A stretch of DNA of 56,750 nt from a virus. The position numbers were made by a program, and so were the translations under genes. Location of the stretch: positions 1 to 56,750 of the IMG/VR virus record IMGVR_UViG_3300009100_000003, one strand, 5' to 3'. This document shows, one piece after another, positions 1 through 56,750 of this stretch. Each line of letters begins with the position of its first letter. Position 1 is the first letter of the stretch. The notes under the pieces were generated by a model, which was given only the letters and a program-made list of their open reading frames with translations, ran no database searches and was not told the DNA's origin.

Positions 1-51
1 AGCATCGCGCTCGAGAGCGTCGACCCGTACTGGACACTGGGCGGCTCCTGA
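1..51 (+). CDS. 3' end (last 16 codons plus stop) of the distal tail protein gene. It duplicates 56628-56678.
   Basis: It translates to SIALESVDPYWTLGGS*, identical to the C-terminus of ORF 56229-56678. Confidence 0.9.
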   Translation, partial: SIALESVDPYWTLGGS

Positions 52-123
52 CCCGTGGCGGTGTCGATCGTCTACCAAGAGAACCTCTCGGGCAGCGTCG
101 GCAATCTGACGTGGGGCACTCCG
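1..123. repeat. Terminal direct repeat, left copy, identical to 56628-56750. This is an assembly overlap of a circular or circularly permuted genome.
   Basis: I compared the two ends base by base. Positions 1-123 (agcatcgcgctcgag...gtggggcactccg) recur exactly at 56628-56750. Confidence 0.95.
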
Positions 124-3100
124 CGACCGCAGGGAACGTGCTCTCCGTGTTCTACGCGCACCGCGACAGCGGGACGCCGAACGAGATCGCCGGTTGGACG
201 CTCGACCCGAACTACTACCAGTCCGGCGGCTTCGGCGATGACAACCTCGTCCACTACTACAAGGTCGCCGACGGTGGCGAGACGACGATTGCTGTCGCGA
301 ATGCGGGCACGATCGCGATCTACCGCGAACTGGCGAACGCGACGATCGTCGGCTACGCGTCCGCGATGGGCACCGACACCCCCGGAACGCTCATCGGCCC
401 GCCGGTCGATCTCGAGGCGGACGAGGGAATCCTGCTCTCCGCGACGCAACTGACCGTCGATGACGAGGCAGTGCCCTGCTATGTGGAGGTGCTACCGGAC
501 GTCGTAGACCTAGGCGGCTGCACGATCTACCACCCGCACTTCGGGAGCACGCACCGGCTCCTGACGGGCGCGGGGACCTACCAGTCCGAGGTCGATTACT
601 CCGGCTGGGGCGGCTTCCCGACCGCGCACATCTTCTCCGTGATCTTCCCGGCCGTGGACGCACCGCCGCCTCCGCCCCCACCGATCTGCCGGCCGATGCA
701 GGCCGATGTCTACCAGCCCGGCGTGCCATCGGGGGATCCGACCGCCCTGACCTTCCTCGCGACGCTCTGCGGGGCGTTCAAACAGTGGCTCATCGACGAG
801 GAGCTCGGACCCGGATCGGGTGGCTTCACGATCAACCGGTACGACCCCGACGCGACGGCGGCGGTCCTCGGCGCCGGCGGGGACGACGCGCGCCTCGTCA
901 AGATCCGAATCGCCGACGTCGCCGATGCGCCGATCTTCGCGTGGTGGCTCGAGCGCGGGGCGTTCACCCTGCTCGATTCGAACGAGGAGGGCGCCGAGAA
1001 CCTTGTATTCGCTGGTCGTGGCGCGCTGGCATATCTCGCTCGAGGCGTCATGGCGCCTCGCTCGTACCTGACCGATCCGTATGACGGTATCGACCCGCGC
1101 GACGGCGTGTGGCGCTTCGAGCGGCCCGATCTGCCGGCATCGCTCGCGTTCCTCGCGTCGGCTCGCAACGCGACCGGATCACTCGTCGACACGTGGCAAC
1201 TGCCGGCGGTCAATCCGAGTGGTGACGACGTTCTCCTCGTGGCATTCGTTCAGCTGCGCGCGAACGAGGACGTCACCCCCCCCGCAGGATGGACCGAGCG
1301 CGTCAGTCAGGACACGTCGCTCGGCGGGGCTGAGCTCCGCTACCTGCTCGCGGACAAGATCGAGGCGACCGGCCCGGGCCCGTACGCCGACACGTTCGAG
1401 TCTGACGATCCGGCCCGATGGACGGCGGCGCAGCTGGCGTTCCGCTCGACCGGTGCGGCGACTTCGAACACCGGATCGGAGCACCAGGCGGAGAGCTCGA
1501 CCGAGGCGACGATCACCGCGACCTACTCGGGCGCCACGACCGCAGGCAACATCCTCCTCGCCTACGTGACATTGACGACGGTGTCGGCAGCGGGGACGCC
1601 CGGCGGGACGACATTCGAATGGCCGCCCGGCTGGACGCAGCTGCTCACGATCCCCAACGGGAACACCTACACAGGGGTCGCCGCTGTCGGGTTCAAGCCG
1701 GCCGACGGAACCGAGACCGGCGTGACGGTGATTGTGCGCGACGACACGGAGATCACGAGCACGAGCCTGCTCATCGCCGAGTACCCGATCCTCTATTCGC
1801 CGCTCAAGGCCGGCGAGATCCTGTGGCTCGTCTGTCGCGAGCTCATGGAGGTCGGGCGGCCTGACTCTCCGGTCCCGATCCTGACGCTCGACTTCACGTA
1901 CGAGCTCGACTCGAACGGCGACCCGTGGGACGAGACCGCTGCGACGGGCGCCTTTACCGCGAACGTCGGCGAGAACGTCCTCGCTGTCGTCCAGCGGTTG
2001 ATCGATACCGGCGAGATCGTGGTCGTCATGGGCCCCGACCTCGTGCTGCACGCGTACAACCGTTCGACCTACGGGCGTGACCTGACCGGCGCGGCGTTCG
2101 GTGCCGGCATCGTCCGACTCGTCGAGGGGCTCGGTCTCTCGGAGCGCCTGACGCGCGAGCGCCAGGAGCCCCGGGGCGCGACGCACGTATTCGCTCTCGG
2201 CGACGAGGACACCTTCGCTCATCGCGCCCTGCCGGACGCTGACGATCGCGTCACGCGCGAGGTCGCGGTGCGGGTCCCGCATACCGTCGATGCCGCTGCA
2301 CTGGCGGGCGTGGGCGACGCCGAGCTCGCCAACCGCCAAGAGCACTTCGAGCGCCTCTCGGTCACCGTCACAACCCCGAAGCTCGAGGAGACCTACGCGG
2401 CCGCCGCTCTCGAGGGTCGCTACTTCCCGGGTCCCGAAGATACGAACGGGCACTTCTGGCCTGGTGACGTCATCACGGTCGACAGCGGCAGCGGCCCGTT
2501 CGACCTCGACGAGGAGGACCTCCGCATCGCAGCCGTCGCGATCAAAGAGGGCGACGAGCTCGCGACGAGCGACTCCCGTGACCTCGAGGTCGTCGCGCGC
2601 CTGCTCTCGAATAAGGACACGCAGGACGCGGATATCGGCGGTTCAGGCGTCTCGAGCCCGTCCTCGGGTTCGGTCGTGGCTGGCGGTGACCACGGGGCGC
2701 ACACCGGGCTCACCGATGACGATCACCCGCAGTACCTCCTGCGCTCCGAGTTCCCCGACATCGGCGACCACGGCGCGCTGACTGGCCTTGGAGATGACGA
2801 TCACCCGCAGTACCTCCTCGAGTCCATCGTCGACGCCAAGGGCGACATCATCACGGCGACCGCGGACAACACGCCCGCCCGGCTGCCGGTTGGCGGCGAC
2901 GAGGCGGACTTGATCGCGCTCGCAGCTGAGACGACCGGGCAGAAGTGGCGCAAGAACACGGTCACCACGACCGACCCGACGACGGGCGACGACTCCGGCG
3001 ACGGCTACCGCATCGGCTCGCGGTGGCTGAACACCACGGACGACACGGAGTTCGTCTGCCTGGACGCCACCGTCGCCGCTGCGGTGTGGGTCGAGACGAC

Positions 3101-5747
3101 TGGCGGGGGAGGGGCCTCGGCGCTTGACGACCTGACCGACGTCATCCTCACCAGTCCGGCCACGGGCGAGGCGCTCGTGTTCGACGGAAGCGACTGGGTG
3201 AACGACACGATCGCCGCTGGCGCGTCGGTCACCGTCGAGGAGGAGGACGGCTCCCCGTCGGACGTGTTCGACACAATCCGGTTCCCGTCCGGCACGCTCA
3301 TCGACAACGGCGACGGCTCGGTGTCGGTGCGGCAGGTGCCGACCGGGTTCATCGGAGCCCAGGTCCACCACAACACGACGACGAGCTCGAGCCCGCTGCC
3401 GTTCAACACGAAGGATTACGACACCGACGGCTTCTGGGCGACCGGCGCGAACACGAAGTTCACCGTCCCGGCAGGCATGGCGGGCAAGTACCGGATCACG
3501 TTCTGGGGCCTCGCAACCGGCAGCGAGGCCCGCGTCCGCAAGAACGGCGCGACGCCCTACATCGGCCCGAACACACCGAACGGCGCGCAGATCTGGAACG
3601 TCAGTTTCGACGCGGACCTGCTCGCCGGCGACTACATCGAAGTCGTGGTTACCGGTAGCACGTGGGGCCACGCGTCGGCGTCTGAGGCGCAGATCACGTT
3701 GCAGATCGCCAAGCTCGACTCCGGCAAGGTCGGCTCTGGCGTCGGGGCGAAGGCATACAACAGCACGACTCAGGCGATCAACAGCACCACGGCTGCCCTG
3801 ACCTTCGACTCTGACGAGTTCGACACCGACGGGTTCCACGACACGGGCGCGAACACGTCGCGCATGACGATCCCGCCGGGCATGGCCGGGCTCTACCTCG
3901 TCACTGCGGCTGCGTTCGCCAGCAACAGCGCGATGTCCGACGCATGGCTCCGCCTGAACGGCACGACCCGGATCCGGTCGAACGTGCCGTACGCATCGGG
4001 CGGTGGTGGTGGCAGCCCGTTCGGCACCGCGATCCTCTCGCTCGTAGCTGGCGACTACGTCGAGATGATGATCACGACCGTCGGCTCCGAGAACTTCGGC
4101 AGCGCGACCACCGGCGAGGAGCAGGCGGTTTTCACGATCATGCGGCTCGACTCGCCAGCAGGCGGGGTGCTCAAGTCCGACAAGGCGAGCCGGACGTCCG
4201 GCGACCTGACCACGACGAGCACGACGCTGGTCGATGCGACCGGGATGTCGATCACGCTCATCACCGGCGCCCGGCGCTGCCTCGTGGTCGTGAACGCGAC
4301 GGGCGCCAACTCGTCTGCCGAGCGCGTGATCCTCGACCTCGAGATCGACGGCGTTGCCCAGGGCCAGACGTACGGGCTCGCGCAGATCAGCCTCGCGGCG
4401 ACCGAGACGGGCAACCTCTCATTCGCGTTCCTGACCGATGTGCTCGCGGCCGGATCGCACACGATCAAGCTCCGCTGGCGAGTCACGGGTGGCACCGGGA
4501 CCCTGAACGCGAATACCTCGACGGGCCCGCTGGTCATGGAAGTCCAGGAGATGCCGGACTCCGGACTCTCTGCGGCCGGGTCGCTGCTCGCGGCGGATCG
4601 CAAGACGCTCACGACCGGCGACAAGACGACTAGCTCCGGGACCTTCGGGGACATCGACTCGGGTCTGAACATCACCCTGACGACAGGCGCCCGCCGCGTC
4701 CTCCTGATCTTCGAGGCGACGGTCAGCAACAGCGGCTCGGACTCCACGAACCTCGACATCGACATCGACGGCACCCGGCAGGGCCTCGACCGGGGCCTCG
4801 TGTTCGTCGGTGGCGCGTCGCACCACCACAACGGAACGATGGTCTACCTGACCGACGTTCTGACGCCGGGCCCGCACACGTTCAAGCCTCAGTTCGCGAC
4901 GCTCGGCGGGACCTCGACGGTCCGCGGCGGGACGTCCACCTTCTCGCCCGCGAAGTTCTCTGCTCAGGAGATGCCGGACACCGGGCTACCAGCGCCCGAC
5001 GTCACGCGCGTCGTCCGAGGCGCGGTCAACGCGGACGGGACGACGCGGCGAGGGAGCGGGTTCAGCGCCGTCAACACCGGCACGGGCGCCTATCTCGTGA
5101 CGTTCGATGTTCCCTTCACGCAGGCGCCGATCATCGTCGCAGGTTCGGACGAGGGGGCGCTCTACGGTGCAGATGTCGGCACCGTCACCGCGTCCACGTT
5201 CGTCGTGCGGACAGGCACGCCCGGCGTATCGTTCTCAGATCGGGCGTTCGACTTCATTGCCGTTGCCGTCACCGCCTCATTGCCGATCGCCAGCACGCCA
5301 CCGATCGCGATCCTCCAAGATCAGAAGTCACAGAACACCAGCGGCGGCACGTTCACGTCCGGCGCGTGGCGGACCCGCGACCTGAACACCGAGGTCAGTG
5401 ACGGGGCCGGGATCGTCGCCCTGTCCTCGAACCAGTTCACCCCGATCGCCGGCACGTATCGCATCCACGTGCGGTGCCCGGCCTACGGCGTAGAGCGCAA
5501 CCAGTCGCGCTTGCAGAACGTCACGGCGGCGACCACGACGATCACGGGCTCGAGCACCTACGGCTCGCCCGGCGGCAGCGCGGCGGATGAAGTGGACTCG
5601 ATCATCGAGGGCATCTTCACCGCGAACGGCACCGACGCGTTCGAGGTCCAGCATCGGTGCCAAACGACGAACGCACTCGGTTTCGGCGTGGAGGCGAACT
5701 TCGGGACGGAGGTCTACACGACTGTCGTCCTCGAGCGGATCGCGTGA
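111..5747 (+). CDS. Giant tail fibre / host-specificity protein (1878 aa from GTG 111). The true start is probably GTG 55 with a 1-nt frame change near 113-117.
   Basis: Longest ORF in the window, directly after the tape measure and distal tail genes. It has a tandem GDHGA(H/L)TGLxDDDHPQYLL motif (about 2686-2820) of the kind seen in phage tail fibres. It also has three copies of a ~100-aa 'AG(N/D)hhhhhh..P(P/A)GWT' module and several duplicated jelly-roll-like modules (DTDGF..GAN..F/M T(V/I)P(A/P)GMAG.Y). Confidence 0.9.
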   Translation: MGHSATAGNVLSVFYAHRDSGTPNEIAGWTLDPNYYQSGGFGDDNLVHYYKVADGGETTIAVANAGTIAIYRELANATIVGYASAMGTDTPGTLIGPPVDLEADEGILLSATQLTVDDEAVPCYVEVLPDVVDLGGCTIYHPHFGSTHRLLTGAGTYQSEVDYSGWGGFPTAHIFSVIFPAVDAPPPPPPPICRPMQADVYQPGVPSGDPTALTFLATLCGAFKQWLIDEELGPGSGGFTINRYDPDATAAVLGAGGDDARLVKIRIADVADAPIFAWWLERGAFTLLDSNEEGAENLVFAGRGALAYLARGVMAPRSYLTDPYDGIDPRDGVWRFERPDLPASLAFLASARNATGSLVDTWQLPAVNPSGDDVLLVAFVQLRANEDVTPPAGWTERVSQDTSLGGAELRYLLADKIEATGPGPYADTFESDDPARWTAAQLAFRSTGAATSNTGSEHQAESSTEATITATYSGATTAGNILLAYVTLTTVSAAGTPGGTTFEWPPGWTQLLTIPNGNTYTGVAAVGFKPADGTETGVTVIVRDDTEITSTSLLIAEYPILYSPLKAGEILWLVCRELMEVGRPDSPVPILTLDFTYELDSNGDPWDETAATGAFTANVGENVLAVVQRLIDTGEIVVVMGPDLVLHAYNRSTYGRDLTGAAFGAGIVRLVEGLGLSERLTRERQEPRGATHVFALGDEDTFAHRALPDADDRVTREVAVRVPHTVDAAALAGVGDAELANRQEHFERLSVTVTTPKLEETYAAAALEGRYFPGPEDTNGHFWPGDVITVDSGSGPFDLDEEDLRIAAVAIKEGDELATSDSRDLEVVARLLSNKDTQDADIGGSGVSSPSSGSVVAGGDHGAHTGLTDDDHPQYLLRSEFPDIGDHGALTGLGDDDHPQYLLESIVDAKGDIITATADNTPARLPVGGDEADLIALAAETTGQKWRKNTVTTTDPTTGDDSGDGYRIGSRWLNTTDDTEFVCLDATVAAAVWVETTGGGGASALDDLTDVILTSPATGEALVFDGSDWVNDTIAAGASVTVEEEDGSPSDVFDTIRFPSGTLIDNGDGSVSVRQVPTGFIGAQVHHNTTTSSSPLPFNTKDYDTDGFWATGANTKFTVPAGMAGKYRITFWGLATGSEARVRKNGATPYIGPNTPNGAQIWNVSFDADLLAGDYIEVVVTGSTWGHASASEAQITLQIAKLDSGKVGSGVGAKAYNSTTQAINSTTAALTFDSDEFDTDGFHDTGANTSRMTIPPGMAGLYLVTAAAFASNSAMSDAWLRLNGTTRIRSNVPYASGGGGGSPFGTAILSLVAGDYVEMMITTVGSENFGSATTGEEQAVFTIMRLDSPAGGVLKSDKASRTSGDLTTTSTTLVDATGMSITLITGARRCLVVVNATGANSSAERVILDLEIDGVAQGQTYGLAQISLAATETGNLSFAFLTDVLAAGSHTIKLRWRVTGGTGTLNANTSTGPLVMEVQEMPDSGLSAAGSLLAADRKTLTTGDKTTSSGTFGDIDSGLNITLTTGARRVLLIFEATVSNSGSDSTNLDIDIDGTRQGLDRGLVFVGGASHHHNGTMVYLTDVLTPGPHTFKPQFATLGGTSTVRGGTSTFSPAKFSAQEMPDTGLPAPDVTRVVRGAVNADGTTRRGSGFSAVNTGTGAYLVTFDVPFTQAPIIVAGSDEGALYGADVGTVTASTFVVRTGTPGVSFSDRAFDFIAVAVTASLPIASTPPIAILQDQKSQNTSGGTFTSGAWRTRDLNTEVSDGAGIVALSSNQFTPIAGTYRIHVRCPAYGVERNQSRLQNVTAATTTITGSSTYGSPGGSAADEVDSIIEGIFTANGTDAFEVQHRCQTTNALGFGVEANFGTEVYTTVVLERIA

Positions 5748-6052
5748 CCCTCGAGGAGTGGCTCGGTGCCGCCGTCCAGGGCGGGCTCGGGCTACTCGGG
5801 CTCTACCTGTTCGTCCGGAACATCATCCAATCCAAGCCGGCTGTCGACGAGCGGATCGCTGAGCTCAAGACAGCGCACGCCGAGGCGATCGCGCAGCGCG
5901 ACGCCCGGTTCGCCGAGATGCGGGCCGATCGAAACGAATGGCGCCGGCTCGCGCTCGGCACTGAGAGGCGCCTCGACGTGGCGGCGCCGATCATTGCGAC
6001 GGCTGCGCGAGTAGCGGTACCATCGCCGACGCCCGACGAGGGACGCGGTTGA
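5744..6052 (+). CDS. Small membrane protein of the lysis region, with an N-terminal TM helix and a charged helical tail
   Basis: GTG 5744 overlaps the fibre stop (GTGA). The sequence VTLEEWLGAAVQGGLGLLGLYLFVRNII is followed by an Ala/Arg/Glu-rich helix. G+C at third codon positions is high. Confidence 0.6.
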   Translation: MTLEEWLGAAVQGGLGLLGLYLFVRNIIQSKPAVDERIAELKTAHAEAIAQRDARFAEMRADRNEWRRLALGTERRLDVAAPIIATAARVAVPSPTPDEGRG

Positions 6053-6252
6053 GGTTTCTACGCCGAATGCTCGCTCCGCAGCGGCGGCCAGAGGTCGCCA
6101 GGACCCCCGCGCCGCCAGCCGGCCTGACCGCTGCGGACAAGGACGAGCTCGCGCGGGTGCGGCCCCGGATCGAGCGCAAGTGGGAAGCATTCGACGAGTT
6201 CGTGGCGGACCATCGGGCCACTGACCGAAGGCTCGGGCTCGACCCGCGATGA
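6049..6252 (+). CDS. Hypothetical small protein of the lysis region. The start is TTG 6049 or ATG 6067.
   Basis: TTGA overlap with the upstream stop and ATGA overlap with the downstream start at 6249. No recognisable motif. Confidence 0.45.
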   Translation: MRFLRRMLAPQRRPEVARTPAPPAGLTAADKDELARVRPRIERKWEAFDEFVADHRATDRRLGLDPR

Positions 6253-6725
6253 GCCGCGGCCGTCGGTTCGCGGTTCAGCTGATCCTCCTACCGCTTCTCT
6301 GGCTCCTCGCCAGCGTGAACTTCTCGTGGTTCCAGGTTGTCGTCGGGGCATCGCTGATCGTGTCGCTGCCGGCCGCGCTCGGGATCGCCGGGGCGCTCGT
6401 GTACCTGACCCGGCTCGCGGATCGCACGCCGGATCCGCTGACTGGCGAATCGGGCGCTCCGGAGTCGATGGTGCGCGAGGCCGACCAGGCGGTCACCGTG
6501 GCGTTGATCCTGTCGGGCTGCATCCTCGCGGGCGCACTCGCGATCGGTCGAGCCATCCCGGCGATCAAGGCGCTCCTCGAGCTCGCACCCGAGTTCGCAC
6601 GCGCGTCCATCATCGGGCTCGGGTGGGCGCTGTTCCTCGTCCTGTTCCTCGTCTGGCCGTGGTTTCGCGACCTCAAGGACAAGTGGCTCCCGATGATCGC
6701 GAGCCGCATCACGGGGCGCGACTAG
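6249..6725 (+). CDS. Holin-like polytopic membrane protein with about 4 TM segments
   Basis: The 158-aa protein has four long hydrophobic stretches (LILLPLLWLLASV, VVVGASLIVSLPAALGIAGALVYL, VTVALILSGCILAGALAIG, IIGLGWALFLVLFLVWPWF). It sits immediately upstream of the endolysin. Confidence 0.7.
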   Translation: MSRGRRFAVQLILLPLLWLLASVNFSWFQVVVGASLIVSLPAALGIAGALVYLTRLADRTPDPLTGESGAPESMVREADQAVTVALILSGCILAGALAIGRAIPAIKALLELAPEFARASIIGLGWALFLVLFLVWPWFRDLKDKWLPMIASRITGRD

Positions 6726-6755
6726 GCGCGTACACTCTCGCGCAGGGAGGATCGA

Positions 6756-7655
6756 TTGACTGACGCGATCCCGATCAAGCAACTCGACGGGTCCACCTAC
6801 CAGGGCGTGAACTGCGGTTGCGCGGTCGGCGCGATGCAGGTCGAGCAGGCCACCGACAATCGAGCCCGCCCGACGCCGGCGCAGTTCCGCTCGCACGTCA
6901 AGAACGCGAACGGCACGCAAGACCGCGACGCGATCGGCTCGAGTCAGATCCGCGACGTCCTCGTCGGGACCTACGGGCTCAAGGCCGAGCTCCGGTTCGG
7001 GATCCCGTTCGCCGATCTCGACGATCTCGGTGACCGAGGGTTCAGCCTCGCGATCGACTACTCGCCGCTCGTCGGCACGAAGCACGACTGCTTCCGCGGG
7101 AAGTTCGGCGGCGACCACTTCCTGTTCGTGCCGCGGCGCAACCCGGACGGCACGTGGAAGGTCGCCGACCCTGGTGCCGACGGTCGCTACGCGGGCTGCC
7201 CGACGGGCTACCAGTCGATGTCGAACGCGCTGGTGCAGAAGGCCGCGGGGATGCACGCGGTTACGATCAACGGCAAGGTCACCACCGTCGCCGCGCGGTA
7301 CGGGCCCGGCCATGCCGTCGTCGTCATCGGGCAGGTGCCGGTGCCGACCATCCCGAAACCGGAGGAGAGCGCCGTGAGGATCACCGCCACCGTTTACCAG
7401 CATTGGACTGCCGTCGGGTCGAACGGCGTACTCCGCGCGACGCCGTCCCGCACGGCGCCCATCACGGAGCGCCTGCCAGCCGGCACGGTCGTGACGTCTC
7501 GAGCGGAGGCAGACGATCCCGCCGGGAACAGTTGGCGCCTGATCGACTGGCCGGCCGGTTCGCGAACCCCTCGTTGGCTCCTACACTACGGCCCGGGCAT
7601 CCCCCGCGGTCACGACTTCCTCGCCGGGGAGATCGTCCCGGATCCAGTGCCCTGA
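6756..7655 (+). CDS. Endolysin with a papain-like (C39-like) cysteine peptidase domain and a C-terminal SH3-like wall-binding region
   Basis: TTG start 6 nt after GGGAGGATCG. The N-terminal 'GVNCGCAVGAM' is a candidate catalytic Cys and 'GGDHFLFV' a candidate His. The C-terminal ~90 aa resembles SH3b (VLRATPS...PAGTVV...WRLIDWP). It lies between holin-like genes. Confidence 0.7.
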   Translation: MTDAIPIKQLDGSTYQGVNCGCAVGAMQVEQATDNRARPTPAQFRSHVKNANGTQDRDAIGSSQIRDVLVGTYGLKAELRFGIPFADLDDLGDRGFSLAIDYSPLVGTKHDCFRGKFGGDHFLFVPRRNPDGTWKVADPGADGRYAGCPTGYQSMSNALVQKAAGMHAVTINGKVTTVAARYGPGHAVVVIGQVPVPTIPKPEESAVRITATVYQHWTAVGSNGVLRATPSRTAPITERLPAGTVVTSRAEADDPAGNSWRLIDWPAGSRTPRWLLHYGPGIPRGHDFLAGEIVPDPVP

Positions 7656-7667
7656 GGAGGGACCGCG

Positions 7668-7793
7668 ATGACACAGGAGCGCGAGCCGGATGCGCCGGTC
7701 GAGGAGCCCGAGACACCCGCAGAACCCGAGCCGACGACCGAGGACGAGGAGCTCGACGATCGCCGCGAGGGCGACGTCTCCGAGGGGATCTAG
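7668..7793 (+). CDS. Small acidic protein of 41 aa, below the ORF-track cutoff
   Basis: ATG 7668 lies 7 nt after GAGGAGGG. The product is MTQEREPDAPVEEPETPAEPEPTTEDEELDDRREGDVSEGI*. The stop abuts ATG 7794. Confidence 0.45.
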   Translation: MTQEREPDAPVEEPETPAEPEPTTEDEELDDRREGDVSEGI

Positions 7794-8240
7794 ATGATCG
7801 ACTACATCAAGACGATCGGCTCGACGCTGACCGCATGGCTCCTGATCGGCGGGTGCTTCTGGTTCTTGAACAAGCTCGTCGATAGCCTCTCCGACCTGAA
7901 CAAGGCCGAGCTCCCGGAGGGTCAACTCGGGATCATGGTCGGTGGGCTGGTCTCGATCCTGACGATGGCGGCGACGTCGATCTTCCAGGAGGCGGTCACT
8001 CGGAGCGCGGCCCAACGGCAGCAGGCGGCATTCGCTACGGGGCTCGCGACACCGACACCGAACGGCACGACGGTCACCGCATCCTCGACTCCCGGCGGGG
8101 CGGCGACCGTGACGTCCTCGCCGAGCCCGACCTCGACGAGCTCGTTGTGCCCGATCTGCGGCACACGGGTCCCCGGCATTGGGACGGTCGAGCACAACCC
8201 CGACGGGACGCATACCCTGATAGACGACGCAGGGGGCTAG
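7794..8240 (+). CDS. Membrane protein (2 TM) with a Thr/Ser/Pro-rich linker and a CxxC tail. It may be a second holin or a lysis accessory protein.
   Basis: Two hydrophobic helices (LTAWLLIGGCFWFL, IMVGGLVSILTMAATSIF) followed by TPTPNGTTVTASSTPGG...SLCPICG. Confidence 0.65.
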   Translation: MIDYIKTIGSTLTAWLLIGGCFWFLNKLVDSLSDLNKAELPEGQLGIMVGGLVSILTMAATSIFQEAVTRSAAQRQQAAFATGLATPTPNGTTVTASSTPGGAATVTSSPSPTSTSSLCPICGTRVPGIGTVEHNPDGTHTLIDDAGG

Positions 8241-8266
8241 GGCTCCAAACCGGGGAGGACGCAGTT

Positions 8267-8722
8267 ATGAAACGAAGCGTGGGCATCGCCGGATCACTCG
8301 TGCTTGCGGGGGCTCTCGTCGGCGCAGTCGTCGGCGGAGTGTTCGGGAGAGGCGGCGCCTCGATCGTCGCCGGATCCGGGCCGTACTCGTTCGGGGCGAG
8401 CTACTCGACCGAGGCGGTCATCGCATCCTGGTCGCCCCGGAACGGCGGTCGGGCCGATGGCGGCTACTGGGCTCGGATCGACTGCTACGCGAACGCCTCG
8501 ACCCTCGTCGGGGAGCCGCCCGTCGCGGCGCCTGTCGGAGCGGTCGTGTACGCGCAGTACGCCGACCTCACACCGCCGATCGTTCAGTCGGGCTTCACGT
8601 TCGGACCGACACCGTCCTGGTCGGGTGGCGGCGCCGACTGTTCGGTTCGTCTGTACGAGCTCAATAACGGCGCGTTCGGGAGAGAGCTCGCGACCTCGGC
8701 GACGTTCGCCGCGACGCCCTGA
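8267..8722 (+). CDS. Secreted or membrane-anchored protein with a signal-peptide-like N-terminus
   Basis: ATG 8267 lies 8 nt after GGGGAGGA. The N-terminus is MKRSVGIAGSLVLAGALVGAVVGGVFG. It is the last gene of the lysis block. Confidence 0.65.
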   Translation: MKRSVGIAGSLVLAGALVGAVVGGVFGRGGASIVAGSGPYSFGASYSTEAVIASWSPRNGGRADGGYWARIDCYANASTLVGEPPVAAPVGAVVYAQYADLTPPIVQSGFTFGPTPSWSGGGADCSVRLYELNNGAFGRELATSATFAATP

Positions 8723-8747
8723 CCGGCTCCGGCTAAGGGGCTATACA
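8719..8747 (+). promoter_or_regulatory. Sigma70-type promoter (CTGACC-N17-TATACA). It is a member of the GCTAAGnnGCTATACA promoter family.
   Basis: It shares the string GCTAAGGGGCTATACA with the three leftward promoters at 33.7, 34.8 and 37.7 kb. It lies in the 101-nt gap before the gene at 8824. Confidence 0.5.
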
Positions 8748-8770
8748 GGCCCCGCGCGACGCGCTACGAT

Positions 8771-8799
8771 GGACCCCGAGGGACTCCCTCTCGGGGTCC
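8771..8799 (+). promoter_or_regulatory. 10-bp GC-rich hairpin, either a leader hairpin or a terminator of the lysis operon
   Basis: ggaccccgag (8771-8780) pairs with ctcggggtcc (8790-8799). It lies between the promoter-like element and the CCGCAGGTAACGGAGG site. There is no U-tract. Confidence 0.5.
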
Positions 8800-8801
8800 T
8801 G

Positions 8802-8817
8802 CCGCAGGTAACGGAGG
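8802..8817 (+). promoter_or_regulatory. Leader / extended-RBS motif CCGCAGGTAACGGAGG
   Basis: 6 nt upstream of ATG 8824. One of 10 copies of this motif. Confidence 0.6.
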
Positions 8818-8823
8818 TTCGAC

Positions 8824-9144
8824 ATGGTCTCTTGTGAGGCAGTCCGCGGTTGCGATCGCAACGCGACTCGCTCCGTCACGATCCTCGCCCCGACGGGCGA
8901 GACGATCACCGATGACACCGGCACGATGCCGGTCCTCCGCGCCGTCATCTCGGCGCGGTTGTGCGATCTCTGCGCGCCGATGCTCGCGGGGCTCAAGCTC
9001 CCGCGCGGCCACGTGGACGTCGACGAGCTCCTCCCCGAGGAGCCCGACGCGATCGACGCGGCGAAGGCCCTCGAGGCGGCAGGGTTCGAGGTCCTCTCTC
9101 GCGACGGGGACGGCTTCACGGCCCTGATCGGGGGCCGGCGATGA
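8824..9144 (+). CDS. Hypothetical early protein (106 aa)
   Basis: Preceded by the promoter, hairpin and motif cassette. ATGA overlap with the next gene. G+C at third codon positions is high. Confidence 0.65.
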   Translation: MVSCEAVRGCDRNATRSVTILAPTGETITDDTGTMPVLRAVISARLCDLCAPMLAGLKLPRGHVDVDELLPEEPDAIDAAKALEAAGFEVLSRDGDGFTALIGGRR

Positions 9145-9575
9145 TCTCCCGCATCCCGTCCGCGCCGACCGAGCAGGTCGACGTGTGGCGCCAGATCGCC
9201 GGCGAGGTCCTCGCGCTGCTCATGGGCGTTTCGCCCCGGCTCCGGATGGCAGAGCCGCATCTCGCGAACGCGATCGAGCTCCTCCGCCAGGCGACCGCGA
9301 CGTACGACCGCGAGGGCCATCTCCCGACCGAGGCCGACGCGCGCGCGTTGCGCGCGGCGCTCATCCGCGCGGCCGGTTCACCCGGCGGGGAGGCACGGAT
9401 CCGGATCGCCCTGTACCGAAGCGACCACCGCATCGACGCGGTCGCCGCAAGTCGAAACCTCTGGCCGGCCGAGGAATGCTCGCTCGATCGCATTCGGGTC
9501 AATCGGCTTCGTGACGGCAGCTACCGGCACGATCCGGCCGAGGTCCGCGAGCTCGCCGAGGCGGCGCTCCGGTGA
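9141..9575 (+). CDS. Hypothetical early protein (144 aa)
   Basis: ATG 9141 overlaps the upstream stop. The 5' extension to 8961 in the ORF track is Arg-rich and looks non-coding. Confidence 0.6.
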   Translation: MISRIPSAPTEQVDVWRQIAGEVLALLMGVSPRLRMAEPHLANAIELLRQATATYDREGHLPTEADARALRAALIRAAGSPGGEARIRIALYRSDHRIDAVAASRNLWPAEECSLDRIRVNRLRDGSYRHDPAEVRELAEAALR

Positions 9576-9580
9576 GGCGG

Positions 9581-9724
9581 ATGCACGCACGGCCGATGTC
9601 CAGCGTGGAACGGGCCCGACGTCGGGGTGAGGCGATCAGGGACACGATCGGCGCCGGCGTGTTCGTCGCGTCGCTGCTCGTGACCCTGTTCCTCCTCGCC
9701 GTGGCGTCGCCGCCCCCGACGTAA
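9581..9724 (+). CDS. Small C-terminally anchored membrane protein (47 aa). The alternative start is GTG 9572.
   Basis: The product is MHARPMSSVERARRRGEAIRDTIGAGVFVASLLVTLFLLAVASPPPT*. It is below the ORF-track cutoff and is followed by terminator hairpins. Confidence 0.4.
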   Translation: MHARPMSSVERARRRGEAIRDTIGAGVFVASLLVTLFLLAVASPPPT

Positions 9725-9766
9725 GGGGGTTCCCTCGCCCTCGCTCCGGATGGTACGATCCGGTCA

Positions 9767-9780
9767 CTTCGTACCTGCGG
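9767..9780 (-). promoter_or_regulatory. Orphan inverted copy of the CCGCAGGTAC motif, with no credible start codon behind it
   Basis: The minus strand reads CCGCAGGTACGAAG. It forms a 9-nt inverted repeat with the motif at 9895-9903. Confidence 0.4.
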
Positions 9781-9789
9781 AGTTAGCGG

Positions 9790-9830
9790 ACGGCGCTCGG
9801 TCGCGAGACCTTGAGCGCCGTTCGTGATTC
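9790..9830 (+). terminator. Intrinsic-terminator-like hairpin
   Basis: acggcgctc (9790-9798) pairs with gagcgccgt (9813-9821). It is followed by the T-containing tail tcgtgattctt. Confidence 0.55.
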
Positions 9831-9838
9831 TTAGGGGG

Positions 9839-9867
9839 TGGACGCCGCGCGACACGAGGCGTATATT
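9839..9867 (+). promoter_or_regulatory. Putative promoter TGGACG-N17-TATATT
   Basis: A locally A+T-richer segment in the 193-nt intergenic region. It is followed by the palindromic hairpin cgagcgatcgctcg (9878-9891) and then the leader motif. Confidence 0.4.
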
Positions 9868-9894
9868 CGCCGTCAGTCGAGCGATCGCTCGGCA

Positions 9895-9910
9895 CCGCAG
9901 GTAACGGAGG
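9895..9910 (+). promoter_or_regulatory. Leader / extended-RBS motif CCGCAGGTAACGGAGG
   Basis: 7 nt upstream of ATG 9918. Confidence 0.6.
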
Positions 9911-9917
9911 ATCCGCG

Positions 9918-10208
9918 ATGACTCGCCATTCCGATCGCACGATCAAGGTCGACCTCACCCTGACCGAACCCGAGGGCGACTACTCCTCGAGGACGCTCGT
10001 CTCCTCGGAGCTCTCGATCACTCTCCCCGTCCCGAACCCCGAGGGACTCGGGCCGCTCGTGACCGGCGCCGTCCAAGCGTTGATCGACGTCGCGACGGAC
10101 AAGGGGCTTCTCGGTCCGCTGGTCCGCGAGCTTCGCGTTGCCGGTATCGACGCGGAGCTTGATCCGGACGCCAAGGCCGACCCCGGGTGGCCGCCGCAGG
10201 ACTCCTGA
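9918..10208 (+). CDS. Hypothetical early protein (96 aa)
   Basis: ATG sits behind the leader motif. The composition looks protein-like (MTRHSDRTIKVDLTLTEPEGDY...). Confidence 0.65.
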   Translation: MTRHSDRTIKVDLTLTEPEGDYSSRTLVSSELSITLPVPNPEGLGPLVTGAVQALIDVATDKGLLGPLVRELRVAGIDAELDPDAKADPGWPPQDS

Positions 10209-10216
10209 ACCCGCAA

Positions 10217-10234
10217 CCGGACCGTCCGGTCCGG
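10217..10234 (+). terminator. Terminator-like hairpin with a 7-bp stem
   Basis: ccggacc (10217-10223), loop gtcc, ggtccgg (10228-10234). It lies 9 nt after the stop at 10208. Further hairpins follow in the 128-nt gap. There is no U-tract. Confidence 0.35.
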
Positions 10235-10336
10235 AGAGCCCCGCCGCCCGTCTCCGGGCCCGTCCCGGCCCCACGGAGACACCCCAGGCGCGCGGGGCTC
10301 CCCCGACCGGACGTTCCGGCCCTCGGAGGATCGACC

Positions 10337-10612
10337 ATGACACTGCTCGCCCTCGTCTCGGTCCGCCTGACGCGGCTCCCTCGAGGCCGCTGCGCCGCGT
10401 GCTCCCGTCGTCGGGTCCTGTTCACGCAGCGCGTCGAGATCGCCGGCGGGACCGGCTACTCGGACTCCTCGCATCTCTGCGCCGAGTGCGCCGGGTTCGC
10501 GAAGGGCAACGAGCCGCGCTCCGTCGATGACGCGATCGCCGAGCCGATCCTCCGTGAGGACGTCGAGGATCACCACAGCGGCGTCGTCCCCGAAGGGCGG
10601 ATCGTGGTGTGA
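10337..10612 (+). CDS. Zinc-ribbon-like small protein (91 aa)
   Basis: ATG 10337 lies 7 nt after GGAGGATCG. Cys pairs are CAAC...CAEC. Confidence 0.6.
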   Translation: MTLLALVSVRLTRLPRGRCAACSRRRVLFTQRVEIAGGTGYSDSSHLCAECAGFAKGNEPRSVDDAIAEPILREDVEDHHSGVVPEGRIVV

Positions 10613-10923
10613 ACGTCCTCGAGCGGCTCCGGGCGCTGCGCGAGACCATCCCCGCCGACCAGGTCGTCGCGCTGGCGACCATCGGCGAGGCGCTCTCCAT
10701 CGTCGAGGACTACCAGCACTCCGGCACGTTCCACGGCAGCGCGTCGCCCTCGTGGCGACGGATGAAGGGCGCACTTCGCGAGCTCGCTCGCCGCGGATGC
10801 TCGCGTCTCGTTGATCCCTCGACCTGCCGAAAGCCGGACGGCTACGCGCGTGACGAGTGGTGCGAGGGCTGCATCGCGGCCGATGGGCTCGGGCTCCCCG
10901 TCGAATGGTACGTCCTCAAGTGA
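10609..10923 (+). CDS. Hypothetical protein (104 aa)
   Basis: GTGA overlaps at both ends. G+C at third codon positions is high. Confidence 0.6.
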   Translation: MNVLERLRALRETIPADQVVALATIGEALSIVEDYQHSGTFHGSASPSWRRMKGALRELARRGCSRLVDPSTCRKPDGYARDEWCEGCIAADGLGLPVEWYVLK

Positions 10924-11150
10924 GCGGGCCGTTCACCCGCCGGCCGTGCGCTACGTGCGGCGCGCAGCTGCAGGAGGTCCGCCGCAGAGGACGCGTGTTG
11001 TGGCGCTGCCCCTGGGCGCGCGGCCCGGAGGCTCGGTTCCCCGATATCGAGTACGGCGATCAGATCCCGTGCTCGTGGCCGCGCGGCCGCACCGATGGCA
11101 ACGGCCGGCCAGCGAAGCTCACGACCATCCCGACGAGGGTGTGGCTCTAG
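10920..11150 (+). CDS. Zinc-ribbon-like small protein (76 aa)
   Basis: GTG 10920 overlaps the upstream stop. Cys motifs are CATCG...WRCPW...C. The track extension to 10857 looks non-coding. Confidence 0.5.
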   Translation: MSGPFTRRPCATCGAQLQEVRRRGRVLWRCPWARGPEARFPDIEYGDQIPCSWPRGRTDGNGRPAKLTTIPTRVWL

Positions 11151-11437
11151 TGGGACGGCAACGTCACCGCGACGGAACATTCGCCGTCCAGCCGGACGCC
11201 CATCTCGGCCCCCGGCGCGCCGTGTCGCAGCCCGACATCGTCGCGATCCGGAGGCTCCGGACTGCCGGCTGGCGTCCGGAGGCCCTCGCTCGCGTCTACG
11301 GGGTGAGTGAGCGCACGATCTATCGCTACACGCGCCCGACGCTCGAGGTCGACCTGCGAGTCGGAGCGTGGATCGGGACGTTCAGCATTCGAGCCGGCCG
11401 GCCCCCGAAGCAGGTCGGTCAGTGGAGACCGGCATGA
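11150..11437 (+). CDS. Helix-turn-helix DNA-binding protein (95 aa)
   Basis: GTG 11150 overlaps the TAG stop. The HTH-like segment is IVAIRRLRTAGWRPEALARVYGVSERTIYRYTR. Confidence 0.6.
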   Translation: MGRQRHRDGTFAVQPDAHLGPRRAVSQPDIVAIRRLRTAGWRPEALARVYGVSERTIYRYTRPTLEVDLRVGAWIGTFSIRAGRPPKQVGQWRPA

Positions 11438-11799
11438 ACCTGACGCACGCTGTCCTCGCCGACGTCCTCGTCGAGCGCGAACGCCAAGAGTCAATCGGTC
11501 TCCGGAAGCGGGCGATCGGGATCGACTGGCGCTCCTGCGCCGATCCGGCGATGGCCGGCGGCGATGGGACGCGCTACATGGTCCTGGGCGAGGAGGTCGG
11601 GGAGGTCGCGAATGCCGTCCTCGAGGCGGGCTACACCGCGTCCGCGATTGCCGGGCCCGCGACGACAACCGCGTATCAGGTCGTCGAGTCGGGGGCGACT
11701 GGCGATGAGCACCTTCGCGACGAGCTCGTCCAGGTCGCCGCCGTCGCGGTCGCGTGGGTCGAGGCGATCGACGCGAGAAGCGGTAGGGTTCCGGCGTGA
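11434..11799 (+). CDS. MazG-like all-alpha NTP pyrophosphohydrolase (122 aa)
   Basis: ATGA overlap. Motifs: VERERQ...W, VLGEEVGEVANAVLE and LRDELVQVAAVAVAWVEAI. This is the EExGE / acidic-helix pattern of MazG-type enzymes. Confidence 0.6.
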   Translation: MNLTHAVLADVLVERERQESIGLRKRAIGIDWRSCADPAMAGGDGTRYMVLGEEVGEVANAVLEAGYTASAIAGPATTTAYQVVESGATGDEHLRDELVQVAAVAVAWVEAIDARSGRVPA

Positions 11800-11996
11800 T
11801 CTGCCCGACGTGCGGCAAGCCGCAACTCAGCGAGCGCCCGCACCTGCACGCCGTCGTCCCGGCGACGGATCCGCTCGACGTCCAGCCGATCGACGATGAC
11901 TACGTCGTCCGCCGGGTCGTCGCGGTCCAATGCCTCTTGCAGATCGTCATCGTGGCCGCGATCTTCATTGCCGGCTACCTCGCCGCTCAGTCATGA
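11796..11996 (+). CDS. Small membrane protein with an N-terminal CxxC and a C-terminal TM segment
   Basis: GTGA overlap. The sequence is MICPTCGKP...VVAVQCLLQIVIVAAIFIAGYLAAQS. Confidence 0.55.
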   Translation: MICPTCGKPQLSERPHLHAVVPATDPLDVQPIDDDYVVRRVVAVQCLLQIVIVAAIFIAGYLAAQS

Positions 11997-12481
11997 CGCC
12001 GCTCGCCCGATGGGGCACGATCGGGTCGATGGCGCTCCTGCTCGTCATCATTGCTCTCGCGGTCGCGACGTCGCGGCCCGCAGCGGAGGCGGAGGTCCTC
12101 GGGCACACTCCGGCCGCGCCGACGGGGATCGTCGGCCCTCCGCTGCGGACCATGACGCCGACGCCCACGCCGGACCCGGGACAGACGTCTCAGCCGCTCG
12201 AGCTCGTGACACGCTCGGGCATCCTCGCCTTTGCCGATGAGAGCTTCGGTCCGGACTACCTAGCCATTCCGCCGGGGCCTGGGCACCGCGTCGAAGTCTG
12301 CGGACCCGGAGGCTGCGAGATCCTCGTCTCCACCGATGCCGGCCCGAACCGAGCCATGCTCGAGAAGGGCCGGATCGCCGACCTCGCGCTCGGTCGGTTC
12401 GCCCGCGTCTGCGGGTTCAGCGGCGTCGACGAGGCGCGCCGGCGCGGCTTGTGTCAGGCGACTTGGACGATCCTGCCGTGA
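11993..12481 (+). CDS. Exported RlpA-like / double-psi beta-barrel (DPBB) domain protein
   Basis: ATGA overlap. It has an N-terminal TM or signal segment (GSMALLLVIIALAVA) and a Pro/Thr linker. Then comes HRVEVCGPGGCEILVSTDAGPN...GRIADLALGRFARVCG, which resembles RlpA/expansin-like DPBB domains. Confidence 0.6.
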   Translation: MTPLARWGTIGSMALLLVIIALAVATSRPAAEAEVLGHTPAAPTGIVGPPLRTMTPTPTPDPGQTSQPLELVTRSGILAFADESFGPDYLAIPPGPGHRVEVCGPGGCEILVSTDAGPNRAMLEKGRIADLALGRFARVCGFSGVDEARRRGLCQATWTILP

Positions 12482-12606
12482 TGCCGCGATGGCTGCACGA
12501 TCCAACACCGGCGCGCTGGTACGTCGCGTTGCGCCGGCGCCTCGTGCTCGTCGGACTCACGATGGAGGGGCTCACGCTGCTCACGCTGCTCGGCGTGATC
12601 CGGTGA
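12478..12606 (+). CDS. Small membrane protein (42 aa)
   Basis: GTG 12478 overlaps the upstream stop. The product is VMPRWLHDPTPARWYVALRRRLVLVGLTMEGLTLLTLLGVIR*. It is below the ORF-track cutoff. Confidence 0.35.
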   Translation: MMPRWLHDPTPARWYVALRRRLVLVGLTMEGLTLLTLLGVIR

Positions 12607-12614
12607 CAGACAAC

Positions 12615-12644
12615 CTGACACGAGGCATCGCTACGTTCTAGCGT
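12615..12644 (+). promoter_or_regulatory. Possible promoter CTGACA-N18-TAGCGT
   Basis: It lies in the 67-nt gap before the exonuclease gene. It shares GACACGAGGC with the 9.85-kb promoter region. The match to consensus is weak. Confidence 0.3.
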
Positions 12645-12653
12645 GTAGCAACT

Positions 12654-12668
12654 CCGCAGGTACAGGAG
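12654..12668 (+). promoter_or_regulatory. Leader / extended-RBS motif CCGCAGGTACAGGAG
   Basis: 5 nt upstream of ATG 12674. Confidence 0.55.
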
Positions 12669-12673
12669 ATCGA

Positions 12674-13738
12674 ATGGGTAAGCGCACCACCTACCTCGGT
12701 TCGTCGGACTCGCCTCCGATCATCGGCGTTCGGAGCTACGGCCGGACCGAGCTCGACGTGTGGAACGAGAAGCTCGGGCTCGTCCCCGACACGAACGAAC
12801 CCTCGCCGATGATGGCGTGGGGCGAGCGCCTCGAGCCGCTCATCCTCACGGCCTACACCGAGCGCACCGGCCGGGCGGTGTCACGCCGGCGGCGGCGACG
12901 CCTCCATCCGGAGTACCCGTTCATCGGTGCGACCCTCGACGCGGACGCCGGAGACCGGATCGTCGAGGTCAAGTTCGCGCCCTACGGGTCGGGCTACGGC
13001 GAGCCGCTCGACGGTCCGGAGGGCCTCCCGCCGTACGTCCGCGTCCAGGTGCAGCACCAGCTGGTCGTGACCGGCTACCCGATCGCCGACGTCCCGGTGC
13101 TCGTCCGCGGCTATGACCTCCGGATCTTCGAGGTCCCGGCCGATCCCGCGTTCGGAGCCGAGCTCGTCGAGGAGCTCCGCGAATGGTGGGAGACCTACGT
13201 CGTCGGGAAGGTCCCGCCCCCGATGCCCGAGGATCCCGAGGACGCCGATCGGTGGCTGCGGACTCGCTACGCGTCCGACGATGGCGGGCGGGTCGAGGCG
13301 CCGGCGGATGATCTATTGCGAGACCTCGTCTACGCCCGGCTCGCACTCCGCGAGGCCGAGGCGCGCGACGCTGCGGCACGGGTTCCGCTCATGACCGCGA
13401 TGGGGCCGGCAGCGGAGCTCTGGCGCGGCGAGGTCCGCCTCGCGACGTACCGTTCCGGGCAGCGCCGGAAGGTCGCCTGGGAGAACGTCGCCGGCTCGTA
13501 TCGGGCCGCGATCACCGCGGCGCTCGAGAAGGGCAAGCACGGCCGCAACGCTGCAATGACCGCGATCGCGGAGCTCGAGAAGATCGACCTCGACGCCCTG
13601 CGTTCGATCTACACGACGACCGAGCCGGTGCGGACATTCCGGCCGAACCTCAAGGCAATCGCAGCCGCTACGATGGACGGAACCGCTCGGGCCCGCCTCG
13701 AGCTCGTCGCCGACGATCCGCAGGTACAGGAGGACTGA
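12674..13738 (+). CDS. YqaJ-like (lambda-Exo-type, PD-(D/E)xK) recombination exonuclease
   Basis: The N-terminus YLGSSDSPPIIG...W..G..LEPLIL..Y...TG...LHPEYPFIGATLDA..GDRIVEVKF matches YqaJ viral recombinase exonucleases. It is paired with RecT downstream. Confidence 0.8.
   Translation: MGKRTTYLGSSDSPPIIGVRSYGRTELDVWNEKLGLVPDTNEPSPMMAWGERLEPLILTAYTERTGRAVSRRRRRRLHPEYPFIGATLDADAGDRIVEVKFAPYGSGYGEPLDGPEGLPPYVRVQVQHQLVVTGYPIADVPVLVRGYDLRIFEVPADPAFGAELVEELREWWETYVVGKVPPPMPEDPEDADRWLRTRYASDDGGRVEAPADDLLRDLVYARLALREAEARDAAARVPLMTAMGPAAELWRGEVRLATYRSGQRRKVAWENVAGSYRAAITAALEKGKHGRNAAMTAIAELEKIDLDALRSIYTTTEPVRTFRPNLKAIAAATMDGTARARLELVADDPQVQED
13718..13733 (+). promoter_or_regulatory. Leader / extended-RBS motif CCGCAGGTACAGGAGG, embedded in the 3' end of the exonuclease gene
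   Basis: 7 nt upstream of ATG 13741. Confidence 0.55.
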
Positions 13739-13740
13739 TC

Positions 13741-14886
13741 ATGACAACGCAGACGCGCGAACGCGCGCCCTCCGAGCAGGAGCGCGCCCTCGTGGTTCAG
13801 CAGGAGCGGCTGAGCACGATCACGCACGCGCTCGAGGCCGAGGCCGACGCGATCGGCCGGATCCTGCCGGCGACGATCGATCCGGAGCGGTTCCAAGAGC
13901 TCGTGGTCCGCGAGATCGCGAACGAACCGAAACTCCTCGCCTGCCACCCGACGACGCTCATCGGCGCCGTGATGGATATGGCGCGGGTCGGGCTCGAGCC
14001 GGTTCTCGACGAGGCGTACCTCGTGCCGTTCTACTCGAGCACCCGGAACCGCTACGAGGCAACGATGATCCTCGGGTTCCAGGGGCTCAAGACGCTCGCA
14101 TTCAACTCGGGACTCGTGGTCGCGGTCGATGCCGACGTCGTCTACGAGGGCGACGAGTGGTCATTCTCGAAGGGCTGGCCGAGTCGGCACCTGCACCACG
14201 TCAAGACGCTCGACCCGGCGAAGCGCGGCGCTCGGCTCGCCGCCTGGGCGGAGGTCTACATTCGCGACGCGCAGGTCCCGATCTTCGACGTCCTGCCGCT
14301 CGATCGGATCGAGCAGGCCCGCAGAGTCTCCCGCGCCGGCAGCGACAAGAGCACCGGAGAACCGATCGGGATCTGGCGCGACTGGTACGACCGGATGGCG
14401 GTCAAGACGGCGCTGCGGGCCGTGCTGCAACTGGCGCCCCGGGCGATCCGTACCGCGGTGGCAACTGCCCTCGAGCTCGAGGAGCGGGCCGACTCGCTCC
14501 TCCGTGACGCCACGGCGGACGAGACCCGCGAGGCGACCGGACGAAAGGCGCGGAGCGCGCGCCGGCAGCGCCTCGTCGATCGCGCGATGGGCGAGACGAT
14601 CGAGGGTGAGGCGGTCGAGGTCGACGCGACGCCCACAGATGCCCCAGGACAGCCCGAAACCACCGATCCGCACTCCGCGTCCTCTCCGACGCAGGAAACG
14701 GCAGGGCGCCCTGACGACGGGCCGGAGGCGACGGAATCCGCAACTGGCACTTGTGGTGCCGGCAACCCCTACGGGGGGGCCGCTTGCGGGCTCGCGGCCG
14801 GGCATCTCGAGGCGCCTCGGGCGTCGCGGATGCATCGGGAGCTCGACGCGACCGGCAAGGTCGTCGCGTCGTGGCCGGCAGAATGA
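13741..14886 (+). CDS. recT: RecT-family single-strand annealing protein
   Basis: LIGAVMDMARVGLEP...EAYLVPF....YEATMILGFQGL..LA..SG....DADVVYEGDEWSF...W..MAVKTALR is typical of RecT. The C-terminal tail is acidic and Pro-rich. Confidence 0.85.
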   Translation: MTTQTRERAPSEQERALVVQQERLSTITHALEAEADAIGRILPATIDPERFQELVVREIANEPKLLACHPTTLIGAVMDMARVGLEPVLDEAYLVPFYSSTRNRYEATMILGFQGLKTLAFNSGLVVAVDADVVYEGDEWSFSKGWPSRHLHHVKTLDPAKRGARLAAWAEVYIRDAQVPIFDVLPLDRIEQARRVSRAGSDKSTGEPIGIWRDWYDRMAVKTALRAVLQLAPRAIRTAVATALELEERADSLLRDATADETREATGRKARSARRQRLVDRAMGETIEGEAVEVDATPTDAPGQPETTDPHSASSPTQETAGRPDDGPEATESATGTCGAGNPYGGAACGLAAGHLEAPRASRMHRELDATGKVVASWPAE

Positions 14887-15068
14887 GCGGGCTGACGCCC
14901 TCGGGCTACCTGTCGATCGCCGTCGTGATCGTCGTCGTCATCCTCGCCGCACTGACGAGGCTCGTCGGCCTGTTCAGCGACAAATGGGCGAACCGGCTCG
15001 GCTGTCTCGTGATTCTCGCCATGCTCCAAGGCTCGATCATGGTCCTCATGTTGTGGGCGAAGGAATGA
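14883..15068 (+). CDS. Small 2-TM membrane protein (61 aa)
   Basis: ATGA overlaps at both ends. The sequence is MSGLTPSGYLSIAVVIVVVILAALTRLVGLF...LGCLVILAMLQGSIMVLMLWAKE. Confidence 0.6.
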   Translation: MSGLTPSGYLSIAVVIVVVILAALTRLVGLFSDKWANRLGCLVILAMLQGSIMVLMLWAKE

Positions 15069-15247
15069 TCCCCGATCGGCGCTGGTACGCCCAGCGCAAC
15101 CACAAGACGTTCGGGCATCACTGGCCGATCGGGCAATGTGGACCGTGCCTCGACTTCGGGGACCGCCTCGTCGAAACGCTCGCCGCTGATCCCGAGTTCC
15201 GCGCCGCCCTGGACTTCGTTGCGGCGGCGGATGCGGCTCTCGAAGGC
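15065..15247 (+). CDS. 5' segment of a gene that appears to continue in another frame at about 15231-15250. This is an apparent +1 frame change or an indel.
   Basis: ATG 15065 overlaps the upstream stop. MIPDRRWYAQRNHKTFGHHWPIGQCGPCLDFGDRLVETLAADPEFRAALDFV looks coding. After about 15225 third-position G+C drops and the translation becomes Arg/Ser-rich. There is no stop in this frame until 15625. Confidence 0.5.
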
Positions 15248-15836
15248 GCTCAGGGCATGGGTTCTGTCGGGCCTCAACGCCGAGGACTGGCCGCGCGTTC
15301 AGGAGTTCGGCATCGCCTACGAGAAGGCTCGCGCCGCACTTCGAGAGGAGCCAGCACCGGAGCCGTGCCTGAACTGCAACGGGACCGGGTTCTACATGCT
15401 CGACGGAGCGCGGCGTCCGTGCCTTTGGGATCACCCCGAGGAGCCAGCCCTCCCGCCAGCCGGCGTTCGAGTGTGGGCGTGGCACGTCATGGACGGGACC
15501 GAGGCGTCGCTGCCATCCGGCTGGACCCGAGAGGAGCCAGCCCTCGACGTAGCGAGACTCACCGACGCCCTCAGAGCGATCCACGGCGAGATCGTGCCGC
15601 TCCCGAACCGTGCGCCCGTATCTGAAGTACGCGGCCATCATCGCGCGGTGGTACGCCAACGCCGAGAGCGAGTGAGCAGTCGGATGACGGCGAAGCAGAG
15701 GCGCCGTGCCGTCCGTGACGCTCGCGGGCCGGTCGTCGCCGAGTGCCTCTCGTGCAAGTGGACGGCGACCGCCCGGACGTGGCGACCCGCGAAACGGGCA
15801 CTCGCCGAGCACACGTCGAAGGCGCATCGTGGCTGA
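15231..15836 (+). CDS. Hypothetical Cys-rich protein (201 aa from ATG 15231). It is probably the 3' part of the 15065 gene.
   Basis: The coding-looking sequence starts at MRLSKALRAWVLSGLNAEDWPRVQEF...CLNCNGTGFY...ECLSCKWTA...H. The upstream part of track ORF 15138-15836 looks non-coding. Confidence 0.6.
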   Translation: MRLSKALRAWVLSGLNAEDWPRVQEFGIAYEKARAALREEPAPEPCLNCNGTGFYMLDGARRPCLWDHPEEPALPPAGVRVWAWHVMDGTEASLPSGWTREEPALDVARLTDALRAIHGEIVPLPNRAPVSEVRGHHRAVVRQRRERVSSRMTAKQRRRAVRDARGPVVAECLSCKWTATARTWRPAKRALAEHTSKAHRG

Positions 15837-16512
15837 CGGTTGGCACCGCGGACGCATGGTCGCGTTCGATCTCGAGACGACGTCGCCGCAGCCTGAGGAC
15901 GCGCGGATCGTGGCGGCCGCAGTTCTCGGTGTCGGCGGAGGCCAGGCGAACGAGTCGCGTGGATGGATCGTCGATCCGGGCGTCGAGATCCCCGACGAGG
16001 CCGCTGCGATCCACGGGATCACGACCGAACGAGCTCGGGCGGAGGGCCGGCCGGCGGAGTACGCGATCGCCGAGATCCTCGCCGAGCTCAATCTCTCAGT
16101 GGGCCCGCTCGTCGCGTTCAACGCTTCGTACGACCTCACCGTCCTCGATCGCGAGGCACGTCGCTACGGCTACGTCCCGTTCGTTCCGAGGCACGTGATC
16201 GATCCGTTCGTCATCGACAAGGCGCTCGACCCCTACCGGAAGGGCAGTCGCAAGCTCGTCAACGTCTGCCGCCACTACGGCGTCGAGCTCGAGGATGCCC
16301 ACGCTGCGGATGCGGACGCGCTCGCGGCCGCGCGCCTCGCGTACCGGCTCGGCTCAGGAATGGCGGGATCGATGACGCTCGACGCCCTCCACCAGGCGCA
16401 GATCCGCTGGCGTCGGGAGGACGTCGCCTCGCTCGAGGCGTATGACCGCCGGAAGGGCATCGCGCCCCGGGACTACCGCCCGGAGTGGCCGCTCGTGCCG
16501 TTCCGTGGCTAG
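15829..16512 (+). CDS. DnaQ-like DEDDh 3'-5' exonuclease. The start is GTG 15829 or ATG 15856.
   Basis: ExoI is MVAFDLETT, ExoII is LVAFNASYDLTVL and ExoIII is HAADADALAAARL. Confidence 0.8.
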   Translation: MADGWHRGRMVAFDLETTSPQPEDARIVAAAVLGVGGGQANESRGWIVDPGVEIPDEAAAIHGITTERARAEGRPAEYAIAEILAELNLSVGPLVAFNASYDLTVLDREARRYGYVPFVPRHVIDPFVIDKALDPYRKGSRKLVNVCRHYGVELEDAHAADADALAAARLAYRLGSGMAGSMTLDALHQAQIRWRREDVASLEAYDRRKGIAPRDYRPEWPLVPFRG

Positions 16513-16846
16513 CGTCGCGGGCCGGCGGGCGACGATGGGCGAGCTCCGCGCCTACGTCATCGCCCGCGATCGGTTCTGTCTCGGTCAACTGTTCGACCCG
16601 ACGCACGTCTGCCGCGACAAGTGGGGCGACCCTCACCGTCCTGACGATCGGGAGGAGCTCACGCTCGAGCACGTCCCGTCTGTTCACGGATCCGAGGACG
16701 TTCGAAGGGACGACGAGGCGCACTGCGTCGCGCTCTGCAGCAGCCTCAATGTCGGAGGCACGCCGGCGACGGTGCGGGCGTTCGCCCGTGCTCGGCTCCG
16801 AGAGAAGTACCCGGAATGTTCCGGGAGGAGGATCGGTCATGGATGA
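16505..16846 (+). CDS. Possible HNH-like endonuclease or Cys/His-rich protein. The start is GTG 16505 or ATG 16535.
   Basis: RDRFCLGQ...HVCRDKWG...LTLEHVPSVHG...HCVALCSSLN is loosely HNH-like. The function is uncertain. Confidence 0.5.
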   Translation: MASVAGRRATMGELRAYVIARDRFCLGQLFDPTHVCRDKWGDPHRPDDREELTLEHVPSVHGSEDVRRDDEAHCVALCSSLNVGGTPATVRAFARARLREKYPECSGRRIGHG

Positions 16847-17210
16847 CATCGCGGCGAAGATCGCTGCGCTGCACGATGAGCTCCGCAGCCTCGGGCGCGA
16901 AGCGGACTCGGTCTACCGGAGCCGGTCCGGTGCCGAGGCCGGGGCGGCTCTGATCGCGAGGGCGCTCCGGATCTCGGCGTCGGTGAACCTCGCCGCGCTC
17001 GAGGAGCGGTATGCAGCTGAGGGTCGGTTCCATGCCGAGCGCGAGCTCGACCGCGACGCCATTCGGACGTCAATCGGTGATGCCGGACTCGACGAGATCG
17101 CGAAGCTCGGCGGCGCAGTGAACGGGCTCTACCGAATCGCCCGACGGCTCCCGGGATGGGCCGAGGCGGAGCGCGCAGACTCCGAGCAGGCGGACGTCGC
17201 CGAGGGGTAG
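16839..17210 (+). CDS. Hypothetical helical protein (123 aa)
   Basis: ATG 16839 lies 6 nt after GGGAGGAGGATCGG. The protein is Ala/Glu/Arg-rich and looks helical. Confidence 0.6.
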   Translation: MDDIAAKIAALHDELRSLGREADSVYRSRSGAEAGAALIARALRISASVNLAALEERYAAEGRFHAERELDRDAIRTSIGDAGLDEIAKLGGAVNGLYRIARRLPGWAEAERADSEQADVAEG

Positions 17211-17338
17211 TATCCGAGGTCCGCGCCGGCCAGCGTGGACAGGGGCGGCGATCCGGCCCGAGGAATCGAAGCCTCGGTGTCCGGATCGGCCGCACTCCCG
17301 CCTTACTGGGCGACTTCGATGGGAGGTACGCAGGGCTC

Positions 17339-18277
17339 ATGACTCGACCCCGGGGTTTCTCGTCGGGTGACTTCGATCCCGCGTACGCGCTCGACGAGAA
17401 GTTCCGGACGATGGCCGCAGCTGTCGACCGGCGGACCTACCTCGCCGCCGAGGGCCTGTGGTGGGAGCTCATCTCCGCGGCATGGCGAGACGCTCAGCGC
17501 GGCGCAATCGAGAAGGTCATCCCCGACTCTCCGCCCGACCTCGTCGCCGTCCTCCGAAGCGCCCGGCTCATCGACCACCAGGGGCGGCTCCCGCGCCGCG
17601 GATTCGACCGCTGGATCGGCGCCGCACTCGCCCGTCGCCAGTCCGAAACGGACCGAAAGGCGCGACAGCGGGCCGAGCAGATTCGTGAGATTCCTGATTC
17701 GCGTGGCAACGAACGGCAACCGCCCGTTCACTTGTCCCGTGGGACACCGCCGGAGTCCCTACAGGACAGGTATAGAGGGGAATCAGATCACGTTGTACGG
17801 AGCAATGGACGAGAGAAGCACGACGTCGCGCGCGAGGGCAACGGCATCGACGTCGAGGCATGGGGAACGCTCGCCCTCGAGGTCGAGCGCCTGACCGGGA
17901 AACCCGCCGCGATCCGGGATCCGTATGGCGGTCTCGGCGTCATGGCACGGGACCTGGTCGCCGACTTCGGTCTCGACCGGACGCTCGCAGCCTTTCAGCG
18001 AGTCGCAGCCCGGGCCGACCACCCGGACGCGTCGGTCATCGTCCTCGGCGCGAATCGGCTCCTGCGTCCGCTCAAGTCGCAGCGGGATCTCGACCGAGCC
18101 GAGGAGGCCGAGCAGTCGCAGAAGCGCGCGGCGGCTGCGCGAGCACGGACCGCCGAGCTCGTCAGGGAGCGCGACGCGTGGATCGCGGACTCGACTTCCC
18201 CCCCGCGACAGGCGTACGATGGCCCGCGTCGGATCGGAGAGATCACGACACCGCAGGTACGAGGACCCCGAACGTGA
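17339..18277 (+). CDS. Putative replication-initiation / DnaD-like organiser protein. It has two domains joined by an atypical low-G+C linker.
   Basis: ATG 17339 follows GGGAGG. The N-domain is about 115 aa. The C-domain is (W)GTLALEVERLTGKPAAIRDPYGGLGVMARDLVADFGLDRTLAAFQRVA, which looks like a DnaD-type helical domain. The functional call is weak. Confidence 0.55.
   Translation: MTRPRGFSSGDFDPAYALDEKFRTMAAAVDRRTYLAAEGLWWELISAAWRDAQRGAIEKVIPDSPPDLVAVLRSARLIDHQGRLPRRGFDRWIGAALARRQSETDRKARQRAEQIREIPDSRGNERQPPVHLSRGTPPESLQDRYRGESDHVVRSNGREKHDVAREGNGIDVEAWGTLALEVERLTGKPAAIRDPYGGLGVMARDLVADFGLDRTLAAFQRVAARADHPDASVIVLGANRLLRPLKSQRDLDRAEEAEQSQKRAAAARARTAELVRERDAWIADSTSPPRQAYDGPRRIGEITTPQVRGPRT
18251..18265 (+). 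promoter_or_regulatory. Leader-motif variant CCGCAGGTACGAGGA, inside the 3' end of the upstream gene
   Basis: 8 nt upstream of GTG 18274. Confidence 0.45.
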
Positions 18278-18603
18278 CGATTGGGTCACCGACTCCGCCG
18301 ATGATCACCGACGCCGCAGCTGCGGTCGCCGCCGGGAAGTGCTACCTCTCCCGGAACCGGGCGCCAGGCATCGCGGTCGACGGGTTCCATCCCCGGGCGT
18401 GCGAGTGGTGCGCCTACCCGCTCCGCGAGCTCGCCGCGTGGCTCGCCGCGTTCAATGAGTGGGCCGGCTGGATCTCCGGCGAGGGCCGCTACACTGAGCC
18501 CGAGGTCCGGCGGTTCGCAAATCTGCCGAAGCGAGAGCAGCAGGTCCGGGCGTTCCGAGCCGCCTATGGCGCCGAAGTCAACCCGTCGGAGATGCGGCCA
18601 TGA
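18274..18603 (+). CDS. Hypothetical protein (109 aa). The alternative start is ATG 18301.
   Basis: GTGA overlap with the upstream stop. Coding-looking sequence begins at VTIGSPTPPMITDAAAAVAAGKCYL. The long track ORF 17860-18603 is Arg-rich upstream. Confidence 0.55.
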   Translation: MTIGSPTPPMITDAAAAVAAGKCYLSRNRAPGIAVDGFHPRACEWCAYPLRELAAWLAAFNEWAGWISGEGRYTEPEVRRFANLPKREQQVRAFRAAYGAEVNPSEMRP

Positions 18604-18905
18604 CGCCGCACCGAGCGCGGCTCCTCGGGACGACGGAGCCCCTCGTCGTCCTCGACGTCATCGCAGTCGCGCCGGTCGCCGGCATCATGCTCCTCACGGT
18701 CGACACGAACGGGACCTATCTCCTCCGCGAGCTCGCGGACGTCGTGTGCGCCGAGCCCGCGTTCCTCGGCCAGGTCGATCCGCCCCACGAGCACGAGCTC
18801 GGGCCGTCCGTCCCGATCATCGAAGGGTCGCGGGTCAAGGGCACCCGGCGTACCTGCGCCTGCGGCTACTTCGAGGACAGCGCGCCGCGGAGGTCCGAGC
18901 GATGA
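18600..18905 (+). CDS. Hypothetical protein (101 aa)
   Basis: ATGA overlaps at both ends. Confidence 0.55.
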   Translation: MTPHRARLLGTTEPLVVLDVIAVAPVAGIMLLTVDTNGTYLLRELADVVCAEPAFLGQVDPPHEHELGPSVPIIEGSRVKGTRRTCACGYFEDSAPRRSER

Positions 18906-19378
18906 TGCCGGCCCCGTCCATCCTCGCGATCGATCCGGGATCCCGCGAGTCCGCGTGGTTGATCCTCGCCGAGGAGACGCCGACCGCGTTCGGGATCGAT
19001 GCGAACGAGGTTCTGATCGAGCAGTTCCGGACTCGCCTCCTCTCCGCCGACGATGCGGTCATCGAATGGATGGCGCCTCGCGGGATGCCGACGAGCGCCG
19101 AGGAGTTCGAGACGCTCTACTGGGTCGGCCGGTTCGTCGAGGCGCTCTACCCGCAGGAGGTCGCCCGACTCGAGCGCGGGAAGATCAAGCTCCACCTGTG
19201 CGGGTCGCGGGCCGCGAAGGACGCGAACGTCCGAGCCACGCTCATCGATCGATTCGGGGGTATCGGCGGCAAGGCCGAGGCGGTCGGGACGGTCAAGCGG
19301 CCGGGCCCGCTGCACGGCGTCGCGAATGACGTGTGGGCCGCGCTCGCGGTCGCGGTCACCTGGTACGACCTCCGATGA
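18902..19378 (+). CDS. RuvC-like Holliday-junction resolvase
   Basis: ILAIDPGSRESAW near the N-terminus holds the first catalytic Asp. The later ...KDANVRATLIDRFGG... and HGVANDVWAALAVAV are typical of phage RuvC-like resolvases. Confidence 0.6.
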   Translation: MMPAPSILAIDPGSRESAWLILAEETPTAFGIDANEVLIEQFRTRLLSADDAVIEWMAPRGMPTSAEEFETLYWVGRFVEALYPQEVARLERGKIKLHLCGSRAAKDANVRATLIDRFGGIGGKAEAVGTVKRPGPLHGVANDVWAALAVAVTWYDLR

Positions 19379-19680
19379 TGGAGTCCCTCTGGCGCCCGAG
19401 CCTGCAGTCCCGGTACGAGGCGTGGCGCCGCACGCCTGACGGGCAGAAGATCGTCGCCGCGGTGACCGAGGCGGCGCTCGCGTTGCGCCGGCGAGGGTTC
19501 ACGCACTACGGCATCGCTGCACTGTTCGAGGCGGCGCGCTATACCTACGCACTCGCAGTCGGCCCCGACGCGGATGGCTGGCGGCTCAATAACTCGTGGC
19601 GCTCCCGGCTCGCCCGGGACCTCATGCGCGAGGCCCCCGAGCTCGACGGCATGTTCGAGACGCGGCGGCTCTGGACGTGA
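19375..19680 (+). CDS. Hypothetical protein (101 aa)
   Basis: ATGA overlap. The track extension to 19333 is unnecessary. Confidence 0.55.
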   Translation: MMESLWRPSLQSRYEAWRRTPDGQKIVAAVTEAALALRRRGFTHYGIAALFEAARYTYALAVGPDADGWRLNNSWRSRLARDLMREAPELDGMFETRRLWT

Positions 19681-19709
19681 GCGGCGGCTAACCGCCAGAG
19701 GAGGATCGA

Positions 19710-20159
19710 ATGGCAACCCGCGCCCAGGATCAACTGGCGCTCGACGAGACCGTCGTCGATGACGCTGATCTCGAGGGCATCCTCGAGCGTCGGCTCCGAG
19801 CCCACGATGACGCGTCCGAGGCGCGGCTCGTGTTCACCCGCGCCGACGAGGCGGCGAGGGCCGAGATCGCCCGGCACGGCGACGCTCTCGACTCCGGACC
19901 GATCCGCGTCGGCCGCTTCCGGATCGAACGCAAGACGACAGCGCCGCGCTCGGTGTCATTCGAGACCGAGGCGAAGGATCGGATCTCGATCGGGCTCATC
20001 GACGACGCGCCGGCGCCACGCAAGCCGACGGCGGACCAGCTGCCGCTCGACGCCGACCTGCGGCCGACTGGCGAGGTCAACACCGACGAGCTCCGCGGCA
20101 TCGCCGAGCGATCGGTCACGGACGAGCCGACGCCGATCCGCAAGCGCAAGCCCGACTGA
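19710..20159 (+). CDS. Hypothetical acidic protein (149 aa) upstream of the ATPase
   Basis: ATG 19710 lies 5 nt after GAGGAGGATCG. Confidence 0.65.
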   Translation: MATRAQDQLALDETVVDDADLEGILERRLRAHDDASEARLVFTRADEAARAEIARHGDALDSGPIRVGRFRIERKTTAPRSVSFETEAKDRISIGLIDDAPAPRKPTADQLPLDADLRPTGEVNTDELRGIAERSVTDEPTPIRKRKPD

Positions 20160-20161
20160 CG

Positions 20162-21880
20162 ATGACCCGCAACCTGAGGATCGCGGAGGGCCTGTCCCTG
20201 CCGGCCGACATCGTCACGCAGGCGATCGCGATCCTCGCCCGCAAGGGCGCCGGCAAGACATACACCGGCTCGGTCATCGCCGAGGAGGTCATCCGGGCAT
20301 CGATCCCGATCGTCATCCTCGACCCGACCGGAGCATGGTGGGGCCTGCGCTCGTCCGTGAACGGCAGCCAGGCCGGCCTGCCGGTGGTCATCTTCGGGGG
20401 CGATCACGGCGACGTGCCACTCGAGGAGTCCGCCGGCCGCGTCATCGCCGACGTCGTCGTTGAGCATCCCGGCGCGTACATCGTGGACCTGTCCGGATTC
20501 CCGTCACGCCGGGCAGAGCAGCGGTTCGCCGCCGAGTTCCTCGAGCGGCTCTACCGGGCGAAGGGCCGCGAGACCGGCCCGCTCCTGCTCATCGTGGACG
20601 AGGCTGACACGTTCGCTCCGCAGCGCCCAGGCCCGGAGCAGACGCGGACGCTCGGCGCCCTCGAGGCGATCGTGCGTCGTGGGCGGATCAAGGGTCTCGG
20701 CGACCTCCTGATCACGCAGCGCGCCGCGGTGCTCAATAAGAACGTGCTCACACAGACGGAGGTCCTCGTCGTCATGCAGACGACCGGCCCACAGGACCGC
20801 GCCGCGATCGACGCGTGGATCGAGGGCAACGGCACGCCAGCTGAGCGCGCGGAGGTCCTCGGCTCGCTGGCGTCGATGGAGCAGGGCGAGGCGTGGGTAT
20901 GGTCACCCTCGTTCCTGCGACTGCTCCGCCGCGTCCGGATCCGAGCTCGGACGACGTACGACTCGAGCCGGACTCCGACCGCCGGCGAGGCGTCTATCGC
21001 TCCCCGGGCATTCGCGAAGGTGGACCTAGTCAAGCTCGGCGCCCGGATCGAGCGGTCGATCGAGCAGGCGAAGGCGAACGATCCCGCGACCCTCCGAGCC
21101 CGGATCGCCGAGCTCGAGCGAGCAGCGAAAGCGCCGACGCCGGTCGAGGTTCGCCTCGAAGTTCCTGTCGTATCGGCGGAGGCGGTGCGATACCTCGAGG
21201 CGCTCGCATCCAACCTCGCCACCCTGCGCCCGACCATCGACGCGGCGATCGAGGCGATCGAGCGCGATGCAGCTGCCGCGCTCCTCTACGCCGCATCCGT
21301 CCGGTCCGAAGGGTTCAGCGCCCCGATCGGCGAACCGATACCGTCGGTGGCAAGTCGGCTCATAGAGACGCCACGTGCGCCGCGCCCGGCCGTTCAGCAG
21401 TCAGACGGGGCGCTCTCGGGCTACGCGGCTCGGCTCCTCTCGACGCTCGCCCGTCATCATCCGCTCAACCTGACCCGGACTGAGCTCGGGCTCCTGTCGG
21501 GATCATCCCGGCGCTCGTCATCGTTCGATGGCGCGATCGCAGAGCTCCGGCGGAAGGGCCTGATCGAGCTCGCCGACGGGCGTTACGCCGTAACGAGTGA
21601 GGGCTGGCCGATCGTCGGTGGCGTCCCGGCCACCCCGCAGACGACGGAGGAGCGGATCGCAACGTGGCGCTCGGCGCTGCCGAAGGCTGAGTCGGTGATC
21701 TTTGACGTCCTCGTCGGGGCGTACCCGCGCTCTCTGACGCGGACCGAGATCGCCGAGGCGAGCTCGTACTCGCCGACGTCATCGACGTTCGATGGCGCCA
21801 TCTCGACGCTGCGACGTGCCGGGCTAGCCGACGGCACTCCGGCCGAGGGCCTCCGGGCTGCGGAGATCCTGTTCGCGTGA
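20162..21880 (+). CDS. HerA/FtsK-like (DUF87-type) P-loop ATPase with two C-terminal winged-helix repeats
   Basis: Walker A is ILARKGAGKTYT (about 20237-20266) and Walker B is LLLIVDEAD (about 20581-20607). Also present is ...LLITQR... The C-terminus has two related ~60-aa units (LNLTRTELGLLSGSSRRSSSFDGAIAELRRKGLI and SLTRTEIAEASSYSPTSSTFDGAISTLRRAGLA). Confidence 0.8.
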   Translation: MTRNLRIAEGLSLPADIVTQAIAILARKGAGKTYTGSVIAEEVIRASIPIVILDPTGAWWGLRSSVNGSQAGLPVVIFGGDHGDVPLEESAGRVIADVVVEHPGAYIVDLSGFPSRRAEQRFAAEFLERLYRAKGRETGPLLLIVDEADTFAPQRPGPEQTRTLGALEAIVRRGRIKGLGDLLITQRAAVLNKNVLTQTEVLVVMQTTGPQDRAAIDAWIEGNGTPAERAEVLGSLASMEQGEAWVWSPSFLRLLRRVRIRARTTYDSSRTPTAGEASIAPRAFAKVDLVKLGARIERSIEQAKANDPATLRARIAELERAAKAPTPVEVRLEVPVVSAEAVRYLEALASNLATLRPTIDAAIEAIERDAAAALLYAASVRSEGFSAPIGEPIPSVASRLIETPRAPRPAVQQSDGALSGYAARLLSTLARHHPLNLTRTELGLLSGSSRRSSSFDGAIAELRRKGLIELADGRYAVTSEGWPIVGGVPATPQTTEERIATWRSALPKAESVIFDVLVGAYPRSLTRTEIAEASSYSPTSSTFDGAISTLRRAGLADGTPAEGLRAAEILFA

Positions 21881-22458
21881 GCACGGGGGTTCGGGTCCCG
21901 CACCACGAAGCCGAGCGGCTCGCTGAGGGCATCGTCGAGACCCTCCGCCCAGGCTGCGAGCGCGTCGAGGTCGCAGGATCGATCCGGCGCGGAACGCCCA
22001 CCGTCGGCGATATCGAGATCGTCGCCATCCCGAAGATCACCACGGGCCCTGATCCTTCGGTCCTGTTCGGCGATCCGATCGAGACGAACCTCCTTGACGC
22101 CATCCTCGAGGGCGAGCTCCGAGACGGCTACCTCGTGCCGTCGGAGCATCCCCGCGACGGCGAGCGGTACAAGGCGTTCACACACGCGACGACCGGACTC
22201 GGGCTGGATCTGTTCCTCGTGCGGCCGCCGGCGCAGTGGGGCGTCATCTTCACGATCCGGACCGGGCCGGCGAAGTTCTCGCAGTGGCTCGTGACCGAGG
22301 CGCGTCGGCGCGGATTCCACGTCATCGACGGTGCGCTGCATCGCGGCTCGCTCGGCTGCTCGCGGTTCTCGACGTGTGACGTCCTCGAGACGCCCGAGGA
22401 GTCGGACCTGTTCGAGGCGCTCGGGATGGCGTACCTCGTGCCAGCTGCTCGCCGATGA
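21877..22458 (+). CDS. Minimal family-X (Pol beta-like) nucleotidyltransferase / DNA polymerase (193 aa)
   Basis: VAGSIRRGTPTVGDIEIVAI is the GS...DxE/D nucleotidyltransferase motif. LGLDLFLV holds the third acidic residue. The C-terminal ESDLFEALGMAYLVPAARR matches the conserved PolX thumb end. There is no 8-kDa or PHP domain. Confidence 0.7.
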   Translation: MSTGVRVPHHEAERLAEGIVETLRPGCERVEVAGSIRRGTPTVGDIEIVAIPKITTGPDPSVLFGDPIETNLLDAILEGELRDGYLVPSEHPRDGERYKAFTHATTGLGLDLFLVRPPAQWGVIFTIRTGPAKFSQWLVTEARRRGFHVIDGALHRGSLGCSRFSTCDVLETPEESDLFEALGMAYLVPAARR

Positions 22459-22649
22459 ACGAGTCGCGCGTCCCGCCGTTCACAGCGCCGGCGCCGCCAT
22501 GCTCGCGCTGCGGCGGGATCTACGAGCTCTCGGTTCGGCTGGCGGACGGGACCGTGCTCCGCGGTCACGTGCCGGGCGGGCCGACCTGCGTGCCGCGGGC
22601 GCCGGTGTGGGACAAGCGCGCTCGTCGAGCGATGCTGGCCGGCCGGTGA
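22455..22649 (+). CDS. Hypothetical small protein (64 aa)
   Basis: ATGA and GTGA overlaps. It contains CSRCGG...C. Confidence 0.5.
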   Translation: MNESRVPPFTAPAPPCSRCGGIYELSVRLADGTVLRGHVPGGPTCVPRAPVWDKRARRAMLAGR

Positions 22650-24184
22650 CGCCGGTCTATCGGGACGAGTTCCTCGAGGTCTACGGCGGCGACGCTCGGG
22701 CTGTCCTCGCCGAGCTCGCGCCCGACTCGATCGACTGCGTCGTGACGAGTCCGCCCTACTGGGGGCTCCGCGACTACGGGCTCCCGCCGGCGGCGTGGGG
22801 CGGCGATCCCGACCACGCCCACGCGTGGGGCCCGCGAGCGCATCGCGGCGGTCCGGCCGGCCGGCAGGGCGCGAGTGGAGATCGTGCGACACGCGGCAAC
22901 GTCGAGGAGCTCGCGATGCGCGGTGCCGATGCAGGCGCCTGGTGCGAGTGCGGCGCCTGGTGCGGGCAACTGGGACTCGAGCCTCACCCCGATCAATACG
23001 TCGCCCATCTCGTCGAGGTCCTGCGAGCCGTGCGCCGCGTGCTCCGTCCGATGGGTACGTTGTGGCTCAATCTCGGCGACTCGTACGCAACGGGGGCGGG
23101 CGCCGTCGGCGCCCGCCCGGGTGGAGGCGCGCAGGGCGATCGATGGGCCGGCACGCCGGAGCTCCGACACCGCGACGCGCGCCGACGAGACCACGGGCGC
23201 CCGGCGACGAACGGCCGCGGCGAGGGCCAGCCGACGCCGGCGGGGATCGGACCGATGACGCAACCGAATCGGATGCCGATCGCCGGACTCAAGCCGAAGG
23301 ACCTCGTCGGCGCTCCGTGGGCCGTGGCGTTCGCCGCCCGCGCGGACGGCTGGTATCTCCGGTCCGACATCGTTTGGGCGAAACCGAACCCGATGCCCGA
23401 GTCGGTCGGCGATCGCCCGACGCGCTCTCACGAGTACGTGTTCCTGCTCACGAAGTCACGGCGCTATTACTACGATGCCGAGGCGATCCGAGAGGCGCGT
23501 CCGGAGTCCGAGCTTGAGCGCCAAGCACGCGGCTACCGCAACATCGACTCGGTCAAGAACGATCCCGCGGCGCGTCCGCCGGGCTCGGCGCCGCACTCAG
23601 GGATCCATCGTGCGGTTCGTGGCGAACGCGCGGCGAAGGTTCCGCAAGGATGGGATGACCGTCCGGGATCTCATGGCACGATCCACCGCGAGGGCCGGGC
23701 GACGGAGACTCGCTACTCGGACGGGCAATGGCCGCGCGGGTGGGCGTCCGGAGCGGAGCGCGGACACGATCCGCAGGTCGGGCGCTATGCGCCGCCCGAC
23801 GGGGCCGGGGCCGAGATCGTCGCAGGGCGCAACCGTCGGAGCGTGTGGACCGTCGCGACCGAGCCGTATCCCGGGGCGCACTTCGCCACGTTCCCCCGGA
23901 AGCTGATCGAGCCAATGATCCTCGCCGGCGCCCCGAAGGGCGGCATCGTGCTCGATCCGTTCGCCGGATCCGGGACGGTCGGGCTCGTCGCTCAGTCGCT
24001 CGGTCGTCGGGCGATCCTCGTGGATCTCAACCCGAGCTATGTCCGGCAGGCCCTCCGCCGCGCCGCGCGCACCTTCGGAGTCGGAGGGCGGGATCTCGAG
24101 GCGCAGTCTGACGAGGCAGGCTGGCCGGCCGGTAGCCTGTGGCATCCGGACGGGGCTACCATCGCTGCGGAGGGTCCCGAGTGA
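22646..24184 (+). CDS. N4-cytosine / N6-adenine DNA methyltransferase (beta-class, PF01555-like) with long insertions
   Basis: Motif IV is VVTSPPYWG near the N-terminus. DIVWAKPNPMPES...RSHEYVFLLTKS is in the middle. Motif I is VLDPFAGSGTVG near the C-terminus. GTG 22646 overlaps the upstream stop. Confidence 0.85.
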   Translation: MTPVYRDEFLEVYGGDARAVLAELAPDSIDCVVTSPPYWGLRDYGLPPAAWGGDPDHAHAWGPRAHRGGPAGRQGASGDRATRGNVEELAMRGADAGAWCECGAWCGQLGLEPHPDQYVAHLVEVLRAVRRVLRPMGTLWLNLGDSYATGAGAVGARPGGGAQGDRWAGTPELRHRDARRRDHGRPATNGRGEGQPTPAGIGPMTQPNRMPIAGLKPKDLVGAPWAVAFAARADGWYLRSDIVWAKPNPMPESVGDRPTRSHEYVFLLTKSRRYYYDAEAIREARPESELERQARGYRNIDSVKNDPAARPPGSAPHSGIHRAVRGERAAKVPQGWDDRPGSHGTIHREGRATETRYSDGQWPRGWASGAERGHDPQVGRYAPPDGAGAEIVAGRNRRSVWTVATEPYPGAHFATFPRKLIEPMILAGAPKGGIVLDPFAGSGTVGLVAQSLGRRAILVDLNPSYVRQALRRAARTFGVGGRDLEAQSDEAGWPAGSLWHPDGATIAAEGPE

Positions 24185-24633
24185 ACGAGATCGACCGAGC
24201 AGTCTCCGCGTTCATGGGCGCCTGGGAGCGCCGCGACTGGCCGAAGATGCTCGCCTCGCTGCAGGTCCGCCGGCGCACTCGCACCACGGCGAAGCGGCTG
24301 CACGCAATGTTCGGCGATCTCGACGTGCGACGCTGGACGATCCTCGGGGAGCCACGGGTCCGCTCGGTCGCCCGAGTGATCAAGCTCGAGGAGCGGTTCG
24401 GTATCACTCCGGAGGCGCGCGACGTCTCGGTCAACGTCTTGTATCGCTACGGGCGCTCGCTCCTGTCGCAGCGCCTCGAGCTCGTCGTCGTCCGCGAGAA
24501 CGCCGAGGGCGAACCGCCGCTCCCGAACGAGCGGGGCACGTGGGGCGTGAACGAGCTCTCCGCGCTCCGCGGGCGTCATGCGTCCGGGGGTCAGGTGGTA
24601 CGGCCGGACGAAGCGGCGGAGGCGCTCGCGTGA
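24181..24633 (+). CDS. Hypothetical protein (150 aa)
   Basis: GTGA overlaps at both ends. The composition is protein-like. Confidence 0.6.
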   Translation: MNEIDRAVSAFMGAWERRDWPKMLASLQVRRRTRTTAKRLHAMFGDLDVRRWTILGEPRVRSVARVIKLEERFGITPEARDVSVNVLYRYGRSLLSQRLELVVVRENAEGEPPLPNERGTWGVNELSALRGRHASGGQVVRPDEAAEALA

Positions 24634-24998
24634 GCCTCGATCCGGTCATCGCCCACGTCGCGAACGCGAGCCTGCAGCGGCTCGCGAAGTGGCGCGCCGT
24701 GTTCGCCGGCTGGCAACTCGGCACCCGAGCTCGTGGCGATGGAGAGTCGGAGGCGGTGCGCGACCATCGCGAGGTCACGATCCTCCTGCGCGCCGAGGTC
24801 AACGCGCTCATCCGGATCCTCGTCGAGGCGAAGGTCGTCGACCAGGACACGCTGACCCGGATCATGGGCGAGGAGGCTGAGTACCTCAGCAAGGCGTACG
24901 AGCGCCAGTTCCCGGGTGCCAAAGCGTTCGACGGCGGGATGGACTTCACGCTGCCCGAATGGGCCGACACGATGCGCCGCCTCGGGTTCCCGCCGTGA
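24630..24998 (+). CDS. Hypothetical protein (122 aa)
   Basis: GTG 24630 overlaps the upstream stop. The long upstream track ORF (from 24039) is Arg-rich shadow. Confidence 0.6.
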   Translation: MSLDPVIAHVANASLQRLAKWRAVFAGWQLGTRARGDGESEAVRDHREVTILLRAEVNALIRILVEAKVVDQDTLTRIMGEEAEYLSKAYERQFPGAKAFDGGMDFTLPEWADTMRRLGFPP

Positions 24999-25005
24999 GC
25001 ACGTC

Positions 25006-25584
25006 GTGACTGACGAGGGTCAGGGCGAAGGTCGTCAGACGTGCGGCGCCCGGAAGCGCAACGGCACCGGGACCTGCGGACGACCTGCCGGATGGGGCAC
25101 CGATCACGTCGGCGTGGGCTCTTGCAAGTTGCACGGTGGCTCGACGCGGAACGGTCGGAAGCACGGCCGCTCGCTCGCTGCGGCGAAGGCCCTGACCACG
25201 CTCGCGATCCCGGTTGTGGGTGATCCGATCAAGGTCCTCGAGGCCGCGATCGAGAGCGCGTACGGGTTCCTGCTCGGAGCTCGGAGGCTGCTCGCGGACA
25301 CGCTCGACGAGGACCAGGCGGACGGGCTCCCGTTCACCGCGGAGGAGGCTGCCGAGCTCTACGGTCAGGCGATCGACCGCGCCGCCCGGACCGCGAAGTT
25401 CGGCGTGGATGCGAAGCTCGACGAGGCGCGCCTCACCATCGCTCGCGAGCTCGCGGAGCGGGTGATCATCGTCGTCCGCGTCGGGCTCGACGTGTTCGAG
25501 CGCACCGGCAACCGCGAGGAGGCTGAGCGTGCCATCGTGGCCGAGCTCCGCTCAGCTGCGCCGGTCGGCGACGGGCTGAACTGA
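25006..25584 (+). CDS. Putative terminase small subunit
   Basis: It lies just upstream of TerL. The N-terminal Cys/His knuckle is CGARKRNGTGTCGRPAGWGTDHVGVGSCKLHGG, followed by a helical domain. The call rests on position and architecture only. Confidence 0.5.
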   Translation: MTDEGQGEGRQTCGARKRNGTGTCGRPAGWGTDHVGVGSCKLHGGSTRNGRKHGRSLAAAKALTTLAIPVVGDPIKVLEAAIESAYGFLLGARRLLADTLDEDQADGLPFTAEEAAELYGQAIDRAARTAKFGVDAKLDEARLTIARELAERVIIVVRVGLDVFERTGNREEAERAIVAELRSAAPVGDGLN

Positions 25585-25622
25585 GCACCCTCGCAGAACG
25601 GCCGGTTGTCGGCCGGCTCGTC

Positions 25623-26000
25623 GTGCCGTACATGGTCGATGCGACCCGCGTCCCGATCGACTTCAAGGCGCTCGACTCCGCCCACGTCGACGAGTGCGCG
25701 ACGCGGACGCGCTGCGGGATCTGCGGTGCTCGGATCCGGCGTGGACCGATCGCGTTCATCGGGCCGGCGGATGGTCGGACGTGCTTCGCCGATCCGTGGA
25801 TGCATCCCGAGTGCGCGACGCTGGCGCTCGAGCAGTGTCCGTTCCTCGCGGGCCGGCGCAACTGGCGCGAGGAGGAGGCGCGGACCGACGCGCTGCTCGC
25901 ACCGTACGATCGGATGGTCCGCATCCTCGCCGACAACTGGCGTTCGCACCGAGACGGGTTCGGGCGCTGGCACTTCGAGGCCATCGGCCAGATGCGATGA
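25623..26000 (+). CDS. Cys-rich hypothetical protein between TerS and TerL (125 aa)
   Basis: It contains CGICG...C...HPEC...C. ATGA overlap with the TerL start. Confidence 0.55.
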   Translation: MPYMVDATRVPIDFKALDSAHVDECATRTRCGICGARIRRGPIAFIGPADGRTCFADPWMHPECATLALEQCPFLAGRRNWREEEARTDALLAPYDRMVRILADNWRSHRDGFGRWHFEAIGQMR

Positions 26001-27442
26001 GCGCCGACCCGCTCGCCCTCGCCGCCGATCTCCTCGAGTCCGGGATCATCACCCGGCCGCGGGACTGGCATCCGCGCCATCACCAGGTGCCGCCTCCGGG
26101 CGACTGGGACACGTGGGCGCTCATCGGGGGCCGGGGCTGCGGCAAGACGGACGGCGGAGCGGCCTACGTCAAAGCGCACGTCGCGGGACCGGCGTGCCTC
26201 GCCGGCGCTCAGCCTCACCGGATCTCGATCATCGCCCCGACCCTCGGCGACGCGGTTGACGCGTGCGTCACGGGACCGTCGGGGATCAAGGCCCACGATC
26301 CCTCCGCGCGGATGGTCCAGGCGATCGGCGGGACGTACGTCCGGTGGCCGAACGGCTCGGAGGCCAAACTGTTCGGGGCGTTCACGCCCGAGGACGTCGA
26401 GCGATTCCGAGCAGGCGGTAACCGCTGCCTCGCATGGCTCGAGGAGTTCGCCGCGTGGCGGCTCATCGCCGAGGTCCTCGAGCAGATTGACTACGGTCTC
26501 CGACTGGGCCCGAAGCCGCGCAAGATCGTGACCTCGACCCCGAAGCCAAAGAAGGCGCTGCGGGCCCTGCTCGCCGACGAGGGGACGGTCCGGACCTTCA
26601 CGGAGGACGGCCGGATCCCGACGATGGATGACAACCCGGACCTGCCGCTCGCGGTGCGCGAGACGCTCATCCGCAAGTACGGCGGCACCCGCCTCGGCCG
26701 GCAGGAGCTCAAGGGCGAGATGCTCGAGGACACGCCGGGCGCCTACTGGTCGTGGGAGTCGATCGAGCGCAACCGCATCCCCGAGGGCGCGCCGCTGCCT
26801 GACTTCGGGCGGGTCGTCATCGCCGTCGATCCGGCGACGACGTCGACCGACGAGTCCGACGAGACCGGCATCATCTCGACCGCACGGGCGATCATCGAAG
26901 CGCATCCGATCCTGCGGCCCGAGATCGCGAACATGGACGTCATCCACCCCGACCGACCGCACGCCCATTACTACGTCCTCGACGACGCCTCGCTGCGCGG
27001 CAGCCCGCACGCCTGGTCAACCGAGGCGGTCCGGTTGTACGACCGCCGCTCCGGCGACGTGATCATCGGCGAGCAGAACAATGGCGGCGATATGGTCGAG
27101 TCCACCGTCCGGACCGTCCGGGCGAACCTGCCGTATCGCAAGGTGGTCGCGAGTCGCGGGAAGGACGTTCGGGCGGAGCCGATCTCGGGCCTGTACGAGC
27201 AGGATCTCGTCCATCACGTCGGCATCCTGCCCGAGCTCGAGGATCAGATGACCTCGTTCACCGGTCCCGGCTCGATCGAGCATGACGACCGGCTCGACGC
27301 CGCGGTCTACGGACTGACCGAGCTCAGCGCCTCCGGGGTTGCGGTCATGGCCGGGACAGTCCAACATGGGCGCGCCACTTCCCGGACGAGGACGACGCGT
27401 GCCTACACGAACCCGCGGGGCGAGGAGCCGGTCCGACACTGA
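25997..27442 (+). CDS. terL: Terminase large subunit
   Basis: Walker A is LIGGRGCGKT and the Walker B-like motif is CLAWLEEF. The nuclease half has VIAVDPATTS...DETGII and ...HDDRLDAAVYGL. ATG 25997 overlaps the upstream stop. Confidence 0.9.
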   Translation: MSADPLALAADLLESGIITRPRDWHPRHHQVPPPGDWDTWALIGGRGCGKTDGGAAYVKAHVAGPACLAGAQPHRISIIAPTLGDAVDACVTGPSGIKAHDPSARMVQAIGGTYVRWPNGSEAKLFGAFTPEDVERFRAGGNRCLAWLEEFAAWRLIAEVLEQIDYGLRLGPKPRKIVTSTPKPKKALRALLADEGTVRTFTEDGRIPTMDDNPDLPLAVRETLIRKYGGTRLGRQELKGEMLEDTPGAYWSWESIERNRIPEGAPLPDFGRVVIAVDPATTSTDESDETGIISTARAIIEAHPILRPEIANMDVIHPDRPHAHYYVLDDASLRGSPHAWSTEAVRLYDRRSGDVIIGEQNNGGDMVESTVRTVRANLPYRKVVASRGKDVRAEPISGLYEQDLVHHVGILPELEDQMTSFTGPGSIEHDDRLDAAVYGLTELSASGVAVMAGTVQHGRATSRTRTTRAYTNPRGEEPVRH

Positions 27443-27488
27443 CCCGACCGGCCACGAGGCACCGGCGACCTCGGCGCACTCGGTCAAG

Positions 27489-29015
27489 ATGCTCTCGTAC
27501 GTCCTCAAGGCCGAGGTCCCTGCCTCGCGCCAGATCCGGGACCCGTTCGAGGAGATCGCCGCCTACGCCGGCGGGCTGGCGATCGAGCCGCCTCTGGATC
27601 CGGAACGGCTGCTCATGCTCGCCGACGAGTCCGCTCCTCATGGTGCGTGTCTCGACGCGGTCGCCGATGACACCGTCGGCCGGGGCTGGACGCTCGAGCC
27701 CTCCCGTCAGACGCCGGGCACCGAGACGTCGGACGAGTCGGCCGCGACACCGTCAGGAACGGCAGACGAGAACATCGACGACACGAAACTCGCGGATGCG
27801 GTCGCGCAGCTGGACGAGGCGCTCGAGGCGATCACGCCCGACTACACGTTCGCCGAGCTCCTGTGGCAGGCCGAGTGGGAGCGCCGGGCGATCGGCTGGT
27901 CCGCTTGGGAGATGGTCAACGATCCCGGGGGCAAGCTCGGCGCGATCTACCCGGTCCCGGGGCAGACGCTCCGCTGCACGCCGGATCCGGACGTGTTCGT
28001 CCAGTGGCGCGGCGGCAAGGTCGTCTACTTCGCCCGGTTCGGCTCGGGCAAGCGGATCGACGCGCTCTCCGGCAAGGGCATCGATGGCAACGATGCCGGC
28101 CAGCGGCGCACCCGAAACGATCCGAAGGTCGAGAACCTCGCGACCGAGGTCCTCGTGTTCCGCGGCTACTCGTCGCGCTCGAAGTGGTATCCGATCCCGC
28201 GATGGGCGCCGGCCATCCCCGCGATCGCCGAGCTCACCGCGATCCGCGAATACAACGTCACCTGGTACGGCTCCGGCGGCGTCGTCGATCGGGTCATCCA
28301 TGCTCGTGCCGGCGACGGGCCCGCAGCGCAGAAGCTCGCCGACGACATCCTCGCGCAGCTGAACGAGGCGTCCGCGAACGGCGACGGGCACGTGACCATC
28401 GTCACCGGTGGCGATGAGAAGTCCGCGGTCGAAGCCGTGTTCCTCGCCCCGACCGTCGGCCGGCGTGATGGGCAGTTCGGCAACCGTCGGTCGGACCTCC
28501 TCGAGGAGGTCCTCATGGCGCACAAGGTCCCCGGCTACCGAATCGCCCGTGCCATCGTCGGCTCGCTCGGCGGAGCTCCGACCCGAGAGATGCTCCACTC
28601 GTACCGGACGGGCACGGTGGAGACCGATCAGAACCTCCTCGAGCATCGACTCAACGCGACCCTGTTCGGGCCGAAGGCGATCAAGCTCTCGGGCTATCGG
28701 TGGGTGCTCGTGGATCTCGACTGGGACGAGACCGAGCTCGACCTCAAGATCGCCTCGACCGCAGTCGAGCAGGGCATCGCGCAGCCGGCCGAGGGCCGCA
28801 CGATCCTCGGGCTGTCGCAGTCCGACGACCCGGCGCTCAAGGGGTTCTATTACAAGGGGCAGCCCCTCGGGCAGCCGCGGCCGGCCGCCCAGGCGACGCC
28901 CTTCGGAGCGGCGACCCGCGAGACCGCGCTGCTCAACGAGCTTCGGGTCGAGGTCCGCCGCCGGCTCGCCTCGCGGAGCAACGGGCACTCGACCGACCCT
29001 CTCCCCGTCGGCTAA
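27489..29015 (+). CDS. Portal protein
   Basis: It follows TerL. IEPPLDPERLLMLADESAPHGACLDAVADDTVGRGWTLEP resembles the N-terminal region of PBSX/HK97-type portals. The size is 508 aa. Confidence 0.85.
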   Translation: MLSYVLKAEVPASRQIRDPFEEIAAYAGGLAIEPPLDPERLLMLADESAPHGACLDAVADDTVGRGWTLEPSRQTPGTETSDESAATPSGTADENIDDTKLADAVAQLDEALEAITPDYTFAELLWQAEWERRAIGWSAWEMVNDPGGKLGAIYPVPGQTLRCTPDPDVFVQWRGGKVVYFARFGSGKRIDALSGKGIDGNDAGQRRTRNDPKVENLATEVLVFRGYSSRSKWYPIPRWAPAIPAIAELTAIREYNVTWYGSGGVVDRVIHARAGDGPAAQKLADDILAQLNEASANGDGHVTIVTGGDEKSAVEAVFLAPTVGRRDGQFGNRRSDLLEEVLMAHKVPGYRIARAIVGSLGGAPTREMLHSYRTGTVETDQNLLEHRLNATLFGPKAIKLSGYRWVLVDLDWDETELDLKIASTAVEQGIAQPAEGRTILGLSQSDDPALKGFYYKGQPLGQPRPAAQATPFGAATRETALLNELRVEVRRRLASRSNGHSTDPLPVG

Positions 29016-30587
29016 GTGGTCCGCACGGCCGCGCGCCGGCGTCCGCGGCCGGTCGCATACGCAGAGCCCGATCCCCTCTACGGACTCCTCGACGAGGACC
29101 TCGAGCTCCTCGACGCCGCGATCGAGGCCATCCTCAAGGCGCGCGCCCCGAAGCCTCCGGCCGGGACCGCAGAGCGATGGGAGCGCCCGATTCGCCGCGA
29201 GCTCCGCCGGCTCTCGGAGGACGTCGGCGACGCGATCGACGCGCTCGAAGTTCGGCGGTCGTGGTGGGTTCGCAAGGCCGACCCGTCGGACTTCTCGGTC
29301 AAGCCGGCAGTGTGGTCGCGATTCGAGCGCGAGCTCGGCGACGTGCTCGAGGAGATGTACGGCGCCGTCGGCGAGGCAGGATTCGCCGCGGTCGCGGGCG
29401 AACTGGGCATCGCTCTCGACTACGGCATCCGTCAGGAGATCGCCGACCCTGTCCTCGACGAGGTCGGCCGGCGGGTGACGATGATCTCCGACGCCTCGCG
29501 GAACGAGCTCGCGGATGCGGTCGGGACGGCGACGTCGCGCGGCTACTCGGTCGAGCAACTCGTCCGCGGCGTCGCCGGCGATGGGTTCTCGGGTCTCCGG
29601 CCGATGGTCGATCGCTGGCAGGCCATCGCCCCGGTCTCGACGTCGATCGATCGGGCGACGCTCATCGCCCGGACCGAGACCGCGAACGCGTACAACCTCG
29701 CGACGATGGACGCGTACCGGGCCTCGAACCTGGTCGCCGAGGTCAACGTGTTCGATGGCGGCAACTGCGGCTGGACGACGCACACCGATCCCGACCTCGC
29801 GAACGGATCCCGCCGGACACTCGACGAGGCACGGGCGCACCCGACAGCGCATCCCTCGTGCCAGAGGGCATTCGGGGCGATCGTTCGCGGGGCGCCGCCT
29901 CCGGGCTCGCCCTACGCGCAGCGAGTCACCCCGCCTCAGGTCGGGCCACGACCGACTGCGGATGCGCTCGAGCTCCGGGCGCGCGCGATCCAGGCGCGGG
30001 CGTTCTCATCGGCGGAGGCTGCCGAGAAGGCGGTCACGTCGACCCTGCGCGACCTCGAGACCCGGACCGGGGGAACCCTCGCGGGCCTGAACTTCCGGCT
30101 CAAGATCGACGGCGAGCGGACGGTCGAGAAGGTCCTCGGCGACGTCGCAGCTGGTGACCCGATCGAGCGCGCTAGGCAGGTCAAGGACGCGCTGCGGTAC
30201 ACGCTCATCTACCCGGAGGATCGGTTGTGGGCCGGCGCTCGCGCGGTCGAGGCGGAGCTCACCCGGCTCGGCTACTCGACGATCAAGTGGAAGCCGAACT
30301 GGACGAACCCGCTGTCGCGCGACCTCAACACCGCGTTCCGAGCTCCGAACGGGAGCCGGTTCGAACTGCAGTTCCACACCCCGACCTCGTTCGAGCGGAA
30401 GATGAACGGCGGGCCCGGCGGACAGCGCCCGTCGCACGAGATCTACACCGAGCTCCGGTCGCTGCCGCAGGATGCGGTGTCGGCTCGACGGTCACTCGAG
30501 GACGAGCTCCGAGCTCTGTGGGCCGACGTCCCGATCCCGGCCGGCGAACCGTACTTCGCCGAGATCGTCGAGGACCTACTGCCGTAG
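29016..30587 (+). CDS. MuF / SPP1 gp7-like head-morphogenesis protein with an extra ~190-aa C-terminal RelA/SpoT-like (toxSAS-like) domain
   Basis: MuF core: IARTETANAYNLATMDAY...VFDGGNCGW...HPSCQRAF. C-terminal domain from about nt 30000: RLKIDGERTVEKV, VKDALRYTLIYPED, SRFELQFHTPTSFERK and SHEIYTELR. Confidence 0.85.
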   Translation: MVRTAARRRPRPVAYAEPDPLYGLLDEDLELLDAAIEAILKARAPKPPAGTAERWERPIRRELRRLSEDVGDAIDALEVRRSWWVRKADPSDFSVKPAVWSRFERELGDVLEEMYGAVGEAGFAAVAGELGIALDYGIRQEIADPVLDEVGRRVTMISDASRNELADAVGTATSRGYSVEQLVRGVAGDGFSGLRPMVDRWQAIAPVSTSIDRATLIARTETANAYNLATMDAYRASNLVAEVNVFDGGNCGWTTHTDPDLANGSRRTLDEARAHPTAHPSCQRAFGAIVRGAPPPGSPYAQRVTPPQVGPRPTADALELRARAIQARAFSSAEAAEKAVTSTLRDLETRTGGTLAGLNFRLKIDGERTVEKVLGDVAAGDPIERARQVKDALRYTLIYPEDRLWAGARAVEAELTRLGYSTIKWKPNWTNPLSRDLNTAFRAPNGSRFELQFHTPTSFERKMNGGPGGQRPSHEIYTELRSLPQDAVSARRSLEDELRALWADVPIPAGEPYFAEIVEDLLP

Positions 30588-30824
30588 GGCGCGCTCGAGC
30601 TCCGCGGCCTGCTCGGGGGTGATCGGCGTCGCGTCGGTCACGCCGCCGGCGCCCGTGAAGTAGCCGGCACCTTCGGACGCGAAGATCCACTCGCCCGTGT
30701 CACGGTCGAGGACCTCGTAGCGCACACCTTCGGATCCGACGACTCGGCGGGCGAGGCCGTACACGAAGCCGCCGGACTCGAGCTCGGCATACCACGTGTC
30801 GGAGGGATTGATCCAGAGGGTCAT
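30576..30824 (-). CDS. Small protein (82 aa), convergent with the MuF gene and overlapping its 3' end by 12 nt. It is a candidate immunity or antitoxin protein.
   Basis: The product is MTLWINPSDTWYAELESGGFVYGLARRVVGSEGVRYEVLDRDTGEWIFASEGAGYFTGAGGVTDATPITPEQAAELERALRQ*. G+C at third codon positions is high. It is the last gene of the leftward operon. Confidence 0.65.
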   Translation of the reverse strand: MTLWINPSDTWYAELESGGFVYGLARRVVGSEGVRYEVLDRDTGEWIFASEGAGYFTGAGGVTDATPITPEQAAELERALRQ

Positions 30825-30826
30825 GA

Positions 30827-31642
30827 TCAGGACTCCTGCCCGGCTGGCGCCGCCGAGCGCGCGTGCAGGATCGACGCCAACCGGAGCCGATAGCGTACCC
30901 CGTCGATGCGACGCCACGCGTCCCGGTTCGCCAGCGGGACCAGCACGCACGGACTCATGAGATACCAGCGCGGCAGCGCGAGGAGGACGACGATCGGCAT
31001 CGTCCAGGGCCGTCCGGTCAGGGCGCCCCACGCGAGGAGCGGGACCGCGATCCCGAGCCGGAGCACGAGCCACGACGGGGTGACCGGATCGAAGTCATGC
31101 AGGAACGCCGGGTAGGCGAGCCACGCCTGCGGAGCGATCGCGAACGAGATCCCGACGATCGCTGCAGTGGCACCGAGCCCGATCGCGAGCTTGCGCCACT
31201 CGCCCCGGAACGCGTGCCACAGGATCCCGATCCCGACCGAGGACTTCGAGATGAACGCGAACGCCCACGTGCCGGGGTAGCGAATGCCGTACCAGGCGGC
31301 GGCAGTGAGCGCGATGTTCACGTTCCCTGCGTTGATATCCGAGGCGACCGGGCTGAGCACGAACACGAGCGGCAGGAGCGGCCCGACGAGCGCGTACAGG
31401 GCGACGAGCTCGACCGCTCGAACGATTGCGACGAACGCCTCGAACGGGAGCCCGAGGAGCGGGCTGATCAGCTGCGCGAACGCTGGCGTGTAGACGTACG
31501 CCGCGCTCGAGCGGATGACGTACGGGTCATCGGGCACGACCGTCCAGTAGGCGATCGCGTCGACCGGCGATCCGCCTCCGAGCCACACGAGCCATACGGT
31601 GACGGCGAACGCGATCGCGAACGCCCGCGCGGCTAGGGCCAT
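30827..31642 (-). CDS. Polytopic membrane protein (about 8 TM), possibly a GT-C-type (DUF2029/GT87-like) glycosyltransferase
   Basis: 271 aa from ATG 31642, with hydrophobic helices throughout. AAYVYTPAFAQLISPLLGLPFEAF resembles the Y.Y(P/T)P..A...P motif of DUF2029 enzymes. The function is tentative. Confidence 0.7.
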   Translation of the reverse strand: MALAARAFAIAFAVTVWLVWLGGGSPVDAIAYWTVVPDDPYVIRSSAAYVYTPAFAQLISPLLGLPFEAFVAIVRAVELVALYALVGPLLPLVFVLSPVASDINAGNVNIALTAAAWYGIRYPGTWAFAFISKSSVGIGILWHAFRGEWRKLAIGLGATAAIVGISFAIAPQAWLAYPAFLHDFDPVTPSWLVLRLGIAVPLLAWGALTGRPWTMPIVVLLALPRWYLMSPCVLVPLANRDAWRRIDGVRYRLRLASILHARSAAPAGQES

Positions 31643-31747
31643 CGGACGATCTCGGGGCGGAACCACCAGCGCCAGTGACCGTTACGGTGGACCTCGTGCG
31701 CCACGCGAGCGGTGCAGCGGCGACCGGCGAACCGATCGCCGCAGCGG

Positions 31748-31855
31748 CTAGCCACAGGGGCCTCCGTTGATCGTCGCCACGAGCAGCGCGGCGGCGAGCA
31801 GCACGGCCGCGAGCCCGATCGACCCGATCCACACGAGATCGACGAGGTCGCTCAT
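31748..31855 (-). CDS. Small single-pass membrane protein (35 aa)
   Basis: The product is MSDLVDLVWIGSIGLAAVLLAAALLVATINGGPCG*. ATGA overlap with the upstream gene. It is below the ORF-track cutoff. Confidence 0.4.
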   Translation of the reverse strand: MSDLVDLVWIGSIGLAAVLLAAALLVATINGGPCG

Positions 31856-32157
31856 TCGTCCCCTCCCTTCGCGGTGATCTGCTGGACGAGCGGGTTTGAG
31901 ACGCCGGCCGCAGTCGCGATCGTCCGGAGCGGGATGTCGAGTGCCCGGGCTGCGCGGATCGCGTAGTCGCGCTCGGCCCGTCGGGCGTCGAGGGCTGCCT
32001 TTGCAGCCGCATACGCCTCGCCTCGAACCTGGACCCGGCGAAGCGCCGTGTCCGTGTCGAGGGTGGGCGCGAGATGACTCGGGTCCTGTCCGAGTCCCTG
32101 AACCTTGCGGGCCATCTCGGCGGGCCAGCCGGTCCACGGGTCACGCGTCGTCGTCAT
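31852..32157 (-). CDS. Helix-turn-helix protein (101 aa)
   Basis: ATG 32157. The C-terminal ARALDIPLRTIATAAGVSNPLVQQI is HTH-like. Confidence 0.6.
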   Translation of the reverse strand: MTTTRDPWTGWPAEMARKVQGLGQDPSHLAPTLDTDTALRRVQVRGEAYAAAKAALDARRAERDYAIRAARALDIPLRTIATAAGVSNPLVQQITAKGGDE

Positions 32158-32435
32158 CGTCCGTACTCCTCGGTGAGGACGCCCGGGGGCTGCCCGAGCG
32201 TCGTGCGGTTGAGCGCGTAGGCGCCATCGGAGAGCCGGCGCGCGATGGGTGCGGGCCCGTACCCCCACGGGTCCCGGAAGTCGTCCGCGAGATGCTCGCC
32301 GCAGCGCGGCTCATCGGATGCGAGGTCGACCGCGATCGATGGCGAACCGCAGGTCTCGTGGTCGTACGAGTCGAACACCCGCCACGACCAGGTGTAGCGG
32401 CAGGCGCCGCCGGTGAGCTCCTCGAGGGGGATCAT
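32154..32435 (-). CDS. Hypothetical protein (93 aa)
   Basis: ATGA overlaps at both ends. The sequence begins MIPLEELTGGACRYTWSWRVFDSYDHETCG... Confidence 0.55.
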   Translation of the reverse strand: MIPLEELTGGACRYTWSWRVFDSYDHETCGSPSIAVDLASDEPRCGEHLADDFRDPWGYGPAPIARRLSDGAYALNRTTLGQPPGVLTEEYGR

Positions 32436-32707
32436 CGGTCGGCCTTGCCATCGGTCCCGACGAACCACGGGGTTTCGCGGTCGTCACTCTCGAAGTATTC
32501 GGGCGCGTCGGCCGTCCGCTCCCACAGGAACCCGTACCGGATCCCGCCCGTGTGCCAGCCGGTCGCGGGGTCGCGAGCCTCGTTGACCGCCCGCGTCGCC
32601 TCGTCGACGGACGGGAAGTACCCGAGCTCGCGCTCCCGATCGGCAGCCTCACCCTCGGAGTCGTGGTAGAGGACCGCCTCGTACACCGGGCGGTTGCGCC
32701 GCTTCAC
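32432..32707 (-). CDS. Hypothetical protein (91 aa)
   Basis: GTG 32707 overlaps the upstream stop (GTGA). The sequence begins VKRRNRPVYEAVLYHDSEGEAADRERELGYFPSVDEATRAV... Confidence 0.5.
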   Translation of the reverse strand: MKRRNRPVYEAVLYHDSEGEAADRERELGYFPSVDEATRAVNEARDPATGWHTGGIRYGFLWERTADAPEYFESDDRETPWFVGTDGKADR

Positions 32708-33015
32708 GGCGTCCACCGTGGGTAGAGGCAGAGCGCGTAGCCGGCCCACGGCTCGGCGTACACGCCAGCTGCGCGACCGACCGCGTCCGTGTTGATCGCG
32801 ACCGCCCAGTCGGAGAACATCGACGACTCGAGGAGGATCGTCGGTGTCGGGACGCCGGGCCACGTCCACGCCATGTTGAGCTCGGGCCCGTCGCCGTGGT
32901 AGGCGGCATCCGGTCCGGTCGGGACCTTCGCCCCGGTCCGATACACGCGCCGGATCTCGAGCGCGACTGCGGCGAGGGCCTTGTCGGCCTGGGCCTTTGT
33001 GACCTTCCGGGCCAT
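32704..33015 (-). CDS. Hypothetical protein (103 aa)
   Basis: ATG 33015 follows GGGAGGCAGCTGAG. The composition is protein-like. Confidence 0.6.
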   Translation of the reverse strand: MARKVTKAQADKALAAVALEIRRVYRTGAKVPTGPDAAYHGDGPELNMAWTWPGVPTPTILLESSMFSDWAVAINTDAVGRAAGVYAEPWAGYALCLYPRWTP

Positions 33016-33016
33016 C

Positions 33017-33631
33017 TCAGCTGCCTCCCTTCACGCCGTAGGGGAGATGGTCATTGACGAACACGTAGCTCGCGAGGAAGTGGACGAGCAGCGCCCGCGG
33101 ATGCGTCCGCGAGAAACTGAACGCCGGATCTGAGCCGCGCGACCCGAGCGTCCCGGACGAGTCGCCGAGGGTCGCCGTCCCGTCGGGGTTCAGCCACGAG
33201 GAGACCGAGTAGCCGAGGTCGATCATCCCGTCGAACCGGCGACCCGAGAAGCCCGCGAGGGCGTCCTTCACGTCGCGGCTCCGAGGAGCGCCGGCCTTGA
33301 GGACCGGAGCCCACCGACCGTCCCGGTGATCGACGTCCGCGTAGTTCGTGACGACAGGCCCGTAGGGCTTGTCATCGGAGTCGACCCGGGTCCAGGCGTT
33401 CGTGACCGTCCCGTCGTACCACACGTTGACCGACGCGCCGCCGGAGTACGAGTCCGACCGGACGTAGAACTTCGTGCCGGGGAACCGCGCTGCGAGGGTG
33501 GACCGGACGAGCGCGGCGGTGTCCGCCCATCCGACGTAATAGATCGGCGACCCGGCCCGATCACTCGGGGTCGAGGCCGCGACCTTCGCATAGACCGGAT
33601 GGTCTCGCGAAGGGGCCGAAGTGAGGGTCAT
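33017..33631 (-). CDS. LPD29-like protein, a type found on plasmids and ICEs (204 aa)
   Basis: LVRSTLAARFPGTKFYVRSDSYSGGASVNVWYDGTV resembles the hallmark '..FPg.KFsVrs..ysGG.Si.V.W.DGp' of large-polyvalent-protein-associated domain 29. It is the first gene behind the promoter at 33683-33710. Confidence 0.65.
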   Translation of the reverse strand: MTLTSAPSRDHPVYAKVAASTPSDRAGSPIYYVGWADTAALVRSTLAARFPGTKFYVRSDSYSGGASVNVWYDGTVTNAWTRVDSDDKPYGPVVTNYADVDHRDGRWAPVLKAGAPRSRDVKDALAGFSGRRFDGMIDLGYSVSSWLNPDGTATLGDSSGTLGSRGSDPAFSFSRTHPRALLVHFLASYVFVNDHLPYGVKGGS

Positions 33632-33637
33632 CCCTGA

Positions 33638-33652
33638 CCTCCGTACCTGCGG
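33638..33652 (-). promoter_or_regulatory. Leader motif CCGCAGGTACGGAGG (minus strand)
   Basis: 6 nt upstream of the start at 33631. Confidence 0.6.
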
Positions 33653-33682
33653 GGCCCGTCAGAGCGGCGGGCGCATCTAGAG

Positions 33683-33710
33683 TGTATAGCACCTTAGCAC
33701 CGGTCGTCAA
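33683..33710 (-). promoter_or_regulatory. Leftward promoter TTGACG-N16-TATACA with an extended -10 (TGC)
   Basis: The minus strand reads TTGACGACCGGTGCTAAGGTGCTATACA. It is near-identical to the elements at 34771-34798 and 37683-37710. Confidence 0.7.
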
Positions 33711-33724
33711 GTCGGCCGATGGTC

Positions 33725-34339
33725 CTACCGAGGGCAGACGAGGATCGAGGGAACGTGCTTGTGCGGCGTGTGATCGGCCGTCCGATGGTGGCACTTGTAG
33801 CAGACGTCCGGATCCCGGCGGCTCGCGTGAAACCAGGTGGCCGGCGGATGCTCGATGAGCTTGAGCCGGGCCTTGAGCCGGCCGATGTTGCCGCCGAGGT
33901 TCGAGAGTTCGTAGCCCGCGTGCGGGACCGCGATCGACCTCGCGTACGGGGTCAGTGCCGCGAGCTCGGCGCGGTGGGCCTTGCGGTAGGCGGCGTTCGC
34001 AGCTGCCATCGCGGCCCGCTTCGCCTCGAGCTCGGCGATCCGCTCCCGGAGCCGCTCGGCGGCGTCGGGATCGTCGGAGTAGATCGCCCGATCTGCGGCC
34101 GCTTCGATGCTCGCGGCTCGAGCCGCCATCGCGTCGGCCTTGTCCAGGCTGCGGAATGCCCGATCCTCGCGGGCGATCAGGCGGGCCCGCTCCGGGATAT
34201 GCCCGGGCTGCGTGTTGAACGCGTGGTCGTCGTGGTAGGGAGCGCCGAGCGCGAGGTCCGCATTCGCGCGGGCCACTCGCCGGCCGGCCCAGTCCCGGAG
34301 CCGTTCGGCTCGGGCAAGGCGCCGTTCGCGGTAGGTCAT
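33725..34339 (-). CDS. DUF3560-like protein (204 aa)
   Basis: The true start is MTYRERRLARAERLRDWAGRRVA... at 34339. Helical repeats are followed by a Cys/His C-terminus (CYKCHHRTADH). This N-terminal signature is typical of DUF3560 proteins of plasmids and actinophages. Confidence 0.65.
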   Translation of the reverse strand: MTYRERRLARAERLRDWAGRRVARANADLALGAPYHDDHAFNTQPGHIPERARLIAREDRAFRSLDKADAMAARAASIEAAADRAIYSDDPDAAERLRERIAELEAKRAAMAAANAAYRKAHRAELAALTPYARSIAVPHAGYELSNLGGNIGRLKARLKLIEHPPATWFHASRRDPDVCYKCHHRTADHTPHKHVPSILVCPR

Positions 34340-34728
34340 GCCGTGCCTCCTGTACCTGCGGTGAGCAGAGCGGGGACCGCGCTGCCGGGGCCGAGAGCGG
34401 CGGGTCGGACGTAGAACGTGACGCCCACGTCCACGCCGCAGAAGTAGGAATGGACGGCGAGGATCGTCCCCGCCGGGACGTCGACCGGGTCGGCCGCGCC
34501 GCGCGCCCAGGGGGACGGCACGACGAGCTTGCCGATGCGGCCGTTCGCGACGTCGACGAGGACGACATCGTCCTTCGTCCCGCCCGACCACGAGAGGTCG
34601 AGATGGAGAGGACGATCGCCCCACGCGACCGCGGAGAGCTTGCGCCCTCGGTAGTCCGGGAAGGTCGCGGCGAGGAGCCGCTTCACTCCGGGGTCCGAGC
34701 GGCGGAGCGGGCGAGAGAGAGGGGACAT
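34336..34728 (-). CDS. Hypothetical protein (130 aa)
   Basis: ATG 34728 lies 4 nt after the leader motif. ATGA overlap with the DUF3560-like gene. Confidence 0.6.
   Translation of the reverse strand: MSPLSRPLRRSDPGVKRLLAATFPDYRGRKLSAVAWGDRPLHLDLSWSGGTKDDVVLVDVANGRIGKLVVPSPWARGAADPVDVPAGTILAVHSYFCGVDVGVTFYVRPAALGPGSAVPALLTAGTGGTA
34346..34361 (-). promoter_or_regulatory. Leader motif CCGCAGGTACAGGAGG (minus strand), inside the upstream gene's 3' end
   Basis: 6 nt upstream of the start at 34339. Confidence 0.55.
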
Positions 34729-34732
34729 GGCG

Positions 34733-34748
34733 CCTCCGTTACCTGCGG
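34733..34748 (-). promoter_or_regulatory. Leader motif CCGCAGGTAACGGAGG (minus strand)
   Basis: 4 nt upstream of the start at 34728. Confidence 0.6.
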
Positions 34749-34770
34749 AGCCCGTGTCGGGCAACTAGAG

Positions 34771-34798
34771 TGTATAGCAGCTTAGCGGCCGACGTCAA
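34771..34798 (-). promoter_or_regulatory. Leftward promoter TTGACG-N16-TATACA with an extended -10
   Basis: The minus strand reads TTGACGTCGGCCGCTAAGCTGCTATACA. The transcript then forms the hairpin GCCCGacaCGGGC before the leader motif. Confidence 0.7.
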
Positions 34799-35266
34799 GC
34801 ACGAAGATCGCGCGACCAGCGGATCCGAGGCTCGTCGGGGAGGGCGCGATCGCCCCACAGGTTCGCGTCGTACCGAGGTCGGCCGGCGCTCGCCCACGAC
34901 GCGCGCGCCTGGAGGCGCTCCTCGAGGACGAACCCGGCGGCGCGGAGCGAGGCGCCTGACTCCGAGGCGAGGGTGTACGTGATCGCTCTCCGGTAGCCGA
35001 GCGCGGCGGCTGCCCGACAGATCGCCCCGTACAGGCGCGAGCTCGCGTTGCGCTGCTCGAGCGTGCAGACGCGGGTGATCTCGATCGTCGAGCGATCCGC
35101 AGCGAGGACGCGCGAGCCTGGTCGGCCGGCGACCGCGAACACCGACGAGCTCGCCGTCGAGTTCGAGCCCGACGCCGAATCGCCAGCCGCGTGGCGGGAG
35201 GTTGTGGCGATGGTGGGCCGCGACGAAAGCGCGGGCCTCGGCGAGGTCGATCGCGCGGAGGTTCAT
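34795..35266 (-). CDS. GNAT-like (XF1762-type) protein, split between two frames at about 35140-35146. The length of 472 nt is not a multiple of 3.
   Basis: Frame A gives MNLRAIDLAEARAFVAAHHRHNLPPRGWRFGVGLELDGELVG. Frame B gives VFAVAGRPGSRVLAADRSTIEITRVCTLEQRNASSRLYGAICRAAAALGYRRAITYTLASESGASLRAAGF... Joined, they read as one domain. Confidence 0.6.
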
Positions 35267-36589
35267 TCGTCCTCGACCGTCTCGAGGAGATCCAGCGCCC
35301 GGAGCCCGACGACGTAGGCAACCTTCGGCACGACCGCGTTGCCCAACTGCTGCAGGCGATGTTTCCGTCGGGTGACGCCCTTCGCGAGCCGGGGCACGCG
35401 AGGCGACGGATCGGGCGGCCACGGCTCGCCCTCGAGCCACTCCGGCGCGGCGACCTCGAGATCAGTCCAGCCGATCGGGAAGCCCATAAGCCACTCCACC
35501 CAATCGGGGCTCAGCGGGCCGGTCGCGTGCTCCGCCTCCTGAACGGTCGCGTCGAGGTAATGCTTGTCCACCCGGTACTCGTGGGACTTCGATCCGAGCG
35601 GGCCTGTCCCCTTCCACTCGGACGCTCGAGGGGTCGGCCAGATCGACGGCGGCGTCGCCAGCGCGGGCTGCGAGACCGCCTCCTCCGGGAACCGCTGCTC
35701 GACGACTGTCCGGAGGTTCTTGCCGTGCCGGACACGCGCGAGCTCGGGCCCCGCATCGCCGTCCCCGGCGCGAGGGGTCGGGTACGTCTGCGCCGCCCGG
35801 CCGAGCGGGCTCGAGTGACCGTCCGGTCCGGTGCCGTGCGGTGTCGGCCAGTTGCCGTACCGCGACTCGTTCACCTTCGCCTGCAGCCCGTCGGGCCGAC
35901 CGTGCGACGAGCGCGCCCCGCCATCGCCATCCGTGACGAGCGGTGTCGGCCACGTCCCCTTGCGGGCCATCGTCTCGAGGCTCGGCCGCTTCCGGCTCCG
36001 CGTGTTCGACCCGGTGCCGTTGCCCGACGAGCCGTAGGCAGCTGCGCTCGGCGTCGGGAAGGGCGCCCGATGGATCGGGTCAGGATCCTCCGGCTCGACG
36101 TCGCCGAACCCCGAGGACGAAGATCCGGTTGCGTAGGTGCGGAGCACCGACGTCGAGCGCGGCGAGTCGATCCCGTTCCGCGTCGTACCCGAGGGCGACC
36201 AGGTCCCCGAGAACGTCTCCGAGCCCGTATCGAAGAAGCCCCGGGACATTTTCCACGAGCACGAGTCGGGGTCGTAATGCAGCGATGACGTCTGCGAACG
36301 CCGGCCAGAGCCACCGCGGGTCCGCCTGGGCAAGTTGGCGTCCGGCGACGCTGACGGGCTGGCAGGGGAACCCGCCGGCAATGAGGTCGACCCGTTCGAG
36401 CTCGGCGAGGGGGAGGGTCCGGACGTCGCCGTAGCGGGTGACGTCGGGCCATCGATGCTCGAGGACCCGGACCGCTTCGGGGTCGTACTCGACCTGCCAG
36501 CGAGGCTGCCAGCCGGCGCGTTCGAGTCCGAGATCGATGCCGCCGATCCCGGCGAATAGCGAACCGTACGTCGGTGCGTCATCGCGCAT
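35263..36589 (-). CDS. dcm: C5-cytosine DNA methyltransferase, split between two frames at a C4/G4 run (36109-36112). The length of 1327 nt is not a multiple of 3.
   Basis: The N-terminal frame has motif I LFAGIGG, motif IV GGFPCQPVS, and also VLVENV and HLRNRIFVLG. The C-terminal frame has a repeated WPTP target-recognition region and motif X QLGNAVVP. ATGA overlap with the GNAT-like gene. Confidence 0.8.
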
Positions 36590-36812
36590 GGCCGGAGCCG
36601 AGCGCGCGCGGCGTGACGTCCTTCGCGTTCGGCGGTGCCACGAGGTAGTCCTCGAGGGCGCCGCCCGCACCGAGGTAGCCCGGCCATCGCGGGTCGCTCG
36701 GGTCCGGGATGGGCAGTTCGCACTTGCAGTCGGGGTCGCCACAGAAGCCCGTCCAGGGCCCGTCGCCTGTCTGATGGCCGTCGACCGGATGTCCGCACGT
36801 GCAACGGTTCAT
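36579..36812 (-). CDS. Cys-rich small protein (77 aa)
   Basis: ATG 36812 follows GAGAGGAGCGAGCTC. The sequence begins MNRCTCGHPVDGH...FCGDPDCKC. Confidence 0.55.
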   Translation of the reverse strand: MNRCTCGHPVDGHQTGDGPWTGFCGDPDCKCELPIPDPSDPRWPGYLGAGGALEDYLVAPPNAKDVTPRALGSGHAR

Positions 36813-36922
36813 GAGCTCGCTCCTCTCAGTAGCCGACGAATGTACGCGTCGGCGATCGCGCGGCAGAGCCGACAGCGGGTGACGGCGCCGCCCCCGTGGG
36901 CGGGGAGATCATGACGAGTCAT
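36809..36922 (-). CDS. Very small ORF (37 aa) linked by ATGA overlaps at both ends
   Basis: The product is MTRHDLPAHGGGAVTRCRLCRAIADAYIRRLLRGASS*. Only the coupling geometry supports it. Confidence 0.3.
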   Translation of the reverse strand: MTRHDLPAHGGGAVTRCRLCRAIADAYIRRLLRGASS

Positions 36923-37134
36923 GCCGCCACCGACCATCCGGCCGGAGCGGGCCCGTCCGGATCCGTCCGGCGAAGTTTCGCGAGAGCGGCGGGATCAGTG
37001 ATCGGCCGCAGGTCCCGAGGCCGGGACTTCCGGCCAGCGAGCGCCCGGTCGATCGCGTTGAGGTCAGAGCGCCGCAGCGGCGGCCGCGCGGGGCCGAGCT
37101 TGAGCGCGTGAGTCCGGATGATGATCAGGCCCAT
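36919..37134 (-). CDS. Hypothetical basic protein (71 aa)
   Basis: ATG 37134 lies 5 nt after GGAGG. G+C at third codon positions is high. Confidence 0.45.
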   Translation of the reverse strand: MGLIIIRTHALKLGPARPPLRRSDLNAIDRALAGRKSRPRDLRPITDPAALAKLRRTDPDGPAPAGWSVAA

Positions 37135-37370
37135 GTCAGCCTCCGTGGTGAGTGGTAGATCGCGAGCGCGGCGCTCGCGGCGGCGTCGGTCGAGTACCGG
37201 CCGACGAGGATGAAGTCGTCGCAGTCCGGAGCGCGGGCGACCGCGACGTAGTCCGCGCCATCGATGACGGTCATGCTGACCGCCGCTCGATCACCGGCGA
37301 GGAACCCGCGAACGCGGTCCGCGAGATCCGCCGGGAGGGGCGGAAGATCGGGAGCCGGGAGAGGGGCCAT
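37125..37370 (-). CDS. Hypothetical protein (81 aa)
   Basis: ATG 37370 lies 4 nt after GGAGGCGCT. Coding-looking sequence starts at MAPLPAPDLPP... Confidence 0.5.
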   Translation of the reverse strand: MAPLPAPDLPPLPADLADRVRGFLAGDRAAVSMTVIDGADYVAVARAPDCDDFILVGRYSTDAAASAALAIYHSPRRLTWA

Positions 37371-37381
37371 AGCGCCTCCGT

Positions 37382-37621
37382 TCAGTGATCGTGGCCGGGC
37401 AGCGCGCACCGCGGGCCCGGAACGAAGTCAGGGATGCCGGCGAGGACCGGCGAGTGGCGACCGCCACCGAGCCAACCGTCGGCGTGGTAGAGCCACCCGT
37501 GATCGTGAGTCGCAGCGCCGCCGTGGGGCGGCCAGCCGGTCCGCACGACGGGCACGCCGCACGCGTCACACGGCCCGAGGACCGGAACGCCTCGAGCGGC
37601 GAGTCGGTCGAGAAGCGTCAT
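37382..37621 (-). CDS. Cys/His-rich small protein (79 aa), first gene of the leftward block
   Basis: ATG 37621 lies 5 nt after the leader motif. The sequence contains CDACG...H.H...H...C..PGHDH. Confidence 0.6.
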   Translation of the reverse strand: MTLLDRLAARGVPVLGPCDACGVPVVRTGWPPHGGAATHDHGWLYHADGWLGGGRHSPVLAGIPDFVPGPRCALPGHDH

Positions 37622-37626
37622 TGGGA

Positions 37627-37642
37627 CCTCCGTTACCTGCGG
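37627..37642 (-). promoter_or_regulatory. Leader motif CCGCAGGTAACGGAGG (minus strand)
   Basis: 5 nt upstream of the start at 37621. Confidence 0.6.
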
Positions 37643-37682
37643 AAGGGGCGGAGCCGAGGAGCGGGACCGCCTCCGTGGTAAG

Positions 37683-37710
37683 TGTATAGCACCTTAGCGC
37701 CGAGTGTCAA
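37683..37710 (-). promoter_or_regulatory. Leftward promoter TTGACA-N16-TATACA with an extended -10
   Basis: The minus strand reads TTGACACTCGGCGCTAAGGTGCTATACA. This is the best consensus match of the family. Confidence 0.7.
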
Positions 37711-37777
37711 GGTGCTCTGCAGCGATTCGAGGTAGTACCATCGCCGACGCCAGCGTGACGTTCGAGGAGTCGCCGAG

Positions 37778-39298
37778 ATGACGGTCGCGGTACAGGAGCC
37801 CGAGGCGGGCCTCGTCCGGCGGATCTTCCGCCAGGTCGTCCGCTCTCTCGTCGCGAAGCAGCGCAATGACACCGGCGTCATGGTCGCCCTGTTCCTGCCG
37901 CCCGACGTCGCGGCCGAGCTCGCGGTCCCCGGCGGCGAGCCGGCGAACGTCTTGCACTTGACGCTCCGCATCTTCGCCGACGATGCCGCGCAGGTCCCGA
38001 TCGAGAAGCTCGACAAGTGGGCCGCAGAGATCGAGCAGGTCGCGAAGCGGACGCCGGTCCTGTCGGGTCGGATCTCCGGAGTCGGGCGGTTCAACGGCGA
38101 CCAGGCTGGCGGCGAGGACGTCGTGTACGCGACGATCGACCTGCCCGGACTCGAGCAGCTGCGCGATCAGGTGCGATGGTGCGGCGACTACCGCGAGCTC
38201 GGGGAGTCCGACGAGCCGGAGCACGGGTTCAGCCCGCACGTCACGCTCGCGTACGGCAACGATGTCGAGCTCCCCGAAGTCCCGACCGTCCCGGTTCGGA
38301 TCGATCGCCTGAGCCTCGCGATCGGGAACGAGCGACGCGACTACATGTTCGCCGGCGCCGCGACTGCGCCGGTCGCGGTCACGCAGCACAAGGCCCAGTG
38401 GTCCGCGGCGTTCATCAACGATCTCCCCGACTCCTCGTTCCTCTACATCGAAGCCGGCGGCGAGAAGGACGGCGACGGGCGGACGACGCCGCGATCGCTG
38501 CGCCACTTCCCGGTCAAGGGCCCCGATGGCGCGGTCGACCTGCCGCACGTCCGGAACGCCCTCGCGCGGATCCCGCAGTCGAAACTGCCGGCCGACGTCC
38601 AGGCAGCTGCCGAGCGCAAGGCCCGCGCGATGCTCGAGGCCGCGACCGAGAAGGCATCGGTCGAGCGGTCCGAGGCGGTCGTCGCCACGCTCGGCGAGCT
38701 CGGGTGGGAGGGCAAGGTCGAGGTCGAGCCGGTCGGCGTGTCGGAGGACGGCTCCGCGTTGATCTGGAAGGCCGACCGCGAGGAGGGTCCGGGGCTCATC
38801 CTCGTCGATGACGGGGCCTCGATCCTCGAGCTCTCCGCGTGGGTCGAGCGCGCCTCGGTCCCTGCCCTCGAGCCGGTCGAGCAGTTCGCGGTGATCAAGT
38901 CCGAGGGTGACCTCCGCTACACCCTCGGCGTCGCGTATCCGGCCCGGCGGACGACGAAGGCGACCGACTCGAAGGACGTCGACGCGCACAAGGACTACAT
39001 GACGCCCGAGGAGCTCGAGAAGGCAGCGTGGGCGTACCTCCGCGACCGGACGACCGTCCGCGCCTCCGGAGGCTCGACCGGTGTCGGGACGATGCACGAG
39101 GACGGGACCGACGGCGCCGGCGACGTCGTCGAGTCGTATATCTACCGCGGCCCGACGTGGAAGGTCGCCGACCAGGTCGTCGAGGCCGGCGATTGGCTCC
39201 TCGGCGTCGTGTGGGACGAGCCGACGTGGGCGCGCATCCAGTCAGGCGACCTGACCGGATATTCGATGCAGGGCTACGCGGCACGCGAGCCCGGGTAA
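37778..39298 (+). CDS. Fusion protein with an N-terminal 2H phosphoesterase (LigT-like), a middle conserved phage domain and a C-terminal XkdF-like putative prohead protease domain
   Basis: Two HxTx motifs: HLTL (37955-37966) and HVTL (38237-38248), 94 residues apart and preceded by VMVALFLPP. The middle part is WSAAFINDLPDSSFLYIE...RHFPV...LPHVRNALARI. The C-terminus, YTLGVAYPA...EELEKAAWAYL...MHEDG...VVESYIY...W..GVVWDE..W..I..G.LTGYSMQG, is XkdF/S78_2-like. Confidence 0.8.
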   Translation: MTVAVQEPEAGLVRRIFRQVVRSLVAKQRNDTGVMVALFLPPDVAAELAVPGGEPANVLHLTLRIFADDAAQVPIEKLDKWAAEIEQVAKRTPVLSGRISGVGRFNGDQAGGEDVVYATIDLPGLEQLRDQVRWCGDYRELGESDEPEHGFSPHVTLAYGNDVELPEVPTVPVRIDRLSLAIGNERRDYMFAGAATAPVAVTQHKAQWSAAFINDLPDSSFLYIEAGGEKDGDGRTTPRSLRHFPVKGPDGAVDLPHVRNALARIPQSKLPADVQAAAERKARAMLEAATEKASVERSEAVVATLGELGWEGKVEVEPVGVSEDGSALIWKADREEGPGLILVDDGASILELSAWVERASVPALEPVEQFAVIKSEGDLRYTLGVAYPARRTTKATDSKDVDAHKDYMTPEELEKAAWAYLRDRTTVRASGGSTGVGTMHEDGTDGAGDVVESYIYRGPTWKVADQVVEAGDWLLGVVWDEPTWARIQSGDLTGYSMQGYAAREPG

Positions 39299-39313
39299 GT
39301 TAGGAGGATCGCA

Positions 39314-39571
39314 ATGGCACCGGAGATGGCACCGGAGACGGATCCGCAGCCCGAGAGCGCCCCGGAGACCGTCGAGCGAACGGACACCCCGAGTCGGGGC
39401 GCGCTGATCGCGGCATTCGGCGGATCGATCACGATCCGACAGCGCGCCGATGGGCTGCCCCACGAGGGCCACGACCCGAGCCTCACCGAGCTCAGCGAGC
39501 TCCTCGAGGCCGCGATCAACGGCGCGTGGGACGTCGTCGCGAACGTCACGCTCAGCCGGACCGACCGCTAG
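39314..39571 (+). CDS. Hypothetical head-module protein (85 aa)
   Basis: ATG 39314 lies 5 nt after TAGGAGGATCG. The N-terminus is acidic and Pro-rich. Confidence 0.6.
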   Translation: MAPEMAPETDPQPESAPETVERTDTPSRGALIAAFGGSITIRQRADGLPHEGHDPSLTELSELLEAAINGAWDVVANVTLSRTDR

Positions 39572-39814
39572 ATGGCCGGGAACGGGCGGGCTGCAGGGCC
39601 CGCCCTGATCCCGACGGGGCGGAAGGCGCTCCGGATCGGGATCAGTGATGACGGGCGGTTCGCCGACGTAACGGTCCCGGGCGACATCACCGAGGAGGAG
39701 ATCCTCTCGTTGATCGCGTCGCTCGCGGCGTCGGTCATGCCGGCGATCCGCGCCCCGTCGTCGGGCATCCTCGTCCCGGTCACGGGGCGCGAGGAGGGGA
39801 TCCGGATCGAGTGA
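39572..39814 (+). CDS. Hypothetical head-module protein (80 aa)
   Basis: The ATG abuts the upstream TAG. GTGA overlap downstream. Confidence 0.55.
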   Translation: MAGNGRAAGPALIPTGRKALRIGISDDGRFADVTVPGDITEEEILSLIASLAASVMPAIRAPSSGILVPVTGREEGIRIE

Positions 39815-40029
39815 CGGTGCAGGTCGCGCCGAAGCCGCACGCCCTCGAGCCGGCGCTCGAGGTCCGGTGTCCCCGCTGCGGCGGGAAGCTCCTCGTCTAC
39901 GTCCCGCCGGTGACCTCGGTGTCGATCCTGATCCAGACAGTCTGCCGTCGCTGCCGAGCGATCTACGTCGCAGACTTGCGCGCAGAGGGTCCGATCGTTA
40001 GTCTGACGCCCGACAGGCCGAGCGCCTGA
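39811..40029 (+). CDS. Zinc-ribbon small protein (72 aa)
   Basis: It contains CPRCGG...CRRC. It is followed by the hairpin gcggac-agcc-gtccgc (40053-40068). Confidence 0.5.
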   Translation: MTVQVAPKPHALEPALEVRCPRCGGKLLVYVPPVTSVSILIQTVCRRCRAIYVADLRAEGPIVSLTPDRPSA

Positions 40030-40093
40030 GCGCCTCGAGCGCCTGAGCACCCGCGGACAGCCGTCCGCGCCGTAGATGCTCAGGAGGCGCGAG

Positions 40094-40657
40094 ATGCCGG
40101 CGAAGCTCACCGACCTCGACGTGGACCGGGTCGACGCGGTCGACCGTCCGGCCACCCGTCGGAAGTTCCTCATCCTCAAGGACGAGACCGGCGGCACGCC
40201 GGCATCCGAGGACCCCATCGCCCAGGCGAAGCGGCTCCTCGCCGCGGCCGCGAAGGCGGTTGGCATGATCCACGCCTCGAAGGCCGAGCACCCCGCCGAG
40301 ATGGCGGACGCGCTCAACGAGCTCGCCGAGGCGTCGGGCGCCGAGCAGCGGTTCACGAAGGCCGTCGAGAAGCCGGCCGACGAGCCAGCCAAGACGCCCG
40401 AGACGAAGGCCGAGACGCCCGCGCCGTTCGATGCTGCGGCGTTCGCAGCGGCGATCGGGCCGGCGATCGGCGATGCCGTCGTCAAGGCCCTCAAGGCGGA
40501 CCTCGAGAAGGACGAGTCGGGTGCGGTCACGCGTGGCACGCCCGAGACCGTCGTCCCTGCCTCGAAGCAGGACACCGAGCCGGTCACGAAGCGGGCCCCC
40601 CGCGGCGTCGACTTCTCGAACATCGTCTTTGGCCGGGCGTCCGGCCTGAACGGCTAG
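40094..40657 (+). CDS. Scaffolding protein
   Basis: ATG 40094 lies 7 nt after CAGGAGG. The protein is Ala/Glu/Lys-rich and helical, with a Pro/Thr/Glu/Lys linker. It sits directly upstream of the major capsid gene. Confidence 0.7.
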   Translation: MPAKLTDLDVDRVDAVDRPATRRKFLILKDETGGTPASEDPIAQAKRLLAAAAKAVGMIHASKAEHPAEMADALNELAEASGAEQRFTKAVEKPADEPAKTPETKAETPAPFDAAAFAAAIGPAIGDAVVKALKADLEKDESGAVTRGTPETVVPASKQDTEPVTKRAPRGVDFSNIVFGRASGLNG

Positions 40658-40713
40658 CGCCTCGAGCGCACTGAGTCCGCCCCGAAAAGGGCGCGACAGG
40701 AGGTACAGAACGA

Positions 40714-41712
40714 ATGACCGCGATCCTCCGTCAGTGGCTCGAGAAGGCCACCCTGACGACAGCCGACCTCGAAGGCGGCACGAACGGCGGGATGCTCTCG
40801 CCGGCGCAGGCCAAGCAGTTCATCCGCCAGGCGATCGAGGCGAGCGTCCTGCTCCCTGACGCCCGCAACGAGAGCTCGGACTCACCGAAGTTCGAGGTCC
40901 CGCGGATCAACCTCAACTCGCGCGTCCTGCGGCGCGGCGTCCAGGCGACCCGCCTCGACGATGCGGACCGCGTCAAGCCGGGCACCGGGCTCGTCGAGCT
41001 CGACACGCAGCTGTTCAAGGGCGAGATCCTCGTCGCCGACGAGTTCTTCGAGGACAACGTCGAGCGCGAGAGTGCCGCCGGCACGATCATGACCATGCTC
41101 GCCGAGGCGGTCGGTCGCGACGCCGAGGAGATCGCGATCAAGTCCGACACCGATCGGACCGGCGCCGACGACGAGACCCTCGACGCGTTCGACGGGATCA
41201 TCGCGACGCTGCAGGACGAGCTCCCGGCGAATCAGATCCTCGACGTGTCGGCCGAGACGACCGCCCAGGACATCTTCCGCCGGATGATCGAGGCGCTGCC
41301 GTCGCGGTACCGCCGAAACTACGGCGAGCTCCGGATCTACGTGCCGACGTTCCTGCGCGACACGTACCACGCCGAGCTCGGCGAGCGCCTCACGGTCCTC
41401 GGCGACTCCGCCGTCGTGGACAACCTCGCGACGCGGCTCGCCTACCGCGGCATCCCGATCGAGGAGCTCCCGCTCCTGTCGGGCGAGGACACGATCAACG
41501 GCGCATCGATCGACTACGCGACGTTCGCGTTCCTCACGCACCCCAAGAACATCATCGCGGGCTGGCATCGCCGGATCCGGATCGAGAAGTTCCGGGACCC
41601 GCGCGAGGGGGCGACCTCGTTCCTCCCGAGCCTGCGGTTCGACTGCAAGCTCGGCGAGCCCGAGCGCGCAGTCCTCGCGACGGGCGTGCCGTTCGAGGCA
41701 CCGGGCAGCTGA
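40714..41712 (+). CDS. Major capsid protein (HK97-fold type)
   Basis: 332 aa, downstream of the scaffold. Typical segments are LSPAQAKQFI..A...S.LL.....E......KF.VP....... and ..A.E.A........AL. A strong terminator follows. Confidence 0.85.
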   Translation: MTAILRQWLEKATLTTADLEGGTNGGMLSPAQAKQFIRQAIEASVLLPDARNESSDSPKFEVPRINLNSRVLRRGVQATRLDDADRVKPGTGLVELDTQLFKGEILVADEFFEDNVERESAAGTIMTMLAEAVGRDAEEIAIKSDTDRTGADDETLDAFDGIIATLQDELPANQILDVSAETTAQDIFRRMIEALPSRYRRNYGELRIYVPTFLRDTYHAELGERLTVLGDSAVVDNLATRLAYRGIPIEELPLLSGEDTINGASIDYATFAFLTHPKNIIAGWHRRIRIEKFRDPREGATSFLPSLRFDCKLGEPERAVLATGVPFEAPGS

Positions 41713-41740
41713 GCCCCGCCTCATAGCTGAGGGACGCTCA

Positions 41741-41776
41741 GAGGGGCCGGTCGTCGCGCAGAACGGCCGGCCCCTC
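41741..41776 (+). terminator. Strong GC-rich hairpin after the capsid gene
   Basis: gaggggccgg (41741-41750) pairs with ccggcccctc (41767-41776). Confidence 0.6.
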
Positions 41777-41796
41777 GACTTACTCAGAGGATCGCA

Positions 41797-42132
41797 ATGC
41801 CAGGTGTAAGGGTCCAGCATCCGACGGCTCGCAATGCCCGGTTCACGATCGCCGATGGCGATCGGCCGTACCCGAAGCCGTACACATGCACGCCGCCGGA
41901 GTTCGGCGGCTGCGGCTCGGTCCACGAGTTCAAGACGCACCACCTGAACGTCGACGAGACCGGAGCGGCGATCGTTGAGCGCGTCCTCTACACGCGGATC
42001 CGCGGGCTCCTCGAGCTTGCCGGATTCCGCGAGACGAACGAAGTCGCGAAGCCTCCGGCCATCGGCATCGGCATGGCCGCTGGACGGCCCGGTGCGTGGG
42101 GCAACGTGCCGATCATCCGCTCAACGGGCTAG
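41797..42132 (+). CDS. Hypothetical structural-module protein (111 aa)
   Basis: ATG 41797 lies 5 nt after AGAGGATCG. Confidence 0.6.
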   Translation: MPGVRVQHPTARNARFTIADGDRPYPKPYTCTPPEFGGCGSVHEFKTHHLNVDETGAAIVERVLYTRIRGLLELAGFRETNEVAKPPAIGIGMAAGRPGAWGNVPIIRSTG

Positions 42133-42144
42133 GAGGGTTCAGGC

Positions 42145-42579
42145 GTGGCGAATGCACTGTTCGAGAAGTTCCGGAACGGCCAGCTCGGTCTCGGCTCGTA
42201 CACGGTGATCGACTTCCCGTCCGACACCTTGAAGCTGGCGCTCATGGACCACGCCGGCGCCGACGGCGCGCCGGACATCGCGGCCGATGACTTCTATGAC
42301 GACGTCGACGGCTCGCTCGTCGGTGCGCTCTCATCGGCGCTCGGCAGCATCACCGTCGGCACGGTCGCCGTCGGCGTCGTGGATGCGGCCGATCTGACAC
42401 CGGCGTTCACCGGCGTGACGGGCGCCAGTGTCGAGTCGGTCGTCGCGTTGAAGGACACCGGCACGCCCTCGACCTCGCCACTGTTCGGCTACTGGGACAC
42501 GGCGACCGGGTTGCCGCTCACGCCCAACGGCGGCGACGTGAACTTCACCTTCAACGCGTCTGGCATCTTCAAGTTCTGA
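42145..42579 (+). CDS. Conserved-looking phage structural-module protein (144 aa)
   Basis: GTG 42145 lies 7 nt after AGGAGGG. The sequence is MANALFEKF...DTLKLALMD...TPNGGDVNFTFNASGIFKF. The function is unknown. Confidence 0.65.
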   Translation: MANALFEKFRNGQLGLGSYTVIDFPSDTLKLALMDHAGADGAPDIAADDFYDDVDGSLVGALSSALGSITVGTVAVGVVDAADLTPAFTGVTGASVESVVALKDTGTPSTSPLFGYWDTATGLPLTPNGGDVNFTFNASGIFKF

Positions 42580-42625
42580 TCCGCCACGGGGCCTGACCCG
42601 GCCCTCTGACGAGGGGGTCTAGACC

Positions 42626-44725
42626 GTGGCGATCTCGCTCAAGACGGCGGGTACGTGGGCCCGCGTAGTCACTGACCCGTCCTCGGTAACCATTCCCGGC
42701 TCGCCAGCAGCCGGGGATCGGATGTTCCTGTTCGCGAACTGGAAAGACTTCGCGATCACGGTCGCTGACCCGTCCGGCTGGACGCCGATCAAGAACAGTT
42801 TCGCGGACGGCTCGGTCGGCGCTGGCAACGGCACCGGCTCGGTCTCGGTCGCCGCCTGGTATCGCGACTGGGTATCGGGCGACGGCAACCCGAGCCTCAA
42901 CTGGTCCTCGGCACCGACCGAGGCGCACGCCGTCGTCATGCTCTGGCAGAAGGGCGCCAGCGACGTGTGGTCGACGCCCACCTTCGCCACGGCTGCCATC
43001 TCTGCGGCGGACCCGTTCAGCGCGACCGCCACGCAGGCCCTGACCATCGCCGATGCCTCGGTCGTGATGTGCATGATCGCGCTCCGCGACGACTCAGTCG
43101 CGATGGCGCGATCGACGAGCTCGATCGGAGACGACGGGTCGCCGGCCCTCACGTGGAACGGTAACTACGTCGAGAGCCCGGCGACGCACTTCAACTCGAC
43201 GACCGGACTCGATATGTCGGGCGACCTCGGCCATCGGTTCGTCACGACTGGCGCCGCTGGCGTCAACCTGACGATCGAGGGCAATCCGGACGCCGCTGAG
43301 ACCGGCTCCGCGTTGTGGGTCCACCAGCAACTCGCGGTCACGCAGACGATCGGCGCGATCGCGCTCCTCGATCCGACGAGCGCGGTGTACGCCCCGACGA
43401 TCACGCCCAAGAACACCTTGGGCGCCCTTGCGCTGCTCGACCCGACATCCGCGATCTACGCGCTGACCCTGACGCCAAAGAACACGCTCGGGGCTCTGCC
43501 GCTCCTCGACCCCGTGAGCGCGGTCTACACGCCAACGGTCACGCCAAAGAACACCGTAGGCGCCTTGCCGCTGCTCGATCCCTCGAGCGCCATTTACGCC
43601 CCGACCGTCACCCCAACGAACACCGTCGGTGCGCTGGCACTCTTGGATCCGAGCTCGGCGATCTATGCGCTGACTGTGGTCCCGGGAGCGGTCACCGTCG
43701 GAGCCCTGCCGCTCCTCGACCCTGTCTCGGCCACCTACGCGCCGACCATCCTTCCGATCAACACCCTCGGCGCCCTGCCACTGCTCGATCCGAGCTCCGC
43801 GATCTACGCGCCCACCGTCGTCCCGGGCGCCGTTACGGTCGGCGCGCTGCCGCTCCTCGATCCCGTGTCGGCGGTGTACGCCCCGACGATCCTGCCGCAG
43901 CCCGTGACGGTCGGGGCGCTGGATCTCCTCGACCCGACGTCCACGGTCTACGCGCTCACGGTGACCCCCGGTGCTGTCACGGTCGGCGCGCTCGCGCAGC
44001 TGGACCCGGTCTCAGCGATCTACGCCCCGACGATCGTGCCGGGTCCTGTTGGCGTGAGCCTGACGTTCGTCGATCCGGTCTCCGCGATCTTCGCGCTCAC
44101 GGTCGCGCCGGCGCCGATCACCTTCGAGCTCACCCTGCTCGACCCCGCGAGCGCGATCTATGCGCCGACGCTGCTCGCGCTGAACACCCTCGAGCTCGGG
44201 CTCATCGATCCGGTTTCGGCGGTGTACGCGCCGACAGTGGCGCCGATCAACACGTTCAGCCTGTCGCTGCTCGATCCGGTTTCGGAGGTCTACGAGCCGC
44301 TCGTCGCGAACGCCTCGGGCCCGCAGACGGTCGTGCTCGGGCTGCTCAATCCCGTGTCGGCGATCTACGCCCTGACGGTCGGAGGCGCTGCCGTCACGGT
44401 CACGCTCGATCTGCTCGATCCCGGATCCGCGATCTACGAACCGGTCCTCGCATCGTTCAACCTGATCGCGCTCGAGCAACTCGATCCGGCCGCGGCGATC
44501 TACGAGTTCGTGGTCACGCAGGGCGGCGGCGCTGCAAGCGAGGTTGTGCTCGATCTCATTGACGCCGGCGTGACGATCTTCGCGCTCGCGGTCACCCGCG
44601 GCGGCGAGATCCGGTGGGCCGACGTCGTTGTCGAGGTCGACGGGATCGAGGGGCCGGCGGGTACGATCTCCGGGATTGCCGGCCCGACCGCGACGGTGCG
44701 ACTCACGGGCGGACCAGGAGGGTAA
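42626..44725 (+). CDS. Fibre-like protein with a 240-aa N-terminal module shared with the tail fibre, 18 tandem ~23-aa repeats and a 39-aa C-terminus
   Basis: GTG 42626 follows GAGGGGG. The repeat consensus is T(V/L)GAL(P/A)LLDP(V/S/T)SA(I/V)YAPT(V/I)(T/V)P... The N-terminal motif PAAGDRMFLFANW...PSGWTPI matches modules in ORF 111-5747. Confidence 0.85.
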   Translation: MAISLKTAGTWARVVTDPSSVTIPGSPAAGDRMFLFANWKDFAITVADPSGWTPIKNSFADGSVGAGNGTGSVSVAAWYRDWVSGDGNPSLNWSSAPTEAHAVVMLWQKGASDVWSTPTFATAAISAADPFSATATQALTIADASVVMCMIALRDDSVAMARSTSSIGDDGSPALTWNGNYVESPATHFNSTTGLDMSGDLGHRFVTTGAAGVNLTIEGNPDAAETGSALWVHQQLAVTQTIGAIALLDPTSAVYAPTITPKNTLGALALLDPTSAIYALTLTPKNTLGALPLLDPVSAVYTPTVTPKNTVGALPLLDPSSAIYAPTVTPTNTVGALALLDPSSAIYALTVVPGAVTVGALPLLDPVSATYAPTILPINTLGALPLLDPSSAIYAPTVVPGAVTVGALPLLDPVSAVYAPTILPQPVTVGALDLLDPTSTVYALTVTPGAVTVGALAQLDPVSAIYAPTIVPGPVGVSLTFVDPVSAIFALTVAPAPITFELTLLDPASAIYAPTLLALNTLELGLIDPVSAVYAPTVAPINTFSLSLLDPVSEVYEPLVANASGPQTVVLGLLNPVSAIYALTVGGAAVTVTLDLLDPGSAIYEPVLASFNLIALEQLDPAAAIYEFVVTQGGGAASEVVLDLIDAGVTIFALAVTRGGEIRWADVVVEVDGIEGPAGTISGIAGPTATVRLTGGPGG
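43346..44605 (+). repeat. In-frame coding tandem repeat of 18 units, each 63-81 nt (21-27 aa)
   Basis: I counted the units directly in the translation, 420 aa in total. The units differ by many synonymous changes. Confidence 0.9.
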
Positions 44726-44727
44726 CG

Positions 44728-45084
44728 ATGACGCAGCTGATGATGGTCCGTGGCAAGACGGCGGAGTTCCTGCTCGAGCTCACCTTCGAGGGCGAGCCCG
44801 TGGTCGTCGATCCCGAGGTCGAGCTCGTGTTCACCGCGAAGCGCGCGTTCAGCGACTCGAACGCCGACGCGATCATCCACAAGACGATCGACGCGGGTAT
44901 CACGGTCGGCACGGAGCCCGGCGAGGCGACCGTGAAGATCGAGCCCGCCGACACCGTCGACCTCGACCGGCGGGTCCTGTTGTGGGACGTCGAGCTCGTC
45001 GATCCCGACGAGAACCGCTACGTCGTCGCCGGAGGCACGCTGCACGTCGATCCCGTCGTGTCGGCAACTGTCCTCGGCTCGTGA
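44728..45084 (+). CDS. Ig-like (BppU-N-like) small structural protein (118 aa)
   Basis: ATG 44728 follows CAGGAGGG. MVRGKTAEFLLELTFEGEPVVVDPEVELVFTAK...DTVDL....LWDVELVD...RYVVAGGTLHVDP resembles small Ig-like tail or baseplate domains. The call is tentative. Confidence 0.6.
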   Translation: MTQLMMVRGKTAEFLLELTFEGEPVVVDPEVELVFTAKRAFSDSNADAIIHKTIDAGITVGTEPGEATVKIEPADTVDLDRRVLLWDVELVDPDENRYVVAGGTLHVDPVVSATVLGS

Positions 45085-45216
45085 GCGCCGTCCGGGTGAC
45101 GATCCTCCCCCGGGCGGCGCTCGCCCTCCCGGAGGTCCTCGCGTCGGGGTAGGATGCACCCGAGCGACGGTGCGGAGACGGCAGCCTCCGCCTCGCCGCT
45201 CGAGGAGGATCGATCC

Positions 45217-45471
45217 GTGGGTATCGCAGTTCAGCCCTACCAGGCGTGGTACTTCGGCGCGGCCGTTCATAACGACGAGGTCGAGCTCGCGATGCGCGCC
45301 GCGACCGCCAATGATCGGCTCACGACACCGCGCCTCGTCGAGCAGGTCCAAGTCGTCGGGCTCGAGACCGAGAACGAAACGGACTTCGTGTGGGTCATCC
45401 GCGAATGGCCGTCAGGCCGCGCCGAGCGGATCGAGTCGTGGCTCGTTCGAAAGATGCCAACCGAGCCGTGA
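45217..45471 (+). CDS. Hypothetical protein (84 aa)
   Basis: GTG 45217 lies 6 nt after GAGGAGGATCG. The track start at 45154 lacks an RBS. Confidence 0.5.
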   Translation: MGIAVQPYQAWYFGAAVHNDEVELAMRAATANDRLTTPRLVEQVQVVGLETENETDFVWVIREWPSGRAERIESWLVRKMPTEP

Positions 45472-46262
45472 CGGTCACCGTCGCAATGCCGTGGCGCGGT
45501 GCGCCCGAGCTCCTGCCGCGAGCCGTTCACTCGGTGCTCGCGCAGACGGTCAAGGATCTCCGGCTCGTCGTGGTCGCAGACGGGGAGCGCATCGGTGCGC
45601 GACTGTTTCACTCGCTCACCGACGGCGGCTCGTGGGGCCCGGATGAGCGGCTCGTGCTCTACCGGATCGAGACGAGCCACGGTCCGTACTTCGCCCAGGA
45701 GGTCGTCCTCGAGGCGACGAGCTCGGAGTGGTACGCCGTCGTCGGCGCGGATGACTGGGTCGATCCTGACCATCTCGAGCGCCTGATCGCGGTCGCCGAC
45801 CCGACGGGCGCCGCAGTCCCGGGGGCGGTGTGGTGGCACGAGGACGAGATGCCGGATCCGCGATATCCATTCGTCCACGTCGGGCGCTACGAGGTCGGCG
45901 TGTATCGCCCTGAGCGGCTGCGCGCGATCGGGGGGTTCAACGTCGCCGAACGGATCGGCCAGGACTCGCTGACCCTCAAGCTCCTCGACCTCACCGGAGG
46001 TATGGCGGTCGTCGACTGGGCGACCTATCACCGCACCCGCCGGCCGGACTCGCTCACGACCTCGCCCGAGACCGGATTCCGCACACGCACAAGGAACGAG
46101 ATGCGCCGGCGCAACCGCGGCGTGTACGCCAAGGCGCAGCGGCTCGCTGCCGGTCGAGGGTTCCCGCTCAAGCTCGCACGGTGGCGCCGCTCACAGATGC
46201 CAAAGGCCCTCCGCGAGGAGGCGGCGATGCACGCGGACACGCTCCGAAAGATCATCGGATGA
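45468..46262 (+). CDS. Family-2-like (GT-A fold) glycosyltransferase
   Basis: VTVAMPWRGAPELLPRAVHSVLAQTVKDLRLVVVADG is the typical GT2 N-terminus. The DxD-like motif is VVGADDW. GTGA overlap upstream. Confidence 0.75.
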   Translation: MTVTVAMPWRGAPELLPRAVHSVLAQTVKDLRLVVVADGERIGARLFHSLTDGGSWGPDERLVLYRIETSHGPYFAQEVVLEATSSEWYAVVGADDWVDPDHLERLIAVADPTGAAVPGAVWWHEDEMPDPRYPFVHVGRYEVGVYRPERLRAIGGFNVAERIGQDSLTLKLLDLTGGMAVVDWATYHRTRRPDSLTTSPETGFRTRTRNEMRRRNRGVYAKAQRLAAGRGFPLKLARWRRSQMPKALREEAAMHADTLRKIIG

Positions 46263-46573
46263 CCGAGATCGCGACCGTCGGGCTGTCGGGGCAGTTCCTC
46301 GCTGAGAGCGGGTGGCTGCCGGCGCTCCGCCACGCACGGGAGATGATGTTCGACGTCCTCCACCACGCCGGCTACGAGGTCGAGGCCGACGGGCGGATCG
46401 TGTGGCGCCTCCGACCGACGCCGCGCGTGTTCGACGGGATCGAGCTCCTCGCGCTCTACGGCGACCGACGAGTCGAGGAGGGGCAGACGGTTCGGGCGTG
46501 GCGCCGCGACGTCCTCGCGATCCGCGCTCGACCGCACCGCCGGGAGCGTCATCCGCTCACGCCGCCGCGATGA
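46259..46573 (+). CDS. Hypothetical protein (104 aa) within the glycosylation cassette
   Basis: ATGA overlaps at both ends. Confidence 0.55.
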   Translation: MTEIATVGLSGQFLAESGWLPALRHAREMMFDVLHHAGYEVEADGRIVWRLRPTPRVFDGIELLALYGDRRVEEGQTVRAWRRDVLAIRARPHRRERHPLTPPR

Positions 46574-47310
46574 CCGCCGCTACACTGCCGCGGATGGGTA
46601 CGGGGCTATGGTTCGTCACGCCGGCGTGGCAGCGGTACGGGATCGTCGAGATCTGCCTCGAGCAGCGCCGCCGGGTGATCGAGGAGCTCGCGGCCCACGG
46701 GATCGAGGCGCACCAGGTCGTCATCGCGGACGACGAGAACCTCGACATCGCCCGCGCGGCCGGCGCCGAGATCGTCGTCCGCGACAATGAGATGGTCGGG
46801 CGGAAGTTCAACGATGGGATGGAGTACGCCGGCAAGCACGGCGCCGAATGGATCGTCCCGATCGGCTCGGACTCATGGATCGCGACCGACTACTTCCTGC
46901 CGCTCGTCAAGCCTCGCCTGACGCTGACCTCGCCAGCCTACGCCGTCGTCACGCCGACGACGCTCGCGCAGCTGACCGTCGCCCCGCTCCGGCTCGCCCA
47001 CTCCGCGGGGCCGTACGTGTTCCATCGCTCGCTCCTCGAGCCGTGCGACTTCCGTCCCTCGGCCGAGGACTCGAACATGGTCGACACGTCCACGATCGCG
47101 GGGATCGAGCGGCACACCCCGATCCGCTGGCAGGTCCGGACGCTGCACCCGTTCCAGTACGTCGGGTTCCGGATCCCGCCGATGATGACGACGTATCACT
47201 CGCTCTGGCGCAGATGGGGTGTCGCCGAGCTCAACCCGCCGTGGCCGACATTGCGGCGCTATTACCCGCGCGACCTCGTCGAGCGAGCGCGGGCGCTCAT
47301 GACAAGGTAG
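46570..47310 (+). CDS. Putative second glycosyltransferase (GT-A-like)
   Basis: WFVTPAWQRYGIVEICLEQ...VVIADDENLDIARAAGAEIVV.DN..VGRKFNDGMEYA...GAEWIVPIGSDSWI has a Rossmann-like nucleotide-sugar pattern with acidic motifs. The call is tentative. Confidence 0.65.
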   Translation: MTAATLPRMGTGLWFVTPAWQRYGIVEICLEQRRRVIEELAAHGIEAHQVVIADDENLDIARAAGAEIVVRDNEMVGRKFNDGMEYAGKHGAEWIVPIGSDSWIATDYFLPLVKPRLTLTSPAYAVVTPTTLAQLTVAPLRLAHSAGPYVFHRSLLEPCDFRPSAEDSNMVDTSTIAGIERHTPIRWQVRTLHPFQYVGFRIPPMMTTYHSLWRRWGVAELNPPWPTLRRYYPRDLVERARALMTR

Positions 47311-47323
47311 GGAGGATCGTTCC

Positions 47324-48157
47324 ATGCTCGTCGAGCTCATCCGCGCCGCGATCGAGGATCGCCTCGACGGCAACGTCGGGATCGTGGTCTCAGGCGGTCT
47401 CGACTCGTCCACCGTCGCGAGCCTCGCGCCGGAGTCGCTCCCGACGTTCACCGGCTATTACGACGTGCCCGGGTTCGATGAGCGCCGCTACGCCTCGCTC
47501 GTCGCGCATCCGGAGCATCACGAGGTCCTGATCACGCCGGCGGATTTCGTCAAGTGGTTCGATGAGATGGCCGGGTTCATCCGTCCGCCCGTCCAGGGAC
47601 CGGGCACGTTCGGTCAGTTCATGCTCGCGAAGGCGGTCTCCGACCGCTGTGAGGTCGCCCTCTCGGGCGAGGGCTCCGACGAACTGTTCGGCGGCTACGC
47701 GCGCACCCTCCTCGCCGCTGGCGAGCCGATGCCCGACGGGTACGAGAACTACTCGCCGCCGGCCGACTACCCGGTGGGTGATCTCGCTGCGGCGCTGCAG
47801 TACGACCTCGACCGGTTGCCGGATCTGCTCGCGGTCGATGATCAGATGACGGGCGCCTGGGGCGTCGAGGCGCGCGCTCCGTTCACCGATGAGCGGATCG
47901 TTGACTACGCGCTCGCCCTCGAGCCGATCGAGCGAGTCGGCAAGCGCCACCTGCGCCAGGCGGTCCGCGGCATCGTGCCGGACGCGATCATCGACCGCAC
48001 CGACAAGATGGGGTTCCCGGCACCGTTCGTCCTGTGGGCGCAGGAGGACCCGGTCCGCTCGTTCGTCCTCGAGCGGATCGGCTACGTCCCGGATCCCGAG
48101 CGTCCGTGGGACCGCGCATGGTGGTACGCGATGGTCGAAGCGGCCGGTGCGGATTGA
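47324..48157 (+). CDS. Asparagine-synthetase-like PP-loop ATP pyrophosphatase (AsnB C-terminal domain only, no glutaminase domain)
   Basis: The PP-loop is VGIVVSGGLDSSTVASL and the AsnB signature is LSGEGSDELFGGY. ATG 47324 follows GGGAGGATCG. Confidence 0.8.
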   Translation: MLVELIRAAIEDRLDGNVGIVVSGGLDSSTVASLAPESLPTFTGYYDVPGFDERRYASLVAHPEHHEVLITPADFVKWFDEMAGFIRPPVQGPGTFGQFMLAKAVSDRCEVALSGEGSDELFGGYARTLLAAGEPMPDGYENYSPPADYPVGDLAAALQYDLDRLPDLLAVDDQMTGAWGVEARAPFTDERIVDYALALEPIERVGKRHLRQAVRGIVPDAIIDRTDKMGFPAPFVLWAQEDPVRSFVLERIGYVPDPERPWDRAWWYAMVEAAGAD

Positions 48158-49244
48158 CTTTCTCGCTCGTGAGCGCCACTTCGCCGATCACCTAGCGCCG
48201 GTCGCTCGAGCACTCCGAGCCCGAGGCATCGAGGGGCGGTTCATCGTCGAGCCGGCGATCGCGTGGCGCGCAGTGGAGCTCGGGTTCACACCCGATCAAG
48301 GCGCGAGCGATCCCTCGGTTCCGATCGTCCTCGCCTCGTACGGCGATCTCAAGGTCGCGCGCAAGGCCGGCCGGACGAAGATCGCGCTCCTGCAGCACGG
48401 CATCGGCCAGAGTTACGGCGGGGATGCTCGGGTCGCGGAGGGACCGAGCTACTCGGGCGGCCGTGACAATGGCGATGTCGGACTGTTCCTCTGCCCCAAC
48501 GAGCACTCCGCGAACCGCTGGCGCGAGGCGTACCCCGCTGCACGAGTCGAGATCGTCGGCTGCCCGAAGCTCGACACCCTCCCCGCTCGGGAGCCGGGGC
48601 CCGGGCCGGTGATCGCGTTCACCTTCCACTGGGACGCCCACGTGGTGAACGAGACCCGCTCAGGGTTTCGGCAGTTCTCCTCGGCGATCGTCGCAGCGAA
48701 GCGCCAGGGCTGGACGGTCCTCGGGCACGGCCGCCCGCGGCTCCTCACGGACTACCGCACCGGTGCCGTCCGGTTCTATGCCCGCTTCGGGATCGAATGC
48801 ACGACCGACTTCGACGAGGTTTGCCGGCGGGCGGATCTGCTCGTGTTCGACAACACGAGCTCGGGCTACGAGTTCGCCGCGACCGGGCGGCCGGTGCTCG
48901 TGCTCGACCCGATCCAGTACCGCCCGCTCGTCACGCACGGGCTCCGGTTTTGGGAGGCCGCAGACGTCGGGGTCCGGGTCAAGCGCCGCGAGCAGGTCGT
49001 GTCGGGGATCATCGAAGCTCTCGCCGATGCACCGGAGCGCCAGGCCGCGCGCGAGGCGGCGCTCTCGATCGTCTACGGCTACCGCACGGGAGCCTCAGAG
49101 CGGGCGGCAGACGTCATCGTGGACTGGGCGTCGCGTATCATCCACCCGAGGATCGCTTGCGGAGGTCTAGGCGATGGTGGAGCTCGGCACCCTAGAGGGG
49201 CTCAAGGACAAGCTCGGCATCGCGGCCGCGGACCGGACGCGTGA
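48147..49244 (+). CDS. TagF/TagB-like CDP-glycerol (polyol-phosphate) transferase
   Basis: Motifs are LLQHGIGQSY, PVIAFTFHWD (compare the YAPTwR motif) and DFDEVCRRADLLVFDNTSSGYEFAATGRPVLVLDPIQY (compare the D.LITDYSS..fDf....P motif). The 3' end overlaps the next gene by 71 nt. Confidence 0.7.
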   Translation: MRIDFLARERHFADHLAPVARALRARGIEGRFIVEPAIAWRAVELGFTPDQGASDPSVPIVLASYGDLKVARKAGRTKIALLQHGIGQSYGGDARVAEGPSYSGGRDNGDVGLFLCPNEHSANRWREAYPAARVEIVGCPKLDTLPAREPGPGPVIAFTFHWDAHVVNETRSGFRQFSSAIVAAKRQGWTVLGHGRPRLLTDYRTGAVRFYARFGIECTTDFDEVCRRADLLVFDNTSSGYEFAATGRPVLVLDPIQYRPLVTHGLRFWEAADVGVRVKRREQVVSGIIEALADAPERQAAREAALSIVYGYRTGASERAADVIVDWASRIIHPRIACGGLGDGGARHPRGAQGQARHRGRGPDA

Positions 49245-49836
49245 CCGCGAGCTCGAGGTCCTCCTGCTCGCAGCCCGGCGGTACGTGCTCCGCACCGTCC
49301 GCTACGCCGAGGCGGGCGAGATCTCAGGCGAGATCCACGAGAACGTCCGCGAGGGCGAGGCGATCTTCGCCGGCGTCCGCCCGCTCGATCCCGACGTCGA
49401 CCTTATCGTCGAGGGCCGGCGGTTCGGGACGGAGACTTGGACGACACTGACCGCCGAGGTCGTCGACCCGGTCGAGGGGCGGATCCGGATCGTCAACGCT
49501 GCGGACTCGCCGTGGCCCCCTGTCTCGGCCAGCTGGTCGTCGTGGCCGTGGGGCCGGCGGCAGCGCCAGATCTGGCCGCTCGTCCGGCTCGGCTACGCGA
49601 ACCTCGCCGCTCCGCTCGACGAGCTCGAGGATCTCGGTCTAGTCGTCGAGGTTCTCGCGGCGCACTGGGACCGCGAGAGTTCCGGCAGTTCCGGCGTGCT
49701 CGTCGCGCAGACGGCCGGCATCGTGTCCGAGCAGTATTCGGCGGGCTCGTCCGGGGCGCTCGGAACGGTGCCGAATGCGGTCGGGCTCATCCTTGCGACC
49801 TATGGCGGGCTCGGGCGGGCGCGCCTGTCGCGGTGA
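49174..49836 (+). CDS. Head-tail connector / adaptor (gp6-like)
   Basis: ATG 49174 follows GGAGG. The N-terminus LEGLKDKLGIAAADRTRDRELEVLLLAARRYV is typical of head-tail connector proteins. Confidence 0.65.
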   Translation: MVELGTLEGLKDKLGIAAADRTRDRELEVLLLAARRYVLRTVRYAEAGEISGEIHENVREGEAIFAGVRPLDPDVDLIVEGRRFGTETWTTLTAEVVDPVEGRIRIVNAADSPWPPVSASWSSWPWGRRQRQIWPLVRLGYANLAAPLDELEDLGLVVEVLAAHWDRESSGSSGVLVAQTAGIVSEQYSAGSSGALGTVPNAVGLILATYGGLGRARLSR

Positions 49837-50165
49837 CGCACGGGCACGATGCGACCTGCACGGATCTGCCGAGCGAGTCGGGGATCGGTGTCTGCATCCG
49901 GAGCATCGATCACGGACCCGGACAGATGGTGTCGGGCGAGACGTTCGATCGGCACCCCGCAGGGTTCATCATCGCCCACGACGTACCCGGCGGAGGCGAA
50001 CGCTGCGAGGGCGCACTCACGATCGACGAGGCGCACTTCGGGCCGGAGCGATGGACCGTATCGGGGAGCCTCGAGGCGGGCGATCTCACCCTCACGCCAT
50101 CGGTTGCGTGTACCGTGCATCCGACGTTCCATGCCCACGTGACGAACGGACGGTGGACCGGATGA
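49833..50165 (+). CDS. Cys/His-rich small protein (DUF6527-like)
   Basis: GTGA overlap. It contains ...LTPSVACTVHPTFHAHVTNGRW. Confidence 0.5.
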   Translation: MTHGHDATCTDLPSESGIGVCIRSIDHGPGQMVSGETFDRHPAGFIIAHDVPGGGERCEGALTIDEAHFGPERWTVSGSLEAGDLTLTPSVACTVHPTFHAHVTNGRWTG

Positions 50166-50536
50166 CGCTCCCGCGAATCGCGCAACGGATCGACCTCGTC
50201 GCGACGCGCGTGCTCGAGTCGAACACGGAAGATGCGTGGGGCCGGAAGGTCCCGGCCGCGCCTGTCACGGTCGCGGCATGGCGGGGCGACCTGCAGCCTC
50301 GCAAGGTCCGCGGCGGATCCGGCGAGATCCTGACCTCGACCGGGCAGGGCGCGGCGCTCTCGGAATACATCGTCCTCGCGCCGCTCGGGCTCGGCATCCT
50401 GACCGGAGACGTCATCCAGCGTGCGACCGATGACGGGCTGCGCTACCAGGTCAACCGCGTCGACCCGATCGGCGAGGGCCTCCGGCTCGCCCACGCGGAG
50501 ATCGCCTGCGACCTCGTCACGTCGGGCGTTCCCTGA
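50162..50536 (+). CDS. Head-closure / head-tail joining protein
   Basis: ATGA overlap. It is 124 aa and lies between the connector and the gp10-like neck protein. Confidence 0.6.
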   Translation: MTLPRIAQRIDLVATRVLESNTEDAWGRKVPAAPVTVAAWRGDLQPRKVRGGSGEILTSTGQGAALSEYIVLAPLGLGILTGDVIQRATDDGLRYQVNRVDPIGEGLRLAHAEIACDLVTSGVP

Positions 50537-50539
50537 CCG

Positions 50540-51094
50540 ATGGCCGGCAACGCGAGCCGGCGCATTGCGAGCGCGGCGGGCCTGCGGGGCGACGTCGCGT
50601 TCCGCTGGCGCCCCGGAGGACAGCGCGACCTGCGGCTCGGTGTGGCGTACGGGCTGCTCGAGGCCGGGTACTACGGCGAGGACCGCATGAAGGCCGACGC
50701 TCCGGTGCGCGGAGGGCACCGTTCGTTCCTGACGGGCGCGCATCTCGCGGGCCCGCTCAACGTGTCGGACTTCCCGGGGACTCGTCGAGCGAAGGTCACC
50801 GTCGGCGGAACGCTGCGGCGAAGCATCCACGCGATCGTGTACCTCGACGGCGTTCCGATCCCCGGCTCGCGTCGGGTGGACGAGAACCAGGTCCCGATCC
50901 CGAACTACGCGACCAGCGGGGCGCACGTCATCCTCGTGCTCGGCACAAACTCCGGATACGGCGGTTGGGTCGATGGCGGCACGGCTAAGATGCCGGCGCG
51001 GCCGTTCACGATGCCGGCCGTGGCGCAGATGTCGAAGGCCCTCGGGAGCCTCATGCGATCCGGAGCGGACGGGTATTGGAGGACGCGATCATGA
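50540..51094 (+). CDS. HK97 gp10-like neck / tail-completion protein
   Basis: It has the C-terminal GTAKMPARPFTMPA motif characteristic of the gp10 family. Confidence 0.65.
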   Translation: MAGNASRRIASAAGLRGDVAFRWRPGGQRDLRLGVAYGLLEAGYYGEDRMKADAPVRGGHRSFLTGAHLAGPLNVSDFPGTRRAKVTVGGTLRRSIHAIVYLDGVPIPGSRRVDENQVPIPNYATSGAHVILVLGTNSGYGGWVDGGTAKMPARPFTMPAVAQMSKALGSLMRSGADGYWRTRS

Positions 51095-51192
51095 ACCTCG
51101 CAGAGGCGGCATCGATGGTGCTCCCGTGGGTGATCGCCATCGCCCTGATCGCGACCGGCGTGCTCATCCGGAGGCGTCGCAATGACGGTTGA
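51091..51192 (+). CDS. Tiny single-pass membrane ORF (33 aa)
   Basis: The product is MNLAEAASMVLPWVIAIALIATGVLIRRRRNDG*. ATGA overlap upstream. It is below the ORF-track cutoff. Confidence 0.3.
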   Translation: MNLAEAASMVLPWVIAIALIATGVLIRRRRNDG

Positions 51193-51616
51193 GATGGTGG
51201 ATCCCACAGGCCGTATCGTCGTCGAGCTCCGCGAGGCTGCGGCCGACTGGCCGGCGCCGCTCACGAACTACCGGATCGCGCCCGGCGAGCTCGCCGGCAC
51301 GGACGTTCCGAAGGATGGCTCGGCACCGCTGGCGATCGTGGTCCGCCGTGCTCCGACCCTCCGCTTCCGCCGGCTGCCGCTGGCGCGGTTCGACTACCGG
51401 CTCGACTGCTACCACCCCGACGCGCGCATCGCGGCGCAGATCGCGGGTCTCGCCTCGGACGCCCTGCACGACCGGGGGCCGCGCGTGGCGAGCGGCATCG
51501 GGATCTTCGCCTCGTACGATGCCGGCGGATCCGGCGGACTCGTCGAGCCCGACACGAAGTGGCCGGTCGAGCGCGTCCTCGTTCGGCTCACGGTCGCAGC
51601 GCAGGCGATCGCGTAG
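51182..51616 (+). CDS. Tail terminator-like protein
   Basis: 144 aa, immediately before the major tail gene region. The call is positional. Confidence 0.6.
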   Translation: MTVEMVDPTGRIVVELREAAADWPAPLTNYRIAPGELAGTDVPKDGSAPLAIVVRRAPTLRFRRLPLARFDYRLDCYHPDARIAAQIAGLASDALHDRGPRVASGIGIFASYDAGGSGGLVEPDTKWPVERVLVRLTVAAQAIA

Positions 51617-51794
51617 CGTCTAGTCGCGACCTGACGGACGGTGTAGCCTGTCGCTCGACCGGAAACGGCCGGCCATCGCCCAGGCGATGACCGCGTGAAG
51701 TCGTCCGAGCCCGAGGCGGGCAAGGCGACGAGACCATCGCCGGGAGCGCCGCGGAGCGCCGGAGGCACGTTGAACGTGTCAGGAGGCGCGCGAG

Positions 51795-52610
51795 ATGGGC
51801 GTTACCAGCACGACGGCCGAGGAGATCTCGGTCGGCGCGGGCGAGGTTTACTACCAGGACGACGAGGGCGTCTGGCAGCCGGTCGGGGCGACGAAGGACA
51901 ATAACGTCTGGCGTTGCGTCACCGAGTACGCCGACATCAACCTCAACGGCGTGATCGGCCCGATCAAGGGCATCGACTACATCACCGAACAGCTGGCCGA
52001 GCTCGAGGTCTCGGTCGCGCAGATGAGCGCCGAGAAGATCGCGCTCATGATCCCGGGGGCGACCTCGACCGTGCAGACAGCGGCCGACAATGGCGGCGCC
52101 TCGACGACCCTCGCGGTCGCGACGACCGCGGGTCAGTGGGAGGGGGTCAAGCTCGCCGCGGTGGCCGGGCTCGCCGTCGGCGAGTACGTCCGGATCGGTG
52201 CCGATGGTTCGATCGAGTGGCGCACCCTGACGCGGGTCGGCACCCTCGGCGCCGGCGGCACCGGTGTCGATCTCGACTTCCCGCTGCAGCTGGCGCACGA
52301 CGTCGGCGATGACGTCGTCGAGACCGACGGCGCGGGTCTCACGATCATCACGCCTCCGATCATCCGCCGGCTCCCGAGCTCGGCGTATCACAACTGGCGT
52401 CTCGACGTCCCGGGGCTCGACGGTCGGCTGGTGCGGTTCCTGATCCTCAACGGGATCATGACCGAGAACGCCGAGGTCGAGGCGGCGGACGACGACGCGG
52501 CCGCGCCGCGTCTCACGATCCAGTCGCGCATCGATCCCGCGGATCCGAACACCGGATCGTGGGCGATCCATCGCGTCCCGACCTTCGGGGCTGAGCCGGT
52601 CGGCTCCTGA
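51795..52610 (+). CDS. Major tail (tube) protein
   Basis: ATG 51795 lies 8 nt after AGGAGG. It is 271 aa and directly precedes the G/G-T chaperone pair and the tape measure. Confidence 0.8.
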   Translation: MGVTSTTAEEISVGAGEVYYQDDEGVWQPVGATKDNNVWRCVTEYADINLNGVIGPIKGIDYITEQLAELEVSVAQMSAEKIALMIPGATSTVQTAADNGGASTTLAVATTAGQWEGVKLAAVAGLAVGEYVRIGADGSIEWRTLTRVGTLGAGGTGVDLDFPLQLAHDVGDDVVETDGAGLTIITPPIIRRLPSSAYHNWRLDVPGLDGRLVRFLILNGIMTENAEVEAADDDAAAPRLTIQSRIDPADPNTGSWAIHRVPTFGAEPVGS

Positions 52611-52645
52611 CCCTCGCATCCACTGAGCCCCGAGGAGGGCCTGAT

Positions 52646-53215
52646 ATGGAACCGATCGAGCGCGCCGGCACGCGGACAGATGACGAGGTCGCATTCGGCA
52701 TCATCCCGTGCCGGTTCTCATCCGAGGTCCGCTACATGCGGACGCTCAAGATCAACGCCGCGAAGGAATGGAAGGCGCTCCTCGGGCGCAAGCTCGCCGG
52801 CACGATCGCCGAGTACGACGTCCCGGCGATGCGGCCAGGTGGCGGCTCGAAGATGCTCGAGTCGCTCATCGGGCTCGGGATGCTCGGCACCGACACCGTC
52901 CTCGAGCTCGTCGTCGCGTACGACAAGCGCGGCACGCTCGGCGGCTCGGAGTGGCTCGGCGAGAACGCCGACGATGCCGAGCTCTATGCCGTGTTCCGGT
53001 CGATCTTCGCGGTCCACTTCCCTTTCGTGAGGGACGTCCTGAGCGCGATGGGCACGCTGGCGGGACTGCTCGCCAGCGGGGCCCCGGAGGCGGTGGCGGA
53101 GGCGCTGACTCCACAGGGCGTCGAGTCTCCTCCTCCGAGCTCGTCGAGTGGTGCCTCGCGAACTGGGGCCTCGGCCCCGACACGATCGCGACCACGCTCG
53201 ACGAAGCGCAACTAG
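52646..53215 (+). CDS. Tail assembly chaperone (G form)
   Basis: ATG 52646 follows GAGGAGGG. The gene lies between the tube and tape-measure genes. The last ~25 residues (SSSSGASRTGASAPTRSRPRSTKRN) look non-coding, which fits coding moving into the -1 frame. Confidence 0.75.
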   Translation: MEPIERAGTRTDDEVAFGIIPCRFSSEVRYMRTLKINAAKEWKALLGRKLAGTIAEYDVPAMRPGGGSKMLESLIGLGMLGTDTVLELVVAYDKRGTLGGSEWLGENADDAELYAVFRSIFAVHFPFVRDVLSAMGTLAGLLASGAPEAVAEALTPQGVESPPPSSSSGASRTGASAPTRSRPRSTKRN

Positions 53216-53481
53216 AACTTCTGTGGCGACGCGGGCAGGAGCGCGTCGTCCGGGAGATTCGCGAGGACGCCGAGCGGGACCGGACGATCACGAAGGCCGC
53301 CGTATTCGACGCGATGACCGACCTGTACGCGATCCTGCCGCTCGGGCGCGACAAGCGCGGCCACGCCCGGCCGCTACTCAGGAAGCTCTCGGCAGCGAAA
53401 CCCGGACTGACCGGTGCAGCCCTCGAGCGACGCATCGACGCGCTCGCCCGGAACCCGCTCTACGCGGGCAAGATCCACTGA
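52646..53481 (+). CDS. Tail assembly chaperone, -1 frameshift-extended form (G-T). The shift lies somewhere around 53120-53140.
   Basis: The -1 frame is open from 52708 to 53481. It becomes protein-like at SELVEWCLANWGLGPDTIATTLDEAQLELLW... This is the canonical position for the conserved G/G-T frameshift. Confidence 0.6.
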
Positions 53482-53493
53482 GCTCGTGATCCC

Positions 53494-56232
53494 GTGAACA
53501 TCGGCGATCTGTTCGTCCGTGTGCTCGGAGACACTTCGCAGGTCGAGCGCGACGTCGCCGGTCTCGGCACGTCGCCGAAGATCGCCGCCGGCGGCCGCAA
53601 GGCTGGCGATATGTTCGCGAACGGCGTCCGCCAGGCGTCGAACCTGATCGGTCCGGCGATCGGCGCGGCGTTCGCCGGCGGGATCTCGTCTGCGGCGAAG
53701 TTCCAGGACCAGCTGCAGACGATCCGCACGGTCGCGATGGACCTCACCGATCAGGAGCTCGCGGGCATCGGCGACGAGCTCCTCACCCTCTCAGCCAAGA
53801 CGGGCAAGCCGATCGAGGACCTGACCGCCGGGTTCTACGATCTCGTGTCGGCCGGCATCGATGCCTCCGATGGCGTCAAGATCCTCGCCGAGAGCTCAAA
53901 CCTCGCGATCGGCGGGCTCGGCTCCACTGCCCAGGCGGTCGACCTCGTCACGTCGGTCCTCAACGCGTACGGGCTCGAGGCGGATCAGGCCAGCCGGGTC
54001 ACCGACGTATTCGCGAAGGCGGTCGCCGACGGCAAGGTCACGACCGCGCAACTGGGCGAGTCGATCGCGACCATCGCGCCGATCGCAGCCCAGGCGGGCA
54101 TCTCGATCGAGGAGGTCTCGTCAGGCTTCGCCGTCCTGACCGCCCAGGGCGTCCCTGCGGCCGAGGCGGCGACGAAGATGCGCTCAGCGATCGTCGCGCT
54201 GATCTCGCCCAACGAGGCGCTCAACCGGATCCAAGCCCGGACCGGGATCAACTTCGCGAAGCTCGCCCGGGAGAAGGGCCTCGCGGTCGCGCTCGAGAAA
54301 CTGCGCGAGGTCACCGGAGCGGCGGGTTCGACGTTCAACGATTTCTCATCCGAGCTCGCCGCGACGAAGGGCACGGTGGACGATGCCCGCACGATCGTCG
54401 AGAAGTTTCAGCGGACGCTCGGGCTCACCGACGCGCAGGCTGCGGAGTTCGTCGCCGCGGTCGGCAAGGACGGGATGGGGCAGGCGCTCTCGGATCTCGC
54501 CCGCAAGCTCGGCGCCGGCGACGCGGCGTTCGCGGACTCACTCGGTAGGGTCGAGGCGTACGGCTTCGCCCTCGCGACCACGGGCGACAACGCGGCAGCA
54601 TTCGGGGATCAGATCGAGGAGACGCTCGCGACCACCGGGCTCGCGTCCGAGCAGGCCGCGATCAAGATGGACTCGCCAGTCGAGGCCGGCAAGCGCCTCG
54701 CGGCTGAACTGAACACGCTCTCGATCCGCGCATTCGGCCCGTTCGCCAACTCGCTCGGGCCGCTGGTCATCGCGCTCGACCAGTTCGGCGGGGCGATGCG
54801 CGCCATCGTCGCCCCCTCGAGGCTTGTCGGCGGGGCGATCGGGTTCATCGTGCAGCGGCTCGTCGCGTCCACTGCGGTCCAGGGCGCGCTCCGCGTTGCC
54901 GGCGCCGCTGGCGGCGCGGCGTATCGGCTCGCGTTCACGACCGCGGCGTATCTCGGTGGGTTCATCGGGAGCCTCGCCGAGACCCTCTCCGGAACCGGCC
55001 CGATCCGCTCTATCAAGAGCGCCGCGGCGAAGCTCGGTGGGGCGTGGAAGGTCGCGTTCATCACCGCGGCGGCGGTCCTGTGGTACGAGGTCGTGCTCAT
55101 CTCAGAGGCGCAGAAGGCGGAGATCGCCAACCAAGGGCAGGAGATCGGCGCGGCGCTCGCTGAGCAGATCGCGCACGGGACCACGGAGCAACTGCAGCAG
55201 AGCCGGGGCGCGTTCATTGCCGGGCTCGATCAACTCGAGACCTACCCGATGCTGTTCGGGGTCACGAAGGCGGCGGAGGACGAGCTCAAGCGCAACCTCG
55301 CCGCCGTCGAGGCGGAGCTCATGCGCCGCGGCGGATCCATCCGGGATCGCTGGTACGACGACGTCAGTGATCTCGGCGGCACGCTCGCGGACGGAGTCGA
55401 GGACGGAATCGGCCCGACCGGCAAGGCGGCGGACGATCTCGGCGACGCGCTCGAGGACCCGCTCAGCGATGCCGCGAGCGATTCCGAGAAGGCCATCTCG
55501 GACGCGGTCGACGGGATCCTCAAGAAGCTCAAGGACGCCCGGACCGAACTGTCGAACGCGGCGAGCAACGCGGCTCATGCGATCTACGATCCGATCATCG
55601 CCCAGGCGAATCTCGCCGCCACCGAGCGCGAGATCACCGAGCAGCAGCAGGTCGCCTCCTCGAAGGACTCGAGCGCCGAGCAGATCCAAGACGCGAAGGA
55701 CCGGCTCGTCGAACTGCAGATCGCCAAGATCGGCTATCTCGCTGAGCTCGCGGGCTATGGCGACCAGGCCGCGGCGGACACCCTCGAGACGCAGATCAAG
55801 GTCCTCGAGTCGGTCAAGGGCCTCACGACCGAGCAGAAGCTCTACCTCGCCGAGCTCCGCCGGCAACTCCGCCTGACGCGCGAGGAGGCCGACAAGCTCA
55901 CGCACTCGCTCGGTCACGAGGTCAAGCCCTACGTGCCGCCTCGAGGCGCGCCGGTGGCATCCGCCTCGGGTGGCTATCTCGACCCGGGCGTGTATCGGTT
56001 CGGCGAGCGAGGCTCGGAGGTCGTGACCGTCGCGGAGGGCTACCACGGGCTCGCGATCCCGGAGGGCGTCATGGCCGGCGGGATGGCGTCGCAGACGTTC
56101 CAGACGACGCTCATCATGCCCGGCCCCTCGACCCGCGATCCGTTCGCGATCTTTGACCGGGCCTCGCAGTTGCAGCGGTTCGGCGTCCTCAATCCCGAAG
56201 TCAAGGCTGTCGAGGGGGTGATCCGAGGATGA
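53494..56232 (+). CDS. Tape measure protein
   Basis: 912 aa, Ala/Gly/Leu-rich and helical, with hydrophobic central segments. It follows the chaperones. Confidence 0.9.
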   Translation: MNIGDLFVRVLGDTSQVERDVAGLGTSPKIAAGGRKAGDMFANGVRQASNLIGPAIGAAFAGGISSAAKFQDQLQTIRTVAMDLTDQELAGIGDELLTLSAKTGKPIEDLTAGFYDLVSAGIDASDGVKILAESSNLAIGGLGSTAQAVDLVTSVLNAYGLEADQASRVTDVFAKAVADGKVTTAQLGESIATIAPIAAQAGISIEEVSSGFAVLTAQGVPAAEAATKMRSAIVALISPNEALNRIQARTGINFAKLAREKGLAVALEKLREVTGAAGSTFNDFSSELAATKGTVDDARTIVEKFQRTLGLTDAQAAEFVAAVGKDGMGQALSDLARKLGAGDAAFADSLGRVEAYGFALATTGDNAAAFGDQIEETLATTGLASEQAAIKMDSPVEAGKRLAAELNTLSIRAFGPFANSLGPLVIALDQFGGAMRAIVAPSRLVGGAIGFIVQRLVASTAVQGALRVAGAAGGAAYRLAFTTAAYLGGFIGSLAETLSGTGPIRSIKSAAAKLGGAWKVAFITAAAVLWYEVVLISEAQKAEIANQGQEIGAALAEQIAHGTTEQLQQSRGAFIAGLDQLETYPMLFGVTKAAEDELKRNLAAVEAELMRRGGSIRDRWYDDVSDLGGTLADGVEDGIGPTGKAADDLGDALEDPLSDAASDSEKAISDAVDGILKKLKDARTELSNAASNAAHAIYDPIIAQANLAATEREITEQQQVASSKDSSAEQIQDAKDRLVELQIAKIGYLAELAGYGDQAAADTLETQIKVLESVKGLTTEQKLYLAELRRQLRLTREEADKLTHSLGHEVKPYVPPRGAPVASASGGYLDPGVYRFGERGSEVVTVAEGYHGLAIPEGVMAGGMASQTFQTTLIMPGPSTRDPFAIFDRASQLQRFGVLNPEVKAVEGVIRG

Positions 56233-56678
56233 CGCTCAACCTCGGCGGCTACGTCACCGAGCTCACGTTCGACTCGGTCGATCTGCAGCCCGACGACCAC
56301 TCGTACGTCCTCTGGATCGCCCGCGGGCTGCAGGGTGCGCCGACGGTGCGTGGGTCCGACACGATCGTTCCGCACGCACCCGGGCGGGTTGCGCGCTCCC
56401 GCCAGGCCGACACGCTGCGGATCGAGCTCGACGGCCGGATCTTCGCCTCGACGCCGGCGGGGTTTCAGACGACGCGGACGCTGCTCATGGCGCTATTCGA
56501 CGGCGTCGCGGAACCGCGGCTCCTGTCGTGCCTCCTCGAGGACGGCGCCACGACGGCCGAGATCTACGCTCGCCCGATCCCGCCGCATCTCATCGACGAG
56601 GCCGTCCCGAGCTACCTCGCGCGCCTGAGCATCGCGCTCGAGAGCGTCGACCCGTACTGGACACTGGGCGGCTCCTGA
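56229..56678 (+). CDS. Distal tail protein (Dit-like siphovirus tail component)
   Basis: ATGA overlap with the tape measure. It is 149 aa, and its position is typical of Dit. Confidence 0.7.
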   Translation: MTLNLGGYVTELTFDSVDLQPDDHSYVLWIARGLQGAPTVRGSDTIVPHAPGRVARSRQADTLRIELDGRIFASTPAGFQTTRTLLMALFDGVAEPRLLSCLLEDGATTAEIYARPIPPHLIDEAVPSYLARLSIALESVDPYWTLGGS

Positions 56679-56750
56679 CCCGTGGCGGTGTCGATCGTCT
56701 ACCAAGAGAACCTCTCGGGCAGCGTCGGCAATCTGACGTGGGGCACTCCG
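56628..56750. repeat. Terminal direct repeat, right copy, identical to 1-123
   Basis: Same 123-nt string as the window start. The unique genome length is therefore 56,627 bp. Confidence 0.95.
56682..56750 (+). CDS. 5' end of the tail-fibre gene as seen across the circular junction. It duplicates 55-123.
   Basis: GTG 56682 lies 4 nt after the Dit stop and encodes MAVSIVYQENLSGSVGNLTWG... Confidence 0.5.
   Translation, partial: MAVSIVYQENLSGSVGNLTWGTP

Follow-up and report, generated by a model that had tools for sequence, protein, structure and literature searches.

2H phosphoesterase domains carried by phage head proteins have been described among the polyvalent proteins, for which capsid delivery of the 2H enzyme was already proposed in 2017 (Iyer et al., PMC5512222, sections 8 and 20). 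In these proteins the carrier is a MuF or portal protein, an assemblin-like peptidase, when present, is located at the C-terminus (PMC5512222, section 8), and the 2H type was never found associated with RNA ligases (PMC5512222, section 20). For one of them, orf10 of Gordonia phage GMA2, 18 peptides were identified from purified virions, and the peptide SEVGDYDAYTPHITAVTGQQAR spans the second HxT motif of the 2H domain (PMC4524720, Table S5). A second route into the capsid is known from phage T4, where the internal proteins IPI, IPII, IPIII and Alt are targeted to the core, freed by the prohead protease gp21, retained and ejected (PMC9026906). IPI is an anti-restriction counter-defence protein, and engineered beta-galactosidase fusions were likewise targeted, released by gp21 and ejected; the protease itself is present in 72 copies per prohead and in 3 copies in the mature head (PMC9026906).

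Outside of head proteins, 2H enzymes are represented by the LigT/ThpR proteins, which are stand-alone cellular proteins, and by Acb1, the T4-type anti-CBASS enzyme, which is phage-encoded and degrades immune cyclic oligonucleotides. To our knowledge, Acb1 is a small free protein and is not known to be packaged. For all of the enzymes known to degrade nucleotide signals of phage defence (Acb1, Apyc1 and the viral ring nucleases), synthesis is taken to begin only once infection has started. The XkdF protease has been identified as a stand-alone protein, for example PBSX XkdF and gp5 of Arthrobacter phage Sonali; these contain no domain besides the protease, which has 123 aa in Sonali.

In the window analyzed here (the whole stretch of 56,750 nucleotides of viral DNA, IMG/VR record IMGVR_UViG_3300009100_000003), a 2H domain of the same clade as that of the polyvalent proteins, likewise in a head context and with predicted packaging and delivery, is joined to the prohead protease itself (Table 1). 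We propose that the gene encodes a prohead maturation protease which carries a catalytically active 2H cargo, loaded into the head and delivered, and we give this reading a probability of roughly one half. In the literature, no report joining LigT with a capsid maturation protease was found, and none on the phosphodiesterase of phage BCSR5 (PDB 9q2y). For XkdF in combination with a 2H phosphoesterase, only a jumbo-phage review was found, which is silent on the fusion.

Table 1. Features of the 2H-XkdF gene and of the surrounding head genes (positions in the window; residues refer to the protein encoded).
Feature	Position	Strand	Basis or remark
TerL	25694-27442		first in head-gene order
Portal protein	27339-29015	+	Pfam Phage_portal, phrog_12
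MuF-like head protein	29016-30587	+	phrog_2468, phrog_7625; C-terminal effector-like domain
MuF effector-like domain, residues 332-511	30009-30548	+	PDB 8vx3 'SaSAS', E = 4.8e-12
Shine-Dalgarno GAGGAG	37764-37769	+	8 nt before ATG at 37778; read from sequence
2H-XkdF gene	37778-39298	+	506 aa, multi-module head protein; ORF call, GC3 0.92
N-terminal leader, residues 1-28	37778-37861	+	predicted disordered or helical; pLDDT <50
2H phosphoesterase domain, residues 30-196	37865-38365	+	LigT-like fold; Pfam, AF2, Foldseek
First catalytic motif H60-L-T62-L (HLTL, residues 60-63)	37955-37966	+	sequence, conservation
Second catalytic motif H154-V-T156-L (HVTL, residues 154-157)	38237-38248	+	sequence, conservation
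Flexible linker 1, residues 197-207	38366-38398	+	pLDDT <50 for 197-206; candidate proteolytic release site (inferred)
Highly conserved mobile module and long helix, residues 208-307	38399-38698	+	80-100 aa module; pLDDT >90
Small beta-rich domain, residues 314-360	38717-38857	+	AF2 strands 314-351, pLDDT 85-95
Flexible linker 2, residues 361-375	38858-38902	+	pLDDT <50
XkdF / Peptidase_S78_2 prohead-protease domain, residues 376-503	38903-39286	+	Pfam, homology, invariant residues
Candidate catalytic H440	39095-39097	+	invariant among full-length relatives
Candidate catalytic S496	39263-39265	+	invariant among full-length relatives
Putative scaffolding protein, 193 aa	40076-40657	+	assigned by position only
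Major capsid protein	40714-41712	+	phrog_1623, E = 5.7e-66

The ORF is a real gene, with a GC3 value typical of real genes in the window. The identical protein is present on 7 metagenome contigs, and full-length relatives share 38-54% identity with it. Since the same single ORF recurs on these 7 contigs and in many divergent relatives, the fusion is not artificial, and an origin by frameshift or assembly error was ruled out. The first-pass annotation had described a 2H phosphoesterase fused to an XkdF-like protease; both domain assignments were correct, with Pfam scores above the cut-offs and concordant PHROGs matches. The order from the N- to the C-terminus is 2H domain, conserved module, small beta domain and XkdF protease, and this architecture with its domain identities is virtually certain. 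The two modules between the enzyme domains had been overlooked. In an alignment of 11 full-length relatives, the N-terminal leader is kept in close relatives only. The AF2 model of the full protein has a pTM of 0.45, so that the relative placement of its domains is unreliable.

The 2H domain is recognized by the Pfam models 2_5_RNA_ligase2 (PF13563; residues 58-164, E = 6.5e-10, 39.7 bits against a cut-off of 27) and AKAP7_NLS (PF10469; 27.1 bits, cut-off 24.4). The signature reported earlier is present as described, with VMVALFLPP at residues 34-42 followed by HLTL and HVTL, 94 residues apart. AF2 predicts residues 30-196 with a pLDDT of about 90-96, and in a Foldseek search of the PDB the top 33 matches were all 2H enzymes. 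The assignment to this fold therefore held: profile searches gave 2H families, and none of the top 33 structures has a non-2H fold. The best matches in both fold and sequence were LigT/ThpR enzymes, from Deinococcus radiodurans (5h7e, E = 1.4e-7), Thermus thermophilus (1iuh, 2.3e-7; 8.7e-8 in the PDB profile search) and E. coli (5ldm, 2.7e-6), with a target-normalized TM score of about 0.6 for matches of the LigT type. These enzymes share the two HxT motifs and a G-x-G-x-F loop with the 2H domain at an identity of just 20-24%. Directly after the second motif, a Tyr is present here (HVTLAY), whereas 1iuh contains an Arg (HITLAR); an Arg at this position may be general to LigT enzymes. The domain is LigT-like by fold, yet it is no LigT orthologue, as the equivalog model TIGR02258 (NCBIfam) scored 17.8 bits against a cut-off of 65.7.

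Further fold matches were the rotavirus VP3 2-5A phosphodiesterase, the poxvirus cGAMP phosphodiesterase, Acb1 and Usb1. A comparison of the 2H region with LigT and Acb1 had been suggested as a check, and here the domain is nearer to the LigT/ThpR cyclic phosphodiesterases: the Foldseek E-value is 1e-3 for Acb1 and 1e-7 for LigT-type enzymes. The Acb1 Pfam model (PF23474) gave no match at E ≤ 1 in the 506-aa protein, and among relatives it scored 16.8-19.6 bits, below the cut-off of 27. Because the Acb1 Pfam match is absent and Foldseek favours LigT, the link to anti-CBASS activity is drawn by analogy only. Structurally, the domain comes closest to housekeeping 2',3'-cyclic phosphodiesterases and not to known anti-defence enzymes.

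This relationship would also fit a role in RNA repair, in which the 2H enzyme heals RNA ends that carry a 2',3'-cyclic phosphate after cleavage by anticodon nucleases or HEPN RNases, and relatives in cultured phages are indeed annotated as RNA ligase by SEA-PHAGES. We consider RNA repair to be very improbable. The early region of the window yielded neither an RNA ligase nor a polynucleotide kinase (PNK) or RtcB, in agreement with the lack of an RNA-ligase link reported for the 2H type by Iyer et al. (PMC5512222, section 20). The low TIGR02258 score likewise speaks against a repair enzyme, for which there would, moreover, be no obvious reason to be fused to a head protein.

H60, T62, H154 and T156 are invariant across the 11 full-length relatives. 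Among 73 distant fusion proteins, neither His nor the first Thr varies, and the second Thr is conserved to at least 90%. The G-x-G-x-F loop likewise shows little or no variation in highly divergent fusions with otherwise unrelated parts. Judged from these residues, the 2H domain is in all likelihood catalytically competent. An alternative raised earlier is that the 2H fold has no catalytic relevance and serves the protease as a structural or scaffolding element or as a spacer. This alternative is highly improbable because of the strong conservation of the catalytic residues, maintained across fusions which share nothing else. In Sonali, moreover, the XkdF domain suffices on its own.

For the C-terminal part, Pfam Peptidase_S78_2 (XkdF) was matched at residues 398-503 (E = 4.4e-17, 62.7 bits, cut-off 24), concordant with phrog_3017, head maturation protease. 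The C-terminal 130 residues are 49% identical to the capsid maturation protease gp5 of Sonali, which has the same position before the capsid gene but lacks the approximately 375 residues of modules that precede the domain here. Besides the two candidate catalytic residues, D402, E452 and S453 are invariant. In a profile-profile comparison of XkdF with S78, for which the S78 profile was built with XkdF-containing proteins taken out, the match was modest (probability 57%, E = 1e-4), and H440 and S496 were placed opposite the conserved His and Ser of S78, which we take to be the S78 catalytic pair (HK97 gp4). The XkdF domain may thus be a short relative of the HK97-type S78 serine proteases, with His440 and Ser496 as candidate catalytic residues. 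A jackhmmer search from the S78 seed drew in 66 XkdF proteins by the third iteration, a hint of homology. In Pfam, the proteolytic activity of XkdF is termed 'putative'. Fold neighbours of the XkdF domain were obtained in BFVD, a database of predicted viral structures, only; in the PDB, Foldseek with the full-length model gave none for this domain, the mobile module or the beta domain.

The module following the 2H domain has the consensus W..A.INDLPDS.FLYIE.GG.KD..G.T.PRSLRHFP....G.VDLPH.RNALARIPQS. It is mobile, being shared at 60-85% identity by more than 100 head-protease or capsid proteins that show no relationship outside it. No Pfam model matched it apart from a weak hit to DUF6582 (E = 0.047). 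In the alignment of full-length relatives, the small beta-rich domain is confined to close relatives, and the first linker differs in length.

The gene order is TerL, portal, MuF-like protein, a reverse-strand block of about 7 kb, 2H-XkdF, three small ORFs, scaffold and capsid. The reverse-strand block had been overlooked in the first-pass annotation; the protease position assigned there to the gene, ahead of the genes for scaffold and major capsid protein, was confirmed by this order. From portal to capsid, no ORF matched a second protease family. The putative scaffold gave no family match in Pfam or PHROGs; an ORF of about 200-225 aa also precedes a capsid-sized ORF in the loci L003, L004 and L005, where 2H-XkdF occupies the same protease slot. 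Three further phage lineages, as well as cultured phages, share the synteny MuF, (small ORFs), 2H-XkdF, scaffold and capsid. The protein has a C-terminal S78-like peptidase and is part of the head module, as in polyvalent proteins, of which it would represent a minimal case, with two enzymatic domains only and without an LPD domain.

The MuF effector noted before is real in outline, in that the C-terminal part of the MuF-like protein matches the 'SaSAS' structure. This toxin-like neighbour raises the alternative that a delivered 2H enzyme is an offensive RNase or RNA-end modifier, Usb1- or toxin-like, which attacks host RNA (tRNA, rRNA or mRNA 3' ends) at entry so as to shut the host down, in place of degrading immune signals. 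An RNase is one of two options in Iyer et al., on the grounds that on MuF and portal proteins the 2H domain takes the position of the PBECR RNase domains (PMC5512222, section 20); Usb1 is also among the fold matches (E = 5e-4). Yet the best matches in fold and sequence are the LigT/ThpR enzymes and not Usb1, and no immunity gene was recognized next to the 2H-XkdF gene, so that an offensive RNase appears quite improbable.

An exhaustive search of representatives identified 2,843 clusters of the 2H clade at 50% identity. Among the top 150 of these, 137 are multidomain proteins and 32 have XkdF downstream. A set of 73 other fusions included 14 to portals, 13 to Mu-like proteases, 3 to S78, 3 to capsid proteins and 2 to MuF, and S78-2H fusions were present in at least 20 Streptomyces genomes. 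The survey of relatives for the same architecture, which had been suggested with the first annotation, thus identified the 2H-XkdF design as common. The 2H-protease architecture is not rare and the idea of capsid delivery is not new; since the 2017 hypothesis covered MuF and portal fusions, the 2H-XkdF locus extends and sharpens it and does not originate it. In a word-index homology search, the N-terminal 203 residues alone retrieved 2 proteins.

The closest cultured counterpart is gp87 of the Arthrobacter phage Ottawa (also gp87 of Kharcho). Here also the 2H domain (residues 61-222) is followed by XkdF (249-366), the gene is located in the slot after portal and gp85, and the 2H part is 32% identical (tblastn). 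At 379 aa, Ottawa gp87 has neither the conserved module nor the small beta domain of the 506-aa protein.

Each partner of the 2H clade resides inside the procapsid, be it a prohead protease of the XkdF, HK97 (S78) or Mu type, a portal, a MuF protein or a capsid protein. The fusions are consistently oriented such that the 2H domain could face the lumen: it follows portals at the C-terminus, precedes the capsid protein at the N-terminus and adjoins the proteases. This comparative evidence, drawn from protein sequences, favours a location of 2H in the capsid lumen, and from partners and synteny the 2H-XkdF protein is very probably incorporated into the procapsid. In GMA2 orf10, a polyvalent structural protein, a 2H domain of the same clade (HMM E = 2.5e-16) forms the C-terminal end; here the carrier is other than a protease, and a single virion peptide lies within the 2H domain. 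Rhodococcus phage ReqiPepy6 gp13, a BFVD match, was considered as a virion-proteome case and rejected; its 2H HMM match is weak (14 bits), and it is located before TerL.

Alternatively, the 2H enzyme might not be delivered but act late in infection within the cytoplasm of the cell that makes it, with the fusion just ensuring co-expression with the capsid genes. The gene does sit in the late structural operon, and its timing would coincide with that of capsid and portal proteins that trigger signalling defences. Any 2H domain in procapsids would be degraded or expelled with protease fragments, as T4 protease and scaffold fragments exit the head (PMC9026906). However, the operon suffices for co-expression. 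A cytoplasmic role also fails to account for the 2H peptide in purified GMA2 virions and for the fusions in which the same clade is joined, invariably facing the lumen, to portals, MuF and the N-termini of capsid proteins. We regard such a role as distinctly unlikely.

For delivery by the protease, the following sequence of events is proposed. In the manner of prohead proteases, the XkdF domain would assemble into the procapsid together with scaffold and capsid protein, and the covalent joining would bring the N-terminal LigT-like domain into the lumen with it. When the protease fires, it would be expected to cut linkers 197-207 and 361-375, releasing the 2H enzyme as a folded fragment of about 20 kDa. 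This fragment would be too large to pass the capsid pores and would remain with the DNA in the head until its ejection into the next host, where it would act ahead of phage gene expression. In T4, a 10-residue targeting peptide is present on separate proteins, whereas here the predicted cargo is covalently joined to the protease. By analogy to T4 and from the virion proteome of one related non-protease fusion, the chances that 2H is retained and ejected seem evenly balanced. The T4 protease mostly exits the head, and a passenger left uncleaved, or degraded, would be lost.

Inside the host, the enzyme would be expected to hydrolyse 2',3'-cyclic phosphates or phosphodiester bonds of the RNA type by means of its two HxT motifs. 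The likeliest substrates would be cyclic or 2'-5'-linked oligonucleotide defence signals or products, with RNA ends or host RNA as the alternative. A capsid-delivered degrader of nucleotide signals is plausible; that the substrate is an immune signal is speculative, with the odds leaning against it. If it were true, a capsid-borne phosphodiesterase would act at time zero, and the timing of signalling immunity would have to be revised.

A broader reading, which we consider unlikely, would be that fusion to prohead proteases is a general cargo-loading device which loads active 2H to disarm signalling defences before transcription. The protease domain would be capsid-targeting signal and release mechanism in one, and many copies of a phosphodiesterase for cyclic oligonucleotides or cyclic phosphates would be pre-loaded per head and ejected with the DNA, disarming CBASS, type III CRISPR cOA and Thoeris- or Pycsar-like systems. 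The same cargo would have been joined independently to XkdF, HK97-type and Mu-type proteases, portals, MuF and capsid N-termini, and it would be among the most widespread virion-delivered counter-defence enzymes. The comparative pattern also suggests that prohead proteases may serve as carriers to load foreign proteins into capsids. From the same pattern, Arthrobacter phage Ottawa gp87, the Gordonia phages GMA2 and EMoore, and the Streptomyces prophages represent cultured test cases. In Ottawa gp87, the annotation 'RNA ligase' conceals the protease domain, and hundreds of such annotations in actinophage genomes are probably wrong.

The 2H-XkdF gene has a GC content of 0.92 at the third codon position, matching the genuine genes of the window, and its features are listed in the table. 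The 2H signature noticed in the first-pass annotation was recovered in full, with VMVALFLPP at residues 34-42, HLTL at residues 60-63 (nt 37955-37966) and HVTL at residues 154-157 (nt 38237-38248). By Pfam, residues 58-164 were assigned to PF13563, the 2'-5' RNA ligase/2H superfamily (39.7 bits versus a cut-off of 27), an AKAP7-type 2H model was also matched (27.1 bits versus a cut-off of 24.4), and residues 398-503 were assigned to Peptidase_S78_2, 'putative phage serine protease XkdF' (62.7 bits versus a cut-off of 24). PHROGs divide the protein in the same way. The proposed fusion of 2H and XkdF in a single ORF was confirmed, far beyond chance.

Features of the 2H-XkdF gene, its product and the neighbouring region
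Feature	Position	Strand	Remark
2H-XkdF gene	37778-39298	+	ORF, 506 residues
Ribosome-binding site GAGGAG	8 nt 5' of the ORF start		
Disordered segments	residues 1-28, 197-206, 361-375		AlphaFold2
2H domain	residues 30-196		AlphaFold2
Small alpha/beta module, then long helix (middle module)	residues 208-307 (38399-38698)		AlphaFold2
Small beta domain	residues 314-360		AlphaFold2
XkdF domain	residues 376-503		AlphaFold2
Reverse-strand block	30827-37621	-	splits head module between MuF gene and protease gene
17-bp element GCTAAGGTGCTATACAC, copy	8732-8748	+	
17-bp element, copy	33682-33698	-	
17-bp element, copy	34770-34786	-	
17-bp element, copy	37682-37698	-	

An AlphaFold2 model of the protein, obtained with 38 input sequences, reached a mean pLDDT of 82.8 and shows four folded units with disordered linkers between them, the arrangement of which is not reliable because the pTM was 0.45. 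In the PDB, the significant Foldseek matches of this model were 2H enzymes only. The D. radiodurans cyclic phosphodiesterase 5h7e ranked first (target TM 0.62), with T. thermophilus 1iuh and E. coli LigT 5ldm listed alongside, followed by the rotavirus VP3 2-5A phosphodiesterase, the Burkholderia phage phosphodiesterase 9q2y, the penguinpox cGAMP phosphodiesterase and Usb1. The comparison to LigT and Acb1 suggested earlier thus returned a 2H fold, with E 1.4e-7 for the LigT-type match 5h7e versus a weaker E 1.1e-3 for Acb1 7t26. A profile search of PDB sequences also identified 1iuh (8.7e-8), and together these results point to a LigT-like fold for the modelled 2H domain. The protein scored 17.8 bits against the 65.7 required by the NCBIfam LigT equivalog model, and no match to the Acb1 Pfam model was found in it.

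When 11 full-length relatives, 38-54% identical by BLASTP, were aligned, H60, T62, H154 and T156 of the 2H domain proved constant, as is the loop G101-x-G103-x-F105-N106. A purely structural role, raised as an alternative in the first-pass annotation, is disfavoured by this conservation of the catalytic residues. In the protease domain, D402, H440, E452, S453 and S496 are constant in the same alignment. This domain is 49% identical to Sonali gp5, a stand-alone capsid maturation protease of 123 residues from an Arthrobacter phage. In a profile-profile comparison to a clean HK97-type S78 set, 101 columns were aligned with a probability of 57% (E 1e-4), and in that alignment H440 and S496 coincide with the conserved His and Ser of the S78 profile, which we take to be the S78 catalytic pair as in HK97 gp4.

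The window encodes, in order, TerL, the portal, the MuF-like protein, the reverse-strand block of about 7 kb and the 2H-XkdF protein, followed by three small ORFs, a putative scaffold of 193 residues and the major capsid protein. The placement in the protease slot before scaffold and capsid is thereby borne out, and the interval from portal to capsid yielded no second head protease. Contigs of relatives show this arrangement as well; among them, that of the closest relative (L003) carries an equivalent insertion at 1956-9681, and two others (L004 and L005) have the unbroken order portal-MuF-(small ORFs)-2H-XkdF-scaffold-capsid. Both the block in the window and the insertion in L003 contain a GT87-like membrane protein and LPD29, the 'large polyvalent protein associated domain 29', which is a solo protein in the window; the block also contains DUF3560 and a C5-methyltransferase. 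A function of the 2H domain in RNA repair is disfavoured because ligase or kinase partners are lacking; the early genes of the window showed neither an RNA ligase nor a polynucleotide kinase or RtcB, and only RecT, YqaJ, a DnaQ-like exonuclease, a HerA-like ATPase and a Pol-beta-like nucleotidyltransferase were recognised.

Residues 1-203 served as the query of an exhaustive HMMER search over 1.84 billion cluster representatives, which identified 2,843 clusters of this 2H clade at E<=1e-3, with 1,336 of them reaching E<=1e-10. Only 13 of the 150 best matches are solo-sized; the others are larger proteins in which the domain is N-terminal (64), internal (49) or C-terminal (24). The survey of domain architectures proposed earlier revealed a downstream XkdF domain in 32 of these 150 (HMMs built from the 2H-XkdF family) and fusions to other head proteins. 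Pfam, run on 73 of the others, identified portal families (14), Mu-like prophage protease (13), Peptidase_S78 (3), capsid proteins (3) and MuF (2), in addition to the 'polyvalent' hallmark domains InPase, ParB_N, ADP-ribosyltransferase, UDG and lethal-factor-like. When one genome per species was scanned, Peptidase_S78-2H-tail proteins were identified at 25 actinomycete loci (23 Streptomyces records, Nonomuraea and Streptosporangium). The XkdF form is present in Chloroflexota and Actinomycetota MAGs, and 168 relatives were found in IMG/VR. The exact 2H-XkdF design is also present in gp87 (379 aa) of the cultured Arthrobacter phages Ottawa and Kharcho, which is encoded directly downstream of portal and gp85 under the annotation 'RNA ligase'; gp13 of Gordonia phage EMoore, in the equivalent slot, is an 'RNA ligase' in GenBank and a 'head maturation protease' in RefSeq.

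The orientation of the 2H domain is consistent across the individual architectures. It is located at the C-terminal side in portal fusions (P0123, P0133, P0162, P0187, L024 and L049), and at the N-terminal side in a capsid fusion (P0126) and in the Mu-type and XkdF protease fusions; a single ORF of Herpetosiphon geysericola (L028:4570-7335) combines portal (80-400), 2H (503-608) and MuF (821-913), a triple fusion of components of the head lumen. The interior of the procapsid is the established location of portal C-termini, of N-terminal extensions of capsid proteins, of MuF/gp7-type proteins and of prohead proteases. That one 2H clade has been joined repeatedly to each of these is best explained by selection for placement in the capsid lumen.

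For the Gordonia phage GMA2, 18 peptides of orf10 were identified from purified virions (Table S5 of PMC4524720). Residues 730-875 of the 883 in orf10 match the 2H HMM (E 2.5e-16), and the mapped peptide SEVGDYDAYTPHITAVTGQQAR (825-846) spans the second HxT motif. This shows that a 2H domain of the same clade is present in mature GMA2 virions, with a non-protease as carrier and only one peptide within the 2H domain. By eye, R...S-x-S...E-x-E-like motifs (FSRGSS, GFSGMSG and QVEREAILP) were noticed at about 560-700 of orf10 (L006:5529-8180), which suggest an ADP-ribosyltransferase domain upstream of 2H; if so, orf10 has a classic polyvalent architecture.

A mechanistic precedent for loading, release and ejection of 2H is provided by the internal proteins of T4, which are directed to the core of the prohead, freed by the protease gp21, kept in the head and ejected (PMC9026906). 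Among them, IPI serves as an anti-restriction factor, and a fusion to IPIII carried beta-galactosidase into cells. The T4 protease itself declines from about 72 copies per prohead to about 3 per mature head (PMC9026906). By analogy, the XkdF domain would carry the whole protein into the procapsid, the activated protease would cleave the flexible linkers, and the folded 2H enzyme would be retained and ejected with the DNA. Once in the new host, it would hydrolyse RNA-type phosphodiester or 2',3'-cyclic phosphate bonds. A rival explanation is a late cytoplasmic role without delivery. For delivered 2H, candidate substrates are defence second messengers, as in the first-pass annotation, and host RNA, the latter in line with a further rival, an offensive RNase; RNase activity and degradation of defence nucleotide signals were proposed as alternatives by Iyer et al. 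2017 (PMC5512222, section 20).

The same study described 2H domains fused to MuF or portal in phage polyvalent proteins, never accompanied by RNA ligases (section 20), with assemblin-like peptidases always C-terminal (section 8), and Jamet et al. 2017 (PMC5576092) proposed that MuF toxins, RelA-like included, are head-loaded and delivered. This makes the 2H-XkdF locus a minimal member, carried by a protease, of a class already known, and the interpretation as a capsid-delivered signal-degrading enzyme is partly supported and not original. Literature searches found no paper discussing the 2H-XkdF fusion itself. New here are the breadth of 2H-protease fusions, spanning three protease families, the orientation rule, the connection to the GMA2 proteome and the identification of cultured test cases.

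The MuF-like protein is encoded at 29016-30587, and its C-terminal domain (residues 332-511, 30009-30548) matches PDB 8vx3, deposited under the name 'SaSAS' (E 4.8e-12), as well as 'minor head/head morphogenesis' MuF-type proteins of Streptococcus pneumoniae prophages; RelA_SpoT was not called by Pfam in this protein. We suspect a RelA/SpoT-like small alarmone synthetase toxin, as in Jamet et al. 2017.

The middle module of the 2H-XkdF protein comprises 80-100 residues with the pattern W-S/T-x-A-F/Y-I/V-N-D-L-P-D-S-x-F-L-Y-I-E-x-G-G-x-K-D-..-G-K-T-T-P-R-S-L-R-H-F-P-..-V-D-L-P-H-L-R-N-A-L-A-R-I-P-Q-S, and is 60-85% identical among more than 100 proteins without other common parts. It was identified on the N- or C-terminal side of S78, Mu-like, DUF2213 and XkdF proteases, beside ChaB and N-terminal in a capsid fusion, sometimes duplicated. 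No Pfam model (only a weak DUF6582 match) and no PDB fold neighbour was found for it. Its strong conservation across different head systems suggests that it may bind something universal.

In the reverse-strand block, the C5-cytosine methyltransferase (35263-36804, -) appears split over two reading frames. ORF 36080-36742 (-) matches only positions 5-163 of 324 of Pfam DNA_methylase, and the overlapping ORF 35263-36804 (-) in a different frame ends in QQLGNAVVP and contains five W/Y/F-P-T-P repeats, similar to repeated target-recognition units. A frameshift, a sequencing error or a multispecific enzyme could account for the split. The four copies of the 17-bp element (0-2 mismatches, 0.01 expected by chance) are probably promoters of the block, and the copy at 37681-37710 (-) forms a promoter-like site, TTGACA-18-TACACT, directed away from the 2H-XkdF gene.

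Among relatives in a 'genome', the closest full-length one was found on a MAG contig of Candidatus Limnocylindrales (Chloroflexota), and the host may therefore belong to the Chloroflexota rather than the Actinomycetota. The window probably represents the whole genome of a phage, circularly permuted. Tail-fibre-like genes are present at both of its ends (111-5747 and 53494-56678, both +), among them that of a 1,878-residue protein at its start, and an identical protein is encoded on a contig of 56,769 bp.

Follow-up and report, generated by a model that had tools for sequence, protein, structure and literature searches.

What would a set of glycosyltransferase-like and amidoligase-like enzymes modify if they are encoded inside the head-tail operon of a phage? 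Such a cassette of five plus-strand genes (g1 to g5, Table 1) is found in an uncultured, high-GC phage, for which we analysed a stretch of 56,750 nt (in the following, the window). A first-pass annotation had proposed that the cassette adds a teichoic-acid-like, possibly amidated, decoration to virion proteins or, alternatively, remodels wall polymers of the host. All five genes it described are present, as are all motifs it quoted (VTVTVAMPWRG, GADDW, SGGLDSS, GEGSDELFGGY, HG, FTFHWD and LVFDNTSSGYEF). Its picture of five overlapping genes holds for g1/g2 and g2/g3 (4 nt each) as well as g4/g5 (11 nt), while g3 and g4 are separated by 13 nt.

Table 1. Features of the window discussed in the text; Gly-Ser tags are predicted acceptors.
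Feature	Positions	Strand	Length	Description
Major capsid protein	40714-41712	+	332 aa	HK97-like; ends ...GVPFEAPGS, last ~8 residues form the Gly-Ser tag
Repeat protein	42626-44725	+	699 aa	Ends ...LTGGPGG, no Ser tag; lies beside the cassette rather than being a demonstrated member
p118	44728-45084	+	118 aa	Ends ...SATVLGS; Gly-Ser tag
Orphan protein	45154-45471	+	105 aa	Stop overlaps g1 start by 4 nt
g1	45468-46262	+	264 aa	GT2-family (GT-A) glycosyltransferase, soluble
g2	46259-46573	+	104 aa	Orphan protein
g3	46570-47310	+	246 aa	Divergent GT-A-fold transferase (from model)
g4	47324-48157	+	277 aa	Stand-alone asparagine-synthetase-type PP-loop ATP pyrophosphatase (putative amidoligase) without glutaminase domain
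g5	48147-49244	+	365 aa	Compact Glyphos_transf-type (TagF/TagB-like) transferase with GT-B fold
g6	49174-49836	+		First gene past the cassette; putative head-tail connector by position only
Major tail protein	51795-52610	+		Ends ...TFGAEPVGS; Gly-Ser tag
Distal-tail-position protein	56157-56678	+		Directly after tape measure; ends ...YWTLGGS; Gly-Ser tag

The 71-nt overlap of g5 with g6 is real at the level of open reading frames. It lies within the last 33 residues of g5, and since this tail (residues 333-365) is predicted to be disordered and is not conserved in 58 homologues, the overlap is a late stop codon of g5 rather than a functional overlap. The earlier naming of g6 as head-tail connector goes back to its position; neither g6 nor the 105-aa orphan upstream of g1 has a Pfam or PHROG match or a homologue among the related loci. 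No promoter-like or terminator-like sites were found in 40000-53000, which is weakly consistent with the single late transcript in which the cassette was thought to be embedded.

With regard to the individual enzymes, the GT2 call for g1 was confirmed by Pfam's Glycos_transf_2 (PF00535, E 3.7e-12, 46.9 bits, cut-off 23.3), and g1 homologues are present in 20 related loci. The same holds for the AsnB-like assignment of g4, i.e., its match to Asn_synthase (PF00733) reaches an E-value of 1.3e-50, with an alignment covering human ASNS residues 241-444, and at least 1002 homologues of about 279 aa show 65-79% identity. Although g3 matches no profile of Pfam, PHROG or NCBIfam, its AF2 model (pLDDT 96.4) has a GT-A fold, with Leptospira GT and TarP/TarS as best Foldseek matches (E about 2e-7, TM 0.54-0.60), and the motifs ADDEN and GSDSW are conserved (382 homologues). 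Judged by this model, g3 is a divergent GT-A-fold transferase, as had been proposed. JGI places its start at 46594, which gives a protein of 238 aa. For g2, no family match was found in Pfam, PHROG or NCBIfam, and just one other 50%-identity cluster exists among 1.84 billion representatives.

A candidate target is suggested by the C-termini of virion proteins. Four proteins of the window (capsid, p118, major tail and distal-tail protein) have a short C-terminal extension that finishes with Gly-Ser-COOH. The capsid aligns with the c20 capsid family, where P326, F327 and S332 are invariant, while four cultured homologues (30-34% identity) end about 8 residues earlier without the tag. p118 matches PHROG 1084 (function unknown), and its homologues (cluster 36) are located upstream of a TagF-like gene in 7/8 loci and are Ser-ended in 5/8. 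The major tail gene, upstream of a chaperone-position and a tape-measure gene (PhageMin_Tail), and the distal-tail gene encode members of clusters c8 and c26, respectively.

We then compared C-termini across 85 loci with a g5 homologue. Here, Ser is the last residue in 56/59 capsids, mostly as [G/A]S, with five separate BLAST clusters represented, and Ser ends also prevail in the tail families (c8 20/20, c41 7/7, c37 7/8, c18 10/12, c26 8/11), while portals and enzymes of these loci lack the pattern. As a control, we used one capsid family from IMG/VR chosen regardless of cassettes, restricted to loci flanked by 4 kb or more in both directions. Ser-ended capsids were found with glycosylation genes in 20 loci and without in 1, capsids lacking the terminal Ser in 0 and 11, respectively (Fisher p = 9e-8, uncorrected for phylogeny, with many of the loci related). 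The tag-less capsids are nested among the tagged ones by identity, and one tail family changes in step, i.e., it ends ...FGS with a cassette and ...PPAP without. Exceptions are locus L144, which has a Ser-ended capsid and no detected glycosylation gene, and a Vibrio phage with no known cassette and a capsid ending in ...IAS. The cassettes and the [G/A]-Ser ends of capsid and tail proteins appear to co-vary, which is strong new support for the proposed decoration of virion proteins.

The tags also have a counterpart in cultured phages. C-terminal glycans on the capsid and tail-tube proteins of Che8 and Corndog are reported in two papers that cite Freeman 2023 (PMC12619734, PMC12363180). Like the tagged proteins of the window, these phage proteins end in Ser (capsid and major tail protein: ...KTGS and ...SDGS in Che8, ...LVGS and ...KGDS in Corndog). 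Furthermore, 44/85 TagF-like loci encode a member of a GT-A family with homology to Corndog gp37 (1e-32) and Che8 gp109 (1.5e-29). The window, in contrast, encodes neither this gp109/gp37 family nor the GT25 of gp110/gp38. As far as sequence comparison can tell, it most likely encodes a variant of the system by which a few mycobacteriophages are known to glycosylate their virions.

We thus favour, with a probability of roughly 0.7, a phage-encoded glycosylation of virion proteins that is co-expressed with the head and tail genes and targets their C-terminal Ser tags. The enzymes would act in the infected cytoplasm on the four tagged proteins. g5 probably acts on the tag itself, since a TagF-like enzyme recurs as the core of these cassettes and some phages have no other recognisable transferase. 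In the minimal systems Rctr41k, L004 and L182 it is the one transferase recognised, and the capsid and major tail proteins still carry the terminal [G/A]-Ser tag; in Rctr41k and L182, the distal-tail-position protein ends in GS, too. g1 and g3 may afterwards extend or decorate the g5 product with sugars, and g4 may amidate a carboxyl group (that of a uronic acid is the most plausible) with ammonia or an amine. g4 is not tied to the tag, since cassettes with a g4-type gene but no TagF-like gene (L087, L088, L170) accompany capsids that are not Ser-ended. The virion would thereby acquire a surface coat comparable to the glycan shield of mycobacteriophage Che8.

What g5 transfers depends on its assignment, for which the evidence is divided. 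g5 is a compact GT-B protein with an ordered core of residues 1-332, and at the level of Pfam families it is TagF/TagB-like, as the first-pass annotation stated. Glyphos_transf is the sole Pfam family matched by all 59/59 homologues (best E-value 2.2e-12, vs. 9.7e-6 for Glyco_trans_1_4 with 15/59), while the window copy itself scores 20-20.9 bits, just under the gathering cut-off of 22.1. Some members are annotated as CDP-glycerol glycerophosphotransferase family by NCBI and JGI. On this basis, the donor would most likely be CDP-activated and a polyol-phosphate transferred. Alternatively, g5 could be an ordinary GT-B glycosyltransferase using an NDP-sugar (e.g., a protein O-hexosyl- or heptosyl-transferase), which retains the Ser-tag glycosylation of virions but nothing teichoic-acid-like. 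We consider this a serious competitor, if somewhat short of an even chance. In Foldseek, GT1 sugar transferases (GtfA, GtfD, CalG1) and UDP-GlcNAc 2-epimerases rank above the TagF-like polymerase Cps3D (rank 43), a family-profile search against PDB sequences did not reach TagF, and g5 has no NCBIfam match.

Gene neighbourhoods bear on both donors. Of 103 TagF-like loci, 17 encode a small TagD/RfaE-II-like nucleotidyltransferase, whose gene adjoins or overlaps the TagF-like one in 5-6. In several loci, a cytidylyltransferase-like gene (PF01467) overlaps or abuts the TagF-like gene as in a TagD-TagF pair. However, the scores of these nucleotidyltransferases against heptose-1-P adenylyltransferase equal or slightly exceed those against TagD, and the window encodes neither a cytidylyltransferase nor a TagD/RfaE-II-like nucleotidyltransferase. 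Cellular homologues in Halalkalibacter are located in polysaccharide-type clusters, which speaks for the TagF-like assignment, while one homologue on a provirus-like contig from a haloarchaeal bin speaks for the NDP-sugar: to our knowledge, CDP-glycerol teichoic chemistry is not expected there. Polyol-phosphate transfer by g5 and the amidoligase role of g4, i.e., the teichoic-acid-like, amidated product proposed earlier, are therefore parts of the reading that we infer.

The 699-aa repeat protein had been put forward as an obvious candidate acceptor; its Thr/Ser-containing repeats would then be O-glycosylated as in a serine-rich adhesin. It is encoded 0.7 kb upstream of g1, all of its tandem repeats (about 18, with a length of 23-24 aa or 69-72 nt) have conserved Ser/Thr (LLDPxSAxYAPTxTP), and SdgB-type repeat glycosyltransferases are among the distant GT-B fold matches of g5. 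We nevertheless regard it as an unlikely main acceptor. It lacks the C-terminal tag and has no Pfam or PHROG match. A single weak homologue occurs among 165 related loci, i.e., essentially none beside 100+ related cassettes, whose conserved partners are capsid and tail proteins. Even L030, closest to the window by capsid (65% identity), has a TagF-like gene and no repeat protein.

The usual substrates of TagF-, TarP/TarS- and WbpS-like enzymes are polymers of the wall or surface. The cassette might thus remodel the host envelope late in infection or in lysogeny, e.g., for superinfection block or release, by acting on teichoic acids or on arabinogalactan-like or capsular glycans, with virion proteins not being the target. 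This would fit the TarP/TarS-like fold matches of g3, the cellular g5 relatives in polysaccharide clusters and a membrane GT87 gene elsewhere on the minus strand, which could be a conversion gene. We find it quite improbable, given that none of the five products contains a hydrophobic or transmembrane-like segment, g5 consists of a ~330-aa GT-B core only, and the genes are co-oriented and tightly packed within the head-tail operon; the joint gain and loss of Ser tags and cassettes would be left unexplained.

Hypermodification of phage DNA is hardly credible: in Bacillus phage SP-15, a cluster with a CDP-glycerol glycerophosphotransferase (gene 151) is proposed to equip DHPU bases with a phosphodiester-linked sugar (PMC5977210), but SP-15 was not detected by g5 tblastn, the fold match is weak (TM 0.34), Pfam found among 50 further window ORFs a DNA methylase, RecT, YqaJ and PolX but no hydroxymethylase, thymidylate-synthase-like, DNA-base kinase or DNA glycosyltransferase gene, and the protein tags would go unexplained.

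Finally, a TagF-like gene in a structural operon had been considered unusual. This is true for cultured phages, where tblastn found 1 match in 50,697 records, but not for metagenomes, in which this arrangement is common. The g5 family comprises at least 884 protein clusters and 233 IMG/VR loci located in phage structural modules, e.g., adjoining capsid, portal or protease genes in L001-L006.

From position 40076 (scaffold gene) to the end of the gene after the tape measure, every gene of the window, a 56.75-kb metagenomic (JGI) phage contig with ~70% G+C, lies on the plus strand in tight packing, and neither promoter-like nor terminator-like sites were found between 40000 and 53000. The five cassette genes (g1 to g5) that the first-pass annotation had placed in this run are all real. 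Its description of them as overlapping holds for three junctions (4 nt each at g1/g2 and g2/g3, 11 nt at g4/g5), whereas a 13-nt gap separates g3 from g4. The proposed overlap between g5 and its downstream neighbour g6 (71 nt) is present but confined to the last 33 residues of g5, which are missing or unconserved in 58 homologues and predicted to be disordered. Among 50,697 phage records, megablast found none that matches the region.

Features of the window that are discussed in the text, with the C-terminal ending of the encoded protein where relevant
Feature	Positions	Strand	Assignment	Ending
Contig ends (circular permutation)	1-5747 and 53482-56750			
Minus-strand block	~30.8-35.4 kb	-	between portal-region genes and protease	
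GT87-matching ORF	30827-31681	-	284 aa; PF09594, E 6e-06	
LPD29 ORF	33017-33658	-	213 aa; large polyvalent protein associated	...VKGGS
Prohead protease	37736-39298	+	Peptidase_S78_2/XkdF-like, residues 412-517	
Capsid				...PFEAPGS
Repeat protein	42626-44725	+	699 aa	
p118	44728-45084	+	118 aa, just upstream of the cassette	...ATVLGS
g1	45468-46262	+	GT2 glycosyltransferase	
g2	46259-46573	+	orphan	
g3	46570-47310 (JGI start 46594)	+	GT-A fold	
g4	47324-48157	+	asparagine-synthetase domain	
g5	48147-49244	+	330-residue GT-B core	
g6	49174-49836	+	putative head-tail connector, from position	
Major tail protein				...AEPVGS
Tape measure	53482-56232	+		
Protein after tape measure (distal tail)	ends 56678	+		...WTLGGS

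With regard to the first three genes, g1 scores 46.9 bits against the Glycos_transf_2 profile of Pfam (PF00535; gathering cut-off 23.3, E 3.7e-12), which bears out its assignment as a GT2-type glycosyltransferase, and it carries a putative acidic DxD-type motif (VVGADDWVDPD) after the central strand. For g2, only one other 50%-identity cluster was found among 1.84 billion representatives. Searches of Pfam, PHROG and NCBIfam gave no match for g3, which has 382 homologues. Its suggested GT-A-like nature is supported without any curated profile, i.e., the AlphaFold (AF2) model (pLDDT 96.4) is a single Rossmann-like GT-A fold for which Foldseek finds a Leptospira GT, TarP, TarS, GlcAT-S and BcsA (E 1.7e-7 to 1e-5). 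The g3 profile reaches PDB sequences only at E 0.27 (to a GT2), and hhalign relates the g3 and g1 families with 22% probability. An invariant G-S-D-S-W of g3 aligns with S-D-D-Y-V-D of the GT2 structure 3bcv, offering a single Asp and not DxD, and a second invariant motif (A-D-D-E-N) lies upstream of it. TarP and TarS, which are GT-A wall-teichoic-acid glycosyltransferases, are among the best structural matches (E ~2e-7, TM ~0.6). However, g3 shares only 10-16% identity with them, has no Pfam match, shows GSDSW at the putative DxD position and lacks the trimerisation and C-terminal domains; the likeness is one of general GT-A fold. None of g1 to g5 contains a hydrophobic segment.

The fourth gene was annotated as AsnB-like without glutaminase, and both parts of this claim hold. 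It scores 173.5 bits against PF00733 (Asn_synthase; cut-off 21, E 1.3e-50), shows the motifs SGGLDSS (PP-loop) and SGEGSDEL and aligns to residues 241-444 of human ASNS, i.e., to the synthetase domain. Unlike in AsnB, the N-terminal glutaminase domain is missing, and g4 therefore cannot use glutamine on its own. This is also reflected in the comparison with TIGR01536, where the match begins at position 239 of the 517-position profile and reaches 136 bits against a cut-off of 267, such that the equivalog is not assigned. At least 1002 homologues were found, all of ~279 aa and 65-79% identical, while tblastn of g4 against the 50,697 phage records gave unannotated fragments only. These motifs are shared with AsnB-like sugar amidotransferases such as WbpS of the Pseudomonas O6 antigen. 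In glycan cassettes of four other phages, the g4 homologue directly follows an SDR epimerase/dehydratase, which looks like a nucleotide-sugar tailoring pair, and capsids are not Ser-ended where capsid-adjacent cassettes combine a g4 homologue with an SDR gene. Taken together, this speaks for a sugar carboxylate, and not the Ser tag described below, as the group on which g4 acts. In L087, L088 and L170, where the capsid-adjacent cassette contains a g4 homologue and lacks a TagF-like gene, the capsid and putative major tail proteins end not in Ser but in similar short motifs such as ...GLIP, ...NLVP, ...ATIP and ...SALP; this type of cassette could have a C-terminal tag of its own.

The g5 family comprises at least 884 protein clusters and 233 confirmed IMG/VR loci, and its genes adjoin capsid, portal or protease genes in every context examined; within a prophage on a 215-kb contig, for instance, the homologue is directly flanked by the capsid gene on one side and the connector gene on the other. 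In a tblastn search with g5, a single record out of 50,697 from cultured or deposited phages was hit, Virus Rctr41k. We called stop-to-stop ORFs in 85 phage loci with a g5 homologue (TagF-like loci) and clustered them. The most frequent companions are a GT-A family with Glyco_transf_7C signature (44 loci), Rhamno_transf (25) and g1-type GT2 enzymes (18), followed by a small PF01467 nucleotidyltransferase and a polysaccharide pyruvyl transferase (13 each), methyltransferases (11), another GT-B and the g3 family (9 each). Even in the locus closest by capsid (L030, 65% identity), a GT7C-like enzyme and a methyltransferase, together with the TagF-like gene, replace g1 to g4. The composition of the cassettes is mosaic, with the TagF-like gene as the recurring element, which is also the sole glyco gene detected by models in 5/34 loci with long flanks. 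Literature searches, in which Freeman et al. 2023 was covered through papers citing it, turned up no account of capsid-adjacent phage cassettes with TagF-like or AsnB-like genes.

The plausible structural genes of the window that end in Gly-Ser are those of the capsid, p118, the major tail protein and the protein after the tape measure. The same kind of short C-terminal extension ending in [G/A]-Ser recurs in the 85 TagF-like loci, where 56/59 capsids from five separate BLAST clusters are Ser-ended, nearly always as ...[G/A]S. Several tail families behave alike: Ser-ended are 20/20 members of c8 (major tail), 7/7, 7/8 and 10/12 of the tail families c41, c37 and c18, and 8/11 of c26 (the gene after the tape measure), where the single-linkage clusters include some alternative-frame ORFs and counts are approximate. 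Portals, terminases and cassette enzymes of these loci are without the pattern. The tag likewise occurs in loci without any recognised transferase besides the TagF-like one, namely in Rctr41k (...VAEGS on the capsid, ...DLPGS on the major tail protein and ...EVEGS on the protein after the tape measure), in the contig L182 (...AAAGS, tail ...ASAGS and ...SGSGS, respectively) and on capsid and tail of the prophage L004.

Presence of the tag co-varies with presence of the cassette. As a control, 80 IMG/VR loci of one capsid family were fetched by capsid homology alone, with a family member as first sequence, as the window capsid is too divergent to confirm matches. Considering loci flanked by 4 kb or more of sequence on each side, Ser-ended capsids are accompanied by glyco genes in 20 cases and lack them in one, while the respective numbers for other capsids are 0 and 11 (Fisher p = 9e-8, a statistic that ignores shared ancestry). 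Tag-less capsids are nested by identity among tagged ones (e.g., one ending ...AVLAPAAP that is 58% identical to the query), and a tail family of the control phages changes from ...FGS to ...PPAP alongside the capsid. Homologues of the window capsid in four cultured phages are missing the extension of ~8 residues.

The enzyme classes, their position within the operon, the tags and the co-variation of tags and cassette are best explained by a cassette for virion-protein glycosylation. The soluble enzymes would modify, in the cytoplasm, the C-terminal Ser carried by the capsid, p118, tail-tube and distal-tail proteins. Here, the TagF-like enzyme probably acts directly on the tag because it is the only recognised transferase in the minimal systems, while g1 and g3 would add sugars and g4 would make a uronamide from a sugar carboxylate, using ammonia or an amine. 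The virion decoration suggested by the first-pass annotation is thus likely for the tagged capsid and tail proteins but not for the upstream repeat protein, which had been named as an obvious acceptor: it is untagged, and related cassettes do not have it as a conserved neighbour. This protein consists of ~18 tandem repeats of 23-24 aa (consensus ~GALxLLDPxSAxYAPTxxPxNTx), matches no family and has almost no homologues in related phages.

A known system for comparison is given by gp108-110 of mycobacteriophage Che8 and gp35-38 of Corndog. According to PMC12619734 and PMC12363180, which cite Freeman et al. 2023, the capsid and tail-tube subunits of Che8, Corndog and Myrna are glycosylated at the C-terminus by the phages themselves, and both gp110 (Che8) and gp38 (Corndog) are reported to be essential. 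In the sequences themselves, the capsids end in ...NKTGS (Che8) and ...PLVGS (Corndog) and the major tail proteins in ...YSDGS and ...IKGDS. At this level, the window resembles both phages in that capsid and major tail protein end in ...GS (...DS for the Corndog tail); it also shares soluble phage-encoded glycosyltransferases, which Corndog likewise encodes inside the structural module. Many sister cassettes have a clear homologue of Che8 gp109/Corndog gp37. The GT7C-like family, present in 44 of the 85 loci with a TagF-like gene, shows homology to Corndog gp37 (1e-32) and Che8 gp109 (1.5e-29), and the gp109/gp37 family was found in 53-57 related loci. A GT25 (gp110/gp38) homologue, on the other hand, was found in none of the related loci. 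Lacking both of these families, the window does not reproduce the Che8 system. BLASTP of g1 to g5 against the Che8/Corndog enzymes gave no significant co-linear similarity. Che8 and Corndog in turn lack a TagF-like GT-B and an AsnB-like amidoligase, and the window carries the tag on a distal-tail protein and p118 as well. As far as sequences tell, the window is a variant that shares the acceptor logic of the Che8 system and uses other enzymes.

To what extent g5 is TagF/TagB-like depends on the level of comparison. Its AF2 model (pLDDT 92.4) shows the two-Rossmann GT-B fold, as all Foldseek matches are GT-B and the fold is shared with TagF/TagB/TarF and Cps3D (PDB 8qoy). All 59 homologues scanned match Glyphos_transf (PF04464; E below 0.01, best E 2.2e-12), which is the best and sole universal Pfam match of the family and covers the C-terminal nucleotide-binding domain, whereas Glyco_trans_1_4 is matched by only 15/59. 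The window copy itself stays below threshold (20.0-20.9 bits, cut-off 22.1, C-terminal third only). Structurally, g5 is no nearer to TagF-like entries than to other GT-B enzymes: Foldseek lists GT1 transferases and UDP-GlcNAc 2-epimerases first and the TagF-like polymerase Cps3D at rank 43, and searches against PDB and BFVD gave generic GT-B matches only and no close viral structure. Family profile (E up to 1) and single-sequence searches against PDB sequences did not reach TagF, and no NCBIfam match was found for g5 or its homologues. As fold search and PDB profile do not single out TagF, the proposed label is justified at the Pfam-family level only. TagF has a catalytic histidine pair, as seen in the S. 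epidermidis structure. The g5 family has several invariant His, including an N-domain HG and a His right after the first C-domain strand; the invariant positions in the family alignment are H15, H84 (HG), H161, H194 and H264. In contrast to TagF, g5 has only ~330 aa and no membrane-association region, and its predicted acceptor is a protein C-terminus instead of a lipid-linked or polymer glycan.

The donor of g5 is probably a CDP-polyol because of the Pfam family and of the occasional pairing with a TagD-like nucleotidyltransferase, as known for TagF-type systems; such a PF01467 gene is present in 17/103 TagF-like loci and overlaps or abuts the TagF-like gene in 5-6 of those. An NDP-sugar donor is a serious alternative, since the linked nucleotidyltransferases score as well against heptose-1-P adenylyltransferase (RfaE-II) as against TagD and none is present in the window. 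The teichoic-acid-like, amidated chemistry that had been suggested is accordingly plausible but unproven: the Pfam family speaks for it, the fold ranking, the sub-threshold g5 and the missing nucleotidyltransferase against it. Going further, g5 might put glycerol- or ribitol-phosphate, as single unit or polymerised chain, directly on the C-terminal Ser hydroxyl of capsid, tail-tube and distal-tail proteins, giving a protein-anchored teichoic-acid-like anionic coat that would here be glycosylated and amidated; we consider this specific form rather unlikely.

Far less probable still is a remodelling of host wall polymers late in infection, also raised in the first-pass annotation, which leaves the Ser tags unexplained and would have to be carried out by five soluble proteins. 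DNA hypermodification was rejected, as Pfam scans of 50 further window ORFs found no gene in support of it. The precedent is Bacillus phage SP-15, whose TagF-like gene 151 is proposed to act in DNA base hypermodification (PMC5977210). While both phages carry a TagF-family gene, gene 151 sits in a carbohydrate-metabolism island and not in a structural module, and tblastn of g5 detected no relation to SP-15.

The real interest of virion-protein glycosylation by such cassettes is the size of the family and its simple acceptor code. Demonstrated cases of virion glycosylation are, to our knowledge, confined to a few mycobacteriophages, in which it protects the particles against antibodies. The window indicates that it is far wider, extending to uncultured soil and sediment phages with a large family of capsid-adjacent cassettes, which are built around an uncharacterised TagF-like transferase and travel with a Gly-Ser tag on capsid, tail-tube and distal-tail proteins. 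If confirmed, glycosylated virions would be predictable from sequence alone, a portable tag-plus-enzyme pair would be available for decorating phage particles or other proteins, and teichoic-acid-type chemistry on virus surfaces would become testable, which bears on adsorption, stability and immune recognition of therapeutic phages. Should polyol-phosphate indeed be attached to Ser, viruses would have a type of post-translational modification that has not been described before, and [G/A]-Ser-COOH plus the enzyme would predict coated virions for thousands of uncultured phages of Actinomycetota and Chloroflexota.

With few exceptions, matches in genome collections lie on MAG contigs, which come from Limnocylindrales and other Chloroflexota and from Acidimicrobiia, Solirubrobacterales and other Actinomycetota. 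A genome scan for a cultured lysogen returned only MAG contigs and Halalkalibacter loci. The latter, from Halalkalibacter sp. (L179) and H. hemicellulosilyticus JCM 9152 (L189), were rejected as prophages since they resemble cellular polysaccharide clusters. Both cultured matches to g5 (475-aa protein, 34-47% identity over the best matching segment) have an N-terminal extension, lie in polysaccharide-type clusters of 35% GC and adjoin a GT2; the JCM 9152 copy is interrupted by stops. These genes may be cellular counterparts of the phage family or represent its ancestors. L182 is a provirus-like contig (72% GC) with a TagF-like gene that was binned to a Natronococcus MAG, such that either the g5 family extends to archaeal viruses or the contig is mis-binned. 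Many portals of cluster c2 (L002-L086) carry a C-terminal, zinc-ribbon-like CxRCK-type motif and end in ...AA or ...VA.

Within the window, the contig is circularly permuted relative to the tail module, and an ORF of 1,878-1,914 aa begins at its very start. A second contig (56,769 bp) also carries the g4 protein sequence. GT87 is a membrane mannosyltransferase family typical of Actinomycetota; the matching ORF in the minus-strand block could serve in conversion of the host envelope and gives a hint that the host is actinobacterial. The LPD29 ORF also ends in GGS, which may be coincidence since it lies outside the structural operon. Finally, the N-terminus of the prohead protease is fused to a 2',5'-RNA-ligase/2H-phosphoesterase-like domain.
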